NCBI GenBank assembly: GCA_049968235.1
Contig: JBMFRC010000011.1
Span: 1-64,000 of the forward strand
Direction of reading: 5' to 3'
Origin: Candidatus Hydrogenedens sp.
GTDB lineage: Bacteria > Hydrogenedentota > Hydrogenedentia > Hydrogenedentales > Hydrogenedentaceae
Length of the DNA stretch: 64,000 bases
Shown: in pieces, positions 1 through 64,000 of the stretch
Numbering within the stretch: position 1 is the stretch's first letter
How the letters are laid out: the number at the start of each line of letters is the position of its first letter
Position numbers and translations under genes: made by a program
Notes under the pieces: model-generated
What the model was told of the DNA's origin: nothing
The model's database searches: none
The model's input: the letters and a program-made list of their open reading frames with translations, nothing else

Positions 1-951
1 TCACCTTCTACTACTCCTTCGCCTTCCGGTGTTCCTTCTACTACACCTTCTGGACTACCTTCGCCTTCTACTATTCCTTCACCTTCAGGACATGGTCCCG
101 TTGATACCACCAAATTCACGGTTATCCCCGGATTTACTTGCTGTCCCGCTGTCGGACTCTGGCTGATTACATTGCCCGCCGACACTATATTACTACATTG
201 TGTGGTTACCGTACCAACCGTCAATCCGGCTCCGGTTATCGCACTCTCTGCAGAACTCTGGCTCATGTCTACCACATCCGGAACATTCACTAATAAACCA
301 CCCTGCCATAATAAATATGGATAACTACTATTTTCTACTATCCCCCAAACAGTTGTAAAATCCCAGCTTACATAAGTTGCCTGCTGTTTCATCTCCGCTG
401 TCGTCTTACCTGTCCCTCCCGCTGAACTATTCCGACCGGATGTCTCTACATCCCAATAACTTTGACTCACGGAATCATAATTATACCCCACAAGACCGCC
501 TACATAATTATCCCCCGAAACACTGCCCGCACTATAACTTTTACTCACGGTGCCATAATCATTCCCCCCCCACAAGACCGACAACATTATTCGTCCCCAT
601 AACAGATATATTTTCTAAACCAACATTATAGACATCTCCTTGACTTCCTATATATCCAAATAAACCAACATAATCCTGACCCGAACGATTTATATATAAA
701 TTCTGTATCTTATACCCTTGACCATTAAACTTACCGATAAAAGGATTGCTCTCCGTTCCTATCGGAACAAAGCCTGCTCCACTGTTCCAATTTATCGTAT
801 CACTCGCATCTATATCCTGCGTTAATTCATATTCGACATCCAACGGATAGCCCGCGTCGTTCCCTATCTTTTGCATATCCACTATATTATTTATCTCTAT
901 CACACTATGACTGCTCTCACTGATAAAAAGAATTATCGAAACCATGCACAA
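1..951 (-). CDS. Large secreted surface protein with GLUG-motif repeats, a PASTA-like domain and a PEG-repeat linker. It is partial: the C-terminus lies beyond the window start. The reading frame is broken by an apparent +1 insertion in a G8 tract at 564-571, so it is either a pseudogene or a sequencing error.
   Basis: The minus-strand ORF 951..559 starts with a signal-like N-terminus (MCMVSIILFISESSHS) and carries GLUG-type motifs (NPFIGKFNGQGYKIQNLYI...YVGLFGYI). It stops at TGA immediately after GTGGGGGGGG. Removing one G gives a continuous frame through 558..1: NDYGTVSKSYSAGSVSGDNYVGGLVGYN...TAEMKQQATYVSWDFTTVWGI...PASTA-like AESAITGAGLTVGTVTTQCSNIVSAGNVISQSPTAGQQVNPGITVNLVVSTGPCPEGEGIVEGEGSPEGVVEGTPEG. 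I translated this manually. Confidence 0.6.
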
Positions 952-2065
952 AAATACCTTAACAAAATTACTGCTGAGATTACGATTAAACGGATTGTAC
1001 CTGTTTATGACTCTTTCCTTTTTGTTTCAGTTTATTTGTAGTTAAAAAACTGATTCTATTACCTTGATTTAAATTGCAACCATCATTCATATCCATTTCA
1101 TTGATACACAAACAATTCAAAGAAAAAGAAATATCCTCCCGAAGAGTTTTATGGATGGAGTGGATATAACTATACCGATTTATCCTGTGATTATTTGCTC
1201 TCACTGAGAAATTTCTTAATCTGATATTAAAAAAATCTTTCTTCTCACTTTTTACAGTCCATATACTTATAGTCCTCCACTTTCTTATCGCATTCTCTAA
1301 ATTATATTACATAAAGTAGATAAACAGGATAAAAAAGTATTTATAAATATACTAAACTACCTTACTACCTTTTATACCTTAATTTAAAACTTTTTGATTT
1401 GCCATGAATTATTTTTAATTATTTTTATTTTTTTCTATCTATTCAAAATTCATTATATTCCTTCCATTTTATAATTTTTTTTGGTTCCTCTACTTAAGTT
1501 TCTTTACTTATTTAGTTATTTTATAAAAAAGAAAATTATCCGTAAACAAATATACATATTGGCTATTTCTTTTGCAGATTTTTAAATCAAGGAACAGTTT
1601 AAAGGTGGTATAGATAAAATAATTATTTTTGTGCTGAATTTTTCAAGAGAATATTTTTAATAATAAATGTCAGCGGGCTAATTTTATTGTATTGAGACCT
1701 CTGAATAAAACAAATACTATAAATAGTATATGAAAGGTTATATACAGGAATAGGAAAGAGAAAAAAATGAAATGAAAGATGTATGTATTGTGTAAAAGGA
1801 ATAGGTTAATTGTCCGGTAAGGAGAAAGGTAAATGTGCGGTATGATGAAAGAGGTAAAGCAGGTGAGTTTTTTAATTATGCACTGTCACAACAGAAACCG
1901 ACATGATGAGAGAAATAATAGAGAGTGATGTAAGAGATAACCCGGTGGGAAAAATTGGAATGTAGATGAATAGAGGGGAAAACTGGGGAGAGTGTAGGCT
2001 TTCATCTTTACTATTTTGTGCATTATTGAACAATGTGTGATGACTTCTCGGTGGTCGATTATATT

Positions 2066-2270
2066 TTTTTCACCACGGAGGACACGAAGGGACATAAAAA
2101 GGCACAGAGGGGTACAAAGGATACGGAGGTATTTATTCTATGATTTATATTTTTCTTCTCTTTTTTTTCTCTGTATTTCTTTGTGTCCTTTGTGTTCTTT
2201 GTGTTGGATTATATTTATTTTTCACCACGGAGGGACATAGATAGGCACAAAGGAAATGCACGGAGAGGCT
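2066..2270. repeat. Cluster of short direct and inverted GG(N)ACA(N)AGG-type repeats. Two copies of TTTTTCACCACGGAGG(G)ACA sit in a 1.3 kb AT-rich non-coding region.
   Basis: Direct copies appear at about 2066-2120 (ggacacgaagg, ggcacagagg, ggtacaaagg). Inverted copies appear at about 2176-2210 (cctttgtgtcc, ctttgtgttc, ctttgtgttgg). Direct copies recur at about 2217-2270 (gggacatagataggcacaaagg). No ORF is supported here. Confidence 0.3.
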
Positions 2271-2291
2271 AATTATTAACCTGTGTTATTT

Positions 2292-4103
2292 TCACATATT
2301 CATGCCCCAAAATTCATCATTTTCTATCAATGGGTCTTCGGGATTGGGAACATGTAAGTAGGTCATCTCTCCATCGGGGTCGGGGAATTCTGTCAAAACG
2401 ATGTTATCATAATCATATTTTACCAATGGATACCAGCTGAGTGTGTTCCAGCCTTTTACTGTAAATTTCAATCCTCCTTTGCGAACTGTATCATCCGGGA
2501 AAGGTCCTTCAATAGTTTTGGGGTCAATTGTAATCAGCCTTAAATCCTTATCTGCAAGTTGAGGGTTGGCTTTTTGACTCACACAGAAGACTTGCGGTCC
2601 ATACATAATTGCAACTCTACCTGCCTGGGCTTGAATTCCACGAACGACACGCATCCGTAATCCTAAATCAATTTCTAAGACAGAACCTTTTTCCCATGAA
2701 TTTTCTACTTTCCATATCTTCCCTGCTAAATCGTTTTTACTCATCCAATCCCCCTTGTCAATTCTTGCTTTAACTTCTTTACACCATGAGGGGACACGAA
2801 AAGCAATTGGGAACGCCTTTTCTTGTTGTATTTCATTAATCTTAATCTTCACGATTCCATCGGTTGGGTAATTTGTCTCTTGTTCTATTTCTATAGGGAT
2901 ATCATCAACGGTTAAAGTGGCTTTTGAGGAAGTAAATAGGTTTATATAAATGGATTTATCGCTTGTGTAATATATCATCTGAGGTAATTCTGCAATTATC
3001 CTACGGAAATTACATGGACAGCAATAAGAATCCTGGTCGAAATATACTCGTTTCCCTTCAAATGGCGTATAGTAGCGAATCTTTCGACCATCTAACGATT
3101 GAGCACCGAATAAAGCGTTATAGATAGCACGCTCCATTAAATCGCCAAATTTTGAATTATTGGTTTCTCTGAAGCATTCATCCCACCAGCGGATTAAATA
3201 GGCTGTCATACATGTCTCACCGAGATTTGCACTTCCTTCCTGCGTATCATGCCAGCATTCATGCTGTCCGCAAGTCCCGGTGATAACCAGACCATTGTTT
3301 TTCAGTATAAAATCGAGAACCTTCTGACTGGGTTTAAGTAAATCCAAGTTTGTCTCAATTCGATTTAATTGCATCTTTGCCATGCATCGTTTCAAATGAG
3401 CATAGGCATGCCCCTGTATGTTTCCCCATCTGCCTTTTATAATGGGTCCATCCCACTGGTCTAATTTCATGTAGTTTTTAACGAAATCTAAATATTTTGG
3501 GTCTTTTGTATCCTCATACAGACAGAGCATTGCAGTTTCAACACCAGTGGTCCCCATCTCCCAGCATACATCATCATCGCCGGCGATGCGTCCCGGGTAC
3601 GGACTCATATTTTGAATGAGATAATCGCCGGCTTTTTTGGCTCCTTCTAATGCAGATTCATCATCAAAGAACCGATATTCCATCACAAGCCCATAGATTA
3701 TGTAGGCAACCTCATGTATATCCCAGAGTCTCCATACACGGGCACCTTCCTTGAATAAACCGATATATCCATCTTTTTCCTGTGCATCAAGCAATGTTTT
3801 AACGACATGTTTCTTGCGTTCAATTACCTTCGGGTCGTTGGTGTATTTAGCAAATCGAACCAACGCATCAATAGTTTTGCCTATTCCAACATACCCACCT
3901 TCTTCATTTTCCTTTTTTATAAATGGTTCCAAAAACTCACCATCAATATCCATTACCATTGTATTATTATATATCGTTATGTCTATTCTTCTGCCTATTT
4001 CGCCACTGACTTTAACAGCATCCAGAGGAATTGGCTTTAATATATCCTCAAAAGCACCCACTGTCATTAAAACAAACATCAACGAAATACTCATAAAATA
4101 CAT
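2292..4103 (-). CDS. Glycoside hydrolase family 127 / DUF1680-like protein (beta-L-arabinofuranosidase-like) with a signal peptide.
   Basis: 603 aa from the internal ATG (MYFMSISLMFVLMTVGA, signal-like). The CC motif region (YFDQDSYCCPCNF) and ECWHDTQEG resemble the Cys/Glu Zn-site and Cys nucleophile region of GH127. The family call is from memory of GH127 motifs. The upstream 43-aa extension of the tracked ORF is unlikely to be translated. Confidence 0.7.
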   Translation of the reverse strand: MYFMSISLMFVLMTVGAFEDILKPIPLDAVKVSGEIGRRIDITIYNNTMVMDIDGEFLEPFIKKENEEGGYVGIGKTIDALVRFAKYTNDPKVIERKKHVVKTLLDAQEKDGYIGLFKEGARVWRLWDIHEVAYIIYGLVMEYRFFDDESALEGAKKAGDYLIQNMSPYPGRIAGDDDVCWEMGTTGVETAMLCLYEDTKDPKYLDFVKNYMKLDQWDGPIIKGRWGNIQGHAYAHLKRCMAKMQLNRIETNLDLLKPSQKVLDFILKNNGLVITGTCGQHECWHDTQEGSANLGETCMTAYLIRWWDECFRETNNSKFGDLMERAIYNALFGAQSLDGRKIRYYTPFEGKRVYFDQDSYCCPCNFRRIIAELPQMIYYTSDKSIYINLFTSSKATLTVDDIPIEIEQETNYPTDGIVKIKINEIQQEKAFPIAFRVPSWCKEVKARIDKGDWMSKNDLAGKIWKVENSWEKGSVLEIDLGLRMRVVRGIQAQAGRVAIMYGPQVFCVSQKANPQLADKDLRLITIDPKTIEGPFPDDTVRKGGLKFTVKGWNTLSWYPLVKYDYDNIVLTEFPDPDGEMTYLHVPNPEDPLIENDEFWGMNM

Positions 4104-4977
4104 ATCCTTCTCTTTATGGTAAATTTTGTGTCCTAATAAAATAGGATAACATAATAAAAAAAGAAAAGAATGACAGTCAAGTAAATAATTGAAATTTACA
4201 AAATCGGGAAAAGAATAGTGGAATATAAGCAAAAAAGGAAAGAGAGAGCGGAGTATGGAGAGGAAATTTTGTAGAGGTTATATAGGGTTTATCCATTAAA
4301 CATCAGCAAGGAGTCAGCAGAAATAACATCCAATATATGCGGGTACTTTACCTCAAATACTCAAAATTCCAGACACTTTCTGGCAAATTATCATGGAGTC
4401 ATTATGTTGAACTTTTATGAGCTTCTGATGATTTAGCACGCTCCTTTTATGAAAAGCAATATATAAAAGAAAATAATAATCTTCAAACAGGTATTCATTT
4501 CTATAATATTTAATACATGTTATAAAAAATATACATATTTCCAAAAGATGGATGTAGGTAAAATGTTATAGATATAATAGGGCAAAAAGATTACCCCCCT
4601 AATCCATCCCCAAAATAATTCCTTCTTATGTTGTAAAATCAGCAATTTGGGAACAGATTCTCGACATGTTATAGAATCTTGTAGGTGCGAAATATTTTTC
4701 GACCTAAAGTAGCACAAACATTCTTGTCTTTGAATGGCTATATGGTGAATATGAACACCTATAAAAATATCCGTGCTATTTCATAAATTATAAAACCGGT
4801 GGATAGATTACATCGGTTTGTTTATTGTTATAATTTTGTCAATAAAAAATAAATGTTGACCACAGAATCTCAATGGAGGAAATAGGAGAACGGTATGAAA
4901 AAAATCTTCTCTTTTTTTCATAAGTCCTTATAAGATTTAACAAACACCCGTAATATTAGAAAAGGAGGCTAAATTTT

Positions 4978-5395
4978 ATGTATTATTTTGCATATGGTTC
5001 AAATATGAATTTATCGCAAATGAAGGAAAGATGTCCCGATGCAGAGTTAAAATGCAGGGGCTATTTATTGGGGTATAAATTTGTATATGACGGATATTCA
5101 TATTCTCGTAAATGTGCTGTAGTTAATATAGTAAAAGATGCAAATGAAATCGTTTGGGGCGCTATTTTTGAATTTAACAAACATAGAAGCGTTAGACCAC
5201 TATGAAGGTAAACCTAATTCATATCAAAGGAAAATATTTACAGTGATAGATGATAAAGATAATAAATATTCTGCATGGGTTTATTTTAGAAATCCACATA
5301 ATATAGGACAACCAAGTGAGGAATACAAGAATATAGTATGTCAGGGAGCAAAAGAGTGTGGACTGCCTGATGAATACATAAAAAAAATACCTTGA
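4978..5395 (+). CDS. Gamma-glutamyl cyclotransferase-like (AIG2/GGCT fold) protein. It is split into two overlapping ORFs by an apparent +1 frameshift near the T5 run at 5165-5169.
   Basis: The N-terminal part (4978..5205) reads MYYFAYGSNMNLSQMKERCP...VWGAIFE(F). The C-terminal part (5138..5395) reads ...GALFLNLTNIEALDHYEGKPNSYQRKIFTVID. Both match the GGCT-like pattern YxYGSNM...LDxYEG...YxR. Deleting one T around gctatttttgaattta joins them. An AAAGGAGG Shine-Dalgarno sequence lies 7 nt upstream of the ATG. Confidence 0.6.
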
Positions 5396-5611
5396 ATAAT
5401 CTTTTTTATAAAAAGAAAATTGTTTGTGGCATTTTAGGGAAATAAAAGGAAATTAGTTCCGTTTATCGTGTCATAGAAAATAAAAATTATCATATAGCAT
5501 TTAAAATTGGACAAAAGGTATCTCAAATTATGGAATTATATGTTTAGGATAGTTAATAAAAGTTTTGGGGAATTTTGTATTTAGGAGGGGAAACTGTATA
5601 ACTAAAAAATC

Positions 5612-5687
5612 TGGCTCCGCGAGCTGGACTCGAACCAGCGGCCCGGTGGTTAACAGCCACCTGCTCTACCTCCTGAGCTATCGCGGA
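5612..5687 (-). tRNA. tRNA-Asn (anticodon GUU).
   Basis: The reverse complement folds as a cloverleaf. Acceptor UCCGCGA/UCGCGGA, D-stem GCUC/GAGC, anticodon stem GGUGG/CCACC with loop CUGUUAA (GUU), T-arm GCUGG-UUCGAGU-CCAGC, discriminator G, and an encoded CCA. Confidence 0.9.
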
Positions 5688-5933
5688 ACCGATGGATTAA
5701 TATCATATCAGAAATGGCTATTTTTTTTCAAACAGTATAATGAAATGTTATTCCGTTTTATAAGGAATTGAAAAAGATTGTCGCTCTCTGGGAGCAAATA
5801 TAGGTGTGTCTATGTGAGTTTTTTGTTGATAGAATCTATTTTACTCTTATTCCAGTATTTTGGTTTTTAGGGTCTATTTTTTATTGTTTTGGAAGTATGT
5901 TTTTTTTTATGTTATAATTTTTCTGCTTTTAGC

Positions 5934-6025
5934 GGAGAGGTGACCGAGTGGCTTAAGGTGGCGCCCTGCTAAGGCGTTGTACGGCTTAAACCGTACCGCG
6001 GGTTCAAATCCCGCCCTCTCCGCCA
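5934..6025 (+). tRNA. tRNA-Ser (anticodon GCU), type II with a long variable arm.
   Basis: Acceptor GGAGAGG/CCUCUCC, anticodon stem GCGCC/GGCGU with loop CUGCUAA (GCU), long variable arm UGUACGGCUUAAACCGUACC, T-arm GCGGG-UUCAAAU-CCCGC, discriminator G, CCA. Confidence 0.9.
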
Positions 6026-6080
6026 TTGAATATGATGACCTCTTATCCGATATTCCCTTCGGAGATTGAAGAGGGGTTTT

Positions 6081-7649
6081 ATGATTATATCGCGTCGTTC
6101 GTTTTTAAGTTCGGTAGGATTGGGGGTGGGTCTTGTTTATGCTTTTCCTTCTTTAACGGAGGATTTCTCTACAATTCGCAGGTATCATGTTTCTATCTCT
6201 ATTGATGCATTAGAACATGAACCGGATTTGTTTGATATTTTTAAAAGGAGTGGTGTTTCTGCGGTCTGGATTGGTGGTTATTTTTATGGGCATTGGTATT
6301 ATCAACCGGAAGCAATTCGGGCATGGAAAAATAAATTTGAGTCCGCTGGAATATCTGCTTATGTAATTAATGTTCCACTGGGACATCCAGGTGATTCATT
6401 AGGCAGTTATTCAGGGGATGTACCGCTTACTCCGCCGACGCAATGGAAGCCGGGGGTTAGTTATGATATGAAAATGTATGCAGGGACTTCGCTTCATCCA
6501 CCTGCAACCGAAGAGAATGCAAAGGCTTTAGAGGTATTGAATAGTCATGACATTAAAAAGATTTTCCTGGATGATGATTTCCGTTTAGCACGAAGTCCGG
6601 GAATGATTGGTGGATGTTTCTGCAATGAGCATAAAGAGACTTTTTTGAATAAATATGGTTATGGAAACCCAGACTGGGAGGGTCTTATTGATGCGGTTCA
6701 GAAACGAAGTTTAACAAGAATTTTAAGGGAATGGATAGAGTTTACCTGTGATGAACTAACTACCTGTTTTCGCACATTGGAACAACGAGTTCGTGAACTT
6801 GAACTGGGTATTATGGTGATGTATATGGGGAGTGAGAAAGCGGGAATACGATTAAAAGATTATCAGGGATGCTTATTCCGTGTCGGGGAAGGTATGTTTA
6901 ATGACCATAGTTTTGGTAGTGAGAAAGGGAAATGCGATGAATTGTTTAGCGTTTTATTTCATCGTCGATTTGCAACACCTGAAAAAGCATTTAGCGAAAC
7001 GACTGCATTCCCAGCGGATAAATTATCTGCAAGAAACATGTGTGCGAAACTGGTTATCTCAACGATTGCAGATGTGCGGAATACAATGTTTATGAGTGGT
7101 ATTCAGCATTTTCCCAAAGGTCATTGGGATGTTCTTCTGGACGAGATGAAGAAACAAGCCCAATTTCATGAAACTATCGCAGGGCATAAACTTACAGGTC
7201 CGTTAAAACATTATTGGAGTGAGACAAGTAGATATGTTAGCGATGATAATCCATATAGTTTGTTTTTAGCGTTGGGAATTCCATTTGAGGTGGTTGAAGA
7301 ACCGACTAATAAAGGTTGGACTTTTGTTAGTGATTATGATACAGATATTCTCGCACAGAAGGAATGCGTTTATATCTCACGAAGAGAAAAGGAGCATTGT
7401 CTAGAAATCCCAGAAGATTTAAATGCTCTTTTCAAATTTAAGCAATCCATTCTTCCACAATTGAAGAATATTCCATATATTATTGAAGAAAAACCTGTAG
7501 TCTGTGCATGGTATCCAATAGCAAAAAAAGTCATGGTCTGGAATTTATCTGAAAATAGAGAAGATTTCACATTAAAGAGAGATGATAGAGAAATAAATTT
7601 CCAATTGTTGGGGCTGGAATCATCTCTATTAGATGACTTATCGATATAG
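6081..7649 (+). CDS. Tat-signal exported protein of unknown function. It is a candidate carbohydrate-active enzyme, given the sulfatase/DUF1559 neighbourhood.
   Basis: 522-aa ORF with a twin-arginine motif (MIISRRSFLSSVGLGVGLVYA). Start is placed at the ATG with the AGAGGGG ribosome-binding site. The tracked start at 6066 is a TTG. I recognise no domain. Confidence 0.55.
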   Translation: MIISRRSFLSSVGLGVGLVYAFPSLTEDFSTIRRYHVSISIDALEHEPDLFDIFKRSGVSAVWIGGYFYGHWYYQPEAIRAWKNKFESAGISAYVINVPLGHPGDSLGSYSGDVPLTPPTQWKPGVSYDMKMYAGTSLHPPATEENAKALEVLNSHDIKKIFLDDDFRLARSPGMIGGCFCNEHKETFLNKYGYGNPDWEGLIDAVQKRSLTRILREWIEFTCDELTTCFRTLEQRVRELELGIMVMYMGSEKAGIRLKDYQGCLFRVGEGMFNDHSFGSEKGKCDELFSVLFHRRFATPEKAFSETTAFPADKLSARNMCAKLVISTIADVRNTMFMSGIQHFPKGHWDVLLDEMKKQAQFHETIAGHKLTGPLKHYWSETSRYVSDDNPYSLFLALGIPFEVVEEPTNKGWTFVSDYDTDILAQKECVYISRREKEHCLEIPEDLNALFKFKQSILPQLKNIPYIIEEKPVVCAWYPIAKKVMVWNLSENREDFTLKRDDREINFQLLGLESSLLDDLSI

Positions 7650-7790
7650 GGAAAACTCTTCTCTATAAAAACACCCAATTATTCACCTAATTTTAATTAT
7701 TATAATTATTTATCCTTCTTAAAAATAATATTTACAAATATATCTATCTTAATTTTATATCATAATTATCCAATACTATTATTTTTATCC

Positions 7791-7819
7791 TTGACAAAAA
7801 TAAAATTATGTGTTATTAT
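7791..7819 (+). promoter_or_regulatory. Near-consensus sigma70 promoter (TTGACA-N17-TATTAT) upstream of DUF1559 gene copy 1.
   Basis: TTGACA at 7791-7796, a 17-nt spacer, and TATTAT at 7814-7819. The ATG at 7889 has an AAGGAGG Shine-Dalgarno sequence. Confidence 0.5.
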
Positions 7820-7826
7820 AGTTTTG

Positions 7827-7839
7827 GTAATCGTTATAC
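7827..7839 (+). promoter_or_regulatory. LacI/GalR-type operator-like palindrome GTAATCGTTATAC just downstream of the -10 element.
   Basis: Near-palindrome with a central CG. A nearly identical motif (GTAATCGTTTAC on the opposite strand, 31993-32004) sits at the same position relative to the promoter of the second DUF1559 paralog. Confidence 0.35.
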
Positions 7840-7888
7840 CAATATTTACTATTTATCATTTTTAATTTAACATTAAGGAGGCTTAAAT

Positions 7889-8815
7889 ATGCACAGAAAA
7901 GGTTTTACACTCATTGAACTGCTTGTCGTAATTGCCATTATTGGTATTCTTGCGGCAATATTGTTACCTGCTCTTGCTCGTGCCCGTGAGGCGGCTCGCC
8001 GTTCCAGTTGCCAGAATAATTTGAAACAGTGGGGATTGGTCTTTAAAATGTATTCCAATGAATCTAAAGGTGAAAGGTTTCCAAGATTATGTGCTTATTA
8101 CGGAAACCTGGTAAACTGTGATGTAGCTGGATTTCCTGTAACTCATACCAACACTCTAAGGATTGCTGTGGGTCCTTATGTACCTTCGATATTTCCTGAA
8201 TATTTAACAGACCCCAATATTACGCTATGTCCTTCGGATGCAGAAGCCAAACCTGGAGATTTAACAAATCCGATAACGAATCAATCGGAATTCTACCTTG
8301 CGTGCAATAATATGGAAAGAGGTATGTTCCGTATTGACACAAGTTATGCCTACTTAGGCTATGTATTAGACCGGTGTGAAGATACGGATGAACAAATGAA
8401 TTTAGGTATGTTCGACCCTGAGTACTCTGCTTATAATGGTCCTGCCCAATTTGTAATGCTTGCAGCACAGTTATATGCAGCAGCAGAACCTGAGATTCCG
8501 GCAAAAACAGACCAGGATATTACTGTCGGGACACCTTATGGTAATGCAGGTAGTGCAACAGTATATCGGCTTCGTGAAGGAATTGAACGATTTCTTATAA
8601 CGGATATTAATAATCCTGCAGCAACAGCACAGGCACAAAGCAGTGTGTACATTATGTTTGACCTCGTTGCAACAGCGACTCAGGGGTTTAACCATGTCCC
8701 CGGTGGTTGCAATGTGCTGTATATGGATGGGCATGTGGAATTTGTTCGCTATCCGGGTAAAGCACCTGTAAATCAAGGAATTGCCTGGGTCACAACTGCG
8801 GTTGGATTTTCGTAA
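7889..8815 (+). CDS. Prepilin-type N-terminal cleavage/methylation domain protein of the DUF1559 (H-X9-DG) family, copy 1.
   Basis: The N-terminus ([43 protein letters not shown]) is a classic type IV pilin-like methylation motif plus hydrophobic helix. The C-terminal [12 protein letters not shown] is the H-X9-DG signature region. Confidence 0.9.
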
Positions 8816-8840
8816 TCGGTGTATGATATAAAATGATATT

Positions 8841-10250
8841 ATGAAAAGACGCGATTTTATAAAAAGGGCAGTGTTAGGTTTACTAACCTGCCCTACTGTT
8901 TATGCTTCATCAACAAAGCAGGTAAATGTAAGCAGAACATCGAAGACCAAAGCCCCAAAGAATTTTATCTTTATTCTAATGGATGATATGGGCTATGACG
9001 ACCTCAGTTGTTATGGCAATACAAATTATACAACACCTAACCTTGACCAGATGGCGAAGGAAGGGGTTCGTTTTACTGATTTTTATGCCTGTGCCCCTGT
9101 ATGCACTCCGACGCGTGCCTCTGTATTGACGGGATGTTATGCACAGCGAGTTGGTCTACCCCGTGTGTTAGGAAACAATGCACGCACAGGAATTAATCCT
9201 AATGAAGTAACTCTTGCAGAAGCATTAAAAGGTGCAGGGTATAATACTGCTTGTTATGGGAAGTGGCATTTAGGGCATTTACCTCCGTTCCTACCACCAA
9301 ATCATGGTTTTGATGAATATTATGGTCTTCCCTATTCTAATGATATGGGTCCGGATGAAGATGAACCTAATGCACCTCCGTTACCTCTTATCGAAGGGAC
9401 TAAAACTATCGAAGAGAATCCTGACCAATCTAAACTTACTACAGCATATACGGACAGGGCTATTGATTTTATTAAACGAAATAAGGATAATAAATTCTTT
9501 TTATATTTACCCCATACGATGGTGCATGTACCTATTTATGTATCGAAGAAGTTTGAGGGAAAATCGGGTGCAGGGTTATATGGAGATGTAGTTCAAGAAA
9601 TAGATTGGTCTGTAGGCGAAATATTAAATACACTCAAAGAGACAGGTTTATCTGAGGATACGGTGGTCATTTTTACCTCCGATAATGGTCCGTGGTTAAT
9701 TTATGGCAATCATGCAGGAAGTGCAGGTCCATTACGGTGTGGTAAGGGAACTACTTTTGAAGGAGGGATGCGTGTTCCGTGTATTGCATGGTCACCGCAA
9801 TTCATTCCCTCCGGGAAAATTTGTAGCAAAGTAAGTGCTACTTTCGATTTTTATTCCACATTTATTCAACTCGCAAATGCAAATTACCCGAAAACGGATG
9901 TCCGTGATGGGAAAAATATATGGGATTTGTTGGTAAAACCGGACACTAACTCTCCTCATTCTTTCTTCTTGTATTATTTTCATAATGAATTACAAGCCAT
10001 TCGTCAGGGCAAATGGAAACTTCATCTTCCGCATAAATACCAGGAACTTGATTTTCCAGAGAATGACAGGAAACGTGGAAAATATAAAGAAGAAAAGATT
10101 GAGTTATCGCTGTATGATTTAGAAATTGATATTTCGGAAAAAACGAATCTTGCAAGCGAATATCCTGAAAGGGTAGAACAATTAAGAAATATCGCTCTTC
10201 TTTATGATAAGGATTTAAAAGCAAACATCCGTCCTTGTGGGAAAGCATAA
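8841..10250 (+). CDS. Sulfatase (arylsulfatase family) with a Tat/Sec signal.
   Basis: RRDFIKRAVLGL signal. The sulfatase N-terminal signature reads FIFILMDDMGYDDLSCYGN...CAPVCTPTRASVLTG, where C-x-P-x-R is the formylglycine motif. WHLG follows downstream. Confidence 0.9.
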   Translation: MKRRDFIKRAVLGLLTCPTVYASSTKQVNVSRTSKTKAPKNFIFILMDDMGYDDLSCYGNTNYTTPNLDQMAKEGVRFTDFYACAPVCTPTRASVLTGCYAQRVGLPRVLGNNARTGINPNEVTLAEALKGAGYNTACYGKWHLGHLPPFLPPNHGFDEYYGLPYSNDMGPDEDEPNAPPLPLIEGTKTIEENPDQSKLTTAYTDRAIDFIKRNKDNKFFLYLPHTMVHVPIYVSKKFEGKSGAGLYGDVVQEIDWSVGEILNTLKETGLSEDTVVIFTSDNGPWLIYGNHAGSAGPLRCGKGTTFEGGMRVPCIAWSPQFIPSGKICSKVSATFDFYSTFIQLANANYPKTDVRDGKNIWDLLVKPDTNSPHSFFLYYFHNELQAIRQGKWKLHLPHKYQELDFPENDRKRGKYKEEKIELSLYDLEIDISEKTNLASEYPERVEQLRNIALLYDKDLKANIRPCGKA

Positions 10251-10303
10251 AACTTTATCTGAGTTTTTTCTTGTATTCAATTTATTCTCTTTATTTAAAA
10301 ATC

Positions 10304-10341
10304 ATAACGGGCTATTGGAAGTAAATCCTATAGCCCGTTAT
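10304..10341. terminator. Bidirectional intrinsic terminator hairpin between the convergent sulfatase gene and the giant Ig-like protein gene.
   Basis: A 12-bp perfect inverted repeat (ATAACGGGCTAT ... ATAGCCCGTTAT) with a 14-nt loop. It is flanked by an A-rich run upstream and a T-rich run (TTTTCTATTCTAT) downstream. Confidence 0.6.
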
Positions 10342-10361
10342 TTTCTATTCTATATATCTAT

Positions 10362-13300
10362 TTATTTGCGTAAGCATGCCCTCTTGCGTATAACCGTCAT
10401 TACTCCAATAATCGAGGATATAAGAATCATTACAAGCAATCCTGTGCTTGTAGTTGCAGGAATGCCTTTTTCTACTTCCAGTGTAGCAATCGTAGATGTA
10501 ATCGTGTCGTTCTGTCCAGTTACAGAACTACCGCTATCCTGGACCACAACATAATATTGCCCTGAATCTTCATGTTGAGCTGGGTCAATTACCAGTAGAG
10601 GACCTATTGCACCGGGAATAACTTCCCATGCTTTTCCACCGACATTTCGATACCAGGTATAGGTCTTATCACCTAATCCACCGTTCACCTGAACAAACAT
10701 TTCCACCCGTTCACCCGAAGTGGCTCTATATTCAGGCAATAGGTCTTGAATGAAAGATAAATGCAATCCTACTTCTATATTTGCTTTACGAGATTGATAT
10801 AACATTGGAATATCATCTGTTACTTCAAGATAATATTTGTATGTTCCAACTGTCAACGAAGCAGTGTTAACCAATATCTCAAGGGTATTGCCAGCCACCA
10901 CTTCTGTTCCACCTCCGGGTAGGTCGCGTTTCCATTCATAATAGACAGGTGGTAACCCACCTACGAAGTCAGCTGTCAACCAGAATGATGGGTCATTAAT
11001 ATACAATGATTCATCTTCTGGTTGTAATGTAAATATGACTTCACTACTGGCTACACGGAGTAGTACGGGGTCAGATGTAAGTGTGGTATTCAAACCTGTA
11101 ACTGTAGAGGGTTGGTCAGAGATATATACCAGGTATTGATTTCCGTCATAGGTTACATCTACATTGGATAGGAGCAAAGTATTATTATTTACGCCTAACG
11201 AACCCATCCCGATTTGCCACCAATCATAATTATATGGTTCAAATCCACCTACTACTTCTACCTGGAATATTGCATCCTGCCCAGCATACAGATTTAAACT
11301 CTGCGGTTGCGTTACTATTTGTGGTGGGTCAGCCACCTTCACATTAGCAGTCCTCGATGTTACAGGCGGGTTCAATCCACCACTGGAATCGCTTACTATT
11401 ACATAGTAATCGCCCTCATCGGTAGCATCAGCAGAGCCTAAATCAAGCACATTATGCCCTTCTTCAGGACCCAATATACTTTCAGTGCCTTTGAACCATT
11501 CATAGTAGAATGGTGGTTGGCCACCCGTTACATTAGTAATTAATTGCACTGGTGATTCACCTGTATATGCGCGCACATCAGCAGGTCCCTGAACATTGAT
11601 AAAGTTTGTTATTGACAATTTAGCAATGCGAGATGTACCACTTTGCGGTGTGCCACTATCCGTTACCACACAACGATAATACGAATTTTGTAATCCAGAT
11701 AGATGCGCACCTTCCGCAATTTGTATTGTTAAAGTTGATTCATCTGCACCCGATACAATTGAACTTGCATGTAACGGATGCGGTCCATTTGTCAATGTTG
11801 TCCATGGACCACCCTGGTCGGTTGCATATTGCCATTCATAATTTATTGTTGGTATTCCACCTGTCCTTTGAACTGCAAATTGTGCTTGATTGCCCACATT
11901 CTCGATTACATCTGCAGGATGTTCTGTGTCAACTACAAGATTTTCATACACATTTAACACGCCTGCATTTGCTGGATATGCATCCGGATCCGGTCCACTA
12001 TCAACTGCTATACAACGATATGTACCTGTATCACCTACAACAGTGCCATTTATTGTAAACACGGAATTACTAGCACCGCTAACTATTGAAACTCGACCGC
12101 CTAAGTCGCCATCATTTAATGTTACATATCCACTTCCTGTATCCCTTTGCCATGTAAATGTATATGGAGTGGTTCCACCGGAAGCGGTTACAGTTACACT
12201 GTAATTTGAACCCTCATATTGGTTCACCGGACTTGGCGTCGGGTCAGTAATCACAAATGGATTTGTTATCAAAAGTGTAGCATTTTGAGAATCTTCTGTG
12301 GATGGAGCTCCACGATTTTCAGAGTCTGTTACGCGACACTTATATTGACCGGCATCAATTAGACCTAAATTCGATATTGTCAAAGTTGATGTAGAACCTA
12401 CATTGTTTATAGATACTATCGCACCGGAACCTGATGGATGTGGTCCATCCACCAATGGGGTTGTATCATTCCATAACCATTCATAAGTATATGGGGCATA
12501 ACCTCCAGAAATTGTAACACTGAATTGTGCAGAGCCTCCTGTATTCCGATGAATACTTTGCGGTTGTGCGGATATTGCCACTACAGGTTGAACATCTAAA
12601 CTTGAAGGTCCGGCGAATACGGTTTGTCCGCCATCTGAAATGTTGATTGCGGTACCATAGTAATTACCAATCATAGTCTGGTCGAGATTGGGAATATTCA
12701 CAGGATTGGAACCTGAGCCTACAGGAGTTAAACTTCCGCTTCTATCTATATACCACTGATATAAGTAATTGGAACCTGAACCACCGATAAATTTGAAACT
12801 ATAGATAACATTCTCACCAATATATTTTCTTACTGGTGTTGTCAGGTCTACCACAGTTCGCATTACATTGGTATTGATTGTGATAGTTTTTGTTCCTGAA
12901 ATTACCTGATTGGGTGGAGGAGGCGTATCGTTCGGGTCAGTAACAACACAACGATATTGACCATCTTCCTGACCGGGGATAGCATACTCTACGGTCAATT
13001 GATTAGTTGTCGCACCACTTATAACTGTTATTATAGGAGTATTATTGGGACCATCTGAGCCATTCACATTTCTTGGATAACTACCATTAGAAATATTTAC
13101 CCAGGAACCACCTTTAAATATCTGCCATTGATATTGATACGGCGGACCATATCCACCACTGGCGTTAACGGTCATCCGGAATGAACGCCCAAAACCGATG
13201 TATCCATCTGTTAAATTGTTTGCAGTTGGACTGCTAAAATCATCTTCACTAAATGGTGAATCTCTCGGTGGGTCAAACTCTTGTATTGCTATATTACTCA

Positions 13301-15095
13301 CGGCAAGTGGGTTAGGCCAGACATCAATATAATTTGTCTTTGTTTCTGTATCTTCTCCATATTGAGTAACAACTCTTAACCGAACAGTATAAACACCTAC
13401 AGAATTGTATGTCCATTGGGGATTTGTAGGTGTTGTGTAATGAGCATCATCATTACCATCACCATTGAAATCCCAATACCAGTCGGTTATCTGAGTAGTA
13501 TTTTCCGGTAACTGGTCTGGAATAGATGAATCTGTAAATGTAACAGTCAAAGGATATTGTCCCTGGGTAGGTGCTGCTGAAAAATCTGCTGTTGGTGGAG
13601 TATGCACTACAATATAATTTGTTTTTGTCTCATTGTCATTTCCTTCGGCTGTTTGAACAGTCAGAGATACTGTATATCTACCTGCAGTATTATACTGATG
13701 ACTCGGATTCTGCTGATTACTTGTTCCACTATCACCGAAGTTCCATGCCCATGTTGTTTCTGCCCACAAGCCAAAAGTATCCGATGAATCAGTAAACTGA
13801 ACGGATTGTCCTGCTAATATCTCCACAGGTGTCGCAGAGAAATCTGCTACAGGTGTCGCTACATTTTCATACGCTCCCATATCTACAGCAGAGCCATTTT
13901 TCCTCTGGAAATTACGAATATCAACTCGCCCGGGTGCTAGAGGTGGTTGAACAAGACCATCAGCCCCTGTATCTAAACATGGGGATATTGGTGATGGGAA
14001 AGTAACTGTCAAACGAAAATCATTATTCCCTGGATTCCGGAATAATGGGTCCGAATTAATATTTCCAGTTCCTACATGTCCTCCCTGTACATCAGAATAC
14101 TGTACATCTGCATTTACATATCCAAGGCCGGGTCTAAAGGTTCTAATATGAGGATTTGACGGTACAGGATTATTCCACAATATAGTGTTATAAATTTTTG
14201 GGAAATTAACTCCACATCCACTATTCATTATAGTATTAGCATTATATAATTGAGGATTAGACAAATTAGCCGAAGTGTTATTATAAAAGGTACAATTAGT
14301 AATATATGTCTCATTTCCTATTTCTACATTTGAGGAATTGATTCCATTGTTAAAAATTCCAGCACCGCCACGAATCGGGGAAACGCCGGTATCTACTGTT
14401 TCATTGCACGTATTGCCACGGAAGACGCAATCATGGATTAATGCACTTGCCTTGTAAATATTAGAACCAACAGTCCCGGACATGTTTGCAATCGCACCAC
14501 CTGCTGTTGCAGAAACATTATCGTAGAAAACACAATTACCTATCACTGGTGCTGATAACCAGTTATATATGCCTGCGCCACGCCAGGTATGGTAATCTCC
14601 TGCAACGCCCGAAGCACGACCACCACGTATGTGGAAGCCATCAATTACTACATCCGTATTGGGACCACTTCCCTTTCCTATGACGATTACATGATATGCA
14701 TTCGTGCCACCTCTTGAAGTTCTTCCATCAATAGTCGTTACATATTGTGAAGGTCTTCTCTGGTCTCGAGAAGTCTCTGTTCCCTTAAATCCACCATAAA
14801 GATGGACATTATCTTCCATAACCAATGAGCCATCCACCAAAGCAGGTGCACCCCAAGTTGCTGTTCTTAGTTCATCGTAATTCCCCTGAGCCACCCAAAC
14901 CTCCACAGGATTTCCAGGAGATGCTTGTGCATTAGCAGTGTCAATTCCTTCCTGAATTGTGCGAAATGCTTTAGCCCATGAACTACCATCCGGGGATGGG
15001 TCTGTGCTTGCTTTATTCACATATACTACTGCAAAAGCGTAGTTTGTCAGCAAGCATAAAACCAATAAAGACCACTTTAACTTGCTTTTCATCAT
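10362..15095 (-). CDS. Giant (~1577 aa) secreted adhesin-like protein. It has an N-terminal right-handed beta-helix region, two PKD domains, then more than 8 Ig-like domains with the G-x-Y-(R/K)-C-x-V-(T/S)-D motif. The C-terminus looks like a sorting signal: IPATTSTG, then a TM helix, then a basic tail.
   Basis: Signal peptide MMKSKLKWSLLVLCLLTNYAFA, with an AGGAGA Shine-Dalgarno sequence before the internal ATG. Beta-helix-type repeats (GNCVFYDNVSATAGGAI, HDCVFRGNTC, NCTFYNNTSA). PKD motifs (WNFGDSG...SHQYNTAGRYTVSLTV; WYWDFNGDGNDDAHYT...YNSVGVYTVRLRV). Recurrent Ig-like motifs (GQYRCVVTD, GQYKCRVTD, GTYRCIAVD, YYRCVVTD). C-terminus is GIPATTSTGLLVMILISSIIGVMTVIRKRACLRK. Confidence 0.8.
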   Translation of the reverse strand: MMKSKLKWSLLVLCLLTNYAFAVVYVNKASTDPSPDGSSWAKAFRTIQEGIDTANAQASPGNPVEVWVAQGNYDELRTATWGAPALVDGSLVMEDNVHLYGGFKGTETSRDQRRPSQYVTTIDGRTSRGGTNAYHVIVIGKGSGPNTDVVIDGFHIRGGRASGVAGDYHTWRGAGIYNWLSAPVIGNCVFYDNVSATAGGAIANMSGTVGSNIYKASALIHDCVFRGNTCNETVDTGVSPIRGGAGIFNNGINSSNVEIGNETYITNCTFYNNTSANLSNPQLYNANTIMNSGCGVNFPKIYNTILWNNPVPSNPHIRTFRPGLGYVNADVQYSDVQGGHVGTGNINSDPLFRNPGNNDFRLTVTFPSPISPCLDTGADGLVQPPLAPGRVDIRNFQRKNGSAVDMGAYENVATPVADFSATPVEILAGQSVQFTDSSDTFGLWAETTWAWNFGDSGTSNQQNPSHQYNTAGRYTVSLTVQTAEGNDNETKTNYIVVHTPPTADFSAAPTQGQYPLTVTFTDSSIPDQLPENTTQITDWYWDFNGDGNDDAHYTTPTNPQWTYNSVGVYTVRLRVVTQYGEDTETKTNYIDVWPNPLAVSNIAIQEFDPPRDSPFSEDDFSSPTANNLTDGYIGFGRSFRMTVNASGGYGPPYQYQWQIFKGGSWVNISNGSYPRNVNGSDGPNNTPIITVISGATTNQLTVEYAIPGQEDGQYRCVVTDPNDTPPPPNQVISGTKTITINTNVMRTVVDLTTPVRKYIGENVIYSFKFIGGSGSNYLYQWYIDRSGSLTPVGSGSNPVNIPNLDQTMIGNYYGTAINISDGGQTVFAGPSSLDVQPVVAISAQPQSIHRNTGGSAQFSVTISGGYAPYTYEWLWNDTTPLVDGPHPSGSGAIVSINNVGSTSTLTISNLGLIDAGQYKCRVTDSENRGAPSTEDSQNATLLITNPFVITDPTPSPVNQYEGSNYSVTVTASGGTTPYTFTWQRDTGSGYVTLNDGDLGGRVSIVSGASNSVFTINGTVVGDTGTYRCIAVDSGPDPDAYPANAGVLNVYENLVVDTEHPADVIENVGNQAQFAVQRTGGIPTINYEWQYATDQGGPWTTLTNGPHPLHASSIVSGADESTLTIQIAEGAHLSGLQNSYYRCVVTDSGTPQSGTSRIAKLSITNFINVQGPADVRAYTGESPVQLITNVTGGQPPFYYEWFKGTESILGPEEGHNVLDLGSADATDEGDYYVIVSDSSGGLNPPVTSRTANVKVADPPQIVTQPQSLNLYAGQDAIFQVEVVGGFEPYNYDWWQIGMGSLGVNNNTLLLSNVDVTYDGNQYLVYISDQPSTVTGLNTTLTSDPVLLRVASSEVIFTLQPEDESLYINDPSFWLTADFVGGLPPVYYEWKRDLPGGGTEVVAGNTLEILVNTASLTVGTYKYYLEVTDDIPMLYQSRKANIEVGLHLSFIQDLLPEYRATSGERVEMFVQVNGGLGDKTYTWYRNVGGKAWEVIPGAIGPLLVIDPAQHEDSGQYYVVVQDSGSSVTGQNDTITSTIATLEVEKGIPATTSTGLLVMILISSIIGVMTVIRKRACLRK

Positions 15096-15249
15096 ATACT
15101 GTCTCCTCATAGTGTTTTTATTATAGATTAAAACGCATTTATTAGTTATTTCACTTTTCTTTACATTTTAATGATAATTTTTTATCTTGTCTAAATTATA
15201 ACATGTAAAGCAATAAAAATCAAGAATATTTAATACTATATTTATATAA

Positions 15250-15285
15250 ATATAGTGGGCTGAAAATTATTCAACCCACTATATT
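15250..15285 (-). terminator. Putative intrinsic terminator hairpin downstream of the LRR/InlB-repeat giant gene.
   Basis: Inverted repeat AATATAGTGGG(C)TG ... CA(A)CCCACTATATT of about 12 bp, followed on the minus strand by an AU-rich tract. Confidence 0.4.
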
Positions 15286-15305
15286 ATCTTTATCAAGAAG
15301 ATTCA

Positions 15306-18300
15306 TTATGGTTGAGTACCGGGACAATAACCATCTTCACTACCTTCACACGGGTAATAACCACCGGAATTGAAGAATTGTATTAGACGGAGCAATTCAC
15401 TCAAAGATATTACCCAATCTTGTGGATTATAGTCAGAAGCATGTGGGTTACAGGAATGGTCGCCGGGTCCGGGAGCATATCCATCTTCACCCTGTGGGTC
15501 GCAGTGATATTCATTAAAGTTGAAGAACTGAATAACACGCAATAGTTCCGTTAAATTAATCTTTCCATCTCCATTCTGGTCAGCATTGTGAGGAGGTATT
15601 TCTCCTTCTGGAGTCCCTTCTGGAGTCCCTTCTGGAGTCCCTTCTGGAGTTCCTTCTGGTGTCCCTTCTCCTTCAGGTGGAATTTGAATAAAGATAACAC
15701 CGATTGTTCTGTTCCTGTCCATAGGAACCGTGATTTCAGGTTGCTCAATATTCGCAATTCCTTCTGTATCACCTGTCCATGCACCGAACATCCAGCCGTT
15801 AGCAGGCTGAGCAATAACAGTCTGAGTTTGACCCTCCAGAAATAGATATTCGTTACCTGGAAGTGGAGATGTAGTTCCCTGTCCTTCAACGACATTCAGC
15901 AGTAATTTATAATATACCTGCGGAGCAAATTTCGCTACTAATTGCATGTCTTCACTCAAAACTGTACCAAAAATAGGATTTGATGTAATTAGTGTGTTAC
16001 CGGAATACCACCCTTTGAATACCTGACCTTCACCGGGAACTGCTGTTAATTGAAGCGGGAAATTATTTGATAGTAGATATACATCTGCTAATAAAATTTC
16101 TTCTTCGCCTATAAATACAGTTCCATCGCCTTCTATCTGGAAATCAAATTTCCTACCTTCATTGTCAAAATGCGCTATCATATCATAATGTCCGTTAACA
16201 GTAACTGTTGCGGAATACCAATAAACCCAAGTTGTCTCGGGATTATTATTAGGGTTCTTTATCAATTCCCATCCACCGAAATAATCTTCGGTTTCCGCAT
16301 ATAAACTTAATTGTTTGCCATTAATATAGCAATACGCTCCTGGTCTTGGGGATGTTTCTCCGGTTCCGTTTCCGGCAGTAGTAATGTTCACATTCCAATC
16401 ACAAGGTTCAAATACCGCTATAATCGATAGGCTTTCCTGAACTTGAAGTATTAACACATCATCTGTGCTTATAATTTCATTATCATCAGTTATCCAGTGT
16501 TTTAACGCCCATCCTGAATCAGGATATGCTATATAGTATATCCATTCTCCACCTATATATCCGTAGATACCAGGGACGGGATTTGTTGTTCCATTACCCT
16601 GTGTACTTAACTCTATTGTATATACAGCATCTACGAAACGGGCTACAAGATTACGGTCAGAAGTTACCTGGAAAGAATAAAATGGCCATTCATTTACTAA
16701 TTCGTTGTTTTCATACCAACCCGCAAATGCTTTTCCTGAATCAGGAATGGCTGTAAAGAATGCCCATTGTCCATCAAAGTAGTAATAATTTCCCGGTACT
16801 GGGTTAGTGGTTCCTGGTCCGTCCACAGATATTACTACGGTATAGTCCGTCTCTCTGAAATTTGCAGTTATTACTTTATTTGCATTCATCACAACCTGTA
16901 TAGGATTATCTTGTGGATTTGCTCCTCCTATATCACCACTCCAACCATTAAATACCCAACCCTCCTCAGGATTTGCTGTAATAAGAACAACCTGACCTTC
17001 TGTCTTCTGATATATACCTGGGACGGGGTCAGTCGTTCCTGAACCATTTACATTTATAGTTAAAGTATAGGTTGGTACAGATGTAAAAACGGCACGAATC
17101 GTCATATCTTCTGTTATTTCTACATTTATAGGATTATCTGTTCCTAAATTATTACTATTACCATCTTCCCAATGGTCAAACAGATAACCTGCATCTGGAA
17201 ATGCTGAAATGCTAACGAACGAACCCTGAGCATATTGATATGTCCCTTGATATGGAGATGTAAACCCGTTCCCTATTACTTCTATTTTTAATTGATAGCA
17301 TTGATTGGAGAATATAGCACCAACTGTCTTGTCACTATCCATTACTATATTAGCAAAAGGAGAAGAGCCGAAAGACTGGGCATCTTCTGTCCATCCTCCA
17401 AAGCATGAACCTGTATCCGGTAATGCATATAAATATACCCATTGATTATCTTTAAATGAATAATTACCATTTCCATCATAGAATGGGATAATGGTACCTG
17501 TACCTGTGTTGGATGGGTCAAATGCAAATGTTAATGTATATGTGCCAGGGACAAAAACAGCCTTCACTAAAATATTTTCCTGAACATTATCAAAGAGATA
17601 ACTATAACTATCTGTTAAAAATACATATCCTGCTTTTGCGTTCTCATCCCAAATTTCCCAGTGGTCAAAAGCATAGCCACTATCTGCTTGAGGATATGCT
17701 AAAATAATAAAATCACTATTGATTTCGACTGTATTTACTCCTACTTGAGGTAAAACCTTTCCAATACCTTCCACTTCAATGGTTACGGTTACCTCACATA
17801 CTCCTTCACGAGTTACTACACCACTAGGTTTCACTTTTTGAACCAGTTGGTCGACTAAATAACAAAGTTCCGTAGGAACGGGATTGTACCTAAGGTCAAT
17901 ATAGTCACCATCACCAATTCCTTCGTTGTCTAACAGAAACCCAAAATTCTCTATGTTATTATTGTCCAGATAAACATATTTTAATGCGGTATAGTTTTTT
18001 AAAGGACTTATATCAGAAACCACGTTATTACTTAGATTTAACATTTCTAGAGTTCCTACAGGAGATCCTGAATTGCTTAACCCATATATATTGTTAATTT
18101 GATTCATTGACGCATCTAATGCTACAAGATTAGGCATCATTTCTATACCGGAAAGATTGGTTAATGAATTATCACTTACATTCAACCCTATCAAAGAATT
18201 AAAGGTAAATGGATCTTTTACTGTGAACAATGAAGGACCAATATTATTCCCAGGCAAATTTGCAATCGTTAAACCGTTTAATCCTACAAGACTGTTGATA

Positions 18301-19268
18301 TTTGTAATACCTGTATAGGCACAAAACAACAAATATAAATTACTCCAATTTTGAACAACACCTATATCATTAATGCCAAGCCCTACTAAGAATGCAAAAC
18401 GGGGATTTAACCCGCTAAGATTTGAAAGATCTGTTATATTTTCTTCAGCTAAACCTAATAATCCTGGGTTATCCTCATCTACATAAGTTATATTTGTCAT
18501 GTTGGCTACATAAGTATCCAATTCTGTTTGTCCCAACCCACAATTAGCGGATAAAAATGAATTCAAGTTCTGGTCTACATTTCCCAGAGGGGACCAATCC
18601 GTAATTGGATTACTTCCTAACCATAACTGAGTTAGATTATTCAGATTGTTTAGAAAACTTATATTTGTAACATTCTCCAATCCCCCTATACTTAGTATTT
18701 CTAAATTTACTAAAGAATTTAATACAGCAAGGTCAGCGTCATCAAGATTATTCGCTCCCGTAACAAATGGGTCAAATTCATCATATAAAAATACCGTACC
18801 AAATCCTAAATTTAATCCTACTAAATTTGTTAATGTCGATAAGGCTGAGATATCCGAAATCTGGTTCATTCCTATATCTAAATACTGTAGTCCTGTAAGT
18901 CCTGACAAACTTGAAATATCTGTTATCTGATTCTTTCCTAATAACAAATATATTAAATTCGTTAAACTACTTAATGGTGATACATTTGTTATTTCATTCG
19001 AAACAAGATTTAATACGGTTAAAGAAGTACACGCCTCTAAACCTGTTAAATCGGTAATCCCAAGGTAGGAGGCATCCAATTTAGTAAAATCAGGGTTTGC
19101 TAATTCGGTATCTTGTGGAGGGTTACTCAAAGGGCTTCCGACCTGGTCTTCATATTGTATCTGAACTGCTGACAACAGATTCGGGTCATTAAATATTACA
19201 TCTGCCGAAAAAACATTCAGAGAAAACAGTGCAAAAGCCATCACAACGACTAAAGATTGGATTTTCAT
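15306..19268 (-). CDS. Giant (1320 aa) secreted protein. It has N-terminal internalin-like leucine-rich repeats, about 9 divergent InlB B-repeat-like domains, a PEGTPEG linker and a conserved Cys-containing dockerin/EF-hand-like C-terminal module.
   Basis: Signal peptide MKIQSLVVVMAFALFSLNVFSA, with AAGGAGATG as Shine-Dalgarno. LRRs read LTVLNLVSNEITNVSPLSSLTNLIYLLLGKNQITDISSLSGLTGLQYLDIGMNQISDISAL. Repeated modules follow the pattern Y(T/K)L.I.V.G.GTT.P.PG.Y....G..V.L.A.P..G..F.GWSGD. C-terminal region is PEGEGTPEGTPEGTPEGTPEGTPEGEIPPHNADQNGDGKINLTELLRVIQFFN...YHCD...EDGYAPG...CNPHASDYNPQDWVISLSELLRLIQFFNSGGYYPCEGSEDGYCPG. Confidence 0.85.
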   Translation of the reverse strand: MKIQSLVVVMAFALFSLNVFSADVIFNDPNLLSAVQIQYEDQVGSPLSNPPQDTELANPDFTKLDASYLGITDLTGLEACTSLTVLNLVSNEITNVSPLSSLTNLIYLLLGKNQITDISSLSGLTGLQYLDIGMNQISDISALSTLTNLVGLNLGFGTVFLYDEFDPFVTGANNLDDADLAVLNSLVNLEILSIGGLENVTNISFLNNLNNLTQLWLGSNPITDWSPLGNVDQNLNSFLSANCGLGQTELDTYVANMTNITYVDEDNPGLLGLAEENITDLSNLSGLNPRFAFLVGLGINDIGVVQNWSNLYLLFCAYTGITNINSLVGLNGLTIANLPGNNIGPSLFTVKDPFTFNSLIGLNVSDNSLTNLSGIEMMPNLVALDASMNQINNIYGLSNSGSPVGTLEMLNLSNNVVSDISPLKNYTALKYVYLDNNNIENFGFLLDNEGIGDGDYIDLRYNPVPTELCYLVDQLVQKVKPSGVVTREGVCEVTVTIEVEGIGKVLPQVGVNTVEINSDFIILAYPQADSGYAFDHWEIWDENAKAGYVFLTDSYSYLFDNVQENILVKAVFVPGTYTLTFAFDPSNTGTGTIIPFYDGNGNYSFKDNQWVYLYALPDTGSCFGGWTEDAQSFGSSPFANIVMDSDKTVGAIFSNQCYQLKIEVIGNGFTSPYQGTYQYAQGSFVSISAFPDAGYLFDHWEDGNSNNLGTDNPINVEITEDMTIRAVFTSVPTYTLTINVNGSGTTDPVPGIYQKTEGQVVLITANPEEGWVFNGWSGDIGGANPQDNPIQVVMNANKVITANFRETDYTVVISVDGPGTTNPVPGNYYYFDGQWAFFTAIPDSGKAFAGWYENNELVNEWPFYSFQVTSDRNLVARFVDAVYTIELSTQGNGTTNPVPGIYGYIGGEWIYYIAYPDSGWALKHWITDDNEIISTDDVLILQVQESLSIIAVFEPCDWNVNITTAGNGTGETSPRPGAYCYINGKQLSLYAETEDYFGGWELIKNPNNNPETTWVYWYSATVTVNGHYDMIAHFDNEGRKFDFQIEGDGTVFIGEEEILLADVYLLSNNFPLQLTAVPGEGQVFKGWYSGNTLITSNPIFGTVLSEDMQLVAKFAPQVYYKLLLNVVEGQGTTSPLPGNEYLFLEGQTQTVIAQPANGWMFGAWTGDTEGIANIEQPEITVPMDRNRTIGVIFIQIPPEGEGTPEGTPEGTPEGTPEGTPEGEIPPHNADQNGDGKINLTELLRVIQFFNFNEYHCDPQGEDGYAPGPGDHSCNPHASDYNPQDWVISLSELLRLIQFFNSGGYYPCEGSEDGYCPGTQP
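15603..15672. repeat. In-frame 12-nt tandem repeat (CCTTCTGGAGTC, about 5.5 copies) encoding the PEGTPEG linker.
   Basis: tccttctggagtcccttctggagtcccttctggagtcccttctggagttccttctggtgtcccttctcc read directly. It is coding, not CRISPR-like, because there are no unique spacers. Confidence 0.7.
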
Positions 19269-19405
19269 AATACATCTCCTTAAAAATTTTAAATTTTAAT
19301 ATACATTCTGCCTAATTCTTATTATAATTTATACCACTTTTTTTATCAAATGTCAAATAAAAAACTCACATCTTTTCAACTTTCATATGAACTTGAGACA
19401 AACAT

Positions 19406-20755
19406 CTAATCGTAAAAATTTCTATTTACCTCAAACAGTGCCTTTTTAATTATATGTACAGATTGTAATAACTTATCTATACTCTCATAGCCATAAGAAA
19501 GTCGCATTTGATATTTTCCTTTTTTTAGCATGTCTCTTTGAGAGGAAACACAATATATTCCTGGCAAATAAATAACCTTTGGTTTTTTTTCTTTTCCTTC
19601 GTAGTCCCATTCTCTAACACCTGAATTTCGTGATAAAAGTGTAAAGAGGCGTGAATTGGAAATGGTTTTTATTTCTTTAAAGGTTAGGTATAAATAAAAA
19701 CCGGCATCTCCTCCTGTTATTGATTCCAGATAATTCCCAATTTGTTGATTAATTTCTCTTTTGAACAGAGTTCCTTTTTTTCGATATCCATCATTAACAG
19801 AGTTGAATTGTTTTTTGCCATATCTTTTAATAAGTTCTGCGGACACTTCCTGTGTTATTAATGGTGCACTGAAACCTACATCGCTATTCCACTGCACTAA
19901 GGCTTTGAGCAAATCACTTCCCTGAGGTCCTATGATAAAACCTACGCGTAATGAGGGTGCAAATATTTTTGATAAGGTACCAATCTCATAAACGGACGCA
20001 TTGTTATCATAAATTGATGGTGAAACAGGCTTTTCTAATTCAGGATTATGGATAAGCCATTCATACGCAAGGTCAAAAATTATAGGAATATGGACATTAT
20101 ATTTTTTTGCCAGATTCTGCACACACTCAACAATTTCTCTTCGTCGCCGGTTAGAAATTACAGTACATGTTGGATTATTCACAGATACAAAATAACAAAA
20201 AGACACATGTTTTCCTTGCTTCAAATGTTTTTCAAGTACCTCCACCAGAATATTAATATCAGGACCTTCCATCTCTTCTTGAACAGGTGCAATTTCAAAC
20301 CCATACCGTTCTAACGTTGAAGTATATATATAGTAGACTGGATCAGTCGTGATGACAATACCTTTCCTCAATATATTAGCCAAACCCGTCAATATACTTG
20401 TTGCGCCACTAACACCGATAATAATTTGCCTTTCATTAAAATTAGGGATATTTCCTATCCTGTGATCTTTCCACAATTCTTGATAAAACCATTTAATAGA
20501 CTCTATCAATTGAACAGAGCCTTCGGGTCCACCATAATTTAGTAAGTGTGAAAGTCGTGTATCTTTTTTTGCAAGTATGTTAACAATTTCCGCGAATTCA
20601 TCATAAGGGATAGTCTCTTCGTTAACATAACCGACACCAAGATTAATATCTATACCGGGTCGAAAATCCTTTGCAAATTCAGACATCATCAGACTAACAG
20701 GTGAAGGTTGAGAAGATTTTTTCCCATATTTAGAGAAGATGTGATGACTTTTCAT
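19406..20755 (-). CDS. PLP-dependent aminotransferase (fold type I, class I/II-like).
   Basis: 449-aa ORF. SKIFAPSLRVGFIIGP resembles the aminotransferase PLP-lysine region SK...G.R.G. YGGPEGSVQL is an N-terminal aminotransferase-like motif. The start codon is uncertain: MKSHH or MMSEF. Confidence 0.55.
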   Translation of the reverse strand: MKSHHIFSKYGKKSSQPSPVSLMMSEFAKDFRPGIDINLGVGYVNEETIPYDEFAEIVNILAKKDTRLSHLLNYGGPEGSVQLIESIKWFYQELWKDHRIGNIPNFNERQIIIGVSGATSILTGLANILRKGIVITTDPVYYIYTSTLERYGFEIAPVQEEMEGPDINILVEVLEKHLKQGKHVSFCYFVSVNNPTCTVISNRRRREIVECVQNLAKKYNVHIPIIFDLAYEWLIHNPELEKPVSPSIYDNNASVYEIGTLSKIFAPSLRVGFIIGPQGSDLLKALVQWNSDVGFSAPLITQEVSAELIKRYGKKQFNSVNDGYRKKGTLFKREINQQIGNYLESITGGDAGFYLYLTFKEIKTISNSRLFTLLSRNSGVREWDYEGKEKKPKVIYLPGIYCVSSQRDMLKKGKYQMRLSYGYESIDKLLQSVHIIKKALFEVNRNFYD

Positions 20756-20785
20756 ACTTGCAATACTTCATAAAAGGGATATTTT

Positions 20786-21838
20786 TTAACCTGTTTTCTC
20801 TACTTTCTGAACCAATTCCGTTCTGACGGGATATGTTCGATTTCCATAACTTATATAATAATAGGGTGCTTGTTCCACAACATCATCGGCAGGTTGCCGT
20901 AGTCCACTTTTAAAATATACCATATACTTCTTTCCGGAATTTATACCTGCCGTTGAAATATTTCGCTTTACCGCGGTAATTTTTCCACTCATTCTACTTG
21001 CATAGTAATTAGCATCTAATTTTAGACCCAATTTTGATTTAACTAATTTCACATAGTTAATCGTCTCATCAAATGGAGGAATACCTTTATACTTTTTCAC
21101 ATTCTCTGGACCTGCATTATACCCTGCCAGAGCAAAATCAATGTTCCCATTGAATAAGTCTAACATTCTATTTAAGTACTGCACACCTCCTGCAATATTT
21201 TGGGCAGGGTCAAATATATCGGTAACGCCCATTTCAACTGCAGTTGCAGGCATTAATTGCATTAAACCACAGGCACCTGCATTAGAAACAGCATTAGGAT
21301 TGAAAGCACTTTCGACTTCCATCACCGCCCATATCAATTTTTCATCTACCTGGTAATACTGACTGCACTCTTTTACAATTTTCTGAATTGCTTCAAAGTT
21401 ATATACTTTTCCTTTATATAAATGTTCAAATTTCTTTGAAACATGAACCGGTTCCAAAGGTACTATGATTGCATAGCCATTATTCTCAGTAGAATCTTTT
21501 GTAATTGTTCCTTTTTTCGTTATTTGCTGGGTGTTGGGAGATTTTTTAAAATACACCTCTTTATATTCACTTTTAGAACGATATTTTTGGGGACGATTTG
21601 TAAAAACTAATGTGCCATCCTTCCGTTGAAATTGATACAATCCTTTTTCTCGTGAGCGGTCTGCATAGGCTTCTTTTAAATCTATCTTATATATTTTCGT
21701 TCCCTGAGAAGAAACACCATCTATCTTTTGCTCTGAAGAAACATGGGGTTCCGTGAAAATAGGATTAGAAAAAAGCAACACAAAAAACAAACTGGTTATA
21801 GTTCTGAGAAATATCTTTTTCTTCTTTACGAATAACAT
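20786..21838 (-). CDS. Lytic murein transglycosylase (SLT domain) with a signal peptide and an extra C-terminal domain.
   Basis: SLT motifs read EKLIWAVMEVESAFNPNAVSNAGACGLMQLMPATA ... AGYNAGPENV. The N-terminal hydrophobic signal is LFFVLLFSNPIF. Confidence 0.8.
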   Translation of the reverse strand: MLFVKKKKIFLRTITSLFFVLLFSNPIFTEPHVSSEQKIDGVSSQGTKIYKIDLKEAYADRSREKGLYQFQRKDGTLVFTNRPQKYRSKSEYKEVYFKKSPNTQQITKKGTITKDSTENNGYAIIVPLEPVHVSKKFEHLYKGKVYNFEAIQKIVKECSQYYQVDEKLIWAVMEVESAFNPNAVSNAGACGLMQLMPATAVEMGVTDIFDPAQNIAGGVQYLNRMLDLFNGNIDFALAGYNAGPENVKKYKGIPPFDETINYVKLVKSKLGLKLDANYYASRMSGKITAVKRNISTAGINSGKKYMVYFKSGLRQPADDVVEQAPYYYISYGNRTYPVRTELVQKVEKTG

Positions 21839-22026
21839 TCATTTTTCCTGACAAAATTTTATATTCCTTTATAATAATAGAAAAAAGTTATTATTTCTGT
21901 CAACAAATTATTAGAAAGATTTCATTTTTCAAGTTTTTCAAGAATCAATCCTTTTACTTCTTTTGATGTTTTGTTATCAATGGATATAAGGCTATTTCCT
22001 TTTACCAAAATATTTCCCTCCACTTT

Positions 22027-23232
22027 TTAGATATCACAGTTTTTATCTACCGTATCAAACTCTATAGGCTTTCTCATGTATTCATCCAGTATTACACAAT
22101 TGCGAAAAAGAACATTTCCAATATCAGAAGTTATAGATTTCCGCCATTGGTTGATTTTGATAGGATAACCTTTTTGTTTATCCGGTGTATTGAGGCACAC
22201 ACATGAATCAAATATTACATCGAGACCTTCGGATGATTTATCAAAGACTACAATCCCCCCTCTTTTTGCACCCTCAATAAAACAGTTTTTAAAAATCAAT
22301 TTACCTTGAGGTCCATCCTCTGAAACAGCCCCTATTGCAATTCCATGGTCATAATCACCTTTCATGATACAGTTTTCTATATTTATAGAAACCGGGGCGG
22401 TTGTTTTCTTAAAATTTTTTAGATACACCAAAACCCCTGCACCTTTATTGCCACTGATATAACAATTTTTCATCGTAATATCTGTCAGTTGTTCATCAGC
22501 CCCATTAGGTTCAAAGTCAATTCCTGCTTGAGGTGCCGTTCCTGATGTATTCAACAATGAACAATTTTCAATAGTTAAATTTTTAGCACTAATAACGCTA
22601 ATCCCCTGACGATGATTATCATCACATATAACATCTTTTATAACTGCATTTTCACAATAATTCTGTTTATGAGTGACGCCTATATAAATTCCATCTCCTC
22701 CGCTACTTTCACATCGAATTCCTTCAACAATAACATTCTTACAACCTGTCATCGATAAAACCATTCGCCATTCTGCGGGTTCATATTCTTTTTTATTCTG
22801 GTAATCCTTTTTATGCATTCTTAAAATCGCGACATAACCTGAAATCACTAGATTTTCAACATCATCAGCAAAAAACAATGAATCACCTCTGCCCTTAAAC
22901 TCTCCTTTTTTAGCAAGAATAACTACCCCGGGTAAAAATGTAATTTTTTGATTTGAATGTAATTTTATTGGCTTAACAATCCACGGAACACCCATATTTG
23001 GGACTATGATTTCTTTTGCTCCTGAATCTATTGCTGACTGTAAACAAACTGTCGCGTCATCGGCATTAAATCCCCACCATGCAGGGCTTGCCCATGTAAG
23101 AGTCCCTTGTTGAACCTGAGAAATTGCATCTTGATTTGCTTGATGTAATGGAAATTGTATTTCACTGGCATATGCGTAAATATTTAATAAACAAACGAAA
23201 CCGGACAAAACTACCGTACATTGCTTAGCCAT
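22027..23232 (-). CDS. Secreted right-handed parallel beta-helix (pectin-lyase-fold) protein. It is a probable polysaccharide hydrolase or lyase.
   Basis: Signal peptide MAKQCTVVLSGFVCLLNIYAYA. Repetitive beta-helix rungs (NAVIKDVICDDNHRQGISVISAKNLTIENCSLLNTSGTAPQAGIDFEPNG...MKNCYISGNKGAGVLVYL). Confidence 0.6.
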   Translation of the reverse strand: MAKQCTVVLSGFVCLLNIYAYASEIQFPLHQANQDAISQVQQGTLTWASPAWWGFNADDATVCLQSAIDSGAKEIIVPNMGVPWIVKPIKLHSNQKITFLPGVVILAKKGEFKGRGDSLFFADDVENLVISGYVAILRMHKKDYQNKKEYEPAEWRMVLSMTGCKNVIVEGIRCESSGGDGIYIGVTHKQNYCENAVIKDVICDDNHRQGISVISAKNLTIENCSLLNTSGTAPQAGIDFEPNGADEQLTDITMKNCYISGNKGAGVLVYLKNFKKTTAPVSINIENCIMKGDYDHGIAIGAVSEDGPQGKLIFKNCFIEGAKRGGIVVFDKSSEGLDVIFDSCVCLNTPDKQKGYPIKINQWRKSITSDIGNVLFRNCVILDEYMRKPIEFDTVDKNCDI

Positions 23233-23344
23233 TTTCTTTTCCTCTCAAATTATGGTTTAATCCTGAAAATAACCAATAAAATATGGTAAACTAATACCCA
23301 TCTTAATAACAATCTGGGAGAAATACAATTTAAGGAGAAAGATT

Positions 23345-24730
23345 ATGAAGCATAATATATCTATTGACATATCTTTATGCCATGCTAATAAAATAAGTCC
23401 TGCTCATGGTTTTACCGATGATGAATTACAAAATTTAGGCGAATTAATCAAGCGGTATCACCAATCTATATTGCAAGAACGAGAAGAGAAAAAATATGGT
23501 TTCTTTGAACTTTATAAGGACAAAGTAACCCGTGAAAAGATTAAAAATATTTCATCTGATTTTCTAAATCGTGGTATTGAAAATCTGGTAATATTAGGGA
23601 TTGGCGGTTCCGCTTTAGGCATTACAGCACTGAACACAGCACTCAATGGTTATTATTACAACCTCTTGTCTCGTCAGGAAAGGAAGGGTTATCCCCGTCT
23701 TTTTGTAATGGATAACATTGACCCAATTACATTCAAACGAATGATGCATTTATGTCCACCTCATAATACATTATATAACGCTATTTCAAAATCAGGTGAA
23801 ACAGCGGAAACAATGTGTCAGTTACTTATAATATTAAAAGAATTAGAAGAAACATTAGGACACGAAAAGATAAAAGAGCATGTTGTTATTACAACAAGTC
23901 CAAGAGGTAAAGATGCTCCAAAAAGTTTGTTACATCCCATTGCCGATAAATATGGTATTACTCAGTTTGAAATCCCTTTAAATGTAGGCGGTCGATTTTC
24001 TGTATTCTCTCCCGTAGGTCTATTCCCGTCTGCAATGTTAGGATTTGATGTTGAAGCCCTTGCCGAGGGATGTGCGGAGATGGATATTTTATGTTCAAAG
24101 AGAACTTTTCAAGAAAATCCCGCATACCAATTTGCAGGCGTTCATTATATCCTTGATAAAAGCAAAGGTAAAAAAATATCTGTAATGATGCCTTATTCAG
24201 ACCGATTAAAAGATATTGCGGATTGGTATTGCCAACTATGGGCAGAGAGTTTAGGTAAAAAAGAAGATATTCAGGGAAATATAGTTTTTAACGGGCAGAC
24301 ACCTGTCAAAGCATTAGGAGCAACTGACCAGCATTCTCAGATACAACTGTATCGGGAAGGACCAAATGACAAAATAATCAATCTAATTTCTGTGGAAAAT
24401 GCCGGAGAAACCTTACCCATCCCAGATATGTTAGCCGAAATTCCCGAACTGGAATATATACGAGGTCAAAGTATGAATGACTTATTATTTGCAGAGTTTC
24501 AGGGTACAAAGGACGCTCTTACACTAAGTCAGCGTCCTGTTATTCATATACAAATGACGGAAATATCTGAATTCACGGTTGCACAATTATTATATATGTT
24601 AGAAGTTGCCACAGCCATGGCAGGTAAATTATATGCTGTAAATGCTTTTAATCAACCCGGTGTTGAAGAGGGTAAAAAAATAGCCCGCCAGTTAATGCTG
24701 GAAATGAAAAAGAAAAAAACATCTCAGTAA
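23345..24730 (+). CDS. pgi: Glucose-6-phosphate isomerase.
   Basis: PGI signatures LGIGGSALG, SKSGETAET and NVGGRFSVFSPVGL. An AAGGAGAAAG Shine-Dalgarno sequence lies upstream. Confidence 0.9.
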   Translation: MKHNISIDISLCHANKISPAHGFTDDELQNLGELIKRYHQSILQEREEKKYGFFELYKDKVTREKIKNISSDFLNRGIENLVILGIGGSALGITALNTALNGYYYNLLSRQERKGYPRLFVMDNIDPITFKRMMHLCPPHNTLYNAISKSGETAETMCQLLIILKELEETLGHEKIKEHVVITTSPRGKDAPKSLLHPIADKYGITQFEIPLNVGGRFSVFSPVGLFPSAMLGFDVEALAEGCAEMDILCSKRTFQENPAYQFAGVHYILDKSKGKKISVMMPYSDRLKDIADWYCQLWAESLGKKEDIQGNIVFNGQTPVKALGATDQHSQIQLYREGPNDKIINLISVENAGETLPIPDMLAEIPELEYIRGQSMNDLLFAEFQGTKDALTLSQRPVIHIQMTEISEFTVAQLLYMLEVATAMAGKLYAVNAFNQPGVEEGKKIARQLMLEMKKKKTSQ

Positions 24731-24740
24731 ATTAAATACA

Positions 24741-26405
24741 GTGATTGAAATTAGAAAATTTATTCACTATGTTGCACTTTCAATGAATAACATAAACGAC
24801 GAAATAAGAACGAACAGTCAAAACCAACAATGTGTTGAAATACCATCAACTTTCGATTATATTTTTTTTATAAGAAGGAAAAAATCGTTTCGTTATTTGA
24901 TTTTTTCAGTTGTAATATTAACCTTTTGTTTATGGTTTTCAGACCGATATTTACGCTTTGACCTGGATGAGACCAAATATCGTGTTGCACTAACACTGGA
25001 AAAAGAATCTGCTCGCCCTATAATGCGAAATATCGTCCAAAAAGTATTATCTAATCCCACTCTTTTGGATGACCCAAGATATTCTCAATACTTAGAATTT
25101 CTTGCTTTGATTGAAGAAGATGATGCTGTTCAAAAACTTTTTCAGGATATTTATAACCTCAGCAATATAAATACTTCTTTTTTAACAAATTATGTAACCA
25201 GACTCTATTTCCTTGGGAATTATAATAAAGCAAGAGATTTGATTAAAGAGGCACAGAATCTTCCCCTTAACAATTCTTTATTAGGATATATAGAATCTGC
25301 AATGGTTATAACACCGGGTACAACAGATGAAAAGACCCTTTCCGAAGGTATATCCATTATTGTAAAAGAGAATCGAAGTGGAAATCCCATTATTTTTCCG
25401 GAACCTTACTGGCATAATACCTTACCTAAATATACTTATTCTTATTACATGCAGAAATATAATATCCTGAATCACTGTTTAGCACCTTTATACAAAATGT
25501 TTTCTGATATACTCAAACAAACGGAGACTGACCTAAATCAGAATAATGTTCAAAATAAACAAATATGGCTGGAAGAATTATATCGAATGGGGAAGAAAAT
25601 AGGGATGAGTTTAAGTCCCGATGATTATTATTCAAGTTTACCTATATGTATCTTTTCTCTAAAACTCCAAAAGGATATTCTCTCAACATATAATAAATTT
25701 TCAAAATCAGTCAGTTCACCAATTCTTGAAAAAGAAAAAGGCAAATTAAATAAGATATCAAATTTATTAGAAATGTCAGAGCAACTGGAAGAGAAAAGAA
25801 AAATTGAATTTGAAAATAGCCGAGAAAATAGAACAAAAACAATTGCTTTCGTCCTTTTAGGGCTTATTAAATTAATATTTATTTATTTCATAAGTAAATT
25901 ATTGTATTCCTTACTATTTAGGTCCCAACCGAACTTACTTTTTCTTATGTTTCCAGGTTCTGTTTATATCTATATTTTTGTCTGGTCTTTTGTTGTATTT
26001 GTATTTTTATTCTATTCATTATACTTCAATAAAATTATCGTAAAAAGTTTTTTTATAATGAGCATCCTTTGGAGTTTATTACTAATTTCCCCGTTTTTTG
26101 TATTAATCTCCTCTTTATTTCGTAGAAAATTGTGCAACGATGTTTTCATAGACATAGGAAAAAACAAAGAAACTTATAAATCAGAATCTAAAAGGAAGTA
26201 TTCTTTTCTTCTTTTATTTATATATTTTACAGGTAAACTAGCAGGCATACTTTTAGGTTTTTATACCACACTAATTTGTATTTTGTTTTTAACATTTCGT
26301 ATATTTTATTTTTCATATCCATTTCAATTGAATTTAATTTGGGACTTAACAAGAATTGAAGAAATGGAATTAATAAAAGATTTTTTGTCCTTTATTCATT
26401 CTTGA
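24741..26405 (+). CDS. Hypothetical integral membrane protein. It has an N-terminal TM helix, a soluble domain of about 300 aa, and a C-terminal cluster of TM helices.
   Basis: Long ORF (554 aa from the GTG start; an alternative ATG lies at 24783). Very hydrophobic C-terminal third (FVLLGLIKLIFIYFISKLLYSLLF..., FVWSFVVFVFLFYSLYF...). No domain recognised. Confidence 0.45.
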   Translation: MIEIRKFIHYVALSMNNINDEIRTNSQNQQCVEIPSTFDYIFFIRRKKSFRYLIFSVVILTFCLWFSDRYLRFDLDETKYRVALTLEKESARPIMRNIVQKVLSNPTLLDDPRYSQYLEFLALIEEDDAVQKLFQDIYNLSNINTSFLTNYVTRLYFLGNYNKARDLIKEAQNLPLNNSLLGYIESAMVITPGTTDEKTLSEGISIIVKENRSGNPIIFPEPYWHNTLPKYTYSYYMQKYNILNHCLAPLYKMFSDILKQTETDLNQNNVQNKQIWLEELYRMGKKIGMSLSPDDYYSSLPICIFSLKLQKDILSTYNKFSKSVSSPILEKEKGKLNKISNLLEMSEQLEEKRKIEFENSRENRTKTIAFVLLGLIKLIFIYFISKLLYSLLFRSQPNLLFLMFPGSVYIYIFVWSFVVFVFLFYSLYFNKIIVKSFFIMSILWSLLLISPFFVLISSLFRRKLCNDVFIDIGKNKETYKSESKRKYSFLLLFIYFTGKLAGILLGFYTTLICILFLTFRIFYFSYPFQLNLIWDLTRIEEMELIKDFLSFIHS

Positions 26406-26509
26406 CATAGATTACCAAAATTACATATAATAAATGCTAATCTAATTAATAATGTTAAATATGAAATTATTACTAAACAGAACCCGTATTCGTTAAGGAG
26501 GTTAATATT

Positions 26510-27094
26510 ATGAATCGTGAACAAAAAGCGTTTACAACATTTGAAGCGGCAAGGATATGTCATGTAACCCACCATAGTATAAAGAATTGGATTCGTCAGG
26601 GTCTGATAAAAGCATCGCGAACACCTGGAGGACATTATCGTATTCTTGAAAAAGACCTGGATGAATTTAGAGAAAAGTATGATATGTTTCCAAGGGACAA
26701 AAACGCCAAAAAGTATCGTATTATGGTGGTTGATGATGACCCCGACGCGATAAATCTTATTGAGAACATGTTGGGTAAAGATGAGTATGAAATTATAAAA
26801 GTAAATAACGCTACAGAAGTTGGCTTAAAAGCAATCCAATTATCTCCCGACCTTATATTGCTTGATTTCTTAATGCCAGAAATCAATGGTTTTGAAGTAT
26901 GCCGTGCATTAAGGAGTAACGATATGACTCGTTTTATTCCGATTATGGCGGTAACATGCTTAACTAAAGATTCTGACATTGAACGGATATTCGCTTGTGG
27001 TGCGGATGAATATCTTGCAAAGCCTTTTAAAGTTGACCAATTATTGGAAAAAGTTAAAGAGTTGGTTACTAAAGGTCGACCCGTCCAAAAATAA
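26510..27094 (+). CDS. Response regulator with an N-terminal excisionase/MerR-type HTH (HTH_17-like) and a C-terminal receiver (REC) domain.
   Basis: HTH reads TTFEAARICHVTHHSIKNWIRQGLIKASRTPGGHYRI. REC reads RIMVVDDDPDAI...LILLDFLMPEINGFEVCRALR...IMAVT...LAKPF. A strong AAGGAGG Shine-Dalgarno sequence lies upstream. Confidence 0.85.
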   Translation: MNREQKAFTTFEAARICHVTHHSIKNWIRQGLIKASRTPGGHYRILEKDLDEFREKYDMFPRDKNAKKYRIMVVDDDPDAINLIENMLGKDEYEIIKVNNATEVGLKAIQLSPDLILLDFLMPEINGFEVCRALRSNDMTRFIPIMAVTCLTKDSDIERIFACGADEYLAKPFKVDQLLEKVKELVTKGRPVQK

Positions 27095-27158
27095 CATTTA
27101 AGAATAAACATATATTGTAGGATGCCAGGGGAAATTATTCTCTCTTGGCAAATACTTC

Positions 27159-30100
27159 ATGGAACAAAAGCAAAAATATCGCACAAGTATTGAACGAAAA
27201 TTTTTCATAGCGATATTTTGGGTTGGCATAATTCCCATGACGCTAACCTTGATTGTGGCTTATGTTTTTGCCAGAGAAGGACAGTGGATAACCACAAAAA
27301 GGAATTTGACCACTGCGGTAAAAATTACAACTGAAGGGGTAAGGCTCTCTTTATCTACTCGTTTAAGTTATTCTGCACGGATTGCCACAGAACCTATTTT
27401 TTCTCAATTCTTCCATGCACCTAAGGAAGAACAAGAACTTTTAATAAAGCAAATCTCTGAGAAACTATTCTCTATTCAATCCTATAGCGAAGGAAAATCA
27501 TTCGCATTCGCAATTGTTGATAAAGAAAATAACTTACTCTTTTCAACTCCGTCATTTAAAGCAGGAGATTTGCTTACTTCCAATTGGCAAAAAAAAATAA
27601 AATACCCATATATCGTTGCCATATCCACACCTCCTCAGGCGGAGAGATATTCTTTAACTGTAGCCATTCCTATAAAAGATAAAAATGATGAGATATTGGG
27701 ATTTCTTCTTGAGGTACAGGAAGCCTCTGAACTGATTCGTTTTGCTTTAGGACAGACATTTGTAGATTCTCCCCAAAAAGAGAACATCTATTATATGATT
27801 GTTTACATGAGAAATAGTGATGGTATATCTGTTTATTATGATGATAAAGGAGATGGAACAAAAGCAAATATAAATTATGAAATTACTGATTCACGATTCA
27901 CACAAAGATTAAAGAGAATATCCAATAAATCGGAGGGGTTATTAACACTACTACGATTTTCCAGTCGAGGGAAAGTTGCACCTGTTTTATTAGCATATGA
28001 AAAGATTTATCCGGAATACGATATATATTTCTGTGCCTATAAACATCTTAATGAAATTTTTTGGTTTATTCATATTGGTTCTGTTGTATCATTAATTATT
28101 GCGGGTCTGGTTATACTTTTCTTCTCATTGATAGGTTATCGTATTATTCATAAAAATATATTACAACCTTTAAGTTTGATTAACGAAGGGGCACAAATAA
28201 TCCGACAGGGGGATTTGGAACTTAAATTAAAGATTCAAACTGGGGATGAGTTAGAAGAAGTTGCTATTTCTTTTAATGAAATGGCAAGTGCTTTGCGAAA
28301 AAACATCTATGAATTAGAATCTTCCGAAGAACGGTATCGTAATCTTGTGAATTCCATGAGAGATGGGATATATCAGACAAATAAAGAAGGAGTATTAACA
28401 TTAATTAATCCTTTTGGTGCAAGAATATTAGGTTTTGATGAACCTGATAGTGCTATAGGAACACGAATTGAGAATTTGTTTTTAAACACAAATGATTACA
28501 AAACATTCTGTTCTGAATTAGAAAAAAATAATTATTTGAACCAATTCCGCGTATGGATAAAACCCATTCGAGGTGAATTGATTTGTGTAGAAATATCCGC
28601 AGGCTATTTAAAAGATGAAAAATCGAATATTATAGGTATCGAAGGTATTTTCCGTGATATTACACAAAATGTCTTACTGGAAAAGGAAGTCCATGAACGA
28701 GCGGAAAGATTACGAGCAGTAAATATTATTGCGAGGACGATAAATTCCAGTCTGGAAGCGGGTAAAGTTTATGAAAGTATTGTCAATGAAATAAAAAGGT
28801 TAGTTTATAACATTGATTATGCAGTGGTTGCTTTCCCTCCGGAAAAACAGGGGCATCCGCAATGCTATGAAGAGGATTCTTGTTTTGAAATCTTAACGCT
28901 TCTACCCAATTCCAATACCAAACCTATAATAGGACATTTCTGTTGTGGGGAAAAAGTAATAAAAGAGAAAAAGACCCTTGTCTTTGATTATTTACAATCT
29001 GAAGAAGAAACCATAGCTAAAGAATTTCCATCGGACATTGTAAGTCTTATTGTAACGCCATTATTCGCAGAAGATACTGTGATTGGAGTTTTAGTGTTGG
29101 GTTCCAAAATTCCCAAAGCATTTCTACCCCATGACATTGAAATTGTAGAAGAGGTATCCACACACATTGCAGTTGCCATTCGCAATGCCCGGTTACTAGA
29201 GAAACTTCAGAATACACTTGATGAAATCAATAAAGCTAGAGAACAATTAAATAAAGCAAATGAAGAATTAAAAACTCTCGATGAAATGAAGACGAATCTT
29301 CTTTCCAATGTTTCTCATGAATTGCGAACACCTCTGGTATCAGTAATGGGATATACCGATATGATTTTGAAAGGGAAAACAGGACCTATCACAGATACAC
29401 AAAGGGAATATCTCTCCATCAGTCTCAGAAATGTTGAAAAGTTAGTAAACTTAATAGAAAACCTTCTGGATTTTTCTAAACTTCATAAAGGGAAAGAAGA
29501 ACTTGTATTTAGCACTTTTGATATTGTTGAATGTGCAGAAAGCGGGCTACAGAACATTCGCCCTATGGCAGAACCCCGAAAAATACAATTAATTTTAAAT
29601 GCAGAACAAAGACCGATACTGGTAGATGGTGATAAAGGAAAAATAATTCAAGTTTTTAATAATTTATTGTCCAATGCTGTAAAATTTAATAAAAATGAAG
29701 GGTCTGTAGAAGTCAGGATAAAAATAATAGACGAAGAAGTAGAAGTTTCAGTTGTAGATACAGGGATTGGAATTCCTCCCGAATCTATAGATAAAATTTT
29801 TACCCGATTTTATCAGGTAGATTCCTCATCTACGCGGAAATATGGAGGAACGGGAATAGGACTTTCTATTTCTCAGGATATTATGCGTCTTCACGGGAGT
29901 CGAATTATATTATCAAGTAGTCCGGGGCAGGGAAGCACATTTTCATTTCGACTTCCTCTTCATGGGACACACCCTGAAGATAGTCATATTTATGCTCGTC
30001 ACATTACACCCGATGAAACTCACTTACTGGTAGAATTAGTTACTCAAGATAGGTCAATGAGTGCCCAGATTCGCAATTGGTTATTAGAGGAAAATATAGA

Positions 30101-30770
30101 TATCCTTCACGCAGGGCATCCATCAACAGCCATATCGTTGGCATTAAAGTATAATCCTGATTGTATCATTATTGATTGTGATGAAGGACCTATGGCAGAG
30201 GTTATGGTAAGTGAAATTTTAGAAAGTCCTGGGATTGTTGAAATACCCATTATCCTCATAACAGAACAAGAACAATTATATACTACTTATTCGGACAAAA
30301 TTATCCATCGTTTACCTAAACAATTAAGAAAAAGTATTCTTTTAAGTGCCATTCGATATGCTATACGGACTTTACCTATAGAAGCATCTGAATTAGGGAA
30401 TTCAATACTATGTGTTGATGATGATTTAGAAGTTCTTCAATTCATAAGAAATTGCCTTGAAAATGAAGGTTATAATGTTGAGGTAGTCACATCAGGAGAG
30501 GAATGTATTGAGAAAGCACAAACAGGTCAATTCCGCCTTATTTTATTAGATATTGCTATGCCCGGACTGGACGGTCTTGAAGTATGCCGGACAATAAGAA
30601 CAAATCCAAAATTAAAAGGGATATATATCCATATTGTTACAGCCAAACCTATAACCGATATAATAAAGAGAACTTATGAGGTTGAAGCGGATGGTATTTT
30701 ACAAAAACCATTTAAACAAGAGGATTTATTAACTATTGTAAAAAATTACATTCCTCCGGAAAAAAAATAA
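27159..30770 (+). CDS. Hybrid sensor histidine kinase (1203 aa). It has a TM sensor domain, HAMP, PAS, GAF, HisKA, HATPase, then two receiver-like domains.
   Basis: N-terminal TM (FFIAIFWVGIIPMTLTLIVAYVF) and a second TM (FWFIHIGSVVSLIIAGLVILFF). PAS-like SEERYRNLVNSMRDGIYQTNKEG. H-box LSNVSHELRTPL. G-boxes VVDTGIGIP and GGTGIGLSISQ. C-terminal REC reads ILCVDDDLEVLQF...LILLDIAMPGLDG...LQKPF. Confidence 0.9.
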   Translation: MEQKQKYRTSIERKFFIAIFWVGIIPMTLTLIVAYVFAREGQWITTKRNLTTAVKITTEGVRLSLSTRLSYSARIATEPIFSQFFHAPKEEQELLIKQISEKLFSIQSYSEGKSFAFAIVDKENNLLFSTPSFKAGDLLTSNWQKKIKYPYIVAISTPPQAERYSLTVAIPIKDKNDEILGFLLEVQEASELIRFALGQTFVDSPQKENIYYMIVYMRNSDGISVYYDDKGDGTKANINYEITDSRFTQRLKRISNKSEGLLTLLRFSSRGKVAPVLLAYEKIYPEYDIYFCAYKHLNEIFWFIHIGSVVSLIIAGLVILFFSLIGYRIIHKNILQPLSLINEGAQIIRQGDLELKLKIQTGDELEEVAISFNEMASALRKNIYELESSEERYRNLVNSMRDGIYQTNKEGVLTLINPFGARILGFDEPDSAIGTRIENLFLNTNDYKTFCSELEKNNYLNQFRVWIKPIRGELICVEISAGYLKDEKSNIIGIEGIFRDITQNVLLEKEVHERAERLRAVNIIARTINSSLEAGKVYESIVNEIKRLVYNIDYAVVAFPPEKQGHPQCYEEDSCFEILTLLPNSNTKPIIGHFCCGEKVIKEKKTLVFDYLQSEEETIAKEFPSDIVSLIVTPLFAEDTVIGVLVLGSKIPKAFLPHDIEIVEEVSTHIAVAIRNARLLEKLQNTLDEINKAREQLNKANEELKTLDEMKTNLLSNVSHELRTPLVSVMGYTDMILKGKTGPITDTQREYLSISLRNVEKLVNLIENLLDFSKLHKGKEELVFSTFDIVECAESGLQNIRPMAEPRKIQLILNAEQRPILVDGDKGKIIQVFNNLLSNAVKFNKNEGSVEVRIKIIDEEVEVSVVDTGIGIPPESIDKIFTRFYQVDSSSTRKYGGTGIGLSISQDIMRLHGSRIILSSSPGQGSTFSFRLPLHGTHPEDSHIYARHITPDETHLLVELVTQDRSMSAQIRNWLLEENIDILHAGHPSTAISLALKYNPDCIIIDCDEGPMAEVMVSEILESPGIVEIPIILITEQEQLYTTYSDKIIHRLPKQLRKSILLSAIRYAIRTLPIEASELGNSILCVDDDLEVLQFIRNCLENEGYNVEVVTSGEECIEKAQTGQFRLILLDIAMPGLDGLEVCRTIRTNPKLKGIYIHIVTAKPITDIIKRTYEVEADGILQKPFKQEDLLTIVKNYIPPEKK

Positions 30771-30775
30771 TAGTA

Positions 30776-31843
30776 CTACTCCATGTAAGAATCGAAAAAG
30801 CGATATGAGGGTTCAATTTCCCTATCACGAGTTCGTTCTGTATCCAATATGGGGTTAAATAAAACTTGTATAGGTCCTTCCAGTTTCCCTTCTAACCATC
30901 TTGCTAATAGTTCTAAACCTTCTGATGCCGATTCACGAACAGGTAACCAAACATGGGCTGAAGCCTCATGAAGAACGTAGCCTTTACTTTCATAGGTCCA
31001 TGTTAGAACTTCACAGTCTTTTTCGATGGTTCTTCCTGCTCTTTTAAATCCCTCCCGAATGGCTTCACCATTTTCTGTTCCGCTACTATCAATTAATGCA
31101 GTAATGTTAGAGTCCGATAGAAGTTGATGGATTCGTAGTGCAACATTTCTTGCACCAAAGTTTACATGTTTTATATTTCTTTCAGAGAAAGGCAGGTTTG
31201 CCTCTTCCAGTGCTTTCTTGTAACCTCGAATTCTTTCTACACCGGGTTGATATTCATGAAAAGCCTGCAATAAAGCGATATGTTTATGCCCTTTATCTAT
31301 TAAGAATTTTGTACTTATATAAGATGCTTTTTCATAGTCAACTGTGGCATAGGATAAATCTGGAAACGATTCCAATCTACCAAAGGCTATATAAGGAATG
31401 CCTGAGGTATGAATTCTTTTTGCAATCACATCAGACAATGAAAAAGGACCTGCAATAATACATGACTTAAAAAGATTATCGAAAACACCTCGGGCATAAT
31501 TTTCTATTTTTCCCAGTTCATAAGGGGACATATCAAAGCAAATATACTCCCCCTTTTTCCCAAATATTCGATATAACTCCATAAAAAGCCATAGAAAAAA
31601 GTTGGGGCTAAAAGGGACAATCTCTATGGGTGCAGGAAAAGTAACTCCAACACATGCAGGTTGATTGGCTCTCAATGAACGAGCAAAAATATTGGGATAG
31701 TAACCTAATTTTTCAACTATTTCAAGGACTTTTTTCCGAGTTTCTTCTTTGACGCCGTCTTTAAAATTAATAACCTTACTTACTGTTTTTGCAGATACAC
31801 CCGCCATTTTTGCGATGTCATAAATGGTTATCTTCTCGAACAT
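30776..31843 (-). CDS. LacI-family transcriptional regulator.
   Basis: N-terminal HTH reads ITIYDIAKMAGVSAKTVSKVINFKDGVKEETRKKVLEIVEKLGYYPNIFARSLR, followed by a periplasmic-binding-protein-like effector domain. A GGGAG Shine-Dalgarno sequence lies upstream. Confidence 0.9.
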   Translation of the reverse strand: MFEKITIYDIAKMAGVSAKTVSKVINFKDGVKEETRKKVLEIVEKLGYYPNIFARSLRANQPACVGVTFPAPIEIVPFSPNFFLWLFMELYRIFGKKGEYICFDMSPYELGKIENYARGVFDNLFKSCIIAGPFSLSDVIAKRIHTSGIPYIAFGRLESFPDLSYATVDYEKASYISTKFLIDKGHKHIALLQAFHEYQPGVERIRGYKKALEEANLPFSERNIKHVNFGARNVALRIHQLLSDSNITALIDSSGTENGEAIREGFKRAGRTIEKDCEVLTWTYESKGYVLHEASAHVWLPVRESASEGLELLARWLEGKLEGPIQVLFNPILDTERTRDREIEPSYRFFDSYME

Positions 31844-31952
31844 AGGAAACTCCCTTTTAGTAATCGTTTACTATAATTATAGCAAAAAATTTTTTTGTTT
31901 TCATTTATTTTTTGATTAATTTTATATTAATAGAGAAAAAATAAAAATTAAT

Positions 31953-31981
31953 TTGATATTTGTAAACATATAATATATAAT
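31953..31981 (+). promoter_or_regulatory. Near-consensus sigma70 promoter (TTGATA-N17-TATAAT) upstream of DUF1559 gene copy 2. It is divergent from the LacI-family gene.
   Basis: TTGATA at 31953-31958, a 17-nt spacer containing TGTAAAC, and TATAAT at 31976-31981. Confidence 0.5.
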
Positions 31982-31992
31982 ATAGGTATAAA

Positions 31993-32023
31993 GTAAACGA
32001 TTACTTCAATGGGCGAAGTAATC
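31993..32023 (+). promoter_or_regulatory. LacI-type operator-like near-palindrome GTAAACGATTAC (31993-32004). It overlaps a perfect 9-bp stem hairpin (GATTACTTC-AATGGGC-GAAGTAATC, 31999-32023) in the 5' UTR.
   Basis: The half-sites GTAAAC/GTAATC flank a central CG, typical of LacI/GalR operators. The motif is essentially identical, as a reverse complement, to the one downstream of the copy-1 promoter (7827-7839). The hairpin arms are read directly from the sequence. Confidence 0.35.
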
Positions 32024-32061
32024 AAAAAAGGTTTATTAACAAAAATATAAGGAGTAATCCT

Positions 32062-33045
32062 ATGAAGAAAAAAGGTTTCACACTCATCGAACTGCTGGTC
32101 GTTATTGCAATCATTGGCATCCTCGCTGCAATATTGTTACCAGCACTGGCACGGGCACGCGAAGCGGCAAGACGCTCCAGCTGCCAGAACAATTTAAAAC
32201 AATGGGGTCTCGTTTTCAAAATGTATTCTAACGAGGCGAAGGGAGAACGGTTTCCTCCCATTCAGGCAGGTGGTTATAAGAATGTAAATGGGCAACTTAA
32301 ACCTGTTTTAGATGCAGGACCCAATGTATTTGTTCTGTATCCGGAATATCTGACGGACCCCATGATTATCTTTTGTCCATCGGATGCAGAATTAGGTCAA
32401 TCTATTGCCAAAGCACATCTCAATGGGGATGTTAATCAAGATTGGTGTATTGGTTATGCGGATAGCAATGGTGGAAATTGTGCGCGTGCCATTGACGCGA
32501 GTTATGGCTATTTAGGTTGGGTTTTAGATAAAGGGAATTGTCCCCCGCAAGACCCCGTATCTACGCTTAGCAGTTTTACCTATTTAGGCACGATTGCGTC
32601 ATTCCTTGGTGTAACAATTGACATGAACACCGAAGTTTCTACACAAGTTGGTTCAGCACTGGATTATTTGGTTCAACAAATATTGCCATTATTGAGTGGA
32701 AGTAGTATTCCCAATGGAATTCTTCCCATAGCTGACAATGATATACCTGTTCCTAATGGTGTAGGAAACGGTGGTGGTTCTACTGTATATCGTCTTCGTG
32801 AAGGTATTGAACGTTTCTTGATCACAGACATTAACAATCCAGCAGCATCAGCACAAGCCCAAAGTTCCGTATGGATTATGTTTGACCAGTTATCAACCAA
32901 TCCTGCGGCATACAACCATATTCCCGGAGGTTCAAATGTGTTATACATGGATGGTCATGTGCAGTTCCAGAGATATGGTGAATGTGAACCTGCTCCTGTG
33001 AATAAGCCTATGGCAGTCCTTGTGGGTATTTTGACCTCCAATTAG
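32062..33045 (+). CDS. Prepilin-type N-terminal cleavage/methylation domain protein of the DUF1559 (H-X9-DG) family, copy 2. It is a paralog of 7889..8815.
   Basis: The first ~60 aa ([54 protein letters not shown]) are identical to copy 1, although the nucleotides diverge synonymously. The C-terminus ([34 protein letters not shown]...[11 protein letters not shown]) is conserved and the middle segment is divergent. Confidence 0.9.
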
Positions 33046-33074
33046 ATTTAGTATTTCTATAAATCCCACAAAAA

Positions 33075-33112
33075 AGCGTCGGTATCTAATGGATATCGAC
33101 GCTAATTTTTTT
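33075..33112. terminator. Bidirectional intrinsic terminator between convergent genes (DUF1559 copy 2 and an oxidoreductase).
   Basis: Stem AGCGTCG...CGACGCT (7 bp perfect, extendable to about 11 with one mismatch). It is preceded by AAAAAA and followed by TTTTTTT. Confidence 0.7.
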
Positions 33113-33125
33113 AGTTGATGGACTA

Positions 33126-34367
33126 TTAATTTTCAGGGTATATATCAGGATAACTTGAATTATAATTAATAGAATAGACTCGCCCTTTTTCAGATATGGA
33201 CAACCTTCCTGCTTCATTTATTAACTCATTATAAAATGAATTTTTAGGTGTGGCAATAATACCGAGATTATCTATTCTTTCCATTTCTTCTAACTGTTTC
33301 TGCTCATCATCACTACTATCAATTTTCTTCACACAATGCACTAATTCCTCTATTGAAGTATAGCCATATCCAACAGGTTTTAATCCGGGACCGTTCCACG
33401 GCACTAATCGGAAGTAATCCGTATTGATAGTAAAAAACTTTTTCTTAGGTTCTATCAGTTCTTCTCTAATACTGTAACTTACACCACGGAATTGGTCATC
33501 GTGTTTCAAGGTTGTTGTGCAATTTTCATTTTCAAAGTATAATTCCAATCCTTGCTGGTTACTACCGCCTCCCATGTCGGGATAACCCAGACCATTGATA
33601 ACAGATAGGATACCGCCATTTTCATAAATTACTCTACCATGTGACCACAAATAACCTATATTACCATTAGGGAATGGCTTTCTAATACCAACCACAGAAA
33701 CAGATACCGGTTTTAGCCCTGTAATAAAAGCAACAAGGTCAACATAATGACAGCCAACATAAGTAAAAGGGTCGGAAATATCACAGGTAAACCAATTTTG
33801 AAAATTACTGTGGCGATAGTAGTAAGGCTCAATCATCTTTGCCTCACCAATGACAAATTTGCCAAATAATCCATTTTGATAATTCTTTCGTGCCAAAAGG
33901 GAACGAATATCAAACCGTTTATGGTATTCGACCCCCACAAAAAGTCTTTTTTCCTTTGATATTTTTTTAATCTCCACAAGTTGCTTATATGTCTGAACAA
34001 GGGGCTTAACGCAAATTACATGCTGTTCATGAGCAAGTGCTTCCATAATAGCGGGATAATGCAAGTGGTCTGGCAAGGCAACAAAAACACATTGACGGGG
34101 TGGTAGATTTTTTATTGCCTCTTTGTATAAATCCGGGTAATATTCATTTTCGGGTGTATTCAGAGGAGGGAAAGGTATAAATGTTTGTTCGGGGAAAGCC
34201 TCCTTAATAAATGGGCTTTCCTGTAAAAATTTTAAGGGTGTGGTATGTCGGGCACAAATAGATATTTTTCCTATTTCCCCTAGTCTTTGTAATTGATATA
34301 GACTTGGGAGAATCTGGTCATGGACAATCATTCCTCCACCTAATATAAGAATATCTTTTCCCGACAT
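33126..34367 (-). CDS. Gfo/Idh/MocA-like NAD(P)-dependent oxidoreductase with an extended C-terminal domain.
   Basis: N-terminal Rossmann region ILILGGGMIVHDQILPSL. The family motif around VALPDHLHYPAIMEALAHEQHVICVKPL resembles the EKPL consensus. Confidence 0.55.
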   Translation of the reverse strand: MSGKDILILGGGMIVHDQILPSLYQLQRLGEIGKISICARHTTPLKFLQESPFIKEAFPEQTFIPFPPLNTPENEYYPDLYKEAIKNLPPRQCVFVALPDHLHYPAIMEALAHEQHVICVKPLVQTYKQLVEIKKISKEKRLFVGVEYHKRFDIRSLLARKNYQNGLFGKFVIGEAKMIEPYYYRHSNFQNWFTCDISDPFTYVGCHYVDLVAFITGLKPVSVSVVGIRKPFPNGNIGYLWSHGRVIYENGGILSVINGLGYPDMGGGSNQQGLELYFENENCTTTLKHDDQFRGVSYSIREELIEPKKKFFTINTDYFRLVPWNGPGLKPVGYGYTSIEELVHCVKKIDSSDDEQKQLEEMERIDNLGIIATPKNSFYNELINEAGRLSISEKGRVYSINYNSSYPDIYPEN

Positions 34368-34380
34368 AACATAAATCCTA

Positions 34381-35376
34381 TTATTTATAGTTCTGATAGT
34401 AAGTTATTGTTATTTCTTTTTGAAGTATTTCCAATTCCTGTTTCAAAATATCCCTTACTTTCTGGTGAATAAGTTGCTGGTAAATTCCTTGTTTCATCTT
34501 ATCAAAAGGAATTGTCCCCGGTATGTTTCTGGAAATAACTTTTAAGATATTCCATCCATTACGGGTCCGAAATGGAGGAGATACGGCTCCCACAGGAAGT
34601 GTTATAAGGTAATGTTTTACTTCGGGTAAAACCTGTTTAAGGGACATCTCATAGTAGCAATATCCCTGTCTTCTCGAGAAAGGGTCTTCGGAAAGTTGTT
34701 GAGCGAGAAGGAAAAAATCTTCACCATTCTGAATACGCTGGTATATTTCATTTATCTTTTTCTCTTTCTCGGGGTCTCCCGTAAAATCTATAATAAGGAT
34801 ATTTGAAAAATCATAAGTTTCTGTAATTCTTTTTGCCCATCCAGATTTAACATATCGCTGGTATGTGTCCTGTATTTCTTTATCAGAAACGGATACTGTT
34901 TTTTCTATTTTTTGAATATATTTTTCAACGATATGTTTCTTTTTAATCTGGTCTTTAATATATTCGTCTGTGAGATTGGATGTTTTTAGCCATCTTTGAT
35001 ATTCTATATCTCCCCCCAATAGAGAAATCCCTTCTTTGTAAATACTGTCAAATTCTTCATCCGTACAGGTAATATTGTTACGGATAGCTAATAGAAAAAT
35101 CATGGTTTGTTCAACAATTTCATCCAATACTTTTCTCTGGAAGTTCTGAACATTTTGAGGAGAAAACAGAAGATTTCTTTTTCTCAATTCAATTTGACGA
35201 TATTGTAAATATGCTTCATAATCGGCTTTTGTAATCCTTTCTGAACCTACCTGGACCATTACTTCATCTTTTAATAAAGATAAATCCTCAGTTTCTTTTA
35301 AAGCAAAGACAGTGTTAGAAGTTATAATGATGGAGATAAGATTTGAGAATATAAAAAACCCTATTCTATTTATCAC
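34381..35376 (-). CDS. Secreted or membrane-anchored SurA/PrsA-like chaperone with a C-terminal parvulin-type PPIase-like domain (tentative).
   Basis: N-terminal hydrophobic segment (FFIFSNLISIIITSNTVFA). The C-terminal LPVGAVSPPFRTRNGWNILKVISR resembles the parvulin G..S.P..T..G.HI..V motif. Assignment is weak. Confidence 0.4.
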   Translation of the reverse strand: MINRIGFFIFSNLISIIITSNTVFALKETEDLSLLKDEVMVQVGSERITKADYEAYLQYRQIELRKRNLLFSPQNVQNFQRKVLDEIVEQTMIFLLAIRNNITCTDEEFDSIYKEGISLLGGDIEYQRWLKTSNLTDEYIKDQIKKKHIVEKYIQKIEKTVSVSDKEIQDTYQRYVKSGWAKRITETYDFSNILIIDFTGDPEKEKKINEIYQRIQNGEDFFLLAQQLSEDPFSRRQGYCYYEMSLKQVLPEVKHYLITLPVGAVSPPFRTRNGWNILKVISRNIPGTIPFDKMKQGIYQQLIHQKVRDILKQELEILQKEITITYYQNYK

Positions 35377-35409
35377 ATTGTAATACCTGTTTTATGTTAT
35401 TCAATTAAT

Positions 35410-36456
35410 TTATAAAGTAATAGGCTTTCTAAGACGGGCAGATTTATAAATTTTTTCAATAAGTGCAACTGCATTTCTTCCTTCCCTACCGTCTACAGCA
35501 GGTTTACGACCTTTTATAATCGCATGGGCAAAATCTTCAATCTGACGCCGATGTCCTTCAATTTTTAAGGCAGATAATGGGTCACCGGCACCTGAACCCA
35601 ACTCTGATTCTTTAGCCATAGATTGTTCCACTTTTGTATCAATAGGCTTTTTCTTACTAAATCTCCAGAAAACTAATTTTCCATCTTCAAGCACGGCACT
35701 ACCTTCAAAACCATGGATTTCTACACGAGCAGGATGACCGGGCCAGATAGCGGTACTTCCTTCAATTACACCGTATGCACCGTTTTGAAATTCAAGAGTT
35801 GCGGTAGCCAGGTCTTCTACTTCCAAGCCTTCATGAGCAATACATTGCGTTTGGGCATATAGTCTCTTTACCGGACCCATAAACCAGAGGAGTAAATCGA
35901 TTTGATGAATTCCCTGATTCATTAAGGCACCTCCCCCATCCAATTTCCAAGTCCCTCTCCATGAGGCACTAGCATAATATTCTTTAGAACGGAACCATTT
36001 AATATAGGCATCACCTAAAACTAATTTGCCAAAGCGATTTTGTTCTATAGCTTGCTTGACTAACCGAGAACCTTCTGCAAAACGACTCTGGAAAATACAA
36101 CCTAAAAGGACACCGTATTTATCTGCGGCTTTTATAATACGGTCAATCCGTTGTGTAGTAACTTCCAAAGGCTTTTCCGAAAGGATATGTTTTCCAGCCA
36201 TAGCACAGTTTTCAGCAATTTCAGCACGCAGACCGCTTGGCACACAAATACAAATTGCCTGTATATCTTTTCGTTCTAACATTTTTTTATAATCGGTATA
36301 GGGTTCTGCATTATATTGGCTTGCCAGTTTTACCGCATTCTTTTCAACAACATCTGAAACAGCAATTAATTTTGCATTAGGAATTGCATTTATTGCAGAT
36401 GCATGAACAGGACCGATATTCCCACAGCCAATAATTCCAAATCCTACTTTCTTCAT
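35410..36456 (-). CDS. Gfo/Idh/MocA family oxidoreductase.
   Basis: MKKVGFGIIGCGNIGPVHA...LIAVSDV...ICVPSGLRAEIAENCAMAGKHILSEKPLEV shows the classic Rossmann and EKP motifs. A strong GGAGGAG Shine-Dalgarno sequence lies 7 nt before this ATG. The tracked ORF's 36-aa upstream extension is not supported. Confidence 0.85.
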   Translation of the reverse strand: MKKVGFGIIGCGNIGPVHASAINAIPNAKLIAVSDVVEKNAVKLASQYNAEPYTDYKKMLERKDIQAICICVPSGLRAEIAENCAMAGKHILSEKPLEVTTQRIDRIIKAADKYGVLLGCIFQSRFAEGSRLVKQAIEQNRFGKLVLGDAYIKWFRSKEYYASASWRGTWKLDGGGALMNQGIHQIDLLLWFMGPVKRLYAQTQCIAHEGLEVEDLATATLEFQNGAYGVIEGSTAIWPGHPARVEIHGFEGSAVLEDGKLVFWRFSKKKPIDTKVEQSMAKESELGSGAGDPLSALKIEGHRRQIEDFAHAIIKGRKPAVDGREGRNAVALIEKIYKSARLRKPITL

Positions 36457-36609
36457 TTCATACTCCTCCAATAATTTGTTTATACATGTTAAAACTTTTA
36501 CTTTTTGAGATAATATAAGCGGACTACATCGTAAATTATAACTATGATATAATAGCAAATCCAACCTTATGTATTACGATGTGTTATCTATTTTTGTAAG
36601 GATATTTTT

Positions 36610-37782
36610 ATGAAATTGTCTCTGCAATTTGGTGCAGGAAATATTGGTAGAGGTTTCTTAGGTCAACTTTTCTTTGAAAGTGGCTATCATACCCTTTTTA
36701 TAGATGTTGTCCCTGAACTTGTGGAACACATAAACAAAATAAAGAAATATCCCATCAAAGTTGTTGGAGATATTGAATACACTATATTTGTTGAGAATGT
36801 ATCTGCTCTTTTACTTACCGAAAAAGAAAAAGTGGCAGAAGCGGTTCAAAAATCGGACATAATTGCTACAGCGGTAGGGGCAAAGGGAGTACCGGCTGTT
36901 GCGGAAATTCTTTCTAAGGGAATTGCAAAAAGATTAGAGGAAAAAGTTATAAAACCCTTAAACATTATCATCTGTGAAAACCTCCCTGAACCAAAGAAGA
37001 CTTTTTATCAGGAAATAACCTCATATCTCCCGAAATATCTATTAGAACCTTTTGAAACATATATAGGATTGGTTGAGGCGTCTATAGGAAGAATGGTCCC
37101 TATTATTACAGAAGAGGATAAAAAGGAACATCCTTTGCTGGTTCGGGTTGAAGAATACTGTGAACTTCCTGTAGATGCAGATGCTTTCAAAGGAGATATT
37201 CCCCAAATTAAGGGGATGAAATTATGTCGTCCTTTTTCCGGATATGTTCATCGTAAATTATATGTGCATAATCTTACTCATGCTGTATGTGCCTATCTGG
37301 GAAGGTTAAAGGACTATAAATTCATTTGGGAAGCCATCGAAGATAATGAAATATATACGATAACAAAGGATGCAGGGATAGAAAGTGCAAAAGCCATTCA
37401 TAAATTAGATGGACTTCCTTTTTCTGAACTTGAAGAGTATATCAATGACCTATTGATAAGGTATAGGAATAGACATTTAGGAGACCAGATAGAACGCGTG
37501 GCAAAAGACCCTATTCGTAAATTAAGTGAGGGAGAAAGATTAATCGGTTCTGCTATGTATTGTTTAACTGCGGGAATAACTCCTTTAAATATCTCCTTAG
37601 GTATAGCAGGTGCTATATTCTACAATGGTAACGATGAATCCTCCCAAAAATTGAAGCAGATAAGAGATTTGAATGGTGTTCATGGAGTGTTAAAAGATAT
37701 ATGTAAAATAGATGAAATACATCCACTATTTAATCTAATAATAGAAGCAATAAACAAATTAAAAAATAAAAACTGGTTATAA
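36610..37782 (+). CDS. Mannitol dehydrogenase family protein (mannitol-1-phosphate 5-dehydrogenase-like).
   Basis: The N-terminal LQFGAGNIGRGFLGQLFFESGY closely matches the MtlD motif HFGAGNIGRGFIG. Length is 390 aa. An AAGGA ribosome-binding site lies upstream. Confidence 0.7.
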   Translation: MKLSLQFGAGNIGRGFLGQLFFESGYHTLFIDVVPELVEHINKIKKYPIKVVGDIEYTIFVENVSALLLTEKEKVAEAVQKSDIIATAVGAKGVPAVAEILSKGIAKRLEEKVIKPLNIIICENLPEPKKTFYQEITSYLPKYLLEPFETYIGLVEASIGRMVPIITEEDKKEHPLLVRVEEYCELPVDADAFKGDIPQIKGMKLCRPFSGYVHRKLYVHNLTHAVCAYLGRLKDYKFIWEAIEDNEIYTITKDAGIESAKAIHKLDGLPFSELEEYINDLLIRYRNRHLGDQIERVAKDPIRKLSEGERLIGSAMYCLTAGITPLNISLGIAGAIFYNGNDESSQKLKQIRDLNGVHGVLKDICKIDEIHPLFNLIIEAINKLKNKNWL

Positions 37783-37806
37783 AAACATCAACAGAAGGAT
37801 AAAATC

Positions 37807-39141
37807 ATGTTTGAAGTAAAAATGCCTAAGTTAGGACAAACGGTAGAAGAAGCAATGATTGTCCAATGGCTCAAACAAGAAGGTGAGGAAGTTAAAGAAG
37901 GAGAACCCTTATTTACCGTTCAAACCGATAAAGCAGAAATTGAATTTGAATCACCTGCAAGTGGGACGCTATTGAAAATATTGGTGGAAGCAGGTATTGA
38001 GATACCTGTGTTAACAGTAGTAGCCCTCATAGGGGATAAGAATGAAGCCATTCCTTCGGAATATGCCCGGGGAGGTATATCGGAAGCATCCCCAAAATTG
38101 GCGGATAAAGAAAAACTTGAAATAAAAGAAGAGACACCTACCACAATGCCTCCTGCCCCAGTTGCAACAGGTCAATCGACCACAATGTCTGAAAAAGTTA
38201 TTGCATCTCCGAGAGCAAAAAAGGTAGCAGAAATTCATAATATTCCTTTGCAAAATGTTTCGGGTTCTGGAGTTGGTGGGAGAATTATGTCTTCCGATGT
38301 TGAAAATGCTATACAATCGCAGGTTAAAGCAACACCTGTAGCACGAAAATTAGCAGAACAGGGAGGAATTAATTTGCACAATGTTACAGGTTCAGGACCT
38401 CATGGGAAAATTATGAAAGAGGATGTTGAAAAAGTAAAGACATCTCCTCCCCCGGAAACCGCTACATCTACACTGCCTCCCACTATGAAAAAGATACCTC
38501 TTACACCCATGCGTAAAATTATTGCAGAGCGTATGGGACAAAGCATGCATATTGCACCTCATTACTACATAACCGTTGAAATAGATATGTCGAATGCTAA
38601 AATTTTACGCGGAAAACTACCCTTTAAGGTATCTTTTAACGATATTGTTCTTTATGCTGTAGTAAAGACACTTCGCGAGTTTCCATCCGTAAATGTGCAA
38701 TGGGGGGGCGATTGTATTATTCAAATGCCGGATATTAACTTAGGGGTTGCTGTTGCTTTACCGCAAGGTTTAATTGTTCCTGTAATCCCAAAAGCACAGG
38801 AATTATCTTTAGAGGGGCTTTCCAAAAAAGCAAAGGAACTCATTACCAAAGCACAAAATAACAAATTACTCCCGGATGACTATACAGGCAATACATTTAC
38901 AGTGTCTAATTTGGGACCGTATGGAGTAGACCATTTTACTGCGATTATAAATCAACCTGATAGTGCTATTCTGGCGGTTGGACAGATTAAAGATAGACCG
39001 GTGGTTGTTGATGGGGGTATATTTATTCGTTCTATAATGAAAGTTACTATGTCCTGTGACCATCGGGTTATAGATGGAGCATTGGGTGGTCAGTTTATGG
39101 GCAGGTTCCGTGAAATATTGGAATTGGCAGATTTTATGTGA
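37807..39141 (+). CDS. Dihydrolipoamide acyltransferase, the E2 component of a 2-oxoacid dehydrogenase complex.
   Basis: Lipoyl domain (MPKLGQTVEEAMIVQWLKQEGEEVKEGEPLFTVQTDKAEIEF, lipoyl-Lys). Two peripheral subunit-binding domains (ASPRAKKVAEIHNIPLQNVSGSGVGGRIMSSDVE; ARKLAEQGGINLHNVTGSGPHGKIMKEDVE). Catalytic domain with DHRVIDGA. Confidence 0.9.
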   Translation: MFEVKMPKLGQTVEEAMIVQWLKQEGEEVKEGEPLFTVQTDKAEIEFESPASGTLLKILVEAGIEIPVLTVVALIGDKNEAIPSEYARGGISEASPKLADKEKLEIKEETPTTMPPAPVATGQSTTMSEKVIASPRAKKVAEIHNIPLQNVSGSGVGGRIMSSDVENAIQSQVKATPVARKLAEQGGINLHNVTGSGPHGKIMKEDVEKVKTSPPPETATSTLPPTMKKIPLTPMRKIIAERMGQSMHIAPHYYITVEIDMSNAKILRGKLPFKVSFNDIVLYAVVKTLREFPSVNVQWGGDCIIQMPDINLGVAVALPQGLIVPVIPKAQELSLEGLSKKAKELITKAQNNKLLPDDYTGNTFTVSNLGPYGVDHFTAIINQPDSAILAVGQIKDRPVVVDGGIFIRSIMKVTMSCDHRVIDGALGGQFMGRFREILELADFM

Positions 39142-39169
39142 TAACCCAAAAAGAAAAGGAGAAAGAATA

Positions 39170-40558
39170 ATGGCTGATTATGATGTTATCGTAATAGGTG
39201 CTGGTCCAGGAGGATATGTTTCTGCAATTCGTTCCGCACAAAGAGGTGCCAAAACAGCAGTGATTGAGAAAAAATATTTAGGTGGGGTATGTTTAAATAT
39301 TGGTTGTATCCCGACAAAAACATTAATAAACACTGCGGGTCTCTACCGTAAGTTGAAAAAAATAGACGAATTCGGTATTCATGTTGGTAATGTCCAATTA
39401 GACCTTAATCAATTGAAGCAACGGAAAGATAAAGTCATTTCTTTAAATACCGGTGGTATTGAACGACTTTTCAAATCTTACCATATTGATTGGATTAAGG
39501 GCGAAGCAATCATTCATAAACCCAATGAAGTTACTGTTGATGGTAAACAAATTACCTCTAAAAACTTAATAATAGCCACGGGTGGGAGGCCTATCGAATT
39601 ACCTATTTTACCTTTCGATAAAAAACAAATTATTGATAGTTCGCAAGCGTTGGAATTAACAGAAATACCCGAGCGAATTGGTATTATAGGAGCCGGGGCT
39701 ATTGGGTGTGAATTTTCTAGTATCTGGAATAGTTTTGGAGCAGAAATACATCTTATTGAAATGCTACCGCATATTCTTCCAAAAGAAGATGAGGAACTTG
39801 CAAAAAGACTTGAATCTATATTCAAAAAGGAGGGTATTCAGGTTTATACAGGTAGCAAATTAAAAGGGGCAAAAATAAATGATGGTGGTATTACTCTTTC
39901 TATTGAAGGAAACAAAAATGTTGAAATTACAGTTGACCTTGTTCTTGTATGTGTAGGGATGCGATGTAATTCAGACTGTATACAGGAACCCCTTCGCAGT
40001 GCACTTAAAATCAATAAGAAAGGTGGAATTACAGTAAATGAGAAGATGGAGACAGGGGTTCCGGGTGTATATGCAATTGGTGATGTTATTGACCGTACAT
40101 GGCTGGCACATGGTGCTTCTAATGAAGGTATTGTAGCGAGCACAAATGCTACAGGTGGAAATAAGCGAATGGACTACCGTATTCTCCCAGCTTGTACCTT
40201 TACATTTCCGGAACTGGCAAGTGTTGGATTAACAGAAGCAAAGGCAAAAGAACTGGGTTATTCTGTTAAAACTGGGAAATTCCTCTTTTCTGGAAATGGT
40301 CGAGCACATACCATCGGTGAAGCAGAAGGTATGCTGAAGATAGTAGGTAATACTCACACAGATGAAATTTTAGGTGTCCACATTTTAGGACCGGAAGCAG
40401 GTGAAATAATAGCAATTGCCAGTGTTGCCATGAAATTGGAAAGCACTGTTGAAGAATTAGCAGAGACTATCTTTACACATCCTACTTTATCCGAAGTGTT
40501 AATGGAAGCCAGTGAGGACTATTATGGAATGAGTATTCATAGTCCTGCGAAAAAATAG
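39170..40558 (+). CDS. lpdA: Dihydrolipoyl dehydrogenase (E3).
   Basis: MADYDVIVIGAGPGGYVSAIRSAQRGAKTAVIEKKYLGGVCLNIGCIPTK gives the FAD-binding GxGxxG and the redox-active CLNIGC disulfide. An AAAGGAG Shine-Dalgarno sequence lies upstream. The tracked upstream extension overlaps E2 and is unlikely. Confidence 0.9.
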   Translation: MADYDVIVIGAGPGGYVSAIRSAQRGAKTAVIEKKYLGGVCLNIGCIPTKTLINTAGLYRKLKKIDEFGIHVGNVQLDLNQLKQRKDKVISLNTGGIERLFKSYHIDWIKGEAIIHKPNEVTVDGKQITSKNLIIATGGRPIELPILPFDKKQIIDSSQALELTEIPERIGIIGAGAIGCEFSSIWNSFGAEIHLIEMLPHILPKEDEELAKRLESIFKKEGIQVYTGSKLKGAKINDGGITLSIEGNKNVEITVDLVLVCVGMRCNSDCIQEPLRSALKINKKGGITVNEKMETGVPGVYAIGDVIDRTWLAHGASNEGIVASTNATGGNKRMDYRILPACTFTFPELASVGLTEAKAKELGYSVKTGKFLFSGNGRAHTIGEAEGMLKIVGNTHTDEILGVHILGPEAGEIIAIASVAMKLESTVEELAETIFTHPTLSEVLMEASEDYYGMSIHSPAKK

Positions 40559-40622
40559 TTATATAATGTAAAAATCATCATCTTTTTTTGGGTTGATAAT
40601 ATAAATCCATTATAATGAATAC

Positions 40623-42893
40623 ATGACGAATATGAATGAGAATTCAAAAGCACATTTTAGAAGAGACGATGTATCGGTCTGTCTCTTCTTATTATTATTC
40701 CCTCTGGTAGTATTGGTAATTGATTTTTCACAAAATCAGATACCTGGGAACTATACTTCTTTATATTATAGCCCACTATGGGTAGAGGGAAAATTAATAA
40801 GCAATGGGAGTTATAACAAAGATACACTTACGGATAGTTCTAAATATCTATCCGATTATTTTTATATGTCTCAAGTAAAAAGTTTATCATCCCTATTGTG
40901 GGATAACACTTCGGGAGGAGGTATTCCTTTTCTTGCGAGATGGGAATCTCGTTGTTTTTCTATTTTTAGCATACCTTTTTATTTCCTACCTTTATGGAAA
41001 TCCATTTACATTAGTATATGGTTAAAAATGATTATTGCGGGCATTGGAGCATATCTACTTGCACTATCCATAGGTTTCTTACCATCTATAGGATTATTCG
41101 TCGCGATACTATTTCAGGTCAGCGGACATTTATTTTTCAATCCCATACATCCTATAACAGATGTCATGGTTTGGTTTCCTTTATATCTATGTTTTGTAAA
41201 TCTTGTTTTTTATCATTCATTTCGTTATTGGGTGTTATTATGTATATCTATTGCTTTTATGTCATTGGGGGGTAGTATTGAAACATTAGTAGTTATTTTT
41301 GCTTTCACTATTTTATATATTCTCGTTGCATATTTCTTTGCTCGACCTGAAAATATCGTTTATTATATCCCCATTTTATTTGTTCTCTTTGCATGGATAA
41401 CCGCATATGGACTTATTTCGTTTCAGATATTCCCTTATATGGAATGGAATAATCACAGAGCAATTATTTCATCTATCTCCTCTATTCCTAATCTGGTTTA
41501 CAAAGATTTATTAGGGCTATTTTTCCCAGCAGGAATCTCTGCAGAACATTCACATCTTATTCCCATTGTTTTGCTATGCTCTCCTGGCATCTGTTGTATT
41601 CTTTTATTGCCATTATGGCTCAGTGCTCGTTCTCTTATTCACTCAGAAATGCGAGGGAAAACAGAGGCGTTTTTTGTTACAAGTTTATTTCTATTTGCAA
41701 TTTTCTGTCTTATTTCTTGTTTGGACTTACAATTGCCCTATTTCAACAATATATCCCTGATTCATGTGGGTTGGTTTCTCATACTTTCAATGGGTTATAT
41801 AATTGGAATGTCTATAGAATCTTGGAATTTGTTTTCTCCTGATGAATGTCGTCAGTGTGTGAAAAAATTATTAGTTTTTGCTGTAATATTCTGGATTTTA
41901 TTATTCATGTCAGTTCTTGCAGGGAAATTATATGGTATCATAGGAACAGAATGTTTCTGGAAAGAATTCGGAATTGCATTCTTCTTTTTACTATTAGTAT
42001 TTCTATACTTGCTTTTTAGTCTTTTTTATCCTTCGCCCCGAAATTCAGGATATATACTAACCCTTATTCTTTTGCTTTCCATTATCGTTATATATCGTCC
42101 CTATCGGATTACAACACCGATAGAATTATTAAAAGTAAATGAAGAATCCATTAATAAATTAAAACAATATGGGACTCGTTTTGCAGGACCGGAACCTTTA
42201 CAGAACTTTGTTTTCTCCATAGAGGGATTAAACATGATGGTTGTCCCACCGGAGAAATGTACCAAAAGATATTCCCTTTTCATGGAAAAGGCATTAGAGG
42301 ACCCAAAACTCTGGTTTAGAACCGGAACTTCTTGTTTCCTTTTTACATCCATTGAAAATTCTAATCCGAATAATTCTTTTTATAAAATAAGGTCCGAATT
42401 AAAATTAGCAGATATGTTCTCATCTGGAATGGCTATATTCAAATCCAACAAGAATGCTCCACGGGCATTTGTAATTTACAATGGAAAAACCACTGATACT
42501 ATAAATCCTGATTTGCTTTCTTCGGATCTTCCTCATCTGGTTGAAAACGCTCTTATTCCCGAAACAACTTCTGTTACAGAACTTCCGGCGGTTGTCGAAG
42601 ATATTTCTCCCACGCATGTCCGTATCAAAGTAGAAAAGACCAAACCCGGTATACTTGTTTTAGCAGATACCTATTATCCGGGATGGTCTGTTAGCGTAGA
42701 TAATATGGTCAAAGATATTATACCTGTTAACATTGCCTTTCGTGGAGTAGAACTCAGCGAAGGGGACCACCAGATTGATTTTGAATATCAATGTAAAGGT
42801 TTCTGGTGGGGTTTAACTATAAGTATTATTGCTGTCATTCTATTTCTTGGGATAATACGGTTTACTTTCCGTTTTTCCAGACAATTAATCTAA
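40623..42893 (+). CDS. Polytopic membrane protein with YfhO-like topology: about 14 N-terminal TM helices, an extracytoplasmic C-terminal domain and a final TM helix.
   Basis: Hydrophobic helices span the first ~500 aa. A soluble domain follows, then a terminal helix WWGLTISIIAVILFLGIIRFTF. The family call is tentative and based on topology only. Confidence 0.5.
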   Translation: MTNMNENSKAHFRRDDVSVCLFLLLFPLVVLVIDFSQNQIPGNYTSLYYSPLWVEGKLISNGSYNKDTLTDSSKYLSDYFYMSQVKSLSSLLWDNTSGGGIPFLARWESRCFSIFSIPFYFLPLWKSIYISIWLKMIIAGIGAYLLALSIGFLPSIGLFVAILFQVSGHLFFNPIHPITDVMVWFPLYLCFVNLVFYHSFRYWVLLCISIAFMSLGGSIETLVVIFAFTILYILVAYFFARPENIVYYIPILFVLFAWITAYGLISFQIFPYMEWNNHRAIISSISSIPNLVYKDLLGLFFPAGISAEHSHLIPIVLLCSPGICCILLLPLWLSARSLIHSEMRGKTEAFFVTSLFLFAIFCLISCLDLQLPYFNNISLIHVGWFLILSMGYIIGMSIESWNLFSPDECRQCVKKLLVFAVIFWILLFMSVLAGKLYGIIGTECFWKEFGIAFFFLLLVFLYLLFSLFYPSPRNSGYILTLILLLSIIVIYRPYRITTPIELLKVNEESINKLKQYGTRFAGPEPLQNFVFSIEGLNMMVVPPEKCTKRYSLFMEKALEDPKLWFRTGTSCFLFTSIENSNPNNSFYKIRSELKLADMFSSGMAIFKSNKNAPRAFVIYNGKTTDTINPDLLSSDLPHLVENALIPETTSVTELPAVVEDISPTHVRIKVEKTKPGILVLADTYYPGWSVSVDNMVKDIIPVNIAFRGVELSEGDHQIDFEYQCKGFWWGLTISIIAVILFLGIIRFTFRFSRQLI

Positions 42894-42898
42894 TATTT

Positions 42899-45505
42899 TC
42901 ATATAACTTTTTCTTCTCTCCTATCCACATTGAAGATTATTTCATTATTATCGTTTGTATCAATGTGGACATGATCACCTTCTCGGATGCCCTGAGAAAG
43001 GATTTGCATTGCCAGAGCATCCACGACCTTACGCTGGATTAGGCGTTTTAATGGTCTTGCTCCAAAAACGGGGTCATAGCCTTCTTCCGCGAGTAGTTCT
43101 TTAGCACTATCACTTACAGAAAGTCTGATTTCTCTATCCGATAATCGATTTATAACCTGATTTAATTGCAAATCAACAATTTGTCGTATCTCTTCTTTCT
43201 TCAACGGTTGGAATAGAATAATATCATCAACACGATTTAAGAATTCAGGACGGAAATGATTATGAAGAATATTTGTTACATACTCAACCTGTTTCTCATA
43301 AGGCATGTTCGTTTTCTGGAATACTTCACTGCCTAAGTTTGATGTCATGATAATAATTGTGTTTCTGAAATCTACTGTTCGACCTTTTCCGTCTGTTAAT
43401 CGTCCATCATCAAGCAATTGTAGAAGGACATTGAATACTTCGGCGTGTGCTTTTTCAATTTCATCCAGAAGAACTACACTATAAGGTTTTCTTCTTACTG
43501 CTTCTGTAAGTTGTCCTCCTTCTTCATATCCGACATAACCGGGAGGTGCACCAATAAGTCGTGCTACGGAATGTTTTTCCATGTATTCGGACATGTCAAT
43601 CCGTATCATTGCCTGTTCATGGTCGAACAATAACTCCGCTAAAGCACGTGCCAGTTCTGTTTTTCCCACTCCTGTGGGTCCAAGGAAAATAAAAGAACCT
43701 ATAGGACGATTGGGGTCTTTCAGTCCGGCTCTTGCTCTACGGACAGCATCGGACACAGCACGGATACCTTCTTTTTGTCCTACTACACGATGAGAGAGTC
43801 GTTCTTCCATATTTATTAATCTTTGCATTTCACCTTCCAATAGACGGTCTACGGGAATTCCTGTCCAACTGGATACTATTTTGGAGATATGTTCATCGGT
43901 AACTTCTTCACTTAGAAAACTTCCGTTCTTTTGTATTTCCTCTAACTCTTTCTTTCTCAATTCTAATTCTTGTCTTAAGTGGTTCAATTCTCCATAGATA
44001 ATTTCTGAGGCTTTTCCTAAATCACCCTGACGCTGTGCAATTTCAGATTGTCGTTTTGCTTCTTCAATGCGGGCATTAATTTCGCGGATTTGGTTTATTA
44101 CCGCTCTTTCTGTTTGCCATTTTGCCTTTTTAGCGTTTAATTCTTCACGAATTTCGGCAATTTCTTTTTCGATGGCTTCTCGTCTTTCGACACCTGACTT
44201 TTCCGTTTCTTTTTTTAATGCCAGATGTTCTATTTCTAATTGACGAATCCTTCTATCAAGCACATCAATCTCGTAAGGCATACTATCAATTTCTATCCGT
44301 AATCGGGAGGCAGCTTCATCAATCAGGTCAATCGCTTTATCCGGCAAAAATCGGTCTGTGATATAACGATGGCTTAAATAAGCAGATGCAACAATGGCAT
44401 CATCACGAATACGAACTCCGTGGTGTACCTCATATTTTTCTTTAAGACCACGGAGAATAGCAATAGTATCCTCAACATCAGGTTCCTCTACAATAATTGG
44501 CTGAAATCTTCTTTCCAATGCAGGGTCTTTTTCAACATGCTTCCGATATTCATCGAGGGTTGTTGCCCCTATACAATGGAGTTCTCCGCGTGCTAAGGCG
44601 GGTTTTAACATGTTGGATGCGTCCATTGCTCCTTCGGCGGAACCCGCACCTATAAGTGTGTGCATCTCATCAATGAACAGGATTATATTCCCTTGAGACT
44701 CCTGGATAGTAGAAAGAACCGCTTTAAGTCGTTCTTCAAATTCACCACGAAACTTACTTCCAGCAATAAGAGCAGATAGATCTAAAGCATGAATTCGTTT
44801 GTTCTTTAATGATTCAGGGATATCTCCCGAAACTATTCGTTGTGCTAAACCTTCTACTATGGCTGTTTTTCCGACACCGGGTTCGCCAATAAGCACCGGG
44901 TTATTTTTTGTTCTTCGGGATAAGACCTGAATCACTCTTCGTATTTCTTCGTCCCTACCAATAACAGGGTCTAATTTTCCTACCCGGGCTAACTGGGTTA
45001 AATCTCTACTAAACCGTTCCAGAGCATCATAGGTAGATTCCGCATTGGGGTCATCTACGCGTTGATTTCCTCTTACTTCTTTCAACGCAGATAATAGGGA
45101 AGTTTCCGTAATACCTAAATTTTTTAAGATTTTTCCTGCATGGTTCGTTTTTTCTCGAACCATACCTAACAGGACATGCTCGGAACTTAAATATTGGTCT
45201 TTTAATGTTTGGGCAAAATTCCATGATGTTTCTAATACCTGTTGAAGTTCATAGGACAGATTGGGATTATGAAGACCCGATGAAATATGTGGAAGTTTCT
45301 CCATCTCTCTATTTATCGAAGCATTTATCTGTCCTTTTGAAAGCCCTAATCTCTGTAGTATTGGAACAACTGCTGAATTTTCTTTCGTGATTAATGATGT
45401 TAGTAAATGTAAGGATGTAATTTCAGGATGTCCTTTATTTGTAGCTAAATCAAGGGCTTCCGATAATGCATCCTGTAAAGGTATAGTTAATCTATCAAAT
45501 CTCAT
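42899..45505 (-). CDS. clpB: ATP-dependent chaperone ClpB.
   Basis: Clp N domain ([33 protein letters not shown]). Two AAA+ modules ([20 protein letters not shown]; [17 protein letters not shown]). A long middle coiled-coil region typical of ClpB. Confidence 0.95.
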
Positions 45506-45697
45506 AATTTATTACCTCCTTCTTTTTATTTATTTTTTATTAGCAATTGGTGTGCCAGATTAAAAAGTAGATTTTCTGCTCATTTTACATAATCTTTGTT
45601 TCAAAAAGAGATTTGTTTTGTAACACTGTTCCAGTTTAAAACAAAAGAGGCAAACCTTTTTGCAAAGATTTGCCTCTAATAATTACGACCTATTAAA

Positions 45698-47263
45698 TTA
45701 GAATTTAAGGACTGTCATCCAGAAGATATATCCTGCATCGTTATTGTCTGAACCGCCAGAGAAATCTGTCCCATTTCCTTGAATATATGCTCCTTGTGCT
45801 AATCCATCACCAACGAATAGGTAATTTCCATAGAGCATAAACCAGAGGTCTTTGGAGTAGTTGTATCTAATCCATGCGGCGATTTCCCAACCTATATCAC
45901 TTTCTCCTTCGTCAGTCCAGAAACTAAGTAATGGTGCTGCGTAGAATTTTCTCCCCAATACCTTAAATGTTTTGGGTGGGTCAAATGGAGAAACAATCCC
46001 ATCATAAGCACCGTGCACATGGACTAAAATTTTATCTGTTGGTTTGACTTCAAACCCTAACTGAACCTGCCAGTAGTTTGATAACCAACCATTATCATTA
46101 ACAGTGGGCAAATAGTTTTTATCGGAGAATAGACGATTAAATGAATGACTTGCTTCAGGTTCATAAAATGGATTTAACCAATCCCAGAAATCAATGCTTC
46201 GGTTGTCATGCCCCTGGAAATATACACCCAGAGTATAGATTCGTGGTGTCCACTTTATATCCTCAAAGGTATAACCCACCGTCAGTTCTGCACCTAAATC
46301 ACCCCAATGGGCACTATCATCACCATAAAGGAAGCCACCTATGGGCTTAAAGGTTGCACCTAAAGAATCTGCGTCACCAAACTGGTATGCCAATTCTAAA
46401 TCATAATCGAAACCAGTGGATTTTCCAAATGCACGGACACCTACTGTATGTAATTTTGTAACGCCATAATCATCACGACCGACTATATCTTCAGCAAATT
46501 CCATAATAGGATTTCCCGTAGTGTCGTGTGGACTTAAGCCATCTCTGAGAAAATACCAGTACGCCGAAACTGTAAGTGGTTTCCATCCTGCATAAGTCCC
46601 ATAAATACCATAGAAATCTATATCCCCATCCTGTTCAATCTGGAATCGGTCATTAACTTTGGATGCGAATGCATCAACGGTCCAATCTCCTTGTTTATAA
46701 GTTAACCGAATGGCGTCATAGGAAGAATATTGTGATGGTGTTAACATGTTGGTTACTAACCAACCTTTGCCCATAATTAAATCCTGGCGACCTACGCGTA
46801 ATGTTAAAGGAGATCCAAACAACTCACGAACTTCTACATAGGCTTGTTCAATTTCTACATCATCATTAGAATTTGCTCGTGTATCTACTCCTGTAACATA
46901 ATCTCGCGAACGGAAATCTTCACCCCAGATATGCCAATCATAAAATTCGATAAAAGCAGATACATTATCCGTAAAATCTGCTTTGAAATTCAGTAACACA
47001 GAAGTTTCATACCTTGTCCAATCGGAACCCTGGTCATCCCATTTGTAAATAGAAGAAATCCGATTTCCTCCGACAGGTCTTTTTGGAATAAACGCAGGTG
47101 GTATCCTTTCCGTTCTCGGTGCAAATGTGTTTATATACCAGCGTCCCCGAATTCTCAATTCTCCCCCAACTGAGACGCTTTGTAATTCAGCAACCGCTAC
47201 GGATGTAATTGTTACACATAGAATAAATACACATATCCCCTTTGCCAAAAGAGATTTGTTCAT
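45698..47263 (-). CDS. Putative outer-membrane beta-barrel protein (porin-like).
   Basis: Signal peptide MNKSLLAKGICVFILCVTITSVAVA. Alternating amphipathic beta-strand pattern and an aromatic-rich sequence. C-terminal ...FWMTVLKF ends in Phe, typical of OMPs. An AAAGGG ribosome-binding site lies upstream. Confidence 0.5.
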   Translation of the reverse strand: MNKSLLAKGICVFILCVTITSVAVAELQSVSVGGELRIRGRWYINTFAPRTERIPPAFIPKRPVGGNRISSIYKWDDQGSDWTRYETSVLLNFKADFTDNVSAFIEFYDWHIWGEDFRSRDYVTGVDTRANSNDDVEIEQAYVEVRELFGSPLTLRVGRQDLIMGKGWLVTNMLTPSQYSSYDAIRLTYKQGDWTVDAFASKVNDRFQIEQDGDIDFYGIYGTYAGWKPLTVSAYWYFLRDGLSPHDTTGNPIMEFAEDIVGRDDYGVTKLHTVGVRAFGKSTGFDYDLELAYQFGDADSLGATFKPIGGFLYGDDSAHWGDLGAELTVGYTFEDIKWTPRIYTLGVYFQGHDNRSIDFWDWLNPFYEPEASHSFNRLFSDKNYLPTVNDNGWLSNYWQVQLGFEVKPTDKILVHVHGAYDGIVSPFDPPKTFKVLGRKFYAAPLLSFWTDEGESDIGWEIAAWIRYNYSKDLWFMLYGNYLFVGDGLAQGAYIQGNGTDFSGGSDNNDAGYIFWMTVLKF

Positions 47264-47425
47264 TTAAGTACCCTTTCATTTAATTATTAGTTTTATTGTT
47301 TTTTTTATAACTTATCAATAAATCACAATTTTATAATCATAGTAAATAAATAACAAAAAATTCAAATAATAACGAATATTTTTTAATATTTTTTTGTTTT
47401 TAATTAGAGAATTAGGAGATAGAAT

Positions 47426-48011
47426 ATGGTTGCAGTAAATTCTGTTATGTTACCTTTAGGAACTGAAACACCGGATTTTTGTTTAAAAGATATAACAGGC
47501 AAAATGGTACAAAGAGATAATTTTCGAGGACAAAAAGGTCTTCTTGTTATGTTTATATGTAATCATTGTCCATTTGTAAAACATATTCAAAATGAATTGG
47601 TAAAACTGACCAATGAATACCAGTCTAAAGGAATAGGCATTGTCGGAATAAATTCTAATAATACAGAAAAGTATCCCGAAGACTCTCTGGAAATGATGAA
47701 GGAGGAAGTTGTAAAAGCAGGATATACTTTCCCCTATTTGTATGATGAAACACAAGAAGTAGCAAAAAAATACAAAGCAGCATGTACGCCTGATTTTTTT
47801 TTTATTTGATGGAAACTTTAAATTGGTATATCGGGGTCAGTTCGATGATTCACGCCCGGGCAATAACAAACCCGTAGATGGCAAAGATTTGAGAAATGCA
47901 TTAGATTGTTTACTGGAAGGAAAACCTTTACCGGAACACCAAAAACCCAGTATGGGATGCAATATTAAATGGAAACCGGGAAATGAACCCGAATACTTTT
48001 TGAATCGGTAA
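47426..48011 (+). CDS. Thioredoxin-fold (AhpC/TSA-like) thiol-disulfide oxidoreductase. It is interrupted by an apparent +1 frameshift in a T10 run (47794-47803).
   Basis: Part 1 reads ...FICNHCPFVKHIQNEL...AACTPDFFFI*. Part 2 reads MVYRGQFDDSRPGNNKPVDG...GCNIKW. With T10 reduced to T9 the read-through gives ...CTPDFFLFDGNFKLVYRGQFDD..., one continuous thioredoxin-like protein with the CxxC motif CNHC. Confidence 0.65.
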
Positions 48012-48123
48012 TTTATTAATCCTTTACCAAAATTTTAAAAACTCATAGTTGATATTTTTATAATTGCTTCCTTTTTATAGTATATTTTATTAGTTAACAC
48101 CTTAAAATTAAAAGGAAGCTTTT

Positions 48124-48582
48124 ATGGAAAATAAAAGGGATACATTACCCTCAGGGGATTCTTTTCTTTATTTATTCAAATTGTCCATGAGAATTCTTGC
48201 CTTTGCCTATTTTTTAGGTGCCTTGTTTTTTTTCTTCATACCGGATGGTGTCAATTATATCCTCAATTTTCTTCCTATCTTTTTGAAAGTACTACAACCT
48301 TTACCTGAAAAAAATACCGATTATTTTTGGTTACCTCTGGTGGGTTCCCTTATGCTGGTATTGACCTATATTGCTTATCAATCATCCAAAGACCCACAAA
48401 ATAAAATTCTCCTAAATGTTCACATCTTATCAAAATTTATCTCATCAGCAGGCTATCTCTTTCTATTTTTATCTGATAAACTTATTTTTGGATATTTAGT
48501 GGGTTGTGTATTGGATTTTGCTATTTGTATTTATGTTTTTTATCTAAAAATGAAAATCCATCGATTAAATAGTTCTTTGTAA
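48124..48582 (+). CDS. Small integral membrane protein (about 4 TM helices), hypothetical.
   Basis: 152-aa ORF with an AAAGGAAG ribosome-binding site. Hydrophobic helices (ILAFAYFLGALFFFFI; WLPLVGSLMLVLTYIAY; GYLFLFLSDKLIFGYLVGCVLDFAICIYVFY). Confidence 0.45.
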   Translation: MENKRDTLPSGDSFLYLFKLSMRILAFAYFLGALFFFFIPDGVNYILNFLPIFLKVLQPLPEKNTDYFWLPLVGSLMLVLTYIAYQSSKDPQNKILLNVHILSKFISSAGYLFLFLSDKLIFGYLVGCVLDFAICIYVFYLKMKIHRLNSSL

Positions 48583-48589
48583 TATCATT

Positions 48590-49624
48590 ATGAGATTCCC
48601 TTACCGAATAACAAATGAATCCTTTTTACTTCCTTATTACAAGAATAATGCTTATGAAGTTTGGTATTGGAAACTGAATCCTGTTGAGCAAGACTGGTCG
48701 TTTTGGTTTCGTTTCACATTATTAAAAAATGCTACAAAAAATGTAGCGGAAATATGGGGGATTTTTTCAAAAAAAGAAATTCAAGAAGGTAATTCAAAAG
48801 CATTAAATATAGCCATAAAGGAAACCTTTCCTATAGAAGAATGTTATTCTTCATCAGATAATAGCATCACTTTACATGATAATTATGTAAATTTTCATTC
48901 CTGTCATGGACAAATAAAGGGGAACAATGAACAACTTGTTTGGGATTTAAGTCTTATGCCTGTAGAGCCACAGGAATCTTATAATTTTGTTCCCTTTCTA
49001 TTGTGGGAAACAGGAATTGTAAAAAACTATGCAGTAACAATTCATGAAAAAATTCTTTTTAATGGAACTATTCGGGCAAATCAGGAAACCTTGCAGGTAA
49101 ATAATGCTTTGGGAATGCAAGGACATCTTGCTGGATTAAAACAAGGACACTCATGGGCGTGGGCTCATAGTTGTATTTTTGTTGATGAGGATAATGGAGA
49201 ATCTGTTCCTATAATCATTGATATTTTAACAGCCCGTGCTCGGATTGGAGGAATAATAGTCTCACCACCACTTACAACATTATATCTGTATTATGAAGGG
49301 AAATCTTACCCATTAAACTCTATACAATATACAACAAAGAATAAATCAAAATATATTCCTTTATTCTGGGAATTCAGCACATCTACAGATAACATTCAAC
49401 TTTATGCTTCAATTGAAGCAGATATATCAACGGTTGTTGGAGTAAAATATGAAGATACAGATAGTAGTGAATTATATTGTTATAACACCAAAATGGCGAC
49501 TATGAAACTCATTATTTATGATAAAGAAGTTAATAAGAAACGGAAATTTATCAGTCTCAATAAGTGTGCCTTTGAATGGGTGCAACGAGAACTCTGGGAA
49601 AAAGTTCCTATTTCAATTTGGTAA
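48590..49624 (+). CDS. Hypothetical protein (344 aa), Trp-rich, unknown fold. It may be co-transcribed with the downstream small membrane protein and the GMC oxidoreductase.
   Basis: Long ORF in an operon-like arrangement with an 8-nt gap to the upstream gene. Motifs WYWKLNPVEQDWSFWFRF and GHLAGLKQGHSWAWAHSC. No family recognised. Confidence 0.5.
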   Translation: MRFPYRITNESFLLPYYKNNAYEVWYWKLNPVEQDWSFWFRFTLLKNATKNVAEIWGIFSKKEIQEGNSKALNIAIKETFPIEECYSSSDNSITLHDNYVNFHSCHGQIKGNNEQLVWDLSLMPVEPQESYNFVPFLLWETGIVKNYAVTIHEKILFNGTIRANQETLQVNNALGMQGHLAGLKQGHSWAWAHSCIFVDEDNGESVPIIIDILTARARIGGIIVSPPLTTLYLYYEGKSYPLNSIQYTTKNKSKYIPLFWEFSTSTDNIQLYASIEADISTVVGVKYEDTDSSELYCYNTKMATMKLIIYDKEVNKKRKFISLNKCAFEWVQRELWEKVPISIW

Positions 49625-49632
49625 AGAATATT

Positions 49633-50061
49633 ATGCAATCATTTATTAAAAAAAATAGTTATGCTATTTTAACCACATTACTTAATGACGATTCTTATTG
49701 GATTGAAAATGTTTCAATGGATGCATTCTGGGTAGAATTTAAAAAGACTCTGGATTCTTTACCTAAATTAAATCGTCTGGGTCTTGTATTTGCTTTCATT
49801 TTGATTTCGATAATCCCTCCTCCCTATTCTTTTTTTTCCCTTATGTATAATTCACAGTTCCCCCTAAGAAAAAAGTGGCTCGAGTCGTGGGAACAATCAA
49901 AATGGTTATGGAGAAAATCGTTGTTTTTAGGAATACGCATTTTAATTATCGGGAGTGCACTTCAACTTCCTCAAACAATGATACATACGAATTATCAGGA
50001 ATTATTATCAGAAAGAGAAAAGCATTCTTGTTTAAAGATAAGACAGATAACCGATGAATGA
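49633..50061 (+). CDS. Small membrane-associated hypothetical protein.
   Basis: The ATG at 49633 avoids overlap with the upstream gene. Hydrophobic helix LGLVFAFILISIIPPPYSFFSLMY. The stop TGA overlaps the start of the next gene (ATGAATGA). Confidence 0.4.
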   Translation: MQSFIKKNSYAILTTLLNDDSYWIENVSMDAFWVEFKKTLDSLPKLNRLGLVFAFILISIIPPPYSFFSLMYNSQFPLRKKWLESWEQSKWLWRKSLFLGIRILIIGSALQLPQTMIHTNYQELLSEREKHSCLKIRQITDE

Positions 50062-51598
50062 GTATTTATTTGATATTTATAATCGTCCTAATGTGGTTAA
50101 TTTAGTTACAGATGAAACCTCAAATTTAACGAACTCCATTTTTGACTTTATTGTTATTGGCAGTGGAGCAGGTGGAGCGGTCCTTTCAAAAGAACTTACA
50201 GAACAAGGAGCCAAAGTAGCACTTATTGAAGAAGGTTCCATTCCCTTTCCATGGGCGACATCTGCTTTTCGCTCTTTACTTAAACTTTATAGAGATAATG
50301 GATTTACAGGTACTATTGGAAAGCCCATGATACCCATTCCTCTGGGTCGCTGTGTGGGGGGAACCACAGTTATTAATTCGGGGACCTGTTTTCGTGTTCC
50401 ACAAAAGGTATTAAATTTGTGGGAGTCGGAATTTGGTCTGGCAGAAGTAACTAATGAAAATTTACAGGACTGTTTTACGAAAGTAGAAAGGGAGATACAT
50501 GTTGAGGATGCGGACTGGAATGTAATGAATAAATCTAGCGACTTTATACGAAAGATATTTACCCGGAGAAATTTACCCTGTCTCCCCTTGCGACGGAACA
50601 CATACAATTGTCAGGGATGTGGTATGTGCTGTTATGGTTGCACATCAGGTGCCAAAAAAAGTATGGAAATTTCATACATTCCTAAATCTATCCAGGCAGG
50701 ATTGTTTTTATTCTATAATGCACGGGCAAAACGCATCCTTTTATCCGATAGGAAAACAGGAAAAGGTGTTTTAGTTGATGTGGTTCATCCAACAACACAC
50801 AAGGTAATCAAGGAGATTGAGATAAAGGGAGAAAAAATAATAGTTGCGTGTGGGACAATGTTATCTCCTCTATTACTGAAAAGGAGTGGTATTGCTATTG
50901 ACAATCCTAACTTAGGAGCACATTTGACAATACATCCTGCAAGTAAAATATCTATTGAACTCGAAGGAGATGTTTCGTCGTGGGTAGGAATACCTCAGGG
51001 ATGCTATAGCACAGCACTCGAAGATGAAGGGATTATTTTTGAAGGTGTATCAATGCCTCCTGATTTAGGTCCTTCTGCCGTTCCTTTTTCAGGTAGTGAA
51101 TTAATTCATTATTGGAAGAACTATAAAAATATCGCAACTTTTGGTTTTATGATAAAAGATAGCAATGAAGGTTCATTGAGTTTTAATATAAAAAACCAAC
51201 CCATCTATTCTTACCAATTAACAAATACAGATGTCCAAAAGTTAAAAAGAGCCATCACTTTTCTGGCGGAGTTGGCTCTGGAAGAGAATCCCATTCAGAT
51301 TTTTGCTATGGTAACAAAACAACCCAATATAATAAAGAATAGAGATGATTTGAATATATTTATAAAACAAGAACATGCACCATCCGATTTTGAATGTATG
51401 GCATTTCATCCCTTAGGGACCTGCCGATTATCTGAAACACCTGAAAAGGGGGTCTGTGATTCCAATCATCGGGTATTTGGCATGAACAATATTTTTGTAT
51501 GTGATGGAAGTTCAATTCCTACCTCACTTGGAGTGAACCCTCAATTAACCATTATGGCATTAGCAACACGCTTAGCCCAGATACTTAAAACCTTTTAA
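50054..51598 (+). CDS. GMC-family FAD-dependent oxidoreductase (choline/glucose dehydrogenase-like).
   Basis: N-terminal FAD-binding motif DFIVIGSGAGGAVLSKELTEQGAKVALIEEG. Length is 514 aa. The C-terminal GMC-type region is FHPLGTCRL...VFGMNNIFVCDGSSIP. The start overlaps the upstream stop, which indicates translational coupling. Confidence 0.85.
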   Translation: MNEYLFDIYNRPNVVNLVTDETSNLTNSIFDFIVIGSGAGGAVLSKELTEQGAKVALIEEGSIPFPWATSAFRSLLKLYRDNGFTGTIGKPMIPIPLGRCVGGTTVINSGTCFRVPQKVLNLWESEFGLAEVTNENLQDCFTKVEREIHVEDADWNVMNKSSDFIRKIFTRRNLPCLPLRRNTYNCQGCGMCCYGCTSGAKKSMEISYIPKSIQAGLFLFYNARAKRILLSDRKTGKGVLVDVVHPTTHKVIKEIEIKGEKIIVACGTMLSPLLLKRSGIAIDNPNLGAHLTIHPASKISIELEGDVSSWVGIPQGCYSTALEDEGIIFEGVSMPPDLGPSAVPFSGSELIHYWKNYKNIATFGFMIKDSNEGSLSFNIKNQPIYSYQLTNTDVQKLKRAITFLAELALEENPIQIFAMVTKQPNIIKNRDDLNIFIKQEHAPSDFECMAFHPLGTCRLSETPEKGVCDSNHRVFGMNNIFVCDGSSIPTSLGVNPQLTIMALATRLAQILKTF

Positions 51599-51608
51599 TT
51601 ATTTTCAA

Positions 51609-54305
51609 CTAGTTCGGATGAAGCGTAAAGGAATCAATCCAGATATTTACATTATTAAGGGTACATGGGTCAATACGAATTGCCTTAATTTTTCCGTTCC
51701 AATTAGGATGGTCCCGTAAATTAAAGGTATAGGTATAATAACCTCCATCTACACGAATAGGTATTGTAATGGAGTTTTCCTCATTGAATTGTAACCCTTT
51801 TGATGACCAATATAACTGTGCTTTATTTTCCATTGGTGCTGGATTTTCTACACGCAATCGTAAAGTGGCTCTTGGAAATTGATTTGCATTAATACCTTTT
51901 GTACCATAGTAAAAGAAATAAATAGATGGGTCATCTGTATTCGTTCTACCTGTAAGACTTCCTTCCTCTACTTTTATATCATTCATACCTCTGAATACCT
52001 TCCATCCTGATAATGATTCATGGAAGTCCCATGATGTCTCAAAAGCAGGGACAGGAAAGTCATACGGTCCCAATCCTATGTCATCGGGAGAAATATTAAC
52101 AGGCAATGGTTGTGTATTGGATGAGACAAAAACATTGCGAATGGCTTCATACATTGTAAATCCAAATTCTGTATTAGGCTCGATATAACTACCTTCTCCC
52201 CATTCGTTTAATGGGCCTAAAATAATTATTGGTATTTTTTTCTCTTCCGCAAAATCACGAGCGGACAATAACATTGTCTTGAACAGTTCTGAAGTCCTTC
52301 CCTCAATAACCAATGCCTTGGAACCATGCCAGGGACGCGAATCCCAACCTGTTTCTACAATGGGATAATAAGTCATTCCTTCACATAAAGCGCTTTTCTC
52401 CATCCAAACAGTTGGTATTGTAGAAACAACATCTTCATATTTAGCACGGTTAGGGATTTGGCTCATATAAACTGCTTTATAAAATTCATGGTAATTTGTA
52501 AACGATGAATAACCTTCGTTTTTTAATGTTTGCAACTCAGAGGCAGATTGATTGTTGTTTATCGCCATAAATTCAATACCTTCGTAGCCTGCTTCTTTAG
52601 CCCATTGCTGGGATTTTTCTAACAATGCCTTTACTGCTTCGGAACTACCTAAATCATGGCGAATATTCTCCGGGGACCAGATGCACACAAGTGGTTTATT
52701 ATTAACCCTATAATAAGATGGTAAATTAAAATAGTTATCTATCCATTCTCTATTTACCTTTTCCCAGTCTTCGGCAGAGTGGGTATTGGGAGGATTATGG
52801 TTTGCCCACATAATTGCTACTTTCAAATAATCTCTATACTTTGCTTTGCGATAGGCTTCGAACCAATGAGTTAAGGATTGTTTTCCCGCAACCCAATACC
52901 AATCAACAAGGAAACATTTAATTCCATTCTCTACAGCCCATTTAATCTGCCAATCCACACACTCCGGATTTCCTTCATTATAATAACCCAAAATAGGTTT
53001 TCTTATGGGAGCTGTTGTTTGAATACAATCCCATTTTTCGAGAGTATCCCAACCTGGGAAATAAAACGCACATATATCTATTTTAGTTTTAATTGGTTTC
53101 GGTTCAGGGACATATTCTGCGGATATTTTTCTAATTTCAGGTAATACCTGTAATTCTCCGGTATTGATAGTTAATACAGTTCCTTTGGATAAAGGTATAA
53201 CCTCTATGGGATAGATGCCTGATTTTTCTGGAGTAACTTTCCAGTAAACATCTATGAAATCATCATATTCAATTTCATACGGAGGCTCGGGAATGGGTCC
53301 TTTTTCTATTCTTAAAGAACCCGGATGATTAAATTTTAGATTATCAATACGGGCAACACTACCTCCCTGATTGGAAAGTCGTAATAAAACAGGGACTTCT
53401 CTACCCGCTCGTATACCACCTTGAGCAGAACCGAAATAAGAGACTACGACTTCAGGTTTGTTCAGTGGTTCTTCCCCAATAGACAGAGAATTTATTTTTA
53501 TATTTGAACCATCGTGAATATAAAATCCTAAGGCAAGAATGGGTTCTTTCCATGTAGAATATTGAGACATGTCAATAACACTAACATGCATTTTGTTATC
53601 AGTAACCAATGGTAGAGAAATCGTTTGAGGTCCTAAAATATCCTGACTTGCCCAAATAAAATCTATTGAATTAGCACTTTTACTTGCAGAATACTCAATT
53701 GAAAGATATTTTCTCTTTCCAATAAGCAATGATATAGGTTTAAAGAAATAATAGGGGCTATTTTCTGAATCAATTTTCCATGAGGAGATATCCCCTTCGG
53801 GGAATTGCCACTCGTAAACATCTGTAACAGGGGGTTCCCCTTTATCCCATGTTTTTACAGAAATTTTCTCTAATTCAAATTCCAGAGCATCACACAAATC
53901 CAATCGTATTTTAATAATTTTCCCCTCTTTATGCCAGAATGGAAAAACATAAATATCCTGCCAATCATTCTTTTCTTCAAAACTAAAATTGACAGATTTA
54001 TCTCCCGATAGCCCTCCGTATTGTCCTTCATTTGTTCCGGACCAAAATATCTGCCCCATACCTCCATGGTTTGTTTTCATACGAATATGTATGTATTGAT
54101 AGGGAGTTGGAACAAATTCAATTCCTTTGCATAAAAGAAAAGGGTCTGTACCTTGTGTTCTACCCTGCAATTTTCCACCTTCTATTTTTACATCCTGTAT
54201 CTGTCCATTCGGAACCCATTTCTGTAATACTTCGGGATTATCAAATGTCCATTCAGGAAGTTGACAATTTAGGAAATATAGGATAACTAAGGAAGTTAAT
54301 AACAT
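51609..54305 (-). CDS. Secreted multi-domain glycoside-hydrolase-like protein (898 aa). It has a TIM-barrel-like core flanked by beta-sandwich domains. The family is undetermined.
   Basis: N-terminal hydrophobic leader. The central region AFYFPGWDTLEKWDCIQ...ILGYYNEGNPECVDWQIKWAVENGIKCFLVDWYWVAGK...AIMWANHNPP is reminiscent of glycosyl-hydrolase-like TIM-barrel DUFs. I could not place it in a CAZy family. Confidence 0.5.
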   Translation of the reverse strand: MLLTSLVILYFLNCQLPEWTFDNPEVLQKWVPNGQIQDVKIEGGKLQGRTQGTDPFLLCKGIEFVPTPYQYIHIRMKTNHGGMGQIFWSGTNEGQYGGLSGDKSVNFSFEEKNDWQDIYVFPFWHKEGKIIKIRLDLCDALEFELEKISVKTWDKGEPPVTDVYEWQFPEGDISSWKIDSENSPYYFFKPISLLIGKRKYLSIEYSASKSANSIDFIWASQDILGPQTISLPLVTDNKMHVSVIDMSQYSTWKEPILALGFYIHDGSNIKINSLSIGEEPLNKPEVVVSYFGSAQGGIRAGREVPVLLRLSNQGGSVARIDNLKFNHPGSLRIEKGPIPEPPYEIEYDDFIDVYWKVTPEKSGIYPIEVIPLSKGTVLTINTGELQVLPEIRKISAEYVPEPKPIKTKIDICAFYFPGWDTLEKWDCIQTTAPIRKPILGYYNEGNPECVDWQIKWAVENGIKCFLVDWYWVAGKQSLTHWFEAYRKAKYRDYLKVAIMWANHNPPNTHSAEDWEKVNREWIDNYFNLPSYYRVNNKPLVCIWSPENIRHDLGSSEAVKALLEKSQQWAKEAGYEGIEFMAINNNQSASELQTLKNEGYSSFTNYHEFYKAVYMSQIPNRAKYEDVVSTIPTVWMEKSALCEGMTYYPIVETGWDSRPWHGSKALVIEGRTSELFKTMLLSARDFAEEKKIPIIILGPLNEWGEGSYIEPNTEFGFTMYEAIRNVFVSSNTQPLPVNISPDDIGLGPYDFPVPAFETSWDFHESLSGWKVFRGMNDIKVEEGSLTGRTNTDDPSIYFFYYGTKGINANQFPRATLRLRVENPAPMENKAQLYWSSKGLQFNEENSITIPIRVDGGYYTYTFNLRDHPNWNGKIKAIRIDPCTLNNVNIWIDSFTLHPN

Positions 54306-54393
54306 ACAATTATTCCACTCCTATAAAATGAAGGGATTGTTAAATAGATTCGCAAATAAAAGATAAAATTGGGTAAATTATATCATAAAAGAA

Positions 54394-54429
54394 TATACCC
54401 GCCGAAATTATCAAATCTCGGCGGGTATA
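54394..54429 (-). terminator. Intrinsic terminator downstream of the EF-hand/PEG giant gene.
   Basis: A 12-bp perfect stem (TATACCCGCCGA ... TCGGCGGGTATA) with a 12-nt loop. On the minus-strand transcript it is followed by a U-rich tract (the complement of AAAAGAA). Confidence 0.65.
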
Positions 54430-54455
54430 AAACTATGTGTGAAGATTTCTAACTC

Positions 54456-57400
54456 TTACTTAAGCCCACCACAATAACCATCCTCTTCTTCAGGACATAT
54501 TCTGTAACCACCCATGTTAAAGAACTGTATTAACCGCAATAATTCATTAAGGCCAATACGCCAATCTTGTGGAGCATAATCGCTGGTATGCGGTGGACAA
54601 TTGTGGAATGAATCATTTCTTCCAGGGGCATATCCATCTTCTGTCGAACCTTCACAATGATACCCAAAGGAGTTAAATAGTTGAATAACGCGAAGTAGTT
54701 CTCCTATTTCAAATTTCCAATTAAAGTTTCTATCCGCAGAATGTATTCCATGTGGGATTTCTCCTTCTGGCGTGCCTTCCGCAACACCTTCGGGTATGCC
54801 CTCTGGTGTCCCTTCTACAATACCTTCTGGCTGTCCCTCGGGTATGCCTTCTGGCGTGCCTTCCACAACACCTTCGGGTATGCCCTCTGGGGTTCCTTCA
54901 ACGATACCTTCCGGTGTCCCTTCTACAACACCTTCTGGCTGTCCCTCGAGGACACCTTCGGCTGTACCTTCTAAGACACCTTCCGGTGTCCCTTCCGCAA
55001 CGCCTTCGGGTTGTCCTTCCGGTATCCCTTCTGCAACACCTTCCGGTTGTCCTTCGGGTGTGCCTTCAACGACGCCTTCTGGGGTACCTTCTACGATACC
55101 CTCCGGTTGTCCTTCGGGTATGCCTTCGGGAGAGCCTTCTACTGTTCCTTCACCTTCAGGAGAAGGTAAGAAATCGGAGCAGTCAAGAACGCCATTATCA
55201 TTCTTATCTGCAACATCAAACTGGTCTTGTGTAATTTTTGAACTCAAAGCACGCACTTCCGTTAGAGTTAATTCATTATCACCATTCGAATCGAGTTTGG
55301 GTAGCAAATTAAATATGGAACTTACTGCTGTAAATTCTTCAAAAGTTAATTGATTATCCCTGTTCTTATCTACCAGATACCATACGCCAGCAATAATTAT
55401 ATCACTCCAACCTGTCAGGGATTTAAATTCGCTTTTTGATAACAAACCATCGCCATTGGTATCTCCAAATAGGAGCATAATCAGGAAATAATGTTCAATA
55501 TCATCAATATCACAGGTAGGAGGTTCCCCTTCTATAACACCTTCCGGGATGCCTTCAGGAGTACCCTCAACTATACCTTCACCTTCAGGTATACCTTCAG
55601 GAATACCCTCTTGTGTCCCCTCTGGTGTACCTTCCGGGGTGCCTTCCGGGGTGCCTTCAGGTGTTCCCTCTGGTGTGCCTTCCGGGGTACCTTCAACTAC
55701 ACCTTCGCCTTCAGGCAATACAAAGTCATTGCAATCAAGAACACCGTTTTGATTTAAATCCACTGCATTTAACTGGTCCATAGTTATATTGGAATTCAGG
55801 TTTTGCAATTCTATAAGCGTAAGGGCACCATCGTTATTTCCATCTAATCCTGGCAACAGGTTATACAACCACTCCACCTTAGAGAACTCTTCAAGAGATA
55901 ACTGATTATCTCCATTCGTATCAACGGCACTCCATAATAATAGGACAGTATCACTCCAACCTGTAATGGCTTTAAGTTCTTCTTTAGATAATAATCCATT
56001 CCCATCTGTGTCGCCGAACATAATCAAGATATAGTAGTAATGTGTAATATCATCAATATCACAGGGTGGTTCACCTTCAAAAGTCCCCGGACAAGGTGGA
56101 CAACCACCACCGTTCAGGGTCTGATTAATATCCAGTGCAGAAAGAATAAAGGTATCTATATCCGTAGGTGCAAATACATAGGCTTTATACTCACCTATAT
56201 TACAGACTTCATCAAAATCCGGGTCACCGGCGGAAGCAAGGTATTGTCCTGCGGTTAAATCATATCCGTTTAATGTGAATGTGCCCCAGAACATTAATGT
56301 ATCAATCACATTCACAATAGAATTGATAAACGATTGTTCACCTGTAGTAAGGACCCCAGCAACAACATTGATAAATGTTGTGTTCGAGAAAATCGTGCTT
56401 AATAATGGAATAGAATCCCATTTGCTTTGAGCCACAACACGATTATTCATATATGCGTTTTTCACACAGCAGAAAATAGGCAATTCCGGATGTGCAAGAA
56501 TATAATCTAACAATCTTGCCTGTGCAACATCATACATACCATTACCATCTATATCCGCTGTATCGGGATTTACGCTAAGGAAAGAAGCAATGCCATATAA
56601 ACTGCGTAATGCTGTTTCAAACCCCGCATTTACTGCAGTTTGATTGCAGTTATCCCAGCACCATTCAGCATAACAAGATTCTGGAAGTGGACCCATAATA
56701 TCGATGCAGTCGAGATAGCCATTGCCATCAATATCATGTTGATTAAATTGGTCTTGTGTAATTTTGGAACTCAATTGCCTTATTTCAGTTAAAGTTACCT
56801 GATTGTCGCCATTCGAATCGAGGTTTGCAGGTAAAAGTCCACCCAAACGATTGCTGGCTACAAATTCGTCAAAGGACATAAAACCATCACCGTTTTTATC
56901 AATTATCCACCATCCTAAATCTAAAAGGAACCCTGTTACAAAGGCTTTTAATTCATTTTTTGTTAACTTACCATCACCATTTGTATCACCAAACATTATT
57001 AACAATGCGAAATAGTTTTCATCAGAACGCATATTACAGGGAGGTGGACCTCCACCTTCGCCTTCACCTTCAACGGTTCCTTCTGCCCCACATGCGGGAC
57101 AACCACCATAATAATCTGTAATACTACTATTAATAGCCGCATTCACAAATGCATCAAAGTCCGCAGGTGTGTTCACAACCCATGCTTTGTATTCACCAAT
57201 ATTGCAGACACCGTCCAAATCCGCATCACCTTTGGCATTCAGATAAACAATATTTGAGCCATCCAATTCTAATAAGGAAAGGTCGGGTAAGTTAGGAATT
57301 ATCCAATTCAACGCTGATAGAATAGTATTAATAATTGCTGTGTTCCCCATTGTTGCCAGTGCTGCGAAGAAGGTTTTCATACCTTCAAGGTCTGGTGGCG

Positions 57401-57824
57401 TTCCTAAATAGGATGGCCAGCCTGTCTGTATGGCAAGTGCTAACGCTTCCACTTTCAAACGATTGCCTGCATACGCCCAATATATACAATTACGAGTGGG
57501 TATCCCACCAATTAATGAAAAACTTCCCATAATTGTATCGAATAAACGTGCCTGGGCAGTATCTTTCATTCCATCAAAATCTAAATCAAGATTATCTGGA
57601 TTTCCTCCAATTAATGGGATTTTCGCATATAATTCCCGCATTGAATTTTCAAAACTTTCAGTATATACAGGACCGGGTATTAAATTATTGCAATTAGGAA
57701 TATTGCAATAATCCACTTCTGCATCTGTTTGTGCAACTGATGAAGAAGAAAAAACAAAACATACACTCATGATAAGGAACAAAGTTCCTATGTATATTTT
57801 GCTTGTATTAATCTTAATGTTCAT
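54456..57824 (-). CDS. Giant (1122 aa) secreted protein with two copies of an unknown ~200-aa domain and three blocks of four canonical EF-hand/dockerin-like Ca-binding loops. It also has long PEG(T/I/V)PEG linkers and the same conserved Cys-containing C-terminal module as the 15306..19268 protein.
   Basis: Signal peptide MNIKINTSKIYIGTLFLIMSVCFVFSSSSVAQ, with an AAGGAG Shine-Dalgarno sequence. EF-hand loops include DTNGDGKLTKNE, DKNGDGFMSFDE, DSNGDNQVTLTE and DIDGNGYLDCID, repeated in three blocks. Linkers read EGTPEGTPEGTPEG... The C-terminus reads ELLRVIQLFNSFGYHCEGSTEDGYAPG...CPPHTSDYAPQDWRIGLNELLRLIQFFNMGGYRICPEEEDGYCGG. Confidence 0.85.
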   Translation of the reverse strand: MNIKINTSKIYIGTLFLIMSVCFVFSSSSVAQTDAEVDYCNIPNCNNLIPGPVYTESFENSMRELYAKIPLIGGNPDNLDLDFDGMKDTAQARLFDTIMGSFSLIGGIPTRNCIYWAYAGNRLKVEALALAIQTGWPSYLGTPPDLEGMKTFFAALATMGNTAIINTILSALNWIIPNLPDLSLLELDGSNIVYLNAKGDADLDGVCNIGEYKAWVVNTPADFDAFVNAAINSSITDYYGGCPACGAEGTVEGEGEGGGPPPCNMRSDENYFALLIMFGDTNGDGKLTKNELKAFVTGFLLDLGWWIIDKNGDGFMSFDEFVASNRLGGLLPANLDSNGDNQVTLTEIRQLSSKITQDQFNQHDIDGNGYLDCIDIMGPLPESCYAEWCWDNCNQTAVNAGFETALRSLYGIASFLSVNPDTADIDGNGMYDVAQARLLDYILAHPELPIFCCVKNAYMNNRVVAQSKWDSIPLLSTIFSNTTFINVVAGVLTTGEQSFINSIVNVIDTLMFWGTFTLNGYDLTAGQYLASAGDPDFDEVCNIGEYKAYVFAPTDIDTFILSALDINQTLNGGGCPPCPGTFEGEPPCDIDDITHYYYILIMFGDTDGNGLLSKEELKAITGWSDTVLLLWSAVDTNGDNQLSLEEFSKVEWLYNLLPGLDGNNDGALTLIELQNLNSNITMDQLNAVDLNQNGVLDCNDFVLPEGEGVVEGTPEGTPEGTPEGTPEGTPEGTPEGTQEGIPEGIPEGEGIVEGTPEGIPEGVIEGEPPTCDIDDIEHYFLIMLLFGDTNGDGLLSKSEFKSLTGWSDIIIAGVWYLVDKNRDNQLTFEEFTAVSSIFNLLPKLDSNGDNELTLTEVRALSSKITQDQFDVADKNDNGVLDCSDFLPSPEGEGTVEGSPEGIPEGQPEGIVEGTPEGVVEGTPEGQPEGVAEGIPEGQPEGVAEGTPEGVLEGTAEGVLEGQPEGVVEGTPEGIVEGTPEGIPEGVVEGTPEGIPEGQPEGIVEGTPEGIPEGVAEGTPEGEIPHGIHSADRNFNWKFEIGELLRVIQLFNSFGYHCEGSTEDGYAPGRNDSFHNCPPHTSDYAPQDWRIGLNELLRLIQFFNMGGYRICPEEEDGYCGGLK
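54761..55165. repeat. Long imperfect in-frame tandem repeat of about 12-15 nt encoding the (V/I)(V/A)EGTPEG(I/Q)PEG linker. A second block lies at about 55535-55730.
   Basis: Repeated ccttctgg/ccttcggg units are visible directly. The alternative-frame ORFs listed in this region are low-complexity artefacts. Confidence 0.7.
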
Positions 57825-57914
57825 TGTGTAACTCCTTATTCTTAATTATTTTTTATAATTAATTCTACCTGAAAAGTTTATCTTATGTAAAAAAATCTTA
57901 ATAATGGGGGGTAT

Positions 57915-58373
57915 CTAACAAAGAAGAGGGAGGAAAGGTATTTTTGAAGAAATCTTCATTTCTACATCTTTTGAAAGTGAGTAATATTGCTTTGTGATAT
58001 TTTCCTCTTTATTTTGACAAAAATTTGTCTCAATTAAATTATTATGATTAGTTAAATTTTTCAATAAAAGCGAAGTTTTTTCTGTTCTTAATATAGAACT
58101 AAATAAAATCATGTTTTTTAATGTTCTGGGTGTGGGAACTTTTGTTTTTTCATTCTTAATTTTTTGAACAATCAGACACAAATCACGAACATCAATTGTA
58201 GAATCCCCGTTCATATCTTTTATTTCTGCAGTAAGTGAGGAGTTCGCTTGATTTAATATAGAAGTTAAGACACTTTGCCATAATATAACATTCAGATTTT
58301 GAAATGTGCTTATCATCATTAGGGGATATAAAAATAGTCCCAAAACTGTAAAAACACAAACAAACTTTTTCAT
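57915..58373 (-). CDS. Small secreted protein (about 152 aa) with a single dockerin/EF-hand-like loop. It lies immediately upstream of, and in the same orientation as, the EF-hand giant.
   Basis: Signal-like MKKFVCVFTVLGLFLYPLMMIS. Loop DMNGDSTIDVRDLCLIVQKI follows the D-x-N-x-D...DL..I...I pattern. Start is placed at MKKF rather than at the tracked upstream Met. Confidence 0.4.
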   Translation of the reverse strand: MKKFVCVFTVLGLFLYPLMMISTFQNLNVILWQSVLTSILNQANSSLTAEIKDMNGDSTIDVRDLCLIVQKIKNEKTKVPTPRTLKNMILFSSILRTEKTSLLLKNLTNHNNLIETNFCQNKEENITKQYYSLSKDVEMKISSKIPFLPLLC

Positions 58374-58510
58374 TTCAAAACTCCTCATATATATATTATA
58401 ACATATAAACACATAAAATAAATATCAAATTTGATGTTTTTTTTGTTAAAATATTTTTGGAGTTTTTTATTTATTTTTTAAGAAGTATTTTTAATTATGG
58501 GATTTTGAGA

Positions 58511-60031
58511 ATGAATTTAGAAGCAAGGCAATTTTTGCAACAAAGGCAGGAATTACAATTATCGTTGTTCCAACAGCAATCATTACAAATACTACAAATG
58601 TCGACCATCGAATTAGAACAATACATTGTACAGGAGGCTGAAAGTAACCCATATCTTGAAATAGAGTATAAATCATTAGATAGCGAAGTAGAATCAAATC
58701 TCCCTCTTGAAGATTCAGAATTATCTTCAACAGGTATAAGCAAGGATCATCTCTTTGATAATGATACTACTTATACTCAAGATGGAACCATTGATATGAA
58801 GTCTGAGGAGCAATATGCAGATATAACAGAAGAAAAAGATGATATGGCAGAATTATGGGAGCATGAATACAATAGAACAAATACAAATACGGACCTGAGT
58901 TATAACCCGGACATAGATGAATGGGTAGAAAGTAAATTTAATAACATTAAAAGTCAGGAGACCCTTAGAAGCCACTTGATGAAACAATTATATATTGAGT
59001 TTAATGACCCCCAAGAAATCCAGATAGGTGAAAGTATTATAGCTAGTATTGACTCTCGCGGATATTTTGTTGGAAATATAGAAGATATATCTAAAGAATT
59101 TGATGTTACACCTGAAAAGGTCGAAAAAGTTTTGAAAAGAATACAGGGATTTGACCCTTCCGGCGTAGGAGCAAAAGATGTAAAAGAATGTTTGCTAATT
59201 CAGATTAATCAAATATATCCTGACAATATCCTTCTGAAAAAATTGGTAGAAGAATATTTTGATGAACTTACCCATCGACAGATTCCCAAAATATCTCGGG
59301 GATTGAAAATTGAGCCTTATCAGGTAGAAGCATTGATTGACTTATTAAAAACCTTAAATTTGTTTCCTGGACATTTGTTTCCGGAAGAACCAAATAATAT
59401 CATCCCTGATGTTATTGTAAAATTTACCGAAGATGATGGACTTGCTATTGAAATACATGATAAGCGTCTTCCCGAAATAAAATATGTGGAACCTATAAAA
59501 AAAGAACAGATAAAGATATTACCCAAAGAAGAGAAAGAGCAGATAAAAAAATATAAAGATTCGGCAATTCGATTAATAAAATGCCTTGAACTGAGAAAAA
59601 GTACCTTATATAAGGTTGCAAGAGAGATAGCAATTTTTCAAGAAGAGTTTATGCGTAAAGGAGTTGATTATTTAAAACCATTAACTTATAAAACCATTGC
59701 AGACCGTATTAATATACATGAATCAACAATCTCCCGTTGTATTGCGGGTAAATACATGGCTACCCCACAAGGAATCTTTGAATTCCGTTATTTCTTTTCA
59801 GGGGGCATCAAAACAAGTGAAGGTGAAAATGAAAAATCATCGCGTACAGTTCAGAGCATCATCAAGAGAATTATTGAGGAAGAAGACAAAACAAAGCCTT
59901 TAAGTGACCAGCAAATCGCTGAATTCATTCTAAAAAAGGAAGGAATAAAAATTGCACGGAGAACTGTATCAAAATATCGGGAGGCAATGAATATTCCTAA
60001 TGCTTTTGAACGGAAAGTTTACAAGAAGTAA
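58511..60031 (+). CDS. rpoN: RNA polymerase sigma-54 factor.
   Basis: N-terminal region I (LQQRQELQLSLFQQQSLQILQMSTIELEQYI), a long acidic region II, and a C-terminal RpoN box (ARRTVSKYREAMNIPNAFERK). Start is placed at the internal ATG (MNLEARQFL). Confidence 0.9.
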   Translation: MNLEARQFLQQRQELQLSLFQQQSLQILQMSTIELEQYIVQEAESNPYLEIEYKSLDSEVESNLPLEDSELSSTGISKDHLFDNDTTYTQDGTIDMKSEEQYADITEEKDDMAELWEHEYNRTNTNTDLSYNPDIDEWVESKFNNIKSQETLRSHLMKQLYIEFNDPQEIQIGESIIASIDSRGYFVGNIEDISKEFDVTPEKVEKVLKRIQGFDPSGVGAKDVKECLLIQINQIYPDNILLKKLVEEYFDELTHRQIPKISRGLKIEPYQVEALIDLLKTLNLFPGHLFPEEPNNIIPDVIVKFTEDDGLAIEIHDKRLPEIKYVEPIKKEQIKILPKEEKEQIKKYKDSAIRLIKCLELRKSTLYKVAREIAIFQEEFMRKGVDYLKPLTYKTIADRINIHESTISRCIAGKYMATPQGIFEFRYFFSGGIKTSEGENEKSSRTVQSIIKRIIEEEDKTKPLSDQQIAEFILKKEGIKIARRTVSKYREAMNIPNAFERKVYKK

Positions 60032-60070
60032 ATCGAAATAAGTATTAATGTAAGCATTTAAATAAGAAAT

Positions 60071-60110
60071 AAGGCACAGGAAAGGTTTCCTGTGCCTTAT
60101 TTTATAATTT
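60071..60110. terminator. Bidirectional intrinsic terminator between convergent rpoN and the H+-PPase gene.
   Basis: Perfect 13-nt inverted repeat AAGGCACAGGAAA-GG-TTTCCTGTGCCTT. It is followed by ATTTTATAATTT and preceded by an A-rich tract. Confidence 0.8.
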
Positions 60111-62163
60111 ATATAAATAATGGAGCTAATACCAAAGCAATAACGCACATTAACTTAATCAAAATGTTAATGGAAGGTCCAGCGGTGTCTTTTAACGGGT
60201 CGCCGTAAGTATCACCAACAACCGCCGCTTTATGTGCTTCAGAGCCTTTACCACCGAAATGACCTTCTTCGATGTATTTCTTTGCATTATCCATGGCACC
60301 ACCACTGTTTGCCATTTGAATACCTAACATTACACCGGTTATAATAGCACCGACAAGGAAACCTGCCAGAGCGGGGGCACCCAAACCAAATCCAATAACA
60401 ACAGGGATTATAATGGCTAAAATTCCGGGGACCATCATACCTTTAATAGCAGACTGTGTCGCAATATCTACACATTTCTTGCTATCAGGCATAACATCTT
60501 CTTTACCTTCTTTAAGTCCGGGAATTTCTTTGAATTGCCGTCTTACTTCAGCGATGATAGCATAAGCATTTTTGCTTACAGCACCGAATAATAACGAGCA
60601 AAAAACGAAAGGTATCATACCTCCGATTAAACAGCCTGCAAGAATTTTCGGGTCAATTAAGGATACTTTTGAAGTGTCTAATTTAGCAGATAACATGAAC
60701 GCACTCAATAAACCAATTGCGGCAAAAGCGGCACTACCAATGGCAAAACCTTTTCCGATAGCGGCTGTTGTATTTCCGACAGCATCTAAGTTATCTGTAA
60801 TTTTACGGACACTGGGGTCAAGTCCGGACATTTCTGCAATACCACCGGCATTGTCTGCAATGGGTCCATAAGCATCTACGGATAGAACCATTCCTGTTGT
60901 AGCAAGCATACCTAAGGAAGCAAGGGCTATACCATACATTCCACCTACTTTATAAGCGAGGATAACGGCAAGAGCAAGAATAATCGTAGGGATGGCGGTA
61001 CTTAACATACCTATTGAAGTTCCACCAACAACCGCAACAGCAGGGCCGGATTGTGCTTCTTCTGCTAATCTTTGTACAGGTTTATATTTTCCGGAGGTAA
61101 AATATTCACTGGTAAATCCAACAATAACTCCTGAAATAATCCCCAAAATACATGCGACAGGAGGTCCCCACCATTGATATGCAGTCCCATCTAAATTAAA
61201 ATTTGTTCCAATCATACGACCTAATAAAAGGACACCAATAATTGTAAGTCCAGCACTTACATAAGTTCCCCACATTAAAGCACTTTGTGGGTCATTTTTA
61301 GCAAAAAACTTAACATAAAATACACCTATAACTGAGGCAACAATGCCCACTGATGCAGTAAGGAATGGAAATGAAGTGACATACATAGATTCACTTGCAG
61401 AGGAAACAGCAATCATACTTGCTACTGCTAAACTAGCAATGATAGATTCAACATACGATTCTAATAGGTCGGCGCCTAAACCGGCAACGTCGCCTACATT
61501 ATCACCTACATTATCTGCGATAACAGCAGGGTTACGTGGGTCATCTTCCGGAATGCCCGCTTCTACTTTACCAACAAGGTCTGCACCCATGTCCGCACCT
61601 TTGGTATAAATACCACCGCCTGACCTTGCAAACAACGCCACTAATGAAGCGCCCATTGCATATCCATTAACAATCTGTGCTTCTCCATTAAATAATTTGT
61701 AAACTACAACTAAAAGAAAAGTTGCAATACCAACCACACCTAATCCCATAACCGAACCACCACTGACAGCCACATCAATAGCTGCTTTTATGCCACCGGC
61801 ACGAGCCGCTTCTGTGGTTCTGGCATTGGAACGGGTTGCAATAAACATACCTAAGAAACCTGCCATTGCACTGGCTACCGCACCTATGATAAAGGCGATG
61901 GAAGTTTTCCAGCCCAATGGTAAATCGGGTCTCATCTCCCCTACAATGGCTATTAATACCGCTATAATAAGCACTGTAGCCATTACATAGCGATATTCGC
62001 GTAACAGGAAAGCGAGAGCACCTTCCTGAACCGCTCTGGAAATCCGCGCCATTTTTTCATTGCCCTGTGATTTTGTCAACACATACTGAATCATATAGGC
62101 AACGACTAACAATGCAAGAACCGACGCCGCTCCTGCAATTTTTAAATAACCTAATCCCATCAT
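60109..62163 (-). CDS. hppA: Membrane-bound proton-translocating pyrophosphatase (H+-PPase).
   Basis: 684 aa and polytopic. Signature GADLVGKVEAGIPEDDPRNPAVIADNVGDNVGDVAG. An AAAGGAG Shine-Dalgarno sequence lies upstream. Confidence 0.95.
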   Translation of the reverse strand: MMGLGYLKIAGAASVLALLVVAYMIQYVLTKSQGNEKMARISRAVQEGALAFLLREYRYVMATVLIIAVLIAIVGEMRPDLPLGWKTSIAFIIGAVASAMAGFLGMFIATRSNARTTEAARAGGIKAAIDVAVSGGSVMGLGVVGIATFLLVVVYKLFNGEAQIVNGYAMGASLVALFARSGGGIYTKGADMGADLVGKVEAGIPEDDPRNPAVIADNVGDNVGDVAGLGADLLESYVESIIASLAVASMIAVSSASESMYVTSFPFLTASVGIVASVIGVFYVKFFAKNDPQSALMWGTYVSAGLTIIGVLLLGRMIGTNFNLDGTAYQWWGPPVACILGIISGVIVGFTSEYFTSGKYKPVQRLAEEAQSGPAVAVVGGTSIGMLSTAIPTIILALAVILAYKVGGMYGIALASLGMLATTGMVLSVDAYGPIADNAGGIAEMSGLDPSVRKITDNLDAVGNTTAAIGKGFAIGSAAFAAIGLLSAFMLSAKLDTSKVSLIDPKILAGCLIGGMIPFVFCSLLFGAVSKNAYAIIAEVRRQFKEIPGLKEGKEDVMPDSKKCVDIATQSAIKGMMVPGILAIIIPVVIGFGLGAPALAGFLVGAIITGVMLGIQMANSGGAMDNAKKYIEEGHFGGKGSEAHKAAVVGDTYGDPLKDTAGPSINILIKLMCVIALVLAPLFI

Positions 62164-62256
62164 AACACTTACTCCTTTCGTTCAATTAATTTTTTTGTTT
62201 TAATCGTCTTTACATTTATTTGTTTATTTTCCTTACTCGCAAACTTTGATATTATC

Positions 62257-62985
62257 TCATACCCATGGTTCTTTTTGTAGGAGGGATAATGCCTTTTGAG
62301 CAGCAATCTGTGATGCACTTTTTTTGGTTTTACCCTCCCCTGCTGAAATAAATTTATCTTCAATAAAAATCCCCATTTGAAATTTTTTCTCGTGGTCAGG
62401 ACCTTTTTCTTCCAGTAACCGATATTCCGGTAAAGGTATCAGGTTCCTTTGACACCATTCCTGTAATTTGGATTTGGAATCTTTACTTCCAGATAAATGG
62501 AAATCTTGTTTTAGATATTGTTCAAAAATCTTATATATAAATTTCTTTGTTAAGTTCCATCCTTTGTCTAAATAAAAAGCACCGATGAGTGATTCCAGAG
62601 CGTCTTCAAGAATAGTATCTTTATCTTTACCTCCAGCGTTCTCTTCTCCTTTACTCATAATAATAATACTGGAAAGATTTATTTTTCGAGCTACCTGACT
62701 TAGGGTCTGACACCTGACAATAGAAGAACGTAATAAAGTATAGTCTCCGGAGGATAATCCCGGGTATGCTTTATAAATATATTCGGTAATAGCCAGTTGT
62801 AAAACCGCATCACCTAAAAATTCCGTTGTTTCAAACATACAACGATTTACTTTTGTTTTTCCACTATAGAATGAAGTATGTGTCATCGCCATCTTAAATA
62901 AGTAAATATTTTTGGGCTTAAATTTCAAATTTTTAGCCCATGATAAAAATAAACTTTCCCAGTTACCCTCTTTATTTATCTCCAT
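62257..62985 (-). CDS. rnc: Ribonuclease III.
   Basis: RNase III signature region MAMTHTSF...FETTEFLGDAVLQLAITEY. C-terminal dsRBD (KDSKSKLQEWCQRNLIPLPEYRLLEEKGPDHEKKFQMGIFI...AAQKALSLL). Confidence 0.9.
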   Translation of the reverse strand: MEINKEGNWESLFLSWAKNLKFKPKNIYLFKMAMTHTSFYSGKTKVNRCMFETTEFLGDAVLQLAITEYIYKAYPGLSSGDYTLLRSSIVRCQTLSQVARKINLSSIIIMSKGEENAGGKDKDTILEDALESLIGAFYLDKGWNLTKKFIYKIFEQYLKQDFHLSGSKDSKSKLQEWCQRNLIPLPEYRLLEEKGPDHEKKFQMGIFIEDKFISAGEGKTKKSASQIAAQKALSLLQKEPWV

Positions 62986-63065
62986 ACGATTAATTTATTT
63001 CAAAGGTAATACAAAGTTATTATATTTTATCAAATCTATTCCTTAATATCCAATTTAAAAGACAG

Positions 63066-63102
63066 GTAAAAAAATCCCTGTGAATAAAATTTATTCACAG
63101 GG
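63066..63102 (-). terminator. Intrinsic terminator downstream of acpP.
   Basis: A 12-bp perfect stem CCCTGTGAATAA/TTATTCACAGGG. On the minus-strand transcript it is followed by a U7 run (AAAAAAAT on the plus strand, 63068-63075). Confidence 0.75.
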
Positions 63103-63123
63103 ACTATAAGTAATCTTTTTTAT

Positions 63124-63366
63124 TTATTTTATCCGGGATAACACATATTTAACGGCGTCACCCACGGTAATAATTTGATTGGCATCATCATCTAACTGGA
63201 TATTAAATTCTTCCTCAAGTGTCATTAACAATTCTGTCAAATCCAGTGAATCTGCGCCTAAATCTTCTATGAAACGCGCCTCATCCGTAACTTCGTCTAT
63301 AGAACGACTCAAACGGTTGGCGATAACTTCCTTAATCTTATTAACTAAAGCATCCGTATCTGTCAT
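63124..63366 (-). CDS. acpP: Acyl carrier protein.
   Basis: MTDTDALVNKIKEVIANRL...IEDLGADSLDLTELLMTLEEEFNIQL contains the DSLD phosphopantetheine-attachment motif. A strong AAAGGAGGTG Shine-Dalgarno sequence lies upstream. The tracked 17-aa upstream extension is not supported. Confidence 0.9.
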   Translation of the reverse strand: MTDTDALVNKIKEVIANRLSRSIDEVTDEARFIEDLGADSLDLTELLMTLEEEFNIQLDDDANQIITVGDAVKYVLSRIK

Positions 63367-63612
63367 TTTTTCACCTCCTTTCATAAAAATAAGAATTAAT
63401 TCCCACTTTTGTAACATCTATTTTATCAAGTCAGGATGTTAAATGTCAAACATTTTACATTCTAACAATTAAAATACATACAGATATATGTTGGATAGTT
63501 ATTCTTACAAAAAAGTTTCAAAAATATTACTTTTTTGCATATCTTATTCTGTTATTGTATGATTATGATTATCGTTTGAAAGCAATTAAACATAATTGGA
63601 AAGGAGAACAAT

Positions 63613-64000
63613 ATGGGTAACTTTCGTTTAGGATTTATTGGTGCTGGATTTATCGCCCGTTTTCAAACAAAAGCATTACAAAGTGTACGTGGTGTAGAAC
63701 TTGCAGGTGTTTATGCTCTCAAAGGGGCAGGAGAACTTTCCTCCTTAGCAAAACGGTTAGGCGTCGGCGATTGTAAAGTTTATAAGAACATTAAAGACCT
63801 TTGTGAAAATGTAGATGCGGTTGCAATATTTGCTCCGAATTTTGCGAGGATAGAAATTATGCAAAAAATTGCTGAGGCAGTTAAGGCAGGAGCAAATATT
63901 AAGGGAATTATTTGTGAAAAACCTTTGGGAAGAACTGTAAAAGAGGCAATGGAGTTAGTAAATATTGCAAAGTCAACAAAATTGCCAACAGCCTATTTTG
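63613..64000 (+). CDS. Gfo/Idh/MocA-family oxidoreductase, N-terminal fragment. The gene continues beyond the window end.
   Basis: An AAGGAG Shine-Dalgarno sequence at 63601-63606 and an ATG at 63613. MGNFRLGFIGAGFIARFQTKAL...AIFAPNFARIEIMQKIAEAVKAGANIKGIICEKPLGRT shows the Rossmann and EKP motifs. The reading frame is open to the window edge. Confidence 0.7.
   Translation, partial: MGNFRLGFIGAGFIARFQTKALQSVRGVELAGVYALKGAGELSSLAKRLGVGDCKVYKNIKDLCENVDAVAIFAPNFARIEIMQKIAEAVKAGANIKGIICEKPLGRTVKEAMELVNIAKSTKLPTAYF

What the first reader, a model, noticed from the sequence alone, without database searches (positions are those of the whole stretch)
7791..7840. Same promoter-operator architecture upstream of the first DUF1559 paralog, 24 kb away
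TTGACA-N17-TATTAT at 7791-7819 is followed within about 10 nt by GTAATCGTTATAC at 7827-7839. This matches the reverse complement of the copy-2 operator (GTAATCGTTTAC) at 12 of 13 positions. The two paralogous genes have identical N-terminal 60 aa and conserved C-termini but divergent central regions. This suggests two functional variants co-regulated by one repressor. Copy 1 is followed 25 bp later by a sulfatase gene, probably an operon.
Basis: seen in the sequence. Interest (0 to 1): 0.6.

Follow-up and report, generated by a model that had tools for sequence, protein, structure and literature searches.

The report
LacI operator upstream of DUF1559 gene
The short motif just after the promoter of this pilin-like (DUF1559) gene is a slightly off-spec binding site for a LacI-type sugar repressor encoded 24 kb away beside the second copy, an ordinary repressor-operator switch that gives a first regulatory clue to a large protein family of unknown function.

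Summary
In detail: TTGACA-N17-TATTAT (7791-7819), then GTAATCGTTATAC (7827-7839). It matches the copy-2 motif 12/13 only with a 1-nt gap.

The gene divergent from copy 2 (30776-31843, minus strand) is a LacI-family regulator. Two identical 14-mers, AGTAAACGATTACT, sit just after the -10 boxes of its own promoter and of the copy-2 promoter.

The organism is a Candidatus Hydrogenedens. The LacI/DUF1559 divergent pair, with GTAAnCGnTTAC palindromes, recurs in Hydrogenedentota genomes of 34-71% GC. Operator type changes together with the recognition helix.

Six of nine distinct copy-1 orthologous promoters carry a LacI-type site at the same position. Three have canonical spacing. Three, including this window, have one extra base, and the window adds one arm mismatch.

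On a position-weight matrix alone the window site is only about 9th best in 64 kb. The support comes from orthologs, not from the local match.

Most other DUF1559 paralog promoters lack the motif.

DUF1559-sulfatase synteny is conserved, with no intervening terminator.

Verdict: a new regulon of a well-known mechanism. Co-regulation is plausible (about 0.65) but binding is untested.

The parts
7791..7819 (+). Sigma-70-type promoter of the copy-1 operon: -35 TTGACA (7791-7796), 17-nt spacer, TG-extended -10 TATTAT (7814-7819)
   Evidence: 11/12 matches plus TG. The -35 is identical in six orthologous promoters and the -10 is 80% identical, against 33-49% in the flanks.
7826..7840 (.). Putative LacI-type operator O_c1, GGTAATCGTTATACC. 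The left half and central CG are perfect. The arms are 5 nt apart instead of 4, and the right arm has one mismatch. It is embedded in the inverted repeat TTGGTA-N7-TACCAA (7824-7842). It would cover about -1 to +14 of the inferred transcription start.
   Evidence: Orthologs at the same position: GGTAATCGTTTTACC (L081, L085), GGTAATCGTTTACT (L084, L161), GGTTATCGATTACC (L166). L081 versus L085: 15/15 identical against 45% in the flanks.
7875..7881 (+). Ribosome-binding site AAGGAGG of copy 1
   Evidence: Read from the sequence. AAGGAG is conserved in orthologs.
7889..8815 (+). DUF1559 copy 1 (308 aa): a pilin-like protein with a prepilin cleavage/methylation N-terminus and an H-X9-DG C-terminal motif
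8841..10250 (+). S1 (formylglycine-type) sulfatase with a Tat-like signal (MKRRDFIK) and a CTPTR active-site motif. Probably co-transcribed with copy 1.
   Evidence: Pfam Sulfatase 2.6e-64. The closest solved structures are GalNAc-6-sulfatase, arylsulfatase A and carrageenan sulfatases. Synteny holds in all orthologs and no terminator lies in the gap.
30776..31843 (-). LacI-family transcription regulator (355 aa), the candidate repressor of copy 1, copy 2 and itself. It is the only LacI-family gene in the window.
   Evidence: Pfam LacI HTH 2.3e-18 plus Peripla_BP_1/3. The best solved relatives are CcpA and PurR. It is the only hit of the LacI HMM in the six-frame ORFs.
31859..31872 (.). Operator O_lacI, AGTAATCGTTTACT, 4 nt 3' of the -10 box of the lacI promoter (minus strand, 31904-31876)
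   Evidence: Conserved in L001, L004, L026, L142, L173.
31953..31981 (+). Promoter of copy 2: TTGATA-N17-TATAAT
   Evidence: 11/12 matches. Conserved in alignment A3.
31992..32005 (.). Operator O_c2, AGTAAACGATTACT, the exact reverse complement of O_lacI, 11 nt 3' of the -10 box
   Evidence: GTAAACGATTAC is invariant in 6/6 orthologous intergenic regions.
32062..33045 (+). DUF1559 copy 2 (327 aa), followed by a strong terminator-like hairpin at 33075-33103

Best explanation
The 7791-7840 segment is a sigma-70-type promoter followed by an operator for a LacI-family repressor.

The repressor is most likely the one encoded at 30776-31843, divergently from DUF1559 copy 2. As a dimer it would bind palindromes of the form RGTAAnCGnTTACY that overlap the transcription start. 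That would block RNA polymerase at three promoters: its own, copy 2, and the copy-1/sulfatase operon. An unknown, probably carbohydrate-derived, effector would release it.

The copy-1 operator in this genome is a variant. Its arms are one base further apart (GGTAA-N5-aTACC instead of GGTAA-N4-TTAC) and one arm carries a mismatch. It should therefore bind more weakly, making copy 1 and the sulfatase leakier or easier to induce than copy 2.

What is shown:
- the sequence features and their positions;
- the family of the regulator;
- conservation of the regulator/target pairing and of the sites.

What is inferred:
- the transcription starts;
- binding itself, its strength and the direction of regulation;
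- co-transcription with the sulfatase;
- the effector.
For: 1. The regulator has a LacI HTH plus a periplasmic-binding-protein-like effector domain. It carries the hinge 'ARSLR' typical of family members that insert into a central CpG.
2. Two identical 14-mers with a central CG lie 4 and 11 nt 3' of the -10 boxes of the divergent lacI and copy-2 promoters. The copy-1 site lies 6 nt 3' of its -10 box.
3. In 20 of 29 Hydrogenedentota loci holding an ortholog of this LacI, the gene is divergent from a DUF1559 gene, across 34-71% GC. GTAAnCGnTTAC palindromes lie between them.
4. Specificity co-varies. Regulators with VSAKTVS go with GTAAnCGnTTAC. All four with VSANTVS go with TTATCGATAA.
5. In 492 kb of independent DUF1559-anchored loci, canonical sites of at least 17 bits number 8, against 0.3 in shuffles. 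In the wider 838-kb scan of all Hydrogenedentota loci fetched, the sites of at least 13 bits lie almost only next to LacI or upstream of DUF1559 genes.
6. Copy-1 orthologs in the same synteny carry a site at the same position in 6 of 9 distinct promoters. Three have canonical spacing. L081 and L085 share the 15-mer 15/15 while their flanks are 45% identical.
7. LacI-adjacent DUF1559 genes are copy-1-like in L165 and L030. Both paralog lineages therefore belong to this regulator's neighbourhood.
8. The closest reference genome yielded a single locus for this LacI subfamily. The window has one LacI gene.
9. [quoted passage not shown] The copy-1 site is 49-63 bp upstream.
Against: - The window's site is weak by the family's own matrix: 6.6 bits, about 9th in 64 kb.
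- Odd-spaced sites as a class are not enriched in related loci (5 observed against 1.9 expected, with a maximum of 5 in shuffles).
- Spacing is usually constant within one LacI orthologous group (PMC4052901).
- Three orthologous promoters have lost the site (L083, L168, L169), so regulation of copy 1 is dispensable in some lineages.
- There are no expression or binding data. The rest of the genome was not available to exclude another regulator.
Confidence: 0.65

Rival explanations
1. Relic operator. The site descends from a functional LacI operator. The 1-nt insertion, plus the T-to-A change in this genome, has abolished binding. Copy 1 and the sulfatase are now constitutive or under other control.
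For: The spacing rule is broken and the PWM score is low. Spacing is normally fixed within an orthologous group. L083 looks like a further-decayed odd-spaced site, and L168 and L169 have none.
Against: The odd-spaced 15-mer is 15/15 identical between L081 and L085, and 14/15 to the window, while flanks are 45-52% identical. That argues for continued selection after the insertion. The left half plus CG remains perfect. From my own knowledge, natural lac operators are also odd-spaced and still function.
Confidence: 0.17
2. A real operator, but for a different regulator encoded outside the window, such as another LacI-family protein preferring odd-spaced palindromes.
For: The odd spacing differs from the two canonical sites next to the LacI gene. 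Only 64 kb of the genome was seen.
Against: Three copy-1 orthologs carry the canonical N4 site, or a one-mismatch version of it, and it is the same motif as the one next to LacI. The closest reference genome gave only one locus of this LacI subfamily. Among 80 DUF1559 loci, the only LacI-family genes nearby belong to this subfamily.
Confidence: 0.1
3. The inverted repeat acts as RNA: a 5'-terminal stem-loop of the copy-1 mRNA affecting stability or translation, not a protein-binding DNA site.
For: TTGGTA...TACCAA can form a 6-bp stem at the predicted 5' end. Copy 2 has a clearly stable 5'UTR hairpin (z = -4.07).
Against: The copy-1 leader folds no better than shuffles (z = -1.2). What is conserved is the specific LacI-type sequence, including the loop CG, not merely pairing potential. 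N4 orthologs change the stem and loop geometry.
Confidence: 0.04
4. Chance resemblance in an AT-rich intergenic region.
For: Promoter-like hexamers are no commoner than in shuffles (15 against 12.6). Matches to the 13-mer with up to 3 mismatches are at chance level (28 against 22.9). The PWM rank is unremarkable.
Against: The site is positionally conserved in 6 of 9 distinct orthologous promoters amid diverged flanks. The half-site 8-mer is rare in the window.
Confidence: 0.04

Closest known systems
E. coli LacI with its natural operators (lacO1 and others)
   Same: A homodimeric HTH repressor with a sugar-binding core. A pseudo-palindromic operator overlaps the transcription start just 3' of the -10 box. 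There are several operators per regulon. From my own knowledge, natural lac operators have an extra central base pair relative to the tighter-binding symmetric operator. That parallels the N5 versus N4 sites here.
   Different: Only about 25-30% identical, with family-level hits only. No C-terminal tetramerisation heptad is evident. The targets are pilin-like proteins and a sulfatase, not catabolic enzymes or a permease. The effector is unknown.
CcpA / cre (Bacillota catabolite control)
   Same: It is the best-scoring characterised relative (TIGR01481 at 7.5e-31; PDB 3oqm at 3e-30). By my comparison, the operator AGTAAACGATTACT matches the cre consensus TGWAANCGNTNWCA at 12/14.
   Different: The score of 107.8 bits is far below the equivalog cut-off of 442. 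This is a local regulator placed divergently from its target and autoregulated, not a global HPr-Ser-P-dependent regulator.
Local LacI-family sugar regulons reconstructed by comparative genomics (Ravcheev et al. 2014, PMC4052901)
   Same: An even palindrome with a central CG. [quoted passage not shown] The regulator is adjacent to its target and autoregulated. Regulon membership varies between species.
   Different: The phylum Hydrogenedentota and DUF1559 targets did not come up in what I read. The same putative regulator would use both even and odd spacing, which that survey calls rare.
DUF1559 (PF07596) / H-X9-DG pilin-like paralog family of Planctomycetes
   Same: The same N-terminal prepilin motif, Pfam family and C-terminal H-X9-DG motif. 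It is a large paralog family of unknown function (PMC10632474, PMC2754498).
   Different: Here the genes are in Hydrogenedentota. A subset is tied to a dedicated LacI-type regulator and, for copy 1, to a sulfatase. None of the four papers that mention DUF1559 reports such a link.

Membership tests
LacI-family repressor/operator system | N-terminal LacI-type helix-turn-helix plus hinge | tested here: met
   PF00356 at 2.3e-18, residues 6-51. The hinge ARSLR is conserved.
LacI-family repressor/operator system | Periplasmic-binding-protein-like effector domain | tested here: met
   PF00532 at 1.3e-7 and PF13377 at 1.4e-7. Aligns to CcpA over residues 4-303.
LacI-family repressor/operator system | Palindromic operator of even length with a central CG | tested here: met
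   Applies to the sites next to the regulator: AGTAATCGTTTACT and AGTAAACGATTACT at 31859-31872 and 31992-32005. Criterion from PMC4052901.
LacI-family repressor/operator system | The same palindrome geometry at the copy-1 site (7826-7840) | tested here: inconclusive
   The central CG and left half are perfect. The arms are N5 instead of N4 and one arm has a mismatch. Orthologs have N4 (L084, L161, L166) or N5 (L081, L085).
LacI-family repressor/operator system | Site conserved upstream of orthologous targets (phylogenetic footprint) | tested here: met
   All copy-2 orthologs examined keep the site. So do 6 of 9 distinct copy-1 orthologous promoters.
LacI-family repressor/operator system | Physical binding of the repressor and release by an effector | not testable with these tools
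   Needs EMSA or footprinting and ligand screening.
CcpA (catabolite control protein A) equivalog | Score above the NCBIfam TIGR01481 cut-off | tested here: not met
   107.8 bits against a cut-off of 442.35.
Sigma-70-type promoter | -35 and -10 hexamers at 16-18 nt spacing, conserved in orthologs | tested here: met
   TTGACA-17-TATTAT, 11/12 matches plus TG. The -35 is identical and the -10 is 80% identical in six orthologs.
Sigma-70-type promoter | Mapped transcription start | not testable with these tools
   Needs 5'RACE or dRNA-seq.
DUF1559 / type IV pilin-like proteins | Prepilin cleavage/methylation motif (G|FTLIE) and hydrophobic alpha-1 helix | tested here: met
   [not shown]
DUF1559 / type IV pilin-like proteins | PF07596 and the C-terminal H-X9-DG motif | tested here: met
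   PF07596 at 37 bits against 23.3. TIGR04294 at 28.7 bits against 19.
S1 formylglycine sulfatases | Sulfatase domain and C-x-P-x-R motif | tested here: met
   PF00884 at 2.6e-64. CTPTR is visible in the translation. GalNAc-6-sulfatase 4fdi at 2.9e-75.
Operon (copy 1 + sulfatase) | Same strand, short gap, no terminator, conserved adjacency | tested here: met
   The gap is 25 nt. No terminator-like site lies in it. Adjacency holds in L081-L085, L161, L166 and L170-172, and the gaps there (44-85 nt) fold only weakly, apart from a moderate hairpin in L083 (-13 kcal/mol).
Operon (copy 1 + sulfatase) | Co-transcription | not testable with these tools
   Needs RT-PCR across 8815-8841 or RNA-seq.

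The most novel reading that the evidence does not exclude
In Hydrogenedentota, and perhaps in other DUF1559-rich phyla, a dedicated subfamily of LacI-type sugar sensors controls specific DUF1559 pilin-like paralogs. That would mean these proteins are substrate-inducible components of a glycan capture or uptake apparatus. Paralogs would be tuned to different polysaccharides, here a sulfated one given the co-transcribed sulfatase. The even versus odd operator spacing would be a selected device giving the two paralogs different induction thresholds under a single repressor.
Probability: 0.2. Interest if true: 0.7.

Novelty: new member of a known kind. Interest (0 to 1): 0.45.

Why it matters
DUF1559 is the largest paralog family in several Planctomycetes genomes: 68 copies in Planctopirus limnophila and 74 in Rhodopirellula baltica. 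Its function is unknown.

A LacI-type regulator wired to particular DUF1559 genes and conserved across a phylum, with a carbohydrate-type sulfatase in the same operon, is a concrete and testable hint. It suggests that at least some of these pilin-like proteins respond to sugars.

It also offers a simple experimental handle. One small repressor and three short operators can be tested in E. coli or in vitro for an uncultured phylum. The natural pair of even- and odd-spaced operators allows study of spacing tolerance in a LacI-family protein.

The mechanism itself is textbook.

Tried and rejected
- Mismatch searches for the 12-mer and 13-mer in the window gave chance-level counts apart from the three sites. 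The bare similarity is not significant.
- I tested whether the motif is a general DUF1559 promoter feature. Only 8 of 71 paralog upstream regions have it. Other paralogs carry unrelated palindromes. The idea is rejected: the motif is regulon-specific.
- A half-site PWM allowing 0 or 1 extra central base ranks the window's copy-1 site low. Odd-spaced sites are not enriched in related loci. The odd-spaced class cannot be supported statistically, only by position and conservation.
- No second, auxiliary operator lies within 400 nt upstream of copy 1 in the window. Among the orthologs only weak extra hits turned up: L169 at -141 (10.4 bits) and L166 at +20 (8.5 bits).
- The RNA-structure reading of the copy-1 leader is not better than shuffles. 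Rfam finds nothing but two tRNAs in the window.
- Recent gene conversion as the cause of the identical N-termini is rejected: nucleotide identity is 78% with many synonymous changes.
- More distant copy-1-like genes (P0128 at 73%, P0129 at 68%) have no site and a different gene context.
- Literature searches for DUF1559, H-X9-DG, Hydrogenedentes plus LacI, and Hydrogenedentota plus pilin found nothing on regulation.

Full report
**Observation**

One search confirms the features at the stated coordinates:
- TTGACA at 7791-7796;
- a 17-nt spacer;
- TATTAT at 7814-7819, preceded by TGT (an extended -10);
- GTAATCGTTATAC at 7827-7839.

The motif is the core of a longer inverted repeat, TTGGTA-N7-TACCAA (7824-7842). 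The consensus scan ranks this hexamer pair best in 7400-10500 (11/12 plus TG). Promoter-like matches as such are no commoner than in shuffles (15 against 12.6).

The copy-2 motif GTAATCGTTTAC occurs twice, at 31860-31871 (+) and as its reverse complement at 31993-32004. The '12 of 13' match needs a one-base gap; ungapped it is 9/13.

The two DUF1559 proteins are 52% identical overall. Residues 4-58 are identical (57/60 in the first 60). They share a conserved C-terminal block and have a divergent middle. The sulfatase ATG is 25 nt after the copy-1 stop. These are the only two DUF1559 genes in the window.

**The missing component**

The 355-aa gene divergent from copy 2 (30776-31843, minus strand) is a LacI-family regulator.
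- It has LacI HTH 2.3e-18 plus Peripla_BP_1/3.
- Its closest characterised relatives are CcpA and PurR, far below any equivalog cut-off.
- It is the only LacI-family gene in the window.

The 218-nt intergenic region holds two identical 14-mers with a central CG. AGTAATCGTTTACT (31859-31872) lies 4 nt after the -10 box of the minus-strand lacI promoter. AGTAAACGATTACT (31992-32005) lies 11 nt after the -10 box of the copy-2 promoter TTGATA-17-TATAAT.

This is the standard layout of an autoregulated local LacI-family repressor. [quoted passage not shown]

**Organism and conservation of the regulator-target pair**

Homologs of the regulator are all from Candidatus Hydrogenedentes/Hydrogenedentota. 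Copy 1 is 100% identical to a protein of an NCBI 'Candidatus Hydrogenedens sp.' MAG (P0121). The nearest named genome is Ca. Hydrogenedens terephthalaticus (L001, 90%).
- In 20 of 29 orthologous loci (GC 34-71%), the LacI gene is divergent from a DUF1559 gene with the same N-terminus. GTAAnCGnTTAC palindromes lie in between.
- The four regulators whose recognition helix reads VSANTVS instead of VSAKTVS are accompanied by TTATCGATAA palindromes instead. This is the kind of protein-site co-variation expected if these proteins bind these sites.
- Alignment of the lacI/copy-2 intergenic region from six genomes shows the -35, the -10 and both operators as conserved islands.
- A half-site matrix trained only on other genomes finds canonical sites of at least 17 bits 8 times in 492 kb of independent loci, against 0.3 in shuffles.
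- In the wider 838-kb scan, nearly all sites of at least 13 bits are next to LacI or upstream of DUF1559 genes.
- Several genomes have LacI followed by two tandem DUF1559 genes, each with its own operator pair (L007, L030, L003, L152).
- Among 80 DUF1559 paralog loci, the only LacI-family genes nearby belong to this same subfamily.

**The copy-1 site itself**

The metagenome scan and contig look-ups gave nine distinct orthologous promoters, including the window's own. All the fetched orthologs with enough downstream sequence show the same DUF1559-sulfatase-large Ig/PKD gene synteny. The site directly 3' of the -10 box reads as follows:

| Locus | Site | Type |
|---|---|---|
| window | GGTAATCGTTATACC | N5, one arm mismatch |
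| L081, L085 | GGTAATCGTTTTACC | N5 |
| L084, L161 | GGTAATCGTTTACT | canonical N4 |
| L166 | GGTTATCGATTACC | N4, one arm mismatch |
| L083 | AGTAAGCATTTTCCC | decayed |
| L169 | no clear site | decayed |
| L168 | none | absent |

- Among the six promoters with a site, the -35 is 100% identical and the -10 is 80% identical. The left nine operator bases are 93% identical and the right five 83%, against 33-49% in the flanks. These six were selected for having a site.
- L081 and L085 share the odd-spaced 15-mer 15/15 with 45% identical flanks. The window matches them 14/15. This argues that the odd-spaced version is itself under selection.
- L173/L174 carry a LacI that is 84% identical to the window's. 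That LacI (P0002) and the L081-type copy 1 (P0122) list the same longest contig, 55,151 nt, so they are probably from one genome. L173/L174 have canonical N4 operators at lacI and copy 2. The even/odd pair therefore probably exists in more than one genome.
- LacI-adjacent DUF1559 genes are copy-1-like in L165 (64%) and L030 (58%), and copy-2-like in L003 and L007. Both paralog lineages belong to this regulator's sphere.

**Limits**

- On its own the window's site is weak: 6.6 bits, about 9th in 64 kb, against 21.1 for the canonical sites.
- Odd-spaced sites are not enriched as a class (5 against 1.9 expected).
- The motif is not a general DUF1559 promoter feature (8 of 71). Other paralogs have other palindromes.
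- The half-site 8-mer is rare (10 occurrences on both strands, 4 of them in the canonical operators). By my arithmetic that gives roughly 0.003 for one in a given 30-nt stretch.
- No auxiliary site lies upstream of copy 1 in the window.

**Regulated genes**

- Copy 1 and copy 2 carry the prepilin cleavage/methylation motif, PF07596 and the H-X9-DG motif.
- The identical N-termini reflect purifying selection (78% nucleotide identity) and are phylum-wide.
- The downstream gene is an S1 sulfatase with a Tat-like signal and a CTPTR motif. It is closest to GalNAc-6-sulfatase, arylsulfatase A and carrageenan sulfatases.
- No terminator lies between copy 1 and the sulfatase in the window or the orthologs. 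L083 alone has a moderate hairpin in the gap.
- Copy 2 is followed by a strong terminator-like hairpin.

**Mechanism and rivals**

Best-supported reading (0.65): one LacI-family dimer represses its own gene, copy 2 and the copy-1/sulfatase operon. It does so by occupying operators over the transcription start, and an unknown sugar-type ligand relieves it. O_c1 would be a lower-affinity, odd-spaced variant.

| Rival | Confidence |
|---|---|
| The site is a relic no longer bound | 0.17 |
| It is bound by another regulator outside the window | 0.10 |
| It acts as an RNA hairpin (leader fold z = -1.2) | 0.04 |
| Chance | 0.04 |

**Comparison and novelty**

It works like lacI/lacO, with an operator over +1. 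From my own knowledge, natural lac operators are odd-spaced and weaker than the symmetric one. It also works like the local sugar regulons catalogued in PMC4052901.

It meets the tested defining features of the LacI family. Only the geometry of O_c1 is inconclusive. It is not a CcpA equivalog (107.8 against 442 bits).

The regulon content is, as far as the searchable literature shows, undescribed. Only four papers mention DUF1559, and none covers regulation. Searches combining Hydrogenedentes with LacI or pilin found nothing relevant.

Hence: a new member of a known kind, of moderate interest. Its main value is as a handle on the function of DUF1559 proteins.

Noticed in passing
window 31999-32023: A stable hairpin in the copy-2 5' leader (GATTACTTC-N7-GAAGTAATC) overlaps the right half of the copy-2 operator. 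Its 3' arm contains a third GTAATC half-site. RNA fold z = -4.07. It is kept in 7 of 8 orthologs with only one-sided (wobble) changes and no compensatory pairs. It could be an mRNA 5' stabiliser or an extra repressor half-site.
   Followed up: partly
L006, L013, L015, L019 versus the other LacI orthologs (L001-L030): The recognition-helix change VSAKTVS to VSANTVS goes with an operator change from GTAAnCGnTTAC to TTATCGATAA. This is a clean natural specificity switch within one LacI subfamily.
   Followed up: partly
L007 3316-5945; L030 302-2246; L003 28-1634; L152 116-2021; L151 3494-5713: In several Hydrogenedentota genomes the LacI gene is followed by two tandem DUF1559 genes. In most of these each gene has its own pair of operators about 110-280 bp apart. 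In the window's lineage the second paralog sits 24 kb away with a sulfatase.
   Followed up: partly
L087, L092, L095, L097, L099, L155 (150 nt upstream of the DUF1559 start): Other Hydrogenedens DUF1559 paralogs have strong promoters followed by different palindromes or hairpins. Examples are AATTGGTTCCACCAATT twice in L155 and a conserved leader hairpin in L095/L097/L099. This suggests separate regulators for separate paralogs.
   Followed up: no
window 6066-7649 (+): A 527-aa protein with a Tat-type signal (SRRSFL) and no Pfam or NCBIfam hit. It is the conserved upstream neighbour of copy 1 in L081, L083, L085 and L170-172. In L161 and L166 it is replaced by an AP_endonuc_2 gene.
   Followed up: partly
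window 39542-39556: GGTAAACAAATTACC is the third-best PWM hit in the window (13.8 bits, odd spacing, no central CG). It lies inside the Pyr_redox_2 (dihydrolipoyl-dehydrogenase-like) gene at 39074-40558. It is probably chance.
   Followed up: no
window 8812-8818: A further GTAATCG half-site spans the copy-1 stop codon (TCG TAA TCG). TAATCG recurs at the stop in L085 and L161. Its significance is unknown.
   Followed up: no
window 26510-30770: A MerR-HTH/receiver protein (26510-27094) and a 1203-aa hybrid histidine kinase (27159-30770) end 6 nt from the LacI stop, convergently. Kinase-LacI adjacency is kept in L001, L002, L004, L026, L142, L151 and L173.
   Followed up: no
[not shown]
   Followed up: partly
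window 10362-19268 (-), 54456-57824 (-): Very large surface-type proteins flank the locus: 1582 aa with PKD/Ig repeats, convergent on the sulfatase and syntenic in all copy-1 orthologs; 1320 aa with LRR plus InlB B-repeats; and 1122 aa with EF-hand repeats.
   Followed up: no
window 5612-6025: tRNA-Asn (minus strand) and tRNA-Ser (plus strand) lie just upstream of the 527-aa gene.
   Followed up: no

What the first reader, a model, noticed from the sequence alone, without database searches (positions are those of the whole stretch)
15306..15700. Unrelated giant surface proteins share a PEG-repeat linker plus a conserved ~100-aa Cys-containing dockerin/EF-hand-like C-terminal module: a candidate new C-terminal sorting or anchoring tag, or a cohesin-dockerin-like system
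The LRR/InlB-repeat protein (15306..19268) and the EF-hand-array protein (54456..57824) have completely different N-terminal cargo domains. Both end with a PEGTPEG-type linker followed by a closely alignable tail. The tail pattern is [EF-hand-like loop]-ELLRVIQ(F/L)FN-x3-YHC-x4-EDGYAPG-x5-C-x-PH-x-SDY-x-PQDW-x-I-x-L-x-ELLRLIQFFN-xGGY-x2-C-x3-EDGYC-xG-stop, with four conserved Cys. A third cargo type, the GLUG/PASTA protein at 1..951, enters the same PEG linker at the window edge. Identical C-terminal tags on unrelated secreted cargo are the hallmark of dedicated sorting systems such as T9SS CTD, PEP-CTERM/exosortase, LPXTG/sortase and dockerin/cohesin. The first half of the module is a canonical dockerin/EF-hand loop (DQNGDGKINLTELL) in one protein and degenerate in the other. 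This argues for a dockerin-derived module that may no longer need Ca.
Basis: partly seen in the sequence, partly recalled or inferred. Interest (0 to 1): 0.85.

Follow-up and report, generated by a model that had tools for sequence, protein, structure and literature searches.

The report
Dockerin-like docking module of Hydrogenedentota
A ~95-residue domain with calcium-binding loops and conserved cysteines sits behind a flexible (P)EG linker on dozens of unrelated secreted proteins per genome in the uncultured phylum Hydrogenedentota; it resembles the dockerins that assemble cellulosomes, has no Pfam or NCBIfam entry, and most likely tethers its carriers to a shared, still unknown partner.

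Summary
Two unrelated secreted proteins in the window, an LRR/InlB-repeat protein and an EF-hand-array protein, end in a (P)EG linker plus a ~95-aa tail that is 62% identical between them (E 1e-41). A third carrier runs off the window edge inside its linker.

- **Family size:** 2945 clusters at 50% identity, with at least 38 carriers in one MAG. It lies mainly in Hydrogenedentota, with divergent copies in CPR bacteria.
- **Cargo:** 83 different Pfam families among 71 carriers, most with signal peptides.
- **Curation:** nothing in Pfam or NCBIfam reaches its cut-off.
- **Anatomy:** an internal duplication (hhalign E 1e-30) of a unit made of an EF-hand-type Ca loop, one helix and a beta-hairpin. 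The Ca-ligand positions and two cysteine pairs are near-invariant.
- **Position:** the module also occurs N-terminally, internally, in tandem and alone, and it has no hydrophobic segment. It is therefore not a cleaved C-terminal sorting signal.

My best reading is a Ca-dependent, probably disulfide-braced docking or anchoring module of dockerin-like design whose partner is unknown. It is a new variant of a known kind and of moderate interest.

The parts
15309..15590 (-). Module of the LRR/InlB-repeat carrier (residues 1227-1320, HNADQNGDGKINLTELLRVIQFFN ... EDGYCPGTQP)
   Evidence: Translation. Family profile hit over positions 4-96. AF2 model with pLDDT 94.8.
15603..15683 (-). (T)PEG linker of the LRR carrier (IPPEGEGTPEGTPEG...)
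   Evidence: 61% of 94 carriers have at least 50% E+G in the 40 aa before the module.
15306..19268 (-). Carrier 1: signal peptide, LRR region, seven InlB B-repeat-like domains, linker, module
   Evidence: Pfam. Ortholog P0153 from the Candidatus Hydrogenedens cluster is 76% identical overall and about 93% identical in the tail.
54459..54743 (-). Module of the EF-hand-array carrier (residues 1028-1122, HSADRNFNWKFEIGELLRVIQLFN ... EDGYCGGLK)
54762..55166 (-). 135-aa (x)xEG linker before the module of carrier 2. A second, internal linker lies at 55527..55721.
54456..57824 (-). Carrier 2: signal peptide, repeated EF-hand-containing units, linkers, module
   Evidence: Pfam EF-hand_1/5/6/7/8.
3..587 (-). 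3' part of a third carrier: PASTA domain, then a PEGEG linker (3..95) that runs off the window. The module is expected just beyond the edge.
   Evidence: PASTA E 1.9e-17. The closest relatives P0186, P0249, L046 and L003 all end in the module.
562..945 (-). 5' part of the same third gene, in another reading frame (frameshift or assembly error)
   Evidence: It matches the segment of the same homologs that lies just upstream of the 3..587 match.

Best explanation
**What it is.** The tail is an independently folding, extracytoplasmic docking or anchoring domain. It is not a cleaved sorting signal. It arose by duplication of a ~45-residue unit. Each unit has an EF-hand-type Ca2+ loop (H-x-x-D-x-N-x-D-x-x-I-x-L-S-E), a single amphipathic helix (ELLRVIQFFN) with no entering helix, as in a dockerin 'F-hand', and a beta-hairpin (GYHC-x3-EDGY-x-PG).

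**Inferred chemistry.** Two disulfides are inferred, C1-C2 and C3-C4, formed after Sec export.

**Proposed mechanism.**
- The carrier is exported through Sec using its N-terminal signal peptide (shown by sequence).
- The module folds around Ca2+ and is oxidised (inferred).
- It stays on the mature protein (inferred).
- At the end of a long, acidic, flexible (P)EG stalk it binds one common, highly conserved partner (inferred).
- Dozens of different adhesin-like and enzymatic cargos would thus be tethered to the same cell-associated structure, as dockerins tether enzymes to cohesins.

**Open point.** The partner is not identified. It could be a cohesin-like or other receptor protein, or an envelope glycan.
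For: - **Real, selected domain.** The family holds 2945 clusters at E<=1e-3 and 1143 at E<=1e-30. In the ortholog pair window/P0153 the tail is about 93% identical against 76% for the whole protein.
- **Internal duplication.** hhalign of the two halves gives probability 99.9%, E 1e-30, over 42 columns.
- **Ca-loop ligand positions, 341 distinct instances.** Loop 1: D8 100%, N/D10 93%, D/N12 97%, E19 100%. Loop 2: D57 100%, D/N62 97%, E69 99%, with a one-residue insertion.
- **Cysteines.** C34 99% and C51 98%. C85 85% and C93 84%; this second pair is missing, wholly or in part, in most divergent copies. This fits C1-C2 and C3-C4 pairing and an oxidising compartment.
- **Cargo.** 83 Pfam families occur in 71 carriers, including InlB repeats, Ig-like domains, beta-helix, PASTA, peptidases, FGE-sulfatase and LRR. 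163 of 273 M-start carriers have a signal-peptide-like N-terminus.
- **Position.** The module is at the extreme C-terminus in 93 of 95 carrier ORFs from genomes. It also lies right after the signal peptide on sulfatases, FGE-sulfatases and an LRR protein, internally (L041) and in tandem.
- **'Choice of anchor' logic.** The NCBIfam choice-of-anchor Q domain occurs in module carriers (2 of 71). It also occurs in the window's neighbouring gene 10362..15110, which ends instead in a TM helix plus RKR. In the screen the only C-terminal TM segments after the module belonged to the divergent tandem-module proteins P0128, P0129 and P0133; the 11 other late hydrophobic segments it flagged lie upstream of the module and barely pass the cut-off.
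- **Cohesin in the lineage.** One carrier (L041) combines a Pfam Cohesin domain (35.9 bits, cut-off 24.1) with the module.
Against: - No partner is identified. Only one cohesin was found among about 1050 local proteins, and no conserved non-carrier neighbour looks like a receptor.
- Sequence-level relatedness to dockerins is not detectable beyond the Ca loop.
- Ca binding, disulfides, surface location and retention of the module on the mature protein are all inferred, not shown.
- Stand-alone 'signal peptide + module' proteins (P0022, P0046, P0049, P0082) are not what a pure tether predicts.
Confidence: 0.5

Rival explanations
1. Substrate-targeting, Ca-dependent glycan- or polymer-binding module, like a CBM or lectin. 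It would bind an environmental polymer such as sulfated EPS rather than tether the protein to the producer cell.
For: - Near-invariant aromatic and His residues: W63 99%, Y58 96%, Y82 98%, H5, H33, H54.
- N- or C-terminal placement, tandem copies and stand-alone forms are typical of CBMs.
- Carriers include sulfatases, FGE-sulfatases, beta-helix proteins and a PHB depolymerase.
- Hydrogenedentota MAGs are described as degraders of sulfated polysaccharides (PMC10866078).
Against: - Many carriers have no enzyme domain at all (LRR, Ig, InlB repeats, EF-hand arrays).
- The fold matches no CBM or lectin in the PDB searches.
- The module substitutes for a TM anchor in the choice-of-anchor Q relatives.
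Confidence: 0.17
2. Homotypic self-association module. Modules bind each other, so carriers cross-link into a surface coat. Membrane-anchored tandem-module proteins would act as the base.
For: - Proteins made only of 2-3 modules plus a C-terminal TM anchor exist: P0128, P0129, P0133.
- N-terminally anchored tandem-module proteins occur in CPR bacteria: P0143 from Buchananbacteria, and P0122.
- The two halves show near-perfect internal symmetry of conserved polar residues: R22/R72, Q25/Q75, N28/N78.
- No heterologous partner was found.
Against: - No direct evidence of self-binding exists.
- The tandem, anchored forms are divergent and probably come from other phyla, not from Hydrogenedentota.
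- The symmetric conserved residues may be purely structural.
Confidence: 0.12
3. Dedicated secretion or sorting signal, analogous to the T9SS CTD. An outer-membrane translocon would recognise it and then remove it or covalently attach it.
For: - The same tail sits on dozens of unrelated Sec-exported cargos per genome, at the extreme C-terminus in 93 of 95 genomic carriers.
- Its size, about 95 aa, is similar to a T9SS CTD.
Against: - It occurs N-terminally right after the signal peptide, internally, in tandem and alone.
- It is a Ca-loop/helix fold, not a beta-sandwich.
- It has no TM helix or basic tail.
- No NCBIfam sorting-domain model hits it.
- It is also present in CPR bacteria, which by my own knowledge lack an outer membrane.
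Confidence: 0.08
4. Partner-less Ca-dependent folding or stability cap. An extracellular EF-hand pair would only rigidify or protect the end of long repetitive proteins once they meet extracellular Ca2+.
For: - The Ca-loop positions and the cysteines are conserved.
- Weak EF-hand Pfam hits occur in 9-15 of 44 members.
- A Cys-less relative, P0289, has two canonical EF loops.
Against: - The module is separated from its cargo by long flexible linkers of up to 135 aa, so it cannot stabilise the cargo fold.
- Conservation of many presumably exposed positions across paralogs with unrelated cargo argues for a common ligand.
Confidence: 0.08

Closest known systems
Type I dockerin (Pfam PF00404), including non-cellulosomal dockerin-like modules (Peer et al. 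2009, PMC3035643; the 'planctosome' proposal in Planctomycetes, PMC6461901)
   Same: - Tandem duplication of a Ca-loop plus single-helix 'F-hand' with no entering helix.
- Usually at the C-terminus of secreted multidomain proteins, behind a linker.
- Many paralogous carriers per genome with unrelated cargo.
- Dockerins are the best PDB structural matches.
- The window tail gives a sub-threshold Dockerin_1 hit (20-21 bits against 22.9).
   Different: - The unit is about 45-49 residues, not about 22. Each helix is followed by a conserved beta-hairpin (GYHC...EDGYxPG).
- It has four conserved Cys.
- Loop 2 carries a one-residue insertion (D-Y-N-P-Q-D-W).
- Profile-profile comparison with true dockerins aligns only the loop.
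- The family is far more conserved across paralogs than I recall dockerins being (my own knowledge, not tested here).
- No cohesin-rich scaffoldin is identified.
Extracellular disulfide-stabilised EF-hand pairs, such as the SPARC/BM-40 EC domain (my own knowledge, not tested)
   Same: - EF-type Ca loops working outside the cytoplasm.
- Bracing by disulfides.
- One loop with a one-residue insertion.
   Different: - Those are four-helix EF-hand pairs. Here each unit has only the exiting helix plus a hairpin.
- No sequence match was found.
C-terminal sorting domains: T9SS CTD, PEP-CTERM/exosortase, LPXTG/sortase
   Same: One conserved tail on many unrelated exported cargos, mostly at the extreme C-terminus.
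   Different: - No motif + TM helix + basic tail.
- Not a beta-sandwich.
- Not restricted to the C-terminus.
- No NCBIfam sorting model hit.
Non-covalent cell-surface anchoring modules: SLH domains, or the Ca-dependent LPS-binding domain of S-layer protein RsaA (my own knowledge)
   Same: - A modular, non-cleaved domain at either end of surface proteins.
- It would attach many different cargos to one envelope polymer.
- Some are Ca-dependent.
   Different: - Unrelated fold and sequence.
- Binding to any envelope polymer is untested here.

Membership tests
Dockerin (type I, PF00404) | Match to the curated Pfam model above its gathering score | tested here: not met
   The window tail scores 20.2-21.3 bits against a cut-off of 22.9. 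The second window tail gives no hit. Only 1 of 44 family members matches at E<=0.01.
Dockerin (type I, PF00404) | Detectable homology to bona fide dockerin sequences | tested here: not met
   hhalign of the 44-sequence family profile against CelS (1daq) and Cel9 (4fl4_A) dockerins aligns only 16 loop columns at 8% probability. A profile search of all PDB sequences finds no dockerin.
Dockerin (type I, PF00404) | Two tandemly duplicated segments, each a Ca-binding loop followed by one helix (F-hand, no entering helix) | tested here: met
   The two halves are homologous (hhalign 99.9%, E 1e-30). DSSP on the AF2 model shows only helices 16-28 and 66-77, each preceded by a loop. Each unit is about twice as long as in dockerins and adds a beta-hairpin.
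Dockerin (type I, PF00404) | 12-residue EF-hand-type loop with D/N at positions 1, 3 and 5 and D/E at position 12 in both segments | tested here: inconclusive
   Loop 1 meets it (D 100%, N/D 93%, D/N 97%, E 100%). Loop 2 keeps D57, N59 (63%), D/N62 (97%) and E69 (99%) but has 13 residues. Some divergent relatives have a canonical loop 2 (P0133, P0289). Ca binding itself is not testable here.
Dockerin (type I, PF00404) | Dockerin fold | tested here: inconclusive
Dockerin (type I, PF00404) | Binds a cohesin module | not testable with these tools
   One carrier (L041) holds a Pfam Cohesin domain. No other cohesin was found in 80 loci, the window and the fetched proteins. A cohesin query in the big protein search gave only 3 hits, none of them named.
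PEP-CTERM / LPXTG / other exosortase- or sortase-type sorting signals | Short motif, then a hydrophobic TM helix, then a basic cluster at the extreme C-terminus | tested here: not met
   The tails end ...EDGYCPGTQP and ...EDGYCGGLK with no hydrophobic stretch. No NCBIfam sorting model hits them. For contrast, the neighbouring gene 10362..15110 does end in a TM helix plus RKR.
T9SS C-terminal domain | Beta-sandwich CTD, always at the extreme C-terminus | tested here: not met
   The model is loop-helix-hairpin twice. The module also occurs N-terminally, internally and in tandem. No NCBIfam or Pfam T9SS model hits it.
Canonical EF-hand pair (PF13499) | Two helix-loop-helix motifs and a match to the EF-hand models | tested here: not met
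   Only loop 1 gives sub-threshold EF-hand hits (for example 22 bits against 25.9), in 9-15 of 44 members. The model has no entering helices.

The most novel reading that the evidence does not exclude
Hydrogenedentota, and in a simpler form some CPR bacteria, would run a phylum-wide, cellulosome-like surface display system built on a previously undescribed dockerin-like module. Dozens of adhesin-like and enzymatic proteins per cell would be plugged through it, in a Ca-dependent way, into one conserved receptor. That receptor would be either a non-canonical cohesin or something new, or the modules would bind each other. This would be a new protein-assembly principle for an uncultured phylum.
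Probability: 0.3. Interest if true: 0.75.

Novelty: new variant of a known kind. Interest (0 to 1): 0.55.

Why it matters
- **Scale and gap in annotation.** At least 2945 clusters at 50% identity carry a domain that no Pfam or NCBIfam model reaches its cut-off on. No hit was found in three Hydrogenedentota genome papers or in a full-text search of the held library. A curated model would annotate the ends of many 'hypothetical' giant proteins in MAGs.
- **Access to the exoproteome.** It marks a large part of the secreted or surface proteome of an uncultured phylum: dozens of carriers per genome. This gives a handle to define that proteome and to fish for the common partner.
- **Extending the dockerin idea.** If it is a dockerin derivative, dockerin-type assembly would reach into a new structural variant outside Firmicutes-type cellulosomes, alongside proposals such as the 'planctosome'.
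- **Practical warning.** The (P)EG-coding repeats before the module break assemblies. Most database copies are 'partial' proteins, so carrier counts from MAGs are underestimates.

Tried and rejected
- **Sorting-signal reading.** Rejected on position variety, the lack of a TM segment, the fold, and no NCBIfam sorting hit.
- **Standard type I dockerin.** Rejected by the Pfam cut-off, by hhalign against two verified dockerins and by a PDB profile search.
- **Recent duplication or gene conversion of the two window tails.** Rejected on codon usage and 58% nucleotide identity.
- **Partner next to the carriers.**
  - All-against-all clustering of 763 ORFs from 80 loci plus the window found only generic recurrent neighbours (sensor kinases, GFO/IDH/MocA oxidoreductases, sulfatases) and further carriers.
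  - Pfam scans of 32 window ORFs found no cohesin and no dedicated secretion genes.
- **Cohesin hunt.**
  - jackhmmer and a 4-sequence cohesin HMM against about 1050 local proteins found only L041 itself.
  - The large protein search with the L041 cohesin returned only 3 hits, none of them named.
  - The look-up of encoding contigs has no record of the exact window protein.
  - The terminator scan after the stop codon found nothing.
- **Literature.** No paper in the library links Hydrogenedentota with dockerin, cohesin, EF-hand or adhesins.
Full report
**1.

The minus-strand ORF 15306..19268 encodes 1320 aa. It has a signal peptide, leucine-rich repeats, seven InlB B-repeat-like domains, the linker IPPEGEGTPEG(TPEG)4, and then a ~95-aa tail.

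The minus-strand ORF 54456..57824 encodes 1122 aa. It has a signal peptide, repeated EF-hand-containing units, a 65-aa and a 135-aa (x)xEG linker, and a tail of the same kind.

The cargo parts share no Pfam family. Only 28 of the 60 identical residues use the same codon, and nucleotide identity is 58%. The similarity is therefore kept by selection on the protein, not left by a recent duplication.

A third gene at the window start (3..587, minus strand) has a PASTA domain (E 1.9e-17) and enters a PEGEG linker that runs off the window. Its best relatives (P0186, P0249, L046, L003) all end in the module. Two caveats apply: no GLUG hit reached threshold, and the gene is split between two frames near 562..587.

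**2. It is a large, uncurated domain family**

No Pfam or NCBIfam model reaches its cut-off on either tail. The first loop of protein 1 gives sub-threshold EF-hand and Dockerin_1 hits. The second tail gives nothing.

- A two-sequence profile found 352 homologs among 384 candidates. The ones that carry a source name are almost all from Candidatus Hydrogenedentes/Hydrogenedens MAGs, often several from one MAG.
- A 44-sequence profile (A2) read against 1.84 billion representatives found 2945 clusters at E<=1e-3, 2307 at E<=1e-10 and 1143 at E<=1e-30.
The best 80 loci come from 16 assemblies. Most are labelled Hydrogenedentota. Several are labelled 'uncultured Nitrospirales' and one 'delta proteobacterium'; I could not check those labels.
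- One MAG, JAKQOG01, supplies 27 of those 80 loci and at least 38 carrier ORFs.
- Divergent copies occur in CPR bacteria: P0143 in Candidatus Buchananbacteria and P0275 in Candidatus Paceibacterota.
- The window's LRR carrier has an ortholog, P0153, whose cluster members are named Candidatus Hydrogenedens sp. It is 76% identical overall but about 93% identical in the tail. The module therefore evolves more slowly than its cargo.

**3. Anatomy**

Across 341 distinct instances nearly every position is conserved.

- *Duplication.* The domain is a tandem duplication. hhalign of profile positions 4-51 against 52-96 gives probability 99.9%, E 1e-30, over 42 columns, with one extra residue in the second loop.
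- *Unit design.* Each unit reads H-x-x-D-x-[ND]-x-[DN]-x-x-I-x-L-S-E-L-L-R-x-I-Q-F-[FY]-N-x-G-G-Y-H-(x)-C-x3-E-D-G-[YF]-x-P-G.
- *Loop 1.* It is a canonical 12-residue EF/dockerin loop: D8 100%, N/D10 93%, D/N12 97%, E19 100%.
- *Loop 2.* D-Y-N-P-Q-D-W...E keeps D57 (100%), D/N62 (97%), W63 (99%) and E69 (99%) around a one-residue insertion. Some divergent relatives have a canonical loop here (P0133, P0289).
- *Cysteines.* C34 and C51 are 98-99% conserved and invariant even in the divergent set. C85 and C93 are 84-85% conserved, and this second pair is missing, wholly or in part, in most divergent copies. This fits C1-C2 and C3-C4 disulfides.
- *Model.* AlphaFold2 with the 44-sequence alignment gives pLDDT 94.8 and pTM 0.84. 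The order is loop, helix 16-28, hairpin 31-33/41-43, loop, helix 66-77, hairpin 81-83/91-93. Each Ca loop is followed by a helix but not preceded by one. That is the 'F-hand' arrangement of dockerins rather than a four-helix EF-hand pair.

**4. Comparison with dockerins and other folds**

By sequence the link fails:

- Dockerin_1 matches 1 of 44 members at E<=0.01.
- A profile search of all PDB sequences finds no dockerin.
- hhalign against two verified type I dockerins (CelS 1daq, Cel9 4fl4_A) aligns only 16 loop columns at 8% probability.

I therefore call it dockerin-like in design and probably in core fold. I do not file it as a member of the dockerin family. It differs in three ways: a unit twice as long, a conserved beta-hairpin after each helix, and the conserved cysteines.

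**5. Who carries it, and where in the protein**

- *Cargo.* Among 71 full-length carriers, 83 different Pfam families occur. They include InlB B-repeats, bacterial Ig-like domains, right-handed beta-helix, PASTA, CHRD, PMP repeats, P-domains, FGE-sulfatase, LRR, M14 and trypsin peptidases, NHL, FG-GAP and GLUG. NCBIfam adds a PHB depolymerase, an M6 protease and others.
- *Clustering.* With the module masked, 102 carriers from loci fall into 58 single-linkage clusters.
- *Export.* 163 of 273 M-start carriers have a hydrophobic N-terminal segment like a signal peptide.
- *Linker.* 61% of carriers have at least 50% Glu+Gly in the 40 residues before the module.
- *Position.* In genomic loci 93 of 95 carrier ORFs end 27-39 residues after the second helix motif. 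The module is not confined to the C-terminus, though:
  - It sits directly after the signal peptide ('...AAAQ[FY]HSADT...') on sulfatases (P0241, L054), FGE-sulfatase proteins (P0247, P0100) and an LRR protein (P0208).
  - It is internal in L041 and L067_1.
  - It is present in 2-4 copies in P0121, P0123, P0124 and P0126.
  - It forms stand-alone 'signal peptide + module' proteins of 115-145 aa, such as P0022, P0046, P0049, P0074 and P0082.
  - Divergent proteins consist of 2-3 modules plus a C-terminal TM anchor (P0128, P0129, P0133).

**6. What this says about function**

A cleaved or processed C-terminal sorting signal of the sortase, exosortase or T9SS type is not compatible with these placements. 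It also does not fit the absence of any hydrophobic segment or the fold.

The pattern instead fits a modular binding domain held away from its cargo on a flexible acidic stalk and recognising one common, highly conserved partner. Three further observations point to tethering:

- The NCBIfam 'choice-of-anchor Q' domain is defined by its occurrence with alternative surface anchors. It is found in module carriers (2 of 71, best E 4.6e-12). It is also found in the window's neighbouring gene 10362..15110, which ends instead in 'GIPATTSTG + TM helix + RKRACLRK'.
- Relatives of that neighbouring protein in other loci carry the module.
- In the screen the only C-terminal TM segments after the module belonged to the three divergent tandem-module proteins. 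The 11 other late hydrophobic segments it flagged lie upstream of the module and barely pass the hydropathy cut-off.

The conserved cysteines and Ca loops fit a periplasmic or extracellular, oxidising, Ca-containing compartment. Surface exposure itself is not shown.

**7. The partner is unknown**

One carrier, L041:8174-12076, has a Pfam Cohesin domain (residues 394-502, 35.9 bits against a cut-off of 24.1). An EG linker and an internal module follow it, then a beta-helix. This shows cohesins exist in this lineage and can sit next to the module, as in adaptor scaffoldins.

However, jackhmmer and a four-sequence cohesin HMM found no other cohesin among about 1050 local proteins. The large-database query returned only three unnamed hits. 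No non-carrier gene family recurs next to carriers except generic ones. The window itself holds ordinary chromosomal genes and no dedicated machinery.

Since scaffoldin genes need not lie next to dockerin genes, this does not exclude a cohesin-type receptor. It also gives no support beyond L041. An envelope glycan or homotypic binding remain open.

**8. Verdict**

The 'same tail on many unrelated exported cargos' prediction and the dockerin/EF-hand-like design are borne out. The 'C-terminal sorting tag' and 'no longer needs Ca' parts are not. It is not a standard dockerin, and a cohesin partner is unproven.

My best explanation, at confidence about 0.5, is a retained, Ca-dependent, probably disulfide-braced docking or anchoring module of dockerin-like architecture. 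Rivals are:

- a substrate-targeting glycan-binding module (0.17);
- a homotypic assembly module (0.12);
- a secretion or sorting signal (0.08);
- a partner-less stability cap (0.08).

I found no description of it. The three Hydrogenedentota genome papers in the library were either missed by the full-text search or searched directly for dockerin, cohesin and EF-hand, with no hit. Non-cellulosomal dockerin/cohesin systems in other uncultured groups are a known idea (PMC3035643; PMC6461901; PMC10066038).

I rate it a new variant of a known kind, with interest 0.55. It is a big, clean, unannotated family with a confident fold and a testable role, but no function is demonstrated.

Noticed in passing
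window 10362..15110 (-): A 1582-aa PKD/Ig_3/SprB protein with a choice-of-anchor Q domain ends in 'EKGIPATTSTG + TM helix + RKRACLRK'. The ortholog L023:10529-15277 ends in 'EKGIPASTNTG + TM + RKRVKIQS'. No NCBIfam sorting-domain model hits it, so it may be an unrecognised exosortase-like C-terminal signal.
   Followed up: partly
window 3..587 and 562..945 (-): The third carrier gene is split over two reading frames near 562..587. Both pieces match adjoining parts of the same homologs (L046, P0186, P0249). This is a frameshift, either a pseudogene or an assembly error.
   Followed up: partly
L041:8174-12076 (+): A 1301-aa protein with a signal peptide, beta-sandwich repeats, a Pfam Cohesin domain, an EG linker, an internal module, another EG linker, a beta-helix region and the start of an FGE-sulfatase-like domain. 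This is a scaffoldin- or adaptor-like layout.
   Followed up: partly
L023 (CAZJTZ010000028.1), about 6281..16989: It has the same gene order as window 8841..19268: an LRR-type carrier, then the 1583-aa TM-anchored protein, then a sulfatase. It therefore comes from a close relative of the window's organism.
   Followed up: partly
P0128, P0129, P0133; P0143, P0122: These are divergent proteins made of 2-3 tandem modules plus a membrane anchor. P0143 is from Candidatus Buchananbacteria (CPR). Most of these copies lack the second Cys pair.
   Followed up: partly
hits in general: Most database copies of carriers are 'partial' and start inside the EG/PEG linker. The repeat-coding DNA evidently breaks metagenome assemblies, so carrier counts per MAG are underestimates.
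   Followed up: no
window 15250..15284: A 10-bp inverted repeat (ATATAGTGGG / CCCACTATAT) with a 15-nt loop lies about 20 nt after the stop codon of the LRR carrier, followed by A/T-rich sequence. The terminator scan did not call it.
   Followed up: partly
L013:9875-10960 (+): A 362-aa protein ends in 'VPTVNAAG + TM helix + RRR'. It gives sub-threshold hits to IPTL-CTERM and midcut-by-XrtH models, so exosortase-type tags probably coexist with the module in these genomes.
   Followed up: no
window 7889..8815 and 32062..33045 (+): Two N_methyl + DUF1559 (SBP_bac_10) pilin-like proteins. To my knowledge this family is typical of Planctomycetes-like genomes. One lies next to a sulfatase.
   Followed up: no
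P0261, P0262: The nearest database relatives of the L041 cohesin are small cohesin proteins ending in PEP-CTERM-like tails (VPEP + TM + RRR). They would be cell-anchored single cohesins. Their organism is unknown.
   Followed up: no

What the first reader, a model, noticed from the sequence alone, without database searches (positions are those of the whole stretch)
15306..19268. Eukaryote-like domain repertoire on secreted giants: internalin-type LRRs plus InlB B-repeats, and an Ig-like (G-x-Y-R/K-C-x-V-T-D) array with PKD domains and a beta-helix
Two neighbouring genes of 1320 and about 1577 aa encode signal-peptide proteins packed with adhesion or host-interaction modules: LRR, divergent InlB B-repeat, PKD, and I-set-like Ig domains with the conserved Y-x-C core. 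Such combinations are typical of invasins and adhesins in pathogens and symbionts. In an environmental PVC-like genome they suggest cell-cell, host or particle attachment functions.
Basis: partly seen in the sequence, partly recalled or inferred. Interest (0 to 1): 0.55.

Follow-up and report, generated by a model that had tools for sequence, protein, structure and literature searches.

The report
Hydrogenedens surface proteins with dockerin-like tail

Summary
The domain calls are confirmed. Gene A (15306-19268, minus strand, 1320 aa) has a signal peptide, internalin-type 22-residue LRRs and nine Flg_new_2 repeats. Gene B (10362-15095, 1577 aa) has a signal peptide, a beta-helix, two PKD domains and nine Ig_3/I-set-like domains.

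- The genome is Candidatus Hydrogenedens (Hydrogenedentota), not PVC.
- Both genes are conserved, syntenic chromosomal genes.
- Nothing points to a eukaryotic host.

- Gene A ends in a (PEGT)5 linker and a ~95-aa domain. This domain has two "loop-ELLRxIQFFN-GYxC-EDGYxPG" halves and four conserved Cys.
- The same tail closes a third protein in the window (54456-57824).
- It has about 3000 protein clusters, mostly from Hydrogenedentota, with at least 36 copies in one MAG.
- It sits at the C-terminus of signal-peptide proteins carrying very diverse passenger domains.
- It is far better conserved than its passenger (93% versus 73-74% identity).

The best reading is a lineage-wide surface anchoring or sorting module. 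Gene B ends in a transmembrane, sorting-signal-like tail.

As stated, the finding is ordinary. The tail domain is a modestly novel variant of non-cellulosomal dockerins.

The parts
15306..19268 (-). Gene A, 1320 aa: signal peptide, LRR head, nine Flg_new_2 repeats, PEGT linker, C-terminal dockerin-like domain (CTD)
   Evidence: ORF, translation, Pfam and NCBIfam. An AAGGAG Shine-Dalgarno sequence lies 8 nt upstream of the ATG. Orthologues are 47-74% identical over the full length.
19203..19268 (-). Gene A signal peptide (aa 1-22, MKIQSLVVVMAFALFSLNVFSA)
   Evidence: Read from the sequence. The N-terminus is conserved in orthologues. Inferred; no predictor was run.
17793..19202 (-). Gene A LRR domain with caps (aa 23-492). 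About 15-17 internalin-type 22-residue repeats, some irregular.
   Evidence: LRR_4 4.3e-30 and LRR_8 2.9e-9. LRR units at aa 62-444. Best PDB relative is internalin A, E 7e-52.
15690..17792 (-). Nine tandem Flg_new_2 (divergent InlB B-repeat) domains, aa 493-1193
15594..15689 (-). Acidic Pro/Glu/Gly/Thr linker (aa 1194-1225, (PEGT)5). It is encoded by a 12-bp DNA tandem repeat at 15604-15669.
   Evidence: Translation. Tandem Repeats Finder: period 12, 5.5 copies, 94% matches. An (E-G-x)n linker precedes the CTD in 48 of 59 complete family members.
15309..15593 (-). C-terminal dockerin-like domain (CTD), aa 1226-1320. It has two halves, each a Ca-loop-like segment + helix ELLR(V/L)IQFFN + GY.C + EDGY.PG, and four conserved Cys.
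15255..15279 (-). Hairpin (GTGGGTTGAA-TAATT-TTCAGCCCAC) followed by a T-rich tail, just after the gene A stop codon. Looks like an intrinsic terminator.
   Evidence: Read from the sequence. The consensus scan did not list it. Inferred.
10362..15095 (-). Gene B, 1577 aa from ATG 15095 (the mechanical ORF runs to 15110): signal peptide, beta-helix, 2 PKD, 9 Ig-like domains, C-terminal TM tail
   Evidence: ORF, translation, Pfam and NCBIfam. A GAGGAG Shine-Dalgarno sequence lies before the ATG at 15095. Orthologues are 75-87% identical and align from that Met. Promoter-like site at 15223-15195.
13860..15029 (-). Gene B right-handed beta-helix head (aa 28-417 of the 1582-aa ORF). It has GGAI / FxxN-type turns and ends in a choice-of-anchor Q motif (DPLF..DFRL..SP..D.G).
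   Evidence: NCBIfam choice_anch_Q at aa 371-415, 26 bits against cutoff 25. Weak DUF5123 match. Motifs read. The beta-helix fold is inferred and was not modelled.
13320..13859 (-). Two PKD domains (aa 418-502 and 504-597)
   Evidence: PKD_4 1.4e-22 and PKD 1.8e-13. Repeat boundaries. PDB relatives are the ColH PKD domain (1.8e-14) and an archaeal S-layer protein.
10476..13199 (-). Nine Ig_3/I-set-like domains (aa 638-1545), with a GG..PY.Y.W motif. Four of the nine have Y.C.
   Evidence: Ig_3 5.9e-41, I-set 1.4e-24 and a sub-threshold SprB match. Nine repeats. PDB relatives are DIP-eta, DCC, DSCAM, NCAM and titin, E 1.5e-7 to 3e-4.
10365..10475 (-). Gene B C-terminal tripartite tail: GIPATTSTG, an 18-residue hydrophobic helix, then RKRACLRK
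   Evidence: Translation. Conserved in two orthologues as GIPAST.TG + TM + RK(R/K). No NCBIfam sorting-signal model matches; LPXTG gives E 1.2 and 9.9 bits against a cutoff of 15.9.
54456..57824 (-). Third protein of the same tail class in the window: 1122 aa, signal-like N-terminus, EF-hand modules, long (PEGx)n linkers. The same CTD lies at about 54459-54746.
   Evidence: Translation, motif scan, Pfam EF-hand families. The CTDs are 60% identical to each other.

Best explanation
Genes A and B are two separately transcribed, vertically inherited chromosomal genes of a Candidatus Hydrogenedens bacterium. They encode Sec-exported, rod-like proteins displayed on the cell envelope, each built as a binding head, a stalk and a C-terminal attachment module.

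Gene A:
- The head is a curved internalin-type LRR solenoid, which binds the ligand (inferred).
- Nine Flg_new_2 beta-modules form a stalk that holds the head away from the cell (inferred).
- A flexible acidic (PEGT)n linker connects the stalk to a ~95-aa C-terminal domain.
- That domain is a duplicated Ca-loop/helix module related to EF-hands and dockerins. Four conserved cysteines probably form two disulfides.
- I propose that this tail is a non-covalent docking module. It would attach gene A, and dozens of other exported proteins per genome, to a common and still unknown envelope receptor.

Gene B:
- It follows the same plan with different parts: a beta-helix head, two PKD and nine Ig-like stalk domains.
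- It ends in a hydrophobic helix plus a basic tail. This is either a membrane anchor or an unclassified tripartite sorting signal.

The likely role is attachment to particles, polymers or other cells. The ligands are unknown.

Shown: the domain composition, the taxon, the synteny, the tail's distribution, position, passenger diversity and conservation, and a confident fold model. Inferred: export, surface location, Ca binding, disulfides, docking and the binding function.
For: Domain architecture.

Taxon:
- The neighbours ClpB, PGI, sulfatase, beta-helix protein and pyrophosphatase are identical to NCBI MAG proteins named Candidatus Hydrogenedens sp. on a 99-kb contig.
- Gene order from the histidine kinase to the DUF1559 protein is identical in GCA_964588155.1. 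A second syntenic locus is L025.

Separate transcription units:
- Each gene has its own Shine-Dalgarno sequence.
- A hairpin follows gene A.
- A promoter-like site lies before gene B.

The tail as a shared module:
- There are 196 close homologues, nearly all unnamed and mostly labelled Hydrogenedentes/Hydrogenedentota.
At least 36 tail-bearing ORFs from one MAG lie within the 80 loci held.
- There are 2977 clusters at E<=1e-3 and 1346 at E<=1e-30.
- The tail ends 17-29 residues after its second helix motif in nearly all ORFs.
- 131 of the 144 top representatives carry a copy within 12 aa of the C-terminus.
- 54 of 59 complete members have a hydrophobic, signal-like N-terminus, and 48 of 59 have an (E-G-x)n linker.
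- Passenger domains are diverse: Flg_new_2, PASTA, LRR, CHRD, Ig_3, FG-GAP, GLUG, beta-helix, peptidases M14 and C1, and EF-hand.

Docking-module character:
- The AF2 model has pLDDT 94.3, with two helices and two hairpins.
- The first loop, D-Q-N-G-D-G-K-I-N-L-T-E, is a canonical 12-residue EF-hand loop. It matches EF-hand and Dockerin_1 models just below threshold.
- Some proteins carry two to four copies, or tandem copies. This fits a binding module better than a cleaved signal.
- Between congeneric genomes the tail is 93% identical, against 74% for the LRR and 73% for the Flg region. This suggests a conserved partner for the tail and a faster-evolving ligand-binding part.

Precedent: non-cellulosomal dockerins on large adhesin-like proteins, and more than 100 dockerin domains per genome in ANME archaea (PMC10066038, PMC5244752, both citing Peer et al. 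2009).
Against: - No partner, cohesin or otherwise, was identified or could be searched for.
- The second loop has 13 residues (DYNPQDW.I.LSE) and may not bind Ca.
- The strictly C-terminal position behind a flexible linker, on very diverse passengers, is also the signature of a secretion or sorting signal.
- The organism is presumably diderm: the window encodes an alginate-export-type outer-membrane barrel and a SurA-like chaperone. How proteins of 1300-1600 aa would cross an outer membrane is unknown.
- If gene B's tail is a plain inner-membrane anchor, the protein would sit in the periplasm and not on the surface.
- No ligand is known for either head.
- There are no expression or proteomic data.
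Confidence: 0.6

Rival explanations
1. The C-terminal domain is a secretion or sorting signal, analogous in logic to the T9SS C-terminal domain or to exosortase signals. A dedicated outer-membrane translocon or processing enzyme would recognise it and then remove it or use it for covalent attachment. On this reading it is not a reversible docking module.
For: - It is at the extreme C-terminus in about 91% of representatives and in nearly all ORFs of Hydrogenedentota loci.
- It follows a flexible low-complexity linker.
- It is attached to very diverse passengers, including enzymes.
- There are dozens of copies per genome.
- It is more conserved than the passenger.
Against: - 21 of the 144 top representatives carry several copies. 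Some copies are internal or in tandem, and some proteins consist only of tandem copies plus a TM segment. This is unusual for a cleaved signal.
- The fold is alpha-helical and dockerin-like, not the beta-sandwich of T9SS C-terminal domains.
- There is no TM or basic tail of the exosortase, sortase or rhombosortase type.
- No Por_Secre_tail or sorting-signal model matches.
Confidence: 0.25
2. One reading: these are eukaryote-like invasin or internalin-type effectors used to attach to or enter a eukaryotic host.
For: - The LRR region is most similar to Listeria internalin A among solved structures.
- The Ig-like domains are most similar to animal cell-adhesion molecules.
- The Flg_new_2 family is named after the InlB B-repeat.
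Against: - Internalin membership fails: 98 bits against a cutoff of 1600, with no LRR_adjacent domain and no LPXTG or GW anchor.
- The same domain types are routine passengers of the tail-class proteome in this phylum and occur in many other environmental bacteria.
- The genes are syntenic and vertically inherited.
- The two Hydrogenedentota papers examined deal with metabolic potential and stress responses and mention no adhesins, secretion or surface proteins.
- The neighbouring genes encode a sulfatase, a GH127 enzyme and sugar dehydrogenases, which suggests polymer degradation.
- Four of the Ig-like domains have one Cys each and five have none, so the canonical Ig disulfide is absent.
Confidence: 0.08
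3. The tail is a true dockerin of a cellulosome-like system. Tail-bearing proteins would assemble on a cohesin scaffold into an extracellular polymer-degrading complex, and genes A and B would be non-catalytic substrate-targeting subunits.
For: - The fold and loop are dockerin-like.
- Some tail-bearing proteins are enzymes: peptidases M14 and C1, TrAA12-like and PhoPQ-related.
- A sulfatase and a GH127 enzyme are encoded nearby.
- Environmental LRR proteins with canonical Dockerin_1 and cohesin domains exist.
Against: - Most passengers are non-catalytic adhesion-type domains, and no glycoside hydrolase was among the 45 proteins scanned.
- The Pfam dockerin threshold is not met.
- The extra Cys-containing hairpins are foreign to dockerins.
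- Gene B has no such tail.
- No cohesin was seen in the window.
Confidence: 0.07

Closest known systems
Type I dockerin modules, including the non-cellulosomal dockerin-like modules surveyed by Peer et al. 2009 (cited in PMC10066038 and PMC5244752)
   Same: - A small C-terminal module behind a flexible linker.
- An internal duplication of a Ca-loop plus helix.
- Many copies per genome on diverse passengers.
- Dockerins are the best structural neighbours.
- The first loop matches Dockerin_1 and EF-hand models weakly.
   Different: - It is about 95 aa long, against about 60-70 aa for dockerins.
- Each half carries an added GY.C...EDGY.PG beta-hairpin. Four to six conserved Cys point to probable disulfides.
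- The second loop has 13 residues.
- It scores below the Pfam cutoff (17.5-19.8 bits against 22.9).
- No cohesin partner is known.
- It is largely restricted to Hydrogenedentota.
Listeria internalins (InlA, InlB)
   Same: - A signal peptide.
- An N-terminal 22-residue LRR solenoid, with internalin A the best PDB match at 7e-52.
- B-repeat-type beta modules behind the LRR.
- A C-terminal surface-attachment module.
   Different: - No Ig-like inter-repeat (LRR_adjacent) domain.
- Nine divergent B-repeats instead of none or one.
- No LPXTG or GW anchor.
- NCBIfam internalin models score about 6% of their cutoffs.
- The organism is environmental and presumably diderm.
Bacterial 'immunoglobulin domain-containing' / SprB-repeat giant surface proteins and Pmp-like beta-helix adhesins carrying choice-of-anchor domains
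   Same: - Gene B has GG..PY.Y.W Ig_3/I-set-like repeats, PKD domains and a beta-helix head ending in a choice-of-anchor Q motif.
- It ends in a C-terminal hydrophobic and basic tail, like sorting signals.
   Different: - The tail matches none of the catalogued signals (PEP-CTERM, IPTL-CTERM, LPXTG, T9SS).
- The Ig array has only weak relatives in the word-indexed search.
T9SS C-terminal domains (Por_Secre_tail) as a functional analogy
   Same: A conserved C-terminal domain shared by dozens of signal-peptide proteins with unrelated passengers in one phylum.
   Different: - The fold is different: helical and EF-hand-like, not a beta-sandwich.
- There is no Pfam match.
- Multi-copy and tandem arrangements exist.

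Membership tests
Pfam LRR_4 / LRR_8 (leucine-rich repeats) | HMM score above the gathering cutoff | tested here: met
   LRR_4 scores 103.5 bits against a cutoff of 27. LRR_8 scores 37 against 27.
Class 1 internalins (InlA / InlH; NCBIfam NF033189, NF033188) | Full-length model score above the cutoff | tested here: not met
   internalin_A scores 98 bits against a cutoff of 1600. internalin_H scores 92 against 1050. Only the LRR part matches.
Class 1 internalins | 22-residue LRR units of the L..L..L.L..N.I.DI..L type | tested here: met
   Units spaced 22 residues apart at aa 102, 124, 356 and 378. Internalin A is the best PDB match, 7e-52.
Class 1 internalins | An Ig-like inter-repeat (LRR_adjacent) domain after the LRRs, and an LPXTG or GW surface anchor | tested here: not met
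   No LRR_adjacent, Gram_pos_anchor or GW family appears among the Pfam hits at E<=0.01. The C-terminus is the dockerin-like domain instead.
Pfam Flg_new_2 (divergent InlB B-repeat) | HMM score above the gathering cutoff; tandem ~70-aa repeats | tested here: met
   189 bits against a cutoff of 23.6, with 6 stretches. The self-HMM finds 9 repeats.
InlB B-repeat fold | Structural similarity to the solved B-repeat (2y5p, 7pv9) | tested here: inconclusive
Pfam PKD / PKD_4 | HMM score above the gathering cutoff | tested here: met
   PKD_4 scores 80 bits against 27. PKD scores 50.7 against 23.5. Two copies.
Pfam Ig_3 / I-set | HMM score above the gathering cutoff | tested here: met
   Ig_3 scores 139.3 bits against 30. 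I-set scores 86.3 against 23.7. PDB relatives are animal Ig-superfamily adhesion molecules.
Immunoglobulin superfamily (canonical) | An intradomain disulfide between the B-strand and F-strand cysteines | tested here: not met
   Four repeats have only the F-strand Y.C cysteine and five have no Cys (sequences). This feature is also absent in some genuine I-set domains.
NCBIfam choice-of-anchor Q (NF041518) | Domain model score above the cutoff | tested here: met
   26 bits against a cutoff of 25, at aa 371-415 of gene B. The margin is small.
Dockerin type I (Pfam PF00404) | HMM score above the gathering cutoff | tested here: not met
   17.5 bits for the whole protein and 19.8 bits for the isolated domain, against a cutoff of 22.9. 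Only 4 of 38 family members match at E<=0.05.
Dockerin type I | Duplicated segment of a 12-residue Ca-binding loop plus helix (F-hand) | tested here: inconclusive
   The duplication is clear. The first loop, DQNGDGKINLTE, is canonical. The second, DYNPQDWVISLSE, has 13 residues. Ca binding was not tested.
Dockerin type I | Dockerin fold | tested here: inconclusive
Dockerin type I | A cognate cohesin partner in the same organism | not testable with these tools
   Whole Hydrogenedentota genomes could not be scanned for cohesin. None was seen among the window proteins scanned.
EF-hand (Pfam EF-hand_1/5/6) | HMM score above the gathering cutoff | tested here: not met
   20.6-22.2 bits against cutoffs of 25-25.9 for the window copy. 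20 of 38 members match at E<=0.05. The PDB profile search gives calmodulin at E 0.005.
Catalogued C-terminal sorting signals (PEP-CTERM, IPTL-CTERM, LPXTG, T9SS Por_Secre_tail), tested on the gene B tail and the gene A tail | A match to the NCBIfam or Pfam signal model | tested here: not met
   The only hit is LPXTG_anchor at E 1.2 and 9.9 bits, against a cutoff of 15.9, for the gene B tail. The gene A tail has no hit.

The most novel reading that the evidence does not exclude
The ~95-aa tail defines an undescribed surface-display system that runs through the whole Hydrogenedentota phylum. Dozens of exported proteins per genome, including gene A and the EF-hand protein at 54456-57824, would dock through this Ca-loop, disulfide-stabilised, dockerin-like module onto a receptor unrelated to cohesins. 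One candidate receptor is the class of membrane-anchored proteins made of tandem copies of the same module, which would make the docking homotypic. That would be a new protein-sorting or anchoring principle for a candidate phylum whose cell envelope has never been studied.
Probability: 0.25. Interest if true: 0.6.

Novelty: new variant of a known kind. Interest (0 to 1): 0.4.

Why it matters
Taken as stated, the finding adds two more large multi-domain adhesin-like proteins to an uncultured bacterium. NCBI already labels the orthologues 'leucine-rich repeat domain-containing protein'. That is routine.

The added value is the tail.
- It gives a sequence handle (consensus H.ADQN.D..I.LSELLRVIQFFNS.GYHC..GTEDGYAPG...C.PH.SDYNPQDW.I.LSELLRLIQFFNSGGYH.CEGTEDGFCPG) that picks out much of the exported proteome of Hydrogenedentota.
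- It explains why many of these genes are truncated in MAGs: the repetitive linker DNA breaks assemblies.
- It points to a shared anchoring or sorting mechanism that can be tested by metaproteomics and biochemistry.
- It corrects the taxonomic assignment and warns against reading 'eukaryote-like' Pfam names as evidence of host interaction.

Tried and rejected
- Exact-sequence look-ups of genes A and B and the 54456 protein found nothing. This is probably because of different start calls or truncated models. Their neighbours were found and gave the taxon.
- A homologue search with three Ig repeats of gene B returned only 7 weak hits and missed even the 75-87% orthologues. This is a limit of the word index and is not evidence of uniqueness.
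- A PDB sequence search with the Flg_new_2 region gave no hit.
- The AFDB fold library was unavailable, so the tail fold was compared with solved structures only.
- NCBIfam at E<=10 on both C-terminal tails gave no sorting-signal model.
- No sortase, exosortase, cohesin or secretion-system gene was found in the window.
- Rfam found only two tRNAs.
- Promoter-like and terminator-like counts in the region are at chance level.
- Literature searches found no description of Hydrogenedentota surface proteins or of this domain.
- One call failed on a frame error.
- Horizontal acquisition was rejected. G+C is only slightly above that of the flanks and the synteny is conserved.
- A T1SS/RTX-type C-terminal signal was rejected because N-terminal signal peptides are present.

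Full report
OBSERVATION

The window holds two adjacent minus-strand ORFs: 15306-19268 (1320 aa, gene A) and 10362-15110 (1582 aa mechanical ORF, gene B). The finding's coordinates cover only gene A, although its text describes both.

Gene A has a strong Shine-Dalgarno sequence (AAGGAG) before its ATG. For gene B, the first five codons of the mechanical ORF are themselves a Shine-Dalgarno sequence (GAGGAG) for the ATG at 15095. Orthologues align from that Met.

A hairpin with a T-rich tail follows the gene A stop codon (15279-15255). A promoter-like site with an extended -10 element precedes gene B (15223-15195). The two genes are probably transcribed separately. Promoter-like matches in this A+T-rich region are no more frequent than chance.

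DOMAIN CHECK

Gene A:
- Flg_new_2 E 1.2e-56, LRR_4 4.3e-30, LRR_8 2.9e-9.
- Domain-level similarity to internalins A and H in NCBIfam.
- An HMM trained on the protein itself resolves nine Flg_new_2 repeats between aa 493 and 1193.
- LRR units run from aa 62 to 444, several at the internalin spacing of 22 residues.
- Among solved structures the LRR region is closest to Listeria internalin A (E 7e-52).
- One Flg_new_2 repeat was modelled using the nine repeats as its alignment. The model is very confident (pLDDT 97.6) and all-beta.
- Foldseek finds nothing significant for this model.

Gene B:
- Ig_3 5.9e-41, I-set 1.4e-24, PKD_4 1.4e-22, PKD 1.8e-13, and choice-of-anchor Q just above its cutoff.
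- It has two PKD domains and nine Ig-like repeats.
- The nearest solved relatives of the Ig array are animal adhesion molecules: DIP-eta, DCC, DSCAM, NCAM and titin, E 1.5e-7 to 3e-4.
- The nearest relatives of the PKD pair are clostridial collagenase ColH and an archaeal S-layer protein.
- The Y-x-C motif is present in four of the nine Ig repeats. None has the partner cysteine, so the canonical Ig disulfide is absent.

WHERE IT COMES FROM

The genome is not PVC. ClpB, glucose-6-phosphate isomerase, the sulfatase, the 401-aa beta-helix protein and the pyrophosphatase of the window are identical to NCBI proteins of MAGs named Candidatus Hydrogenedens sp. They lie on a 99-kb contig.

The N_methyl + DUF1559 proteins at 7889-8815 and 32062-33045 probably prompted the PVC guess. 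They belong to this lineage too, since the first one is conserved in the syntenic Hydrogenedens MAG.

In the congeneric MAG GCA_964588155.1 the gene order is identical: histidine kinase, response regulator, hypothetical, PGI, beta-helix, SLT, aminotransferase, gene A, gene B, sulfatase, DUF1559. A more distant locus, L025, keeps aminotransferase, A and B together.

Gene A has full-length orthologues at 47-74% identity, annotated 'leucine-rich repeat domain-containing protein'. It also has a large paralogue family in the phylum that combines LRR, PASTA and Flg_new_2. Genes A and B are therefore vertically inherited lineage genes and not an acquired island.

Gene A does not end with its last Flg_new_2 repeat. 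It continues with (PEGT)5, encoded by a 12-bp DNA tandem repeat at 15604-15669. It then ends in about 95 residues:
PHNADQNGDGKINLTELLRVIQFFNFNEYHCDPQGEDGYAPGPGDHSCNPHASDYNPQDWVISLSELLRLIQFFNSGGYYPCEGSEDGYCPGTQP.

The same linker and tail close a third protein in the window, a 1122-aa EF-hand-rich protein at 54456-57824.

Properties of the tail:
- It is an internal duplication. Each half is a loop, a helix ELLRxIQFFN, then GY.C and EDGY.PG.
- Four cysteines are nearly invariant. Of 82 copies from Hydrogenedentota loci, 64 have four Cys and 11 have six.
- It matches no Pfam or NCBIfam model above threshold. Dockerin_1 (17.5-19.8 bits against 22.9) and the EF-hand families (about 21-22 bits against 25-26) touch only the first loop and helix.
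- A profile search of PDB sequences finds only calmodulin EF-hand loops, at E about 0.005.
- An AlphaFold2 model with 38 homologues is confident (pLDDT 94.3): two helices, each followed by a small hairpin.

DISTRIBUTION OF THE TAIL

- A search with the tail alone returned 196 close homologues, almost all unnamed. Many are 'partial' fragments at contig ends from Hydrogenedentes/Hydrogenedentota MAGs.
The best 80 loci come from 17 assemblies. One MAG (JAKQOG01) contributes 27 loci carrying 36 tail-bearing ORFs, often in adjacent genes.
- An exhaustive profile search of 1.84 billion cluster representatives gives 2977 clusters at E<=1e-3 and 1346 at E<=1e-30.
- In the loci, the ORFs end 17-29 residues after the second helix motif in nearly all cases.
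- 131 of the 144 best representatives have a copy within 12 residues of the C-terminus.
- Of 59 complete proteins, 54 start with a hydrophobic, signal-like segment and 48 have an (E-G-x)n linker before the tail. The median length is 1041 aa.
- Passengers are heterogeneous: Flg_new_2 (10 of 45), PASTA (8), LRR_4 (6), CHRD (6), Ig_3 (3), TrAA12-like, FG-GAP, GLUG, beta-helix, peptidases M14 and C1, proprotein-convertase P domain, and EF-hand.
- A minority of proteins carry two to four copies, and some consist of tandem copies plus a membrane segment.
- One divergent three-copy example lies on a contig next to a TFIIE-alpha gene, so it may be archaeal.

CONSERVATION

The window was compared with its congeneric MAG.
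- Within gene A, the tail is 93% identical, the LRR head 74% and the Flg_new_2 stalk 73%.
- Gene B is 87% identical.
- Neighbouring genes range from 69% to 98%.
- The tail is thus under much stronger constraint than the passenger it carries.

MECHANISM

These facts fit a head-stalk-anchor surface protein: an LRR binding head, a stalk of small beta modules, an acidic flexible spacer, and a C-terminal module common to the exported proteome.

I favour a non-covalent docking module, for five reasons.
- It has a dockerin/EF-hand-like duplicated loop-helix.
- Conserved cysteines are typical of extracytoplasmic domains.
- Tandem and internal copies exist.
- It is highly conserved, which implies a common partner.
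- There is precedent for non-cellulosomal dockerins on adhesin-like giants and for more than 100 dockerin domains per genome in ANME archaea (PMC10066038, PMC5244752, both citing Peer et al. 2009).

The main rival is that the tail is a secretion or sorting signal that is recognised and perhaps removed. Its position, its linker and the diversity of its passengers fit that equally well. No partner or machinery could be searched for with the tools available.

Gene B follows the same plan with a beta-helix head (GGAI / FxxN-type turns and a choice-of-anchor Q end motif), PKD and Ig-like stalk domains, and a different ending. The ending is GIPATTSTG, an 18-residue hydrophobic helix and RKRACLRK. 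It is conserved in orthologues but matches no catalogued sorting signal. It is either a plain membrane anchor or an unclassified tripartite signal.

The ligands of both heads are unknown. The neighbourhood encodes a sulfatase, a GH127 enzyme and sugar dehydrogenases. This is more suggestive of life on polymers and particles than on a host, but it is weak evidence.

COMPARISON AND NOVELTY

- Gene A works like an internalin in outline but is not one. It has no inter-repeat domain and no LPXTG or GW anchor, and the NCBIfam models score at about 6% of their cutoffs.
- Gene B belongs to the broad class of bacterial Ig/PKD/beta-helix surface proteins.
- The 'eukaryote-like' label reflects Pfam naming and says nothing about origin.
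- The tail is closest to dockerins but fails the Pfam threshold. It is half as long again, has Cys-containing hairpins and has no known cohesin.
- I file the tail as a new variant of a known kind. No description of it was found in Pfam, NCBIfam or the Hydrogenedentota literature searched.

VERDICT

The finding as written is ordinary. The uncatalogued, lineage-wide C-terminal domain raises the interest to moderate (0.4).

Noticed in passing
window 54456-57824 (-): A 1122-aa protein with a signal-like N-terminus, two ~200-aa repeats of unknown type, three EF-hand-pair modules and very long (PEG.)n linkers. It ends in the same dockerin-like tail as gene A (tail at about 54459-54746).
   Followed up: partly
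window 15604-15669: A 12-bp DNA tandem repeat (5.5 copies, 94% matches) encodes the PEGT linker. Equivalent (E-G-x)n linkers precede the tail in most family members. Many database homologues are 'partial' fragments starting inside the linker at contig ends, so these repeats seem to break metagenome assemblies.
   Followed up: partly
window 7889-8815 (+) and 32062-33045 (+): Two N_methyl + DUF1559 (SBP_bac_10) pseudopilin-like proteins. This family is usually taken as a Planctomycetota/PVC marker, but here it occurs in Candidatus Hydrogenedens. The first one is conserved in the syntenic MAG.
   Followed up: partly
L082 6001-7974 (protein P0163); L083 5302-6372 (protein P0156): Divergent proteins made of three copies of the tail module plus a membrane segment. 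One lies on a contig beside a TFIIE-alpha gene and may be archaeal. They could be scaffold or receptor proteins for the module, or they may show that the module is older than Hydrogenedentota.
   Followed up: partly
protein P0154 (= HPO16463.1, Candidatus Hydrogenedentota, 2552 aa): An LRR protein with four copies of the tail module, at aa 928-1022, 2039-2129, 2339-2430 and 2459-2551. It is either a genuine multi-tail protein or several fused gene calls.
   Followed up: no
window 51609-54305 (-): An 898-aa protein with a central WbsX/GH99-like domain. It is flanked by N- and C-terminal regions of about 150 aa that look like copies of one unknown module ('W.F...L.GW......V..G.L.G.T...DP').
   Followed up: no
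window 22027-23232 (-) and 20786-21838 (-): A secreted 401-aa right-handed beta-helix protein next to an SLT lytic transglycosylase, just upstream of the aminotransferase, gene A and gene B block. The arrangement is conserved in the congeneric MAG.
   Followed up: no
L012 9833-10960 (+): Another Hydrogenedentota protein ends in 'VPTVNAAG + hydrophobic helix + RRR'. This resembles the gene B tail (GIPATTSTG + helix + RKR) and hints at a second, uncatalogued tripartite C-terminal signal in the phylum.
   Followed up: no
window 6066-7649 (+), 24741-26405 (+), 48590-49624 (+): Conserved ORFs of 527, 554 and 344 aa with no Pfam or NCBIfam match. The first two have orthologues at 69-77% identity in the syntenic MAG.
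   Followed up: no
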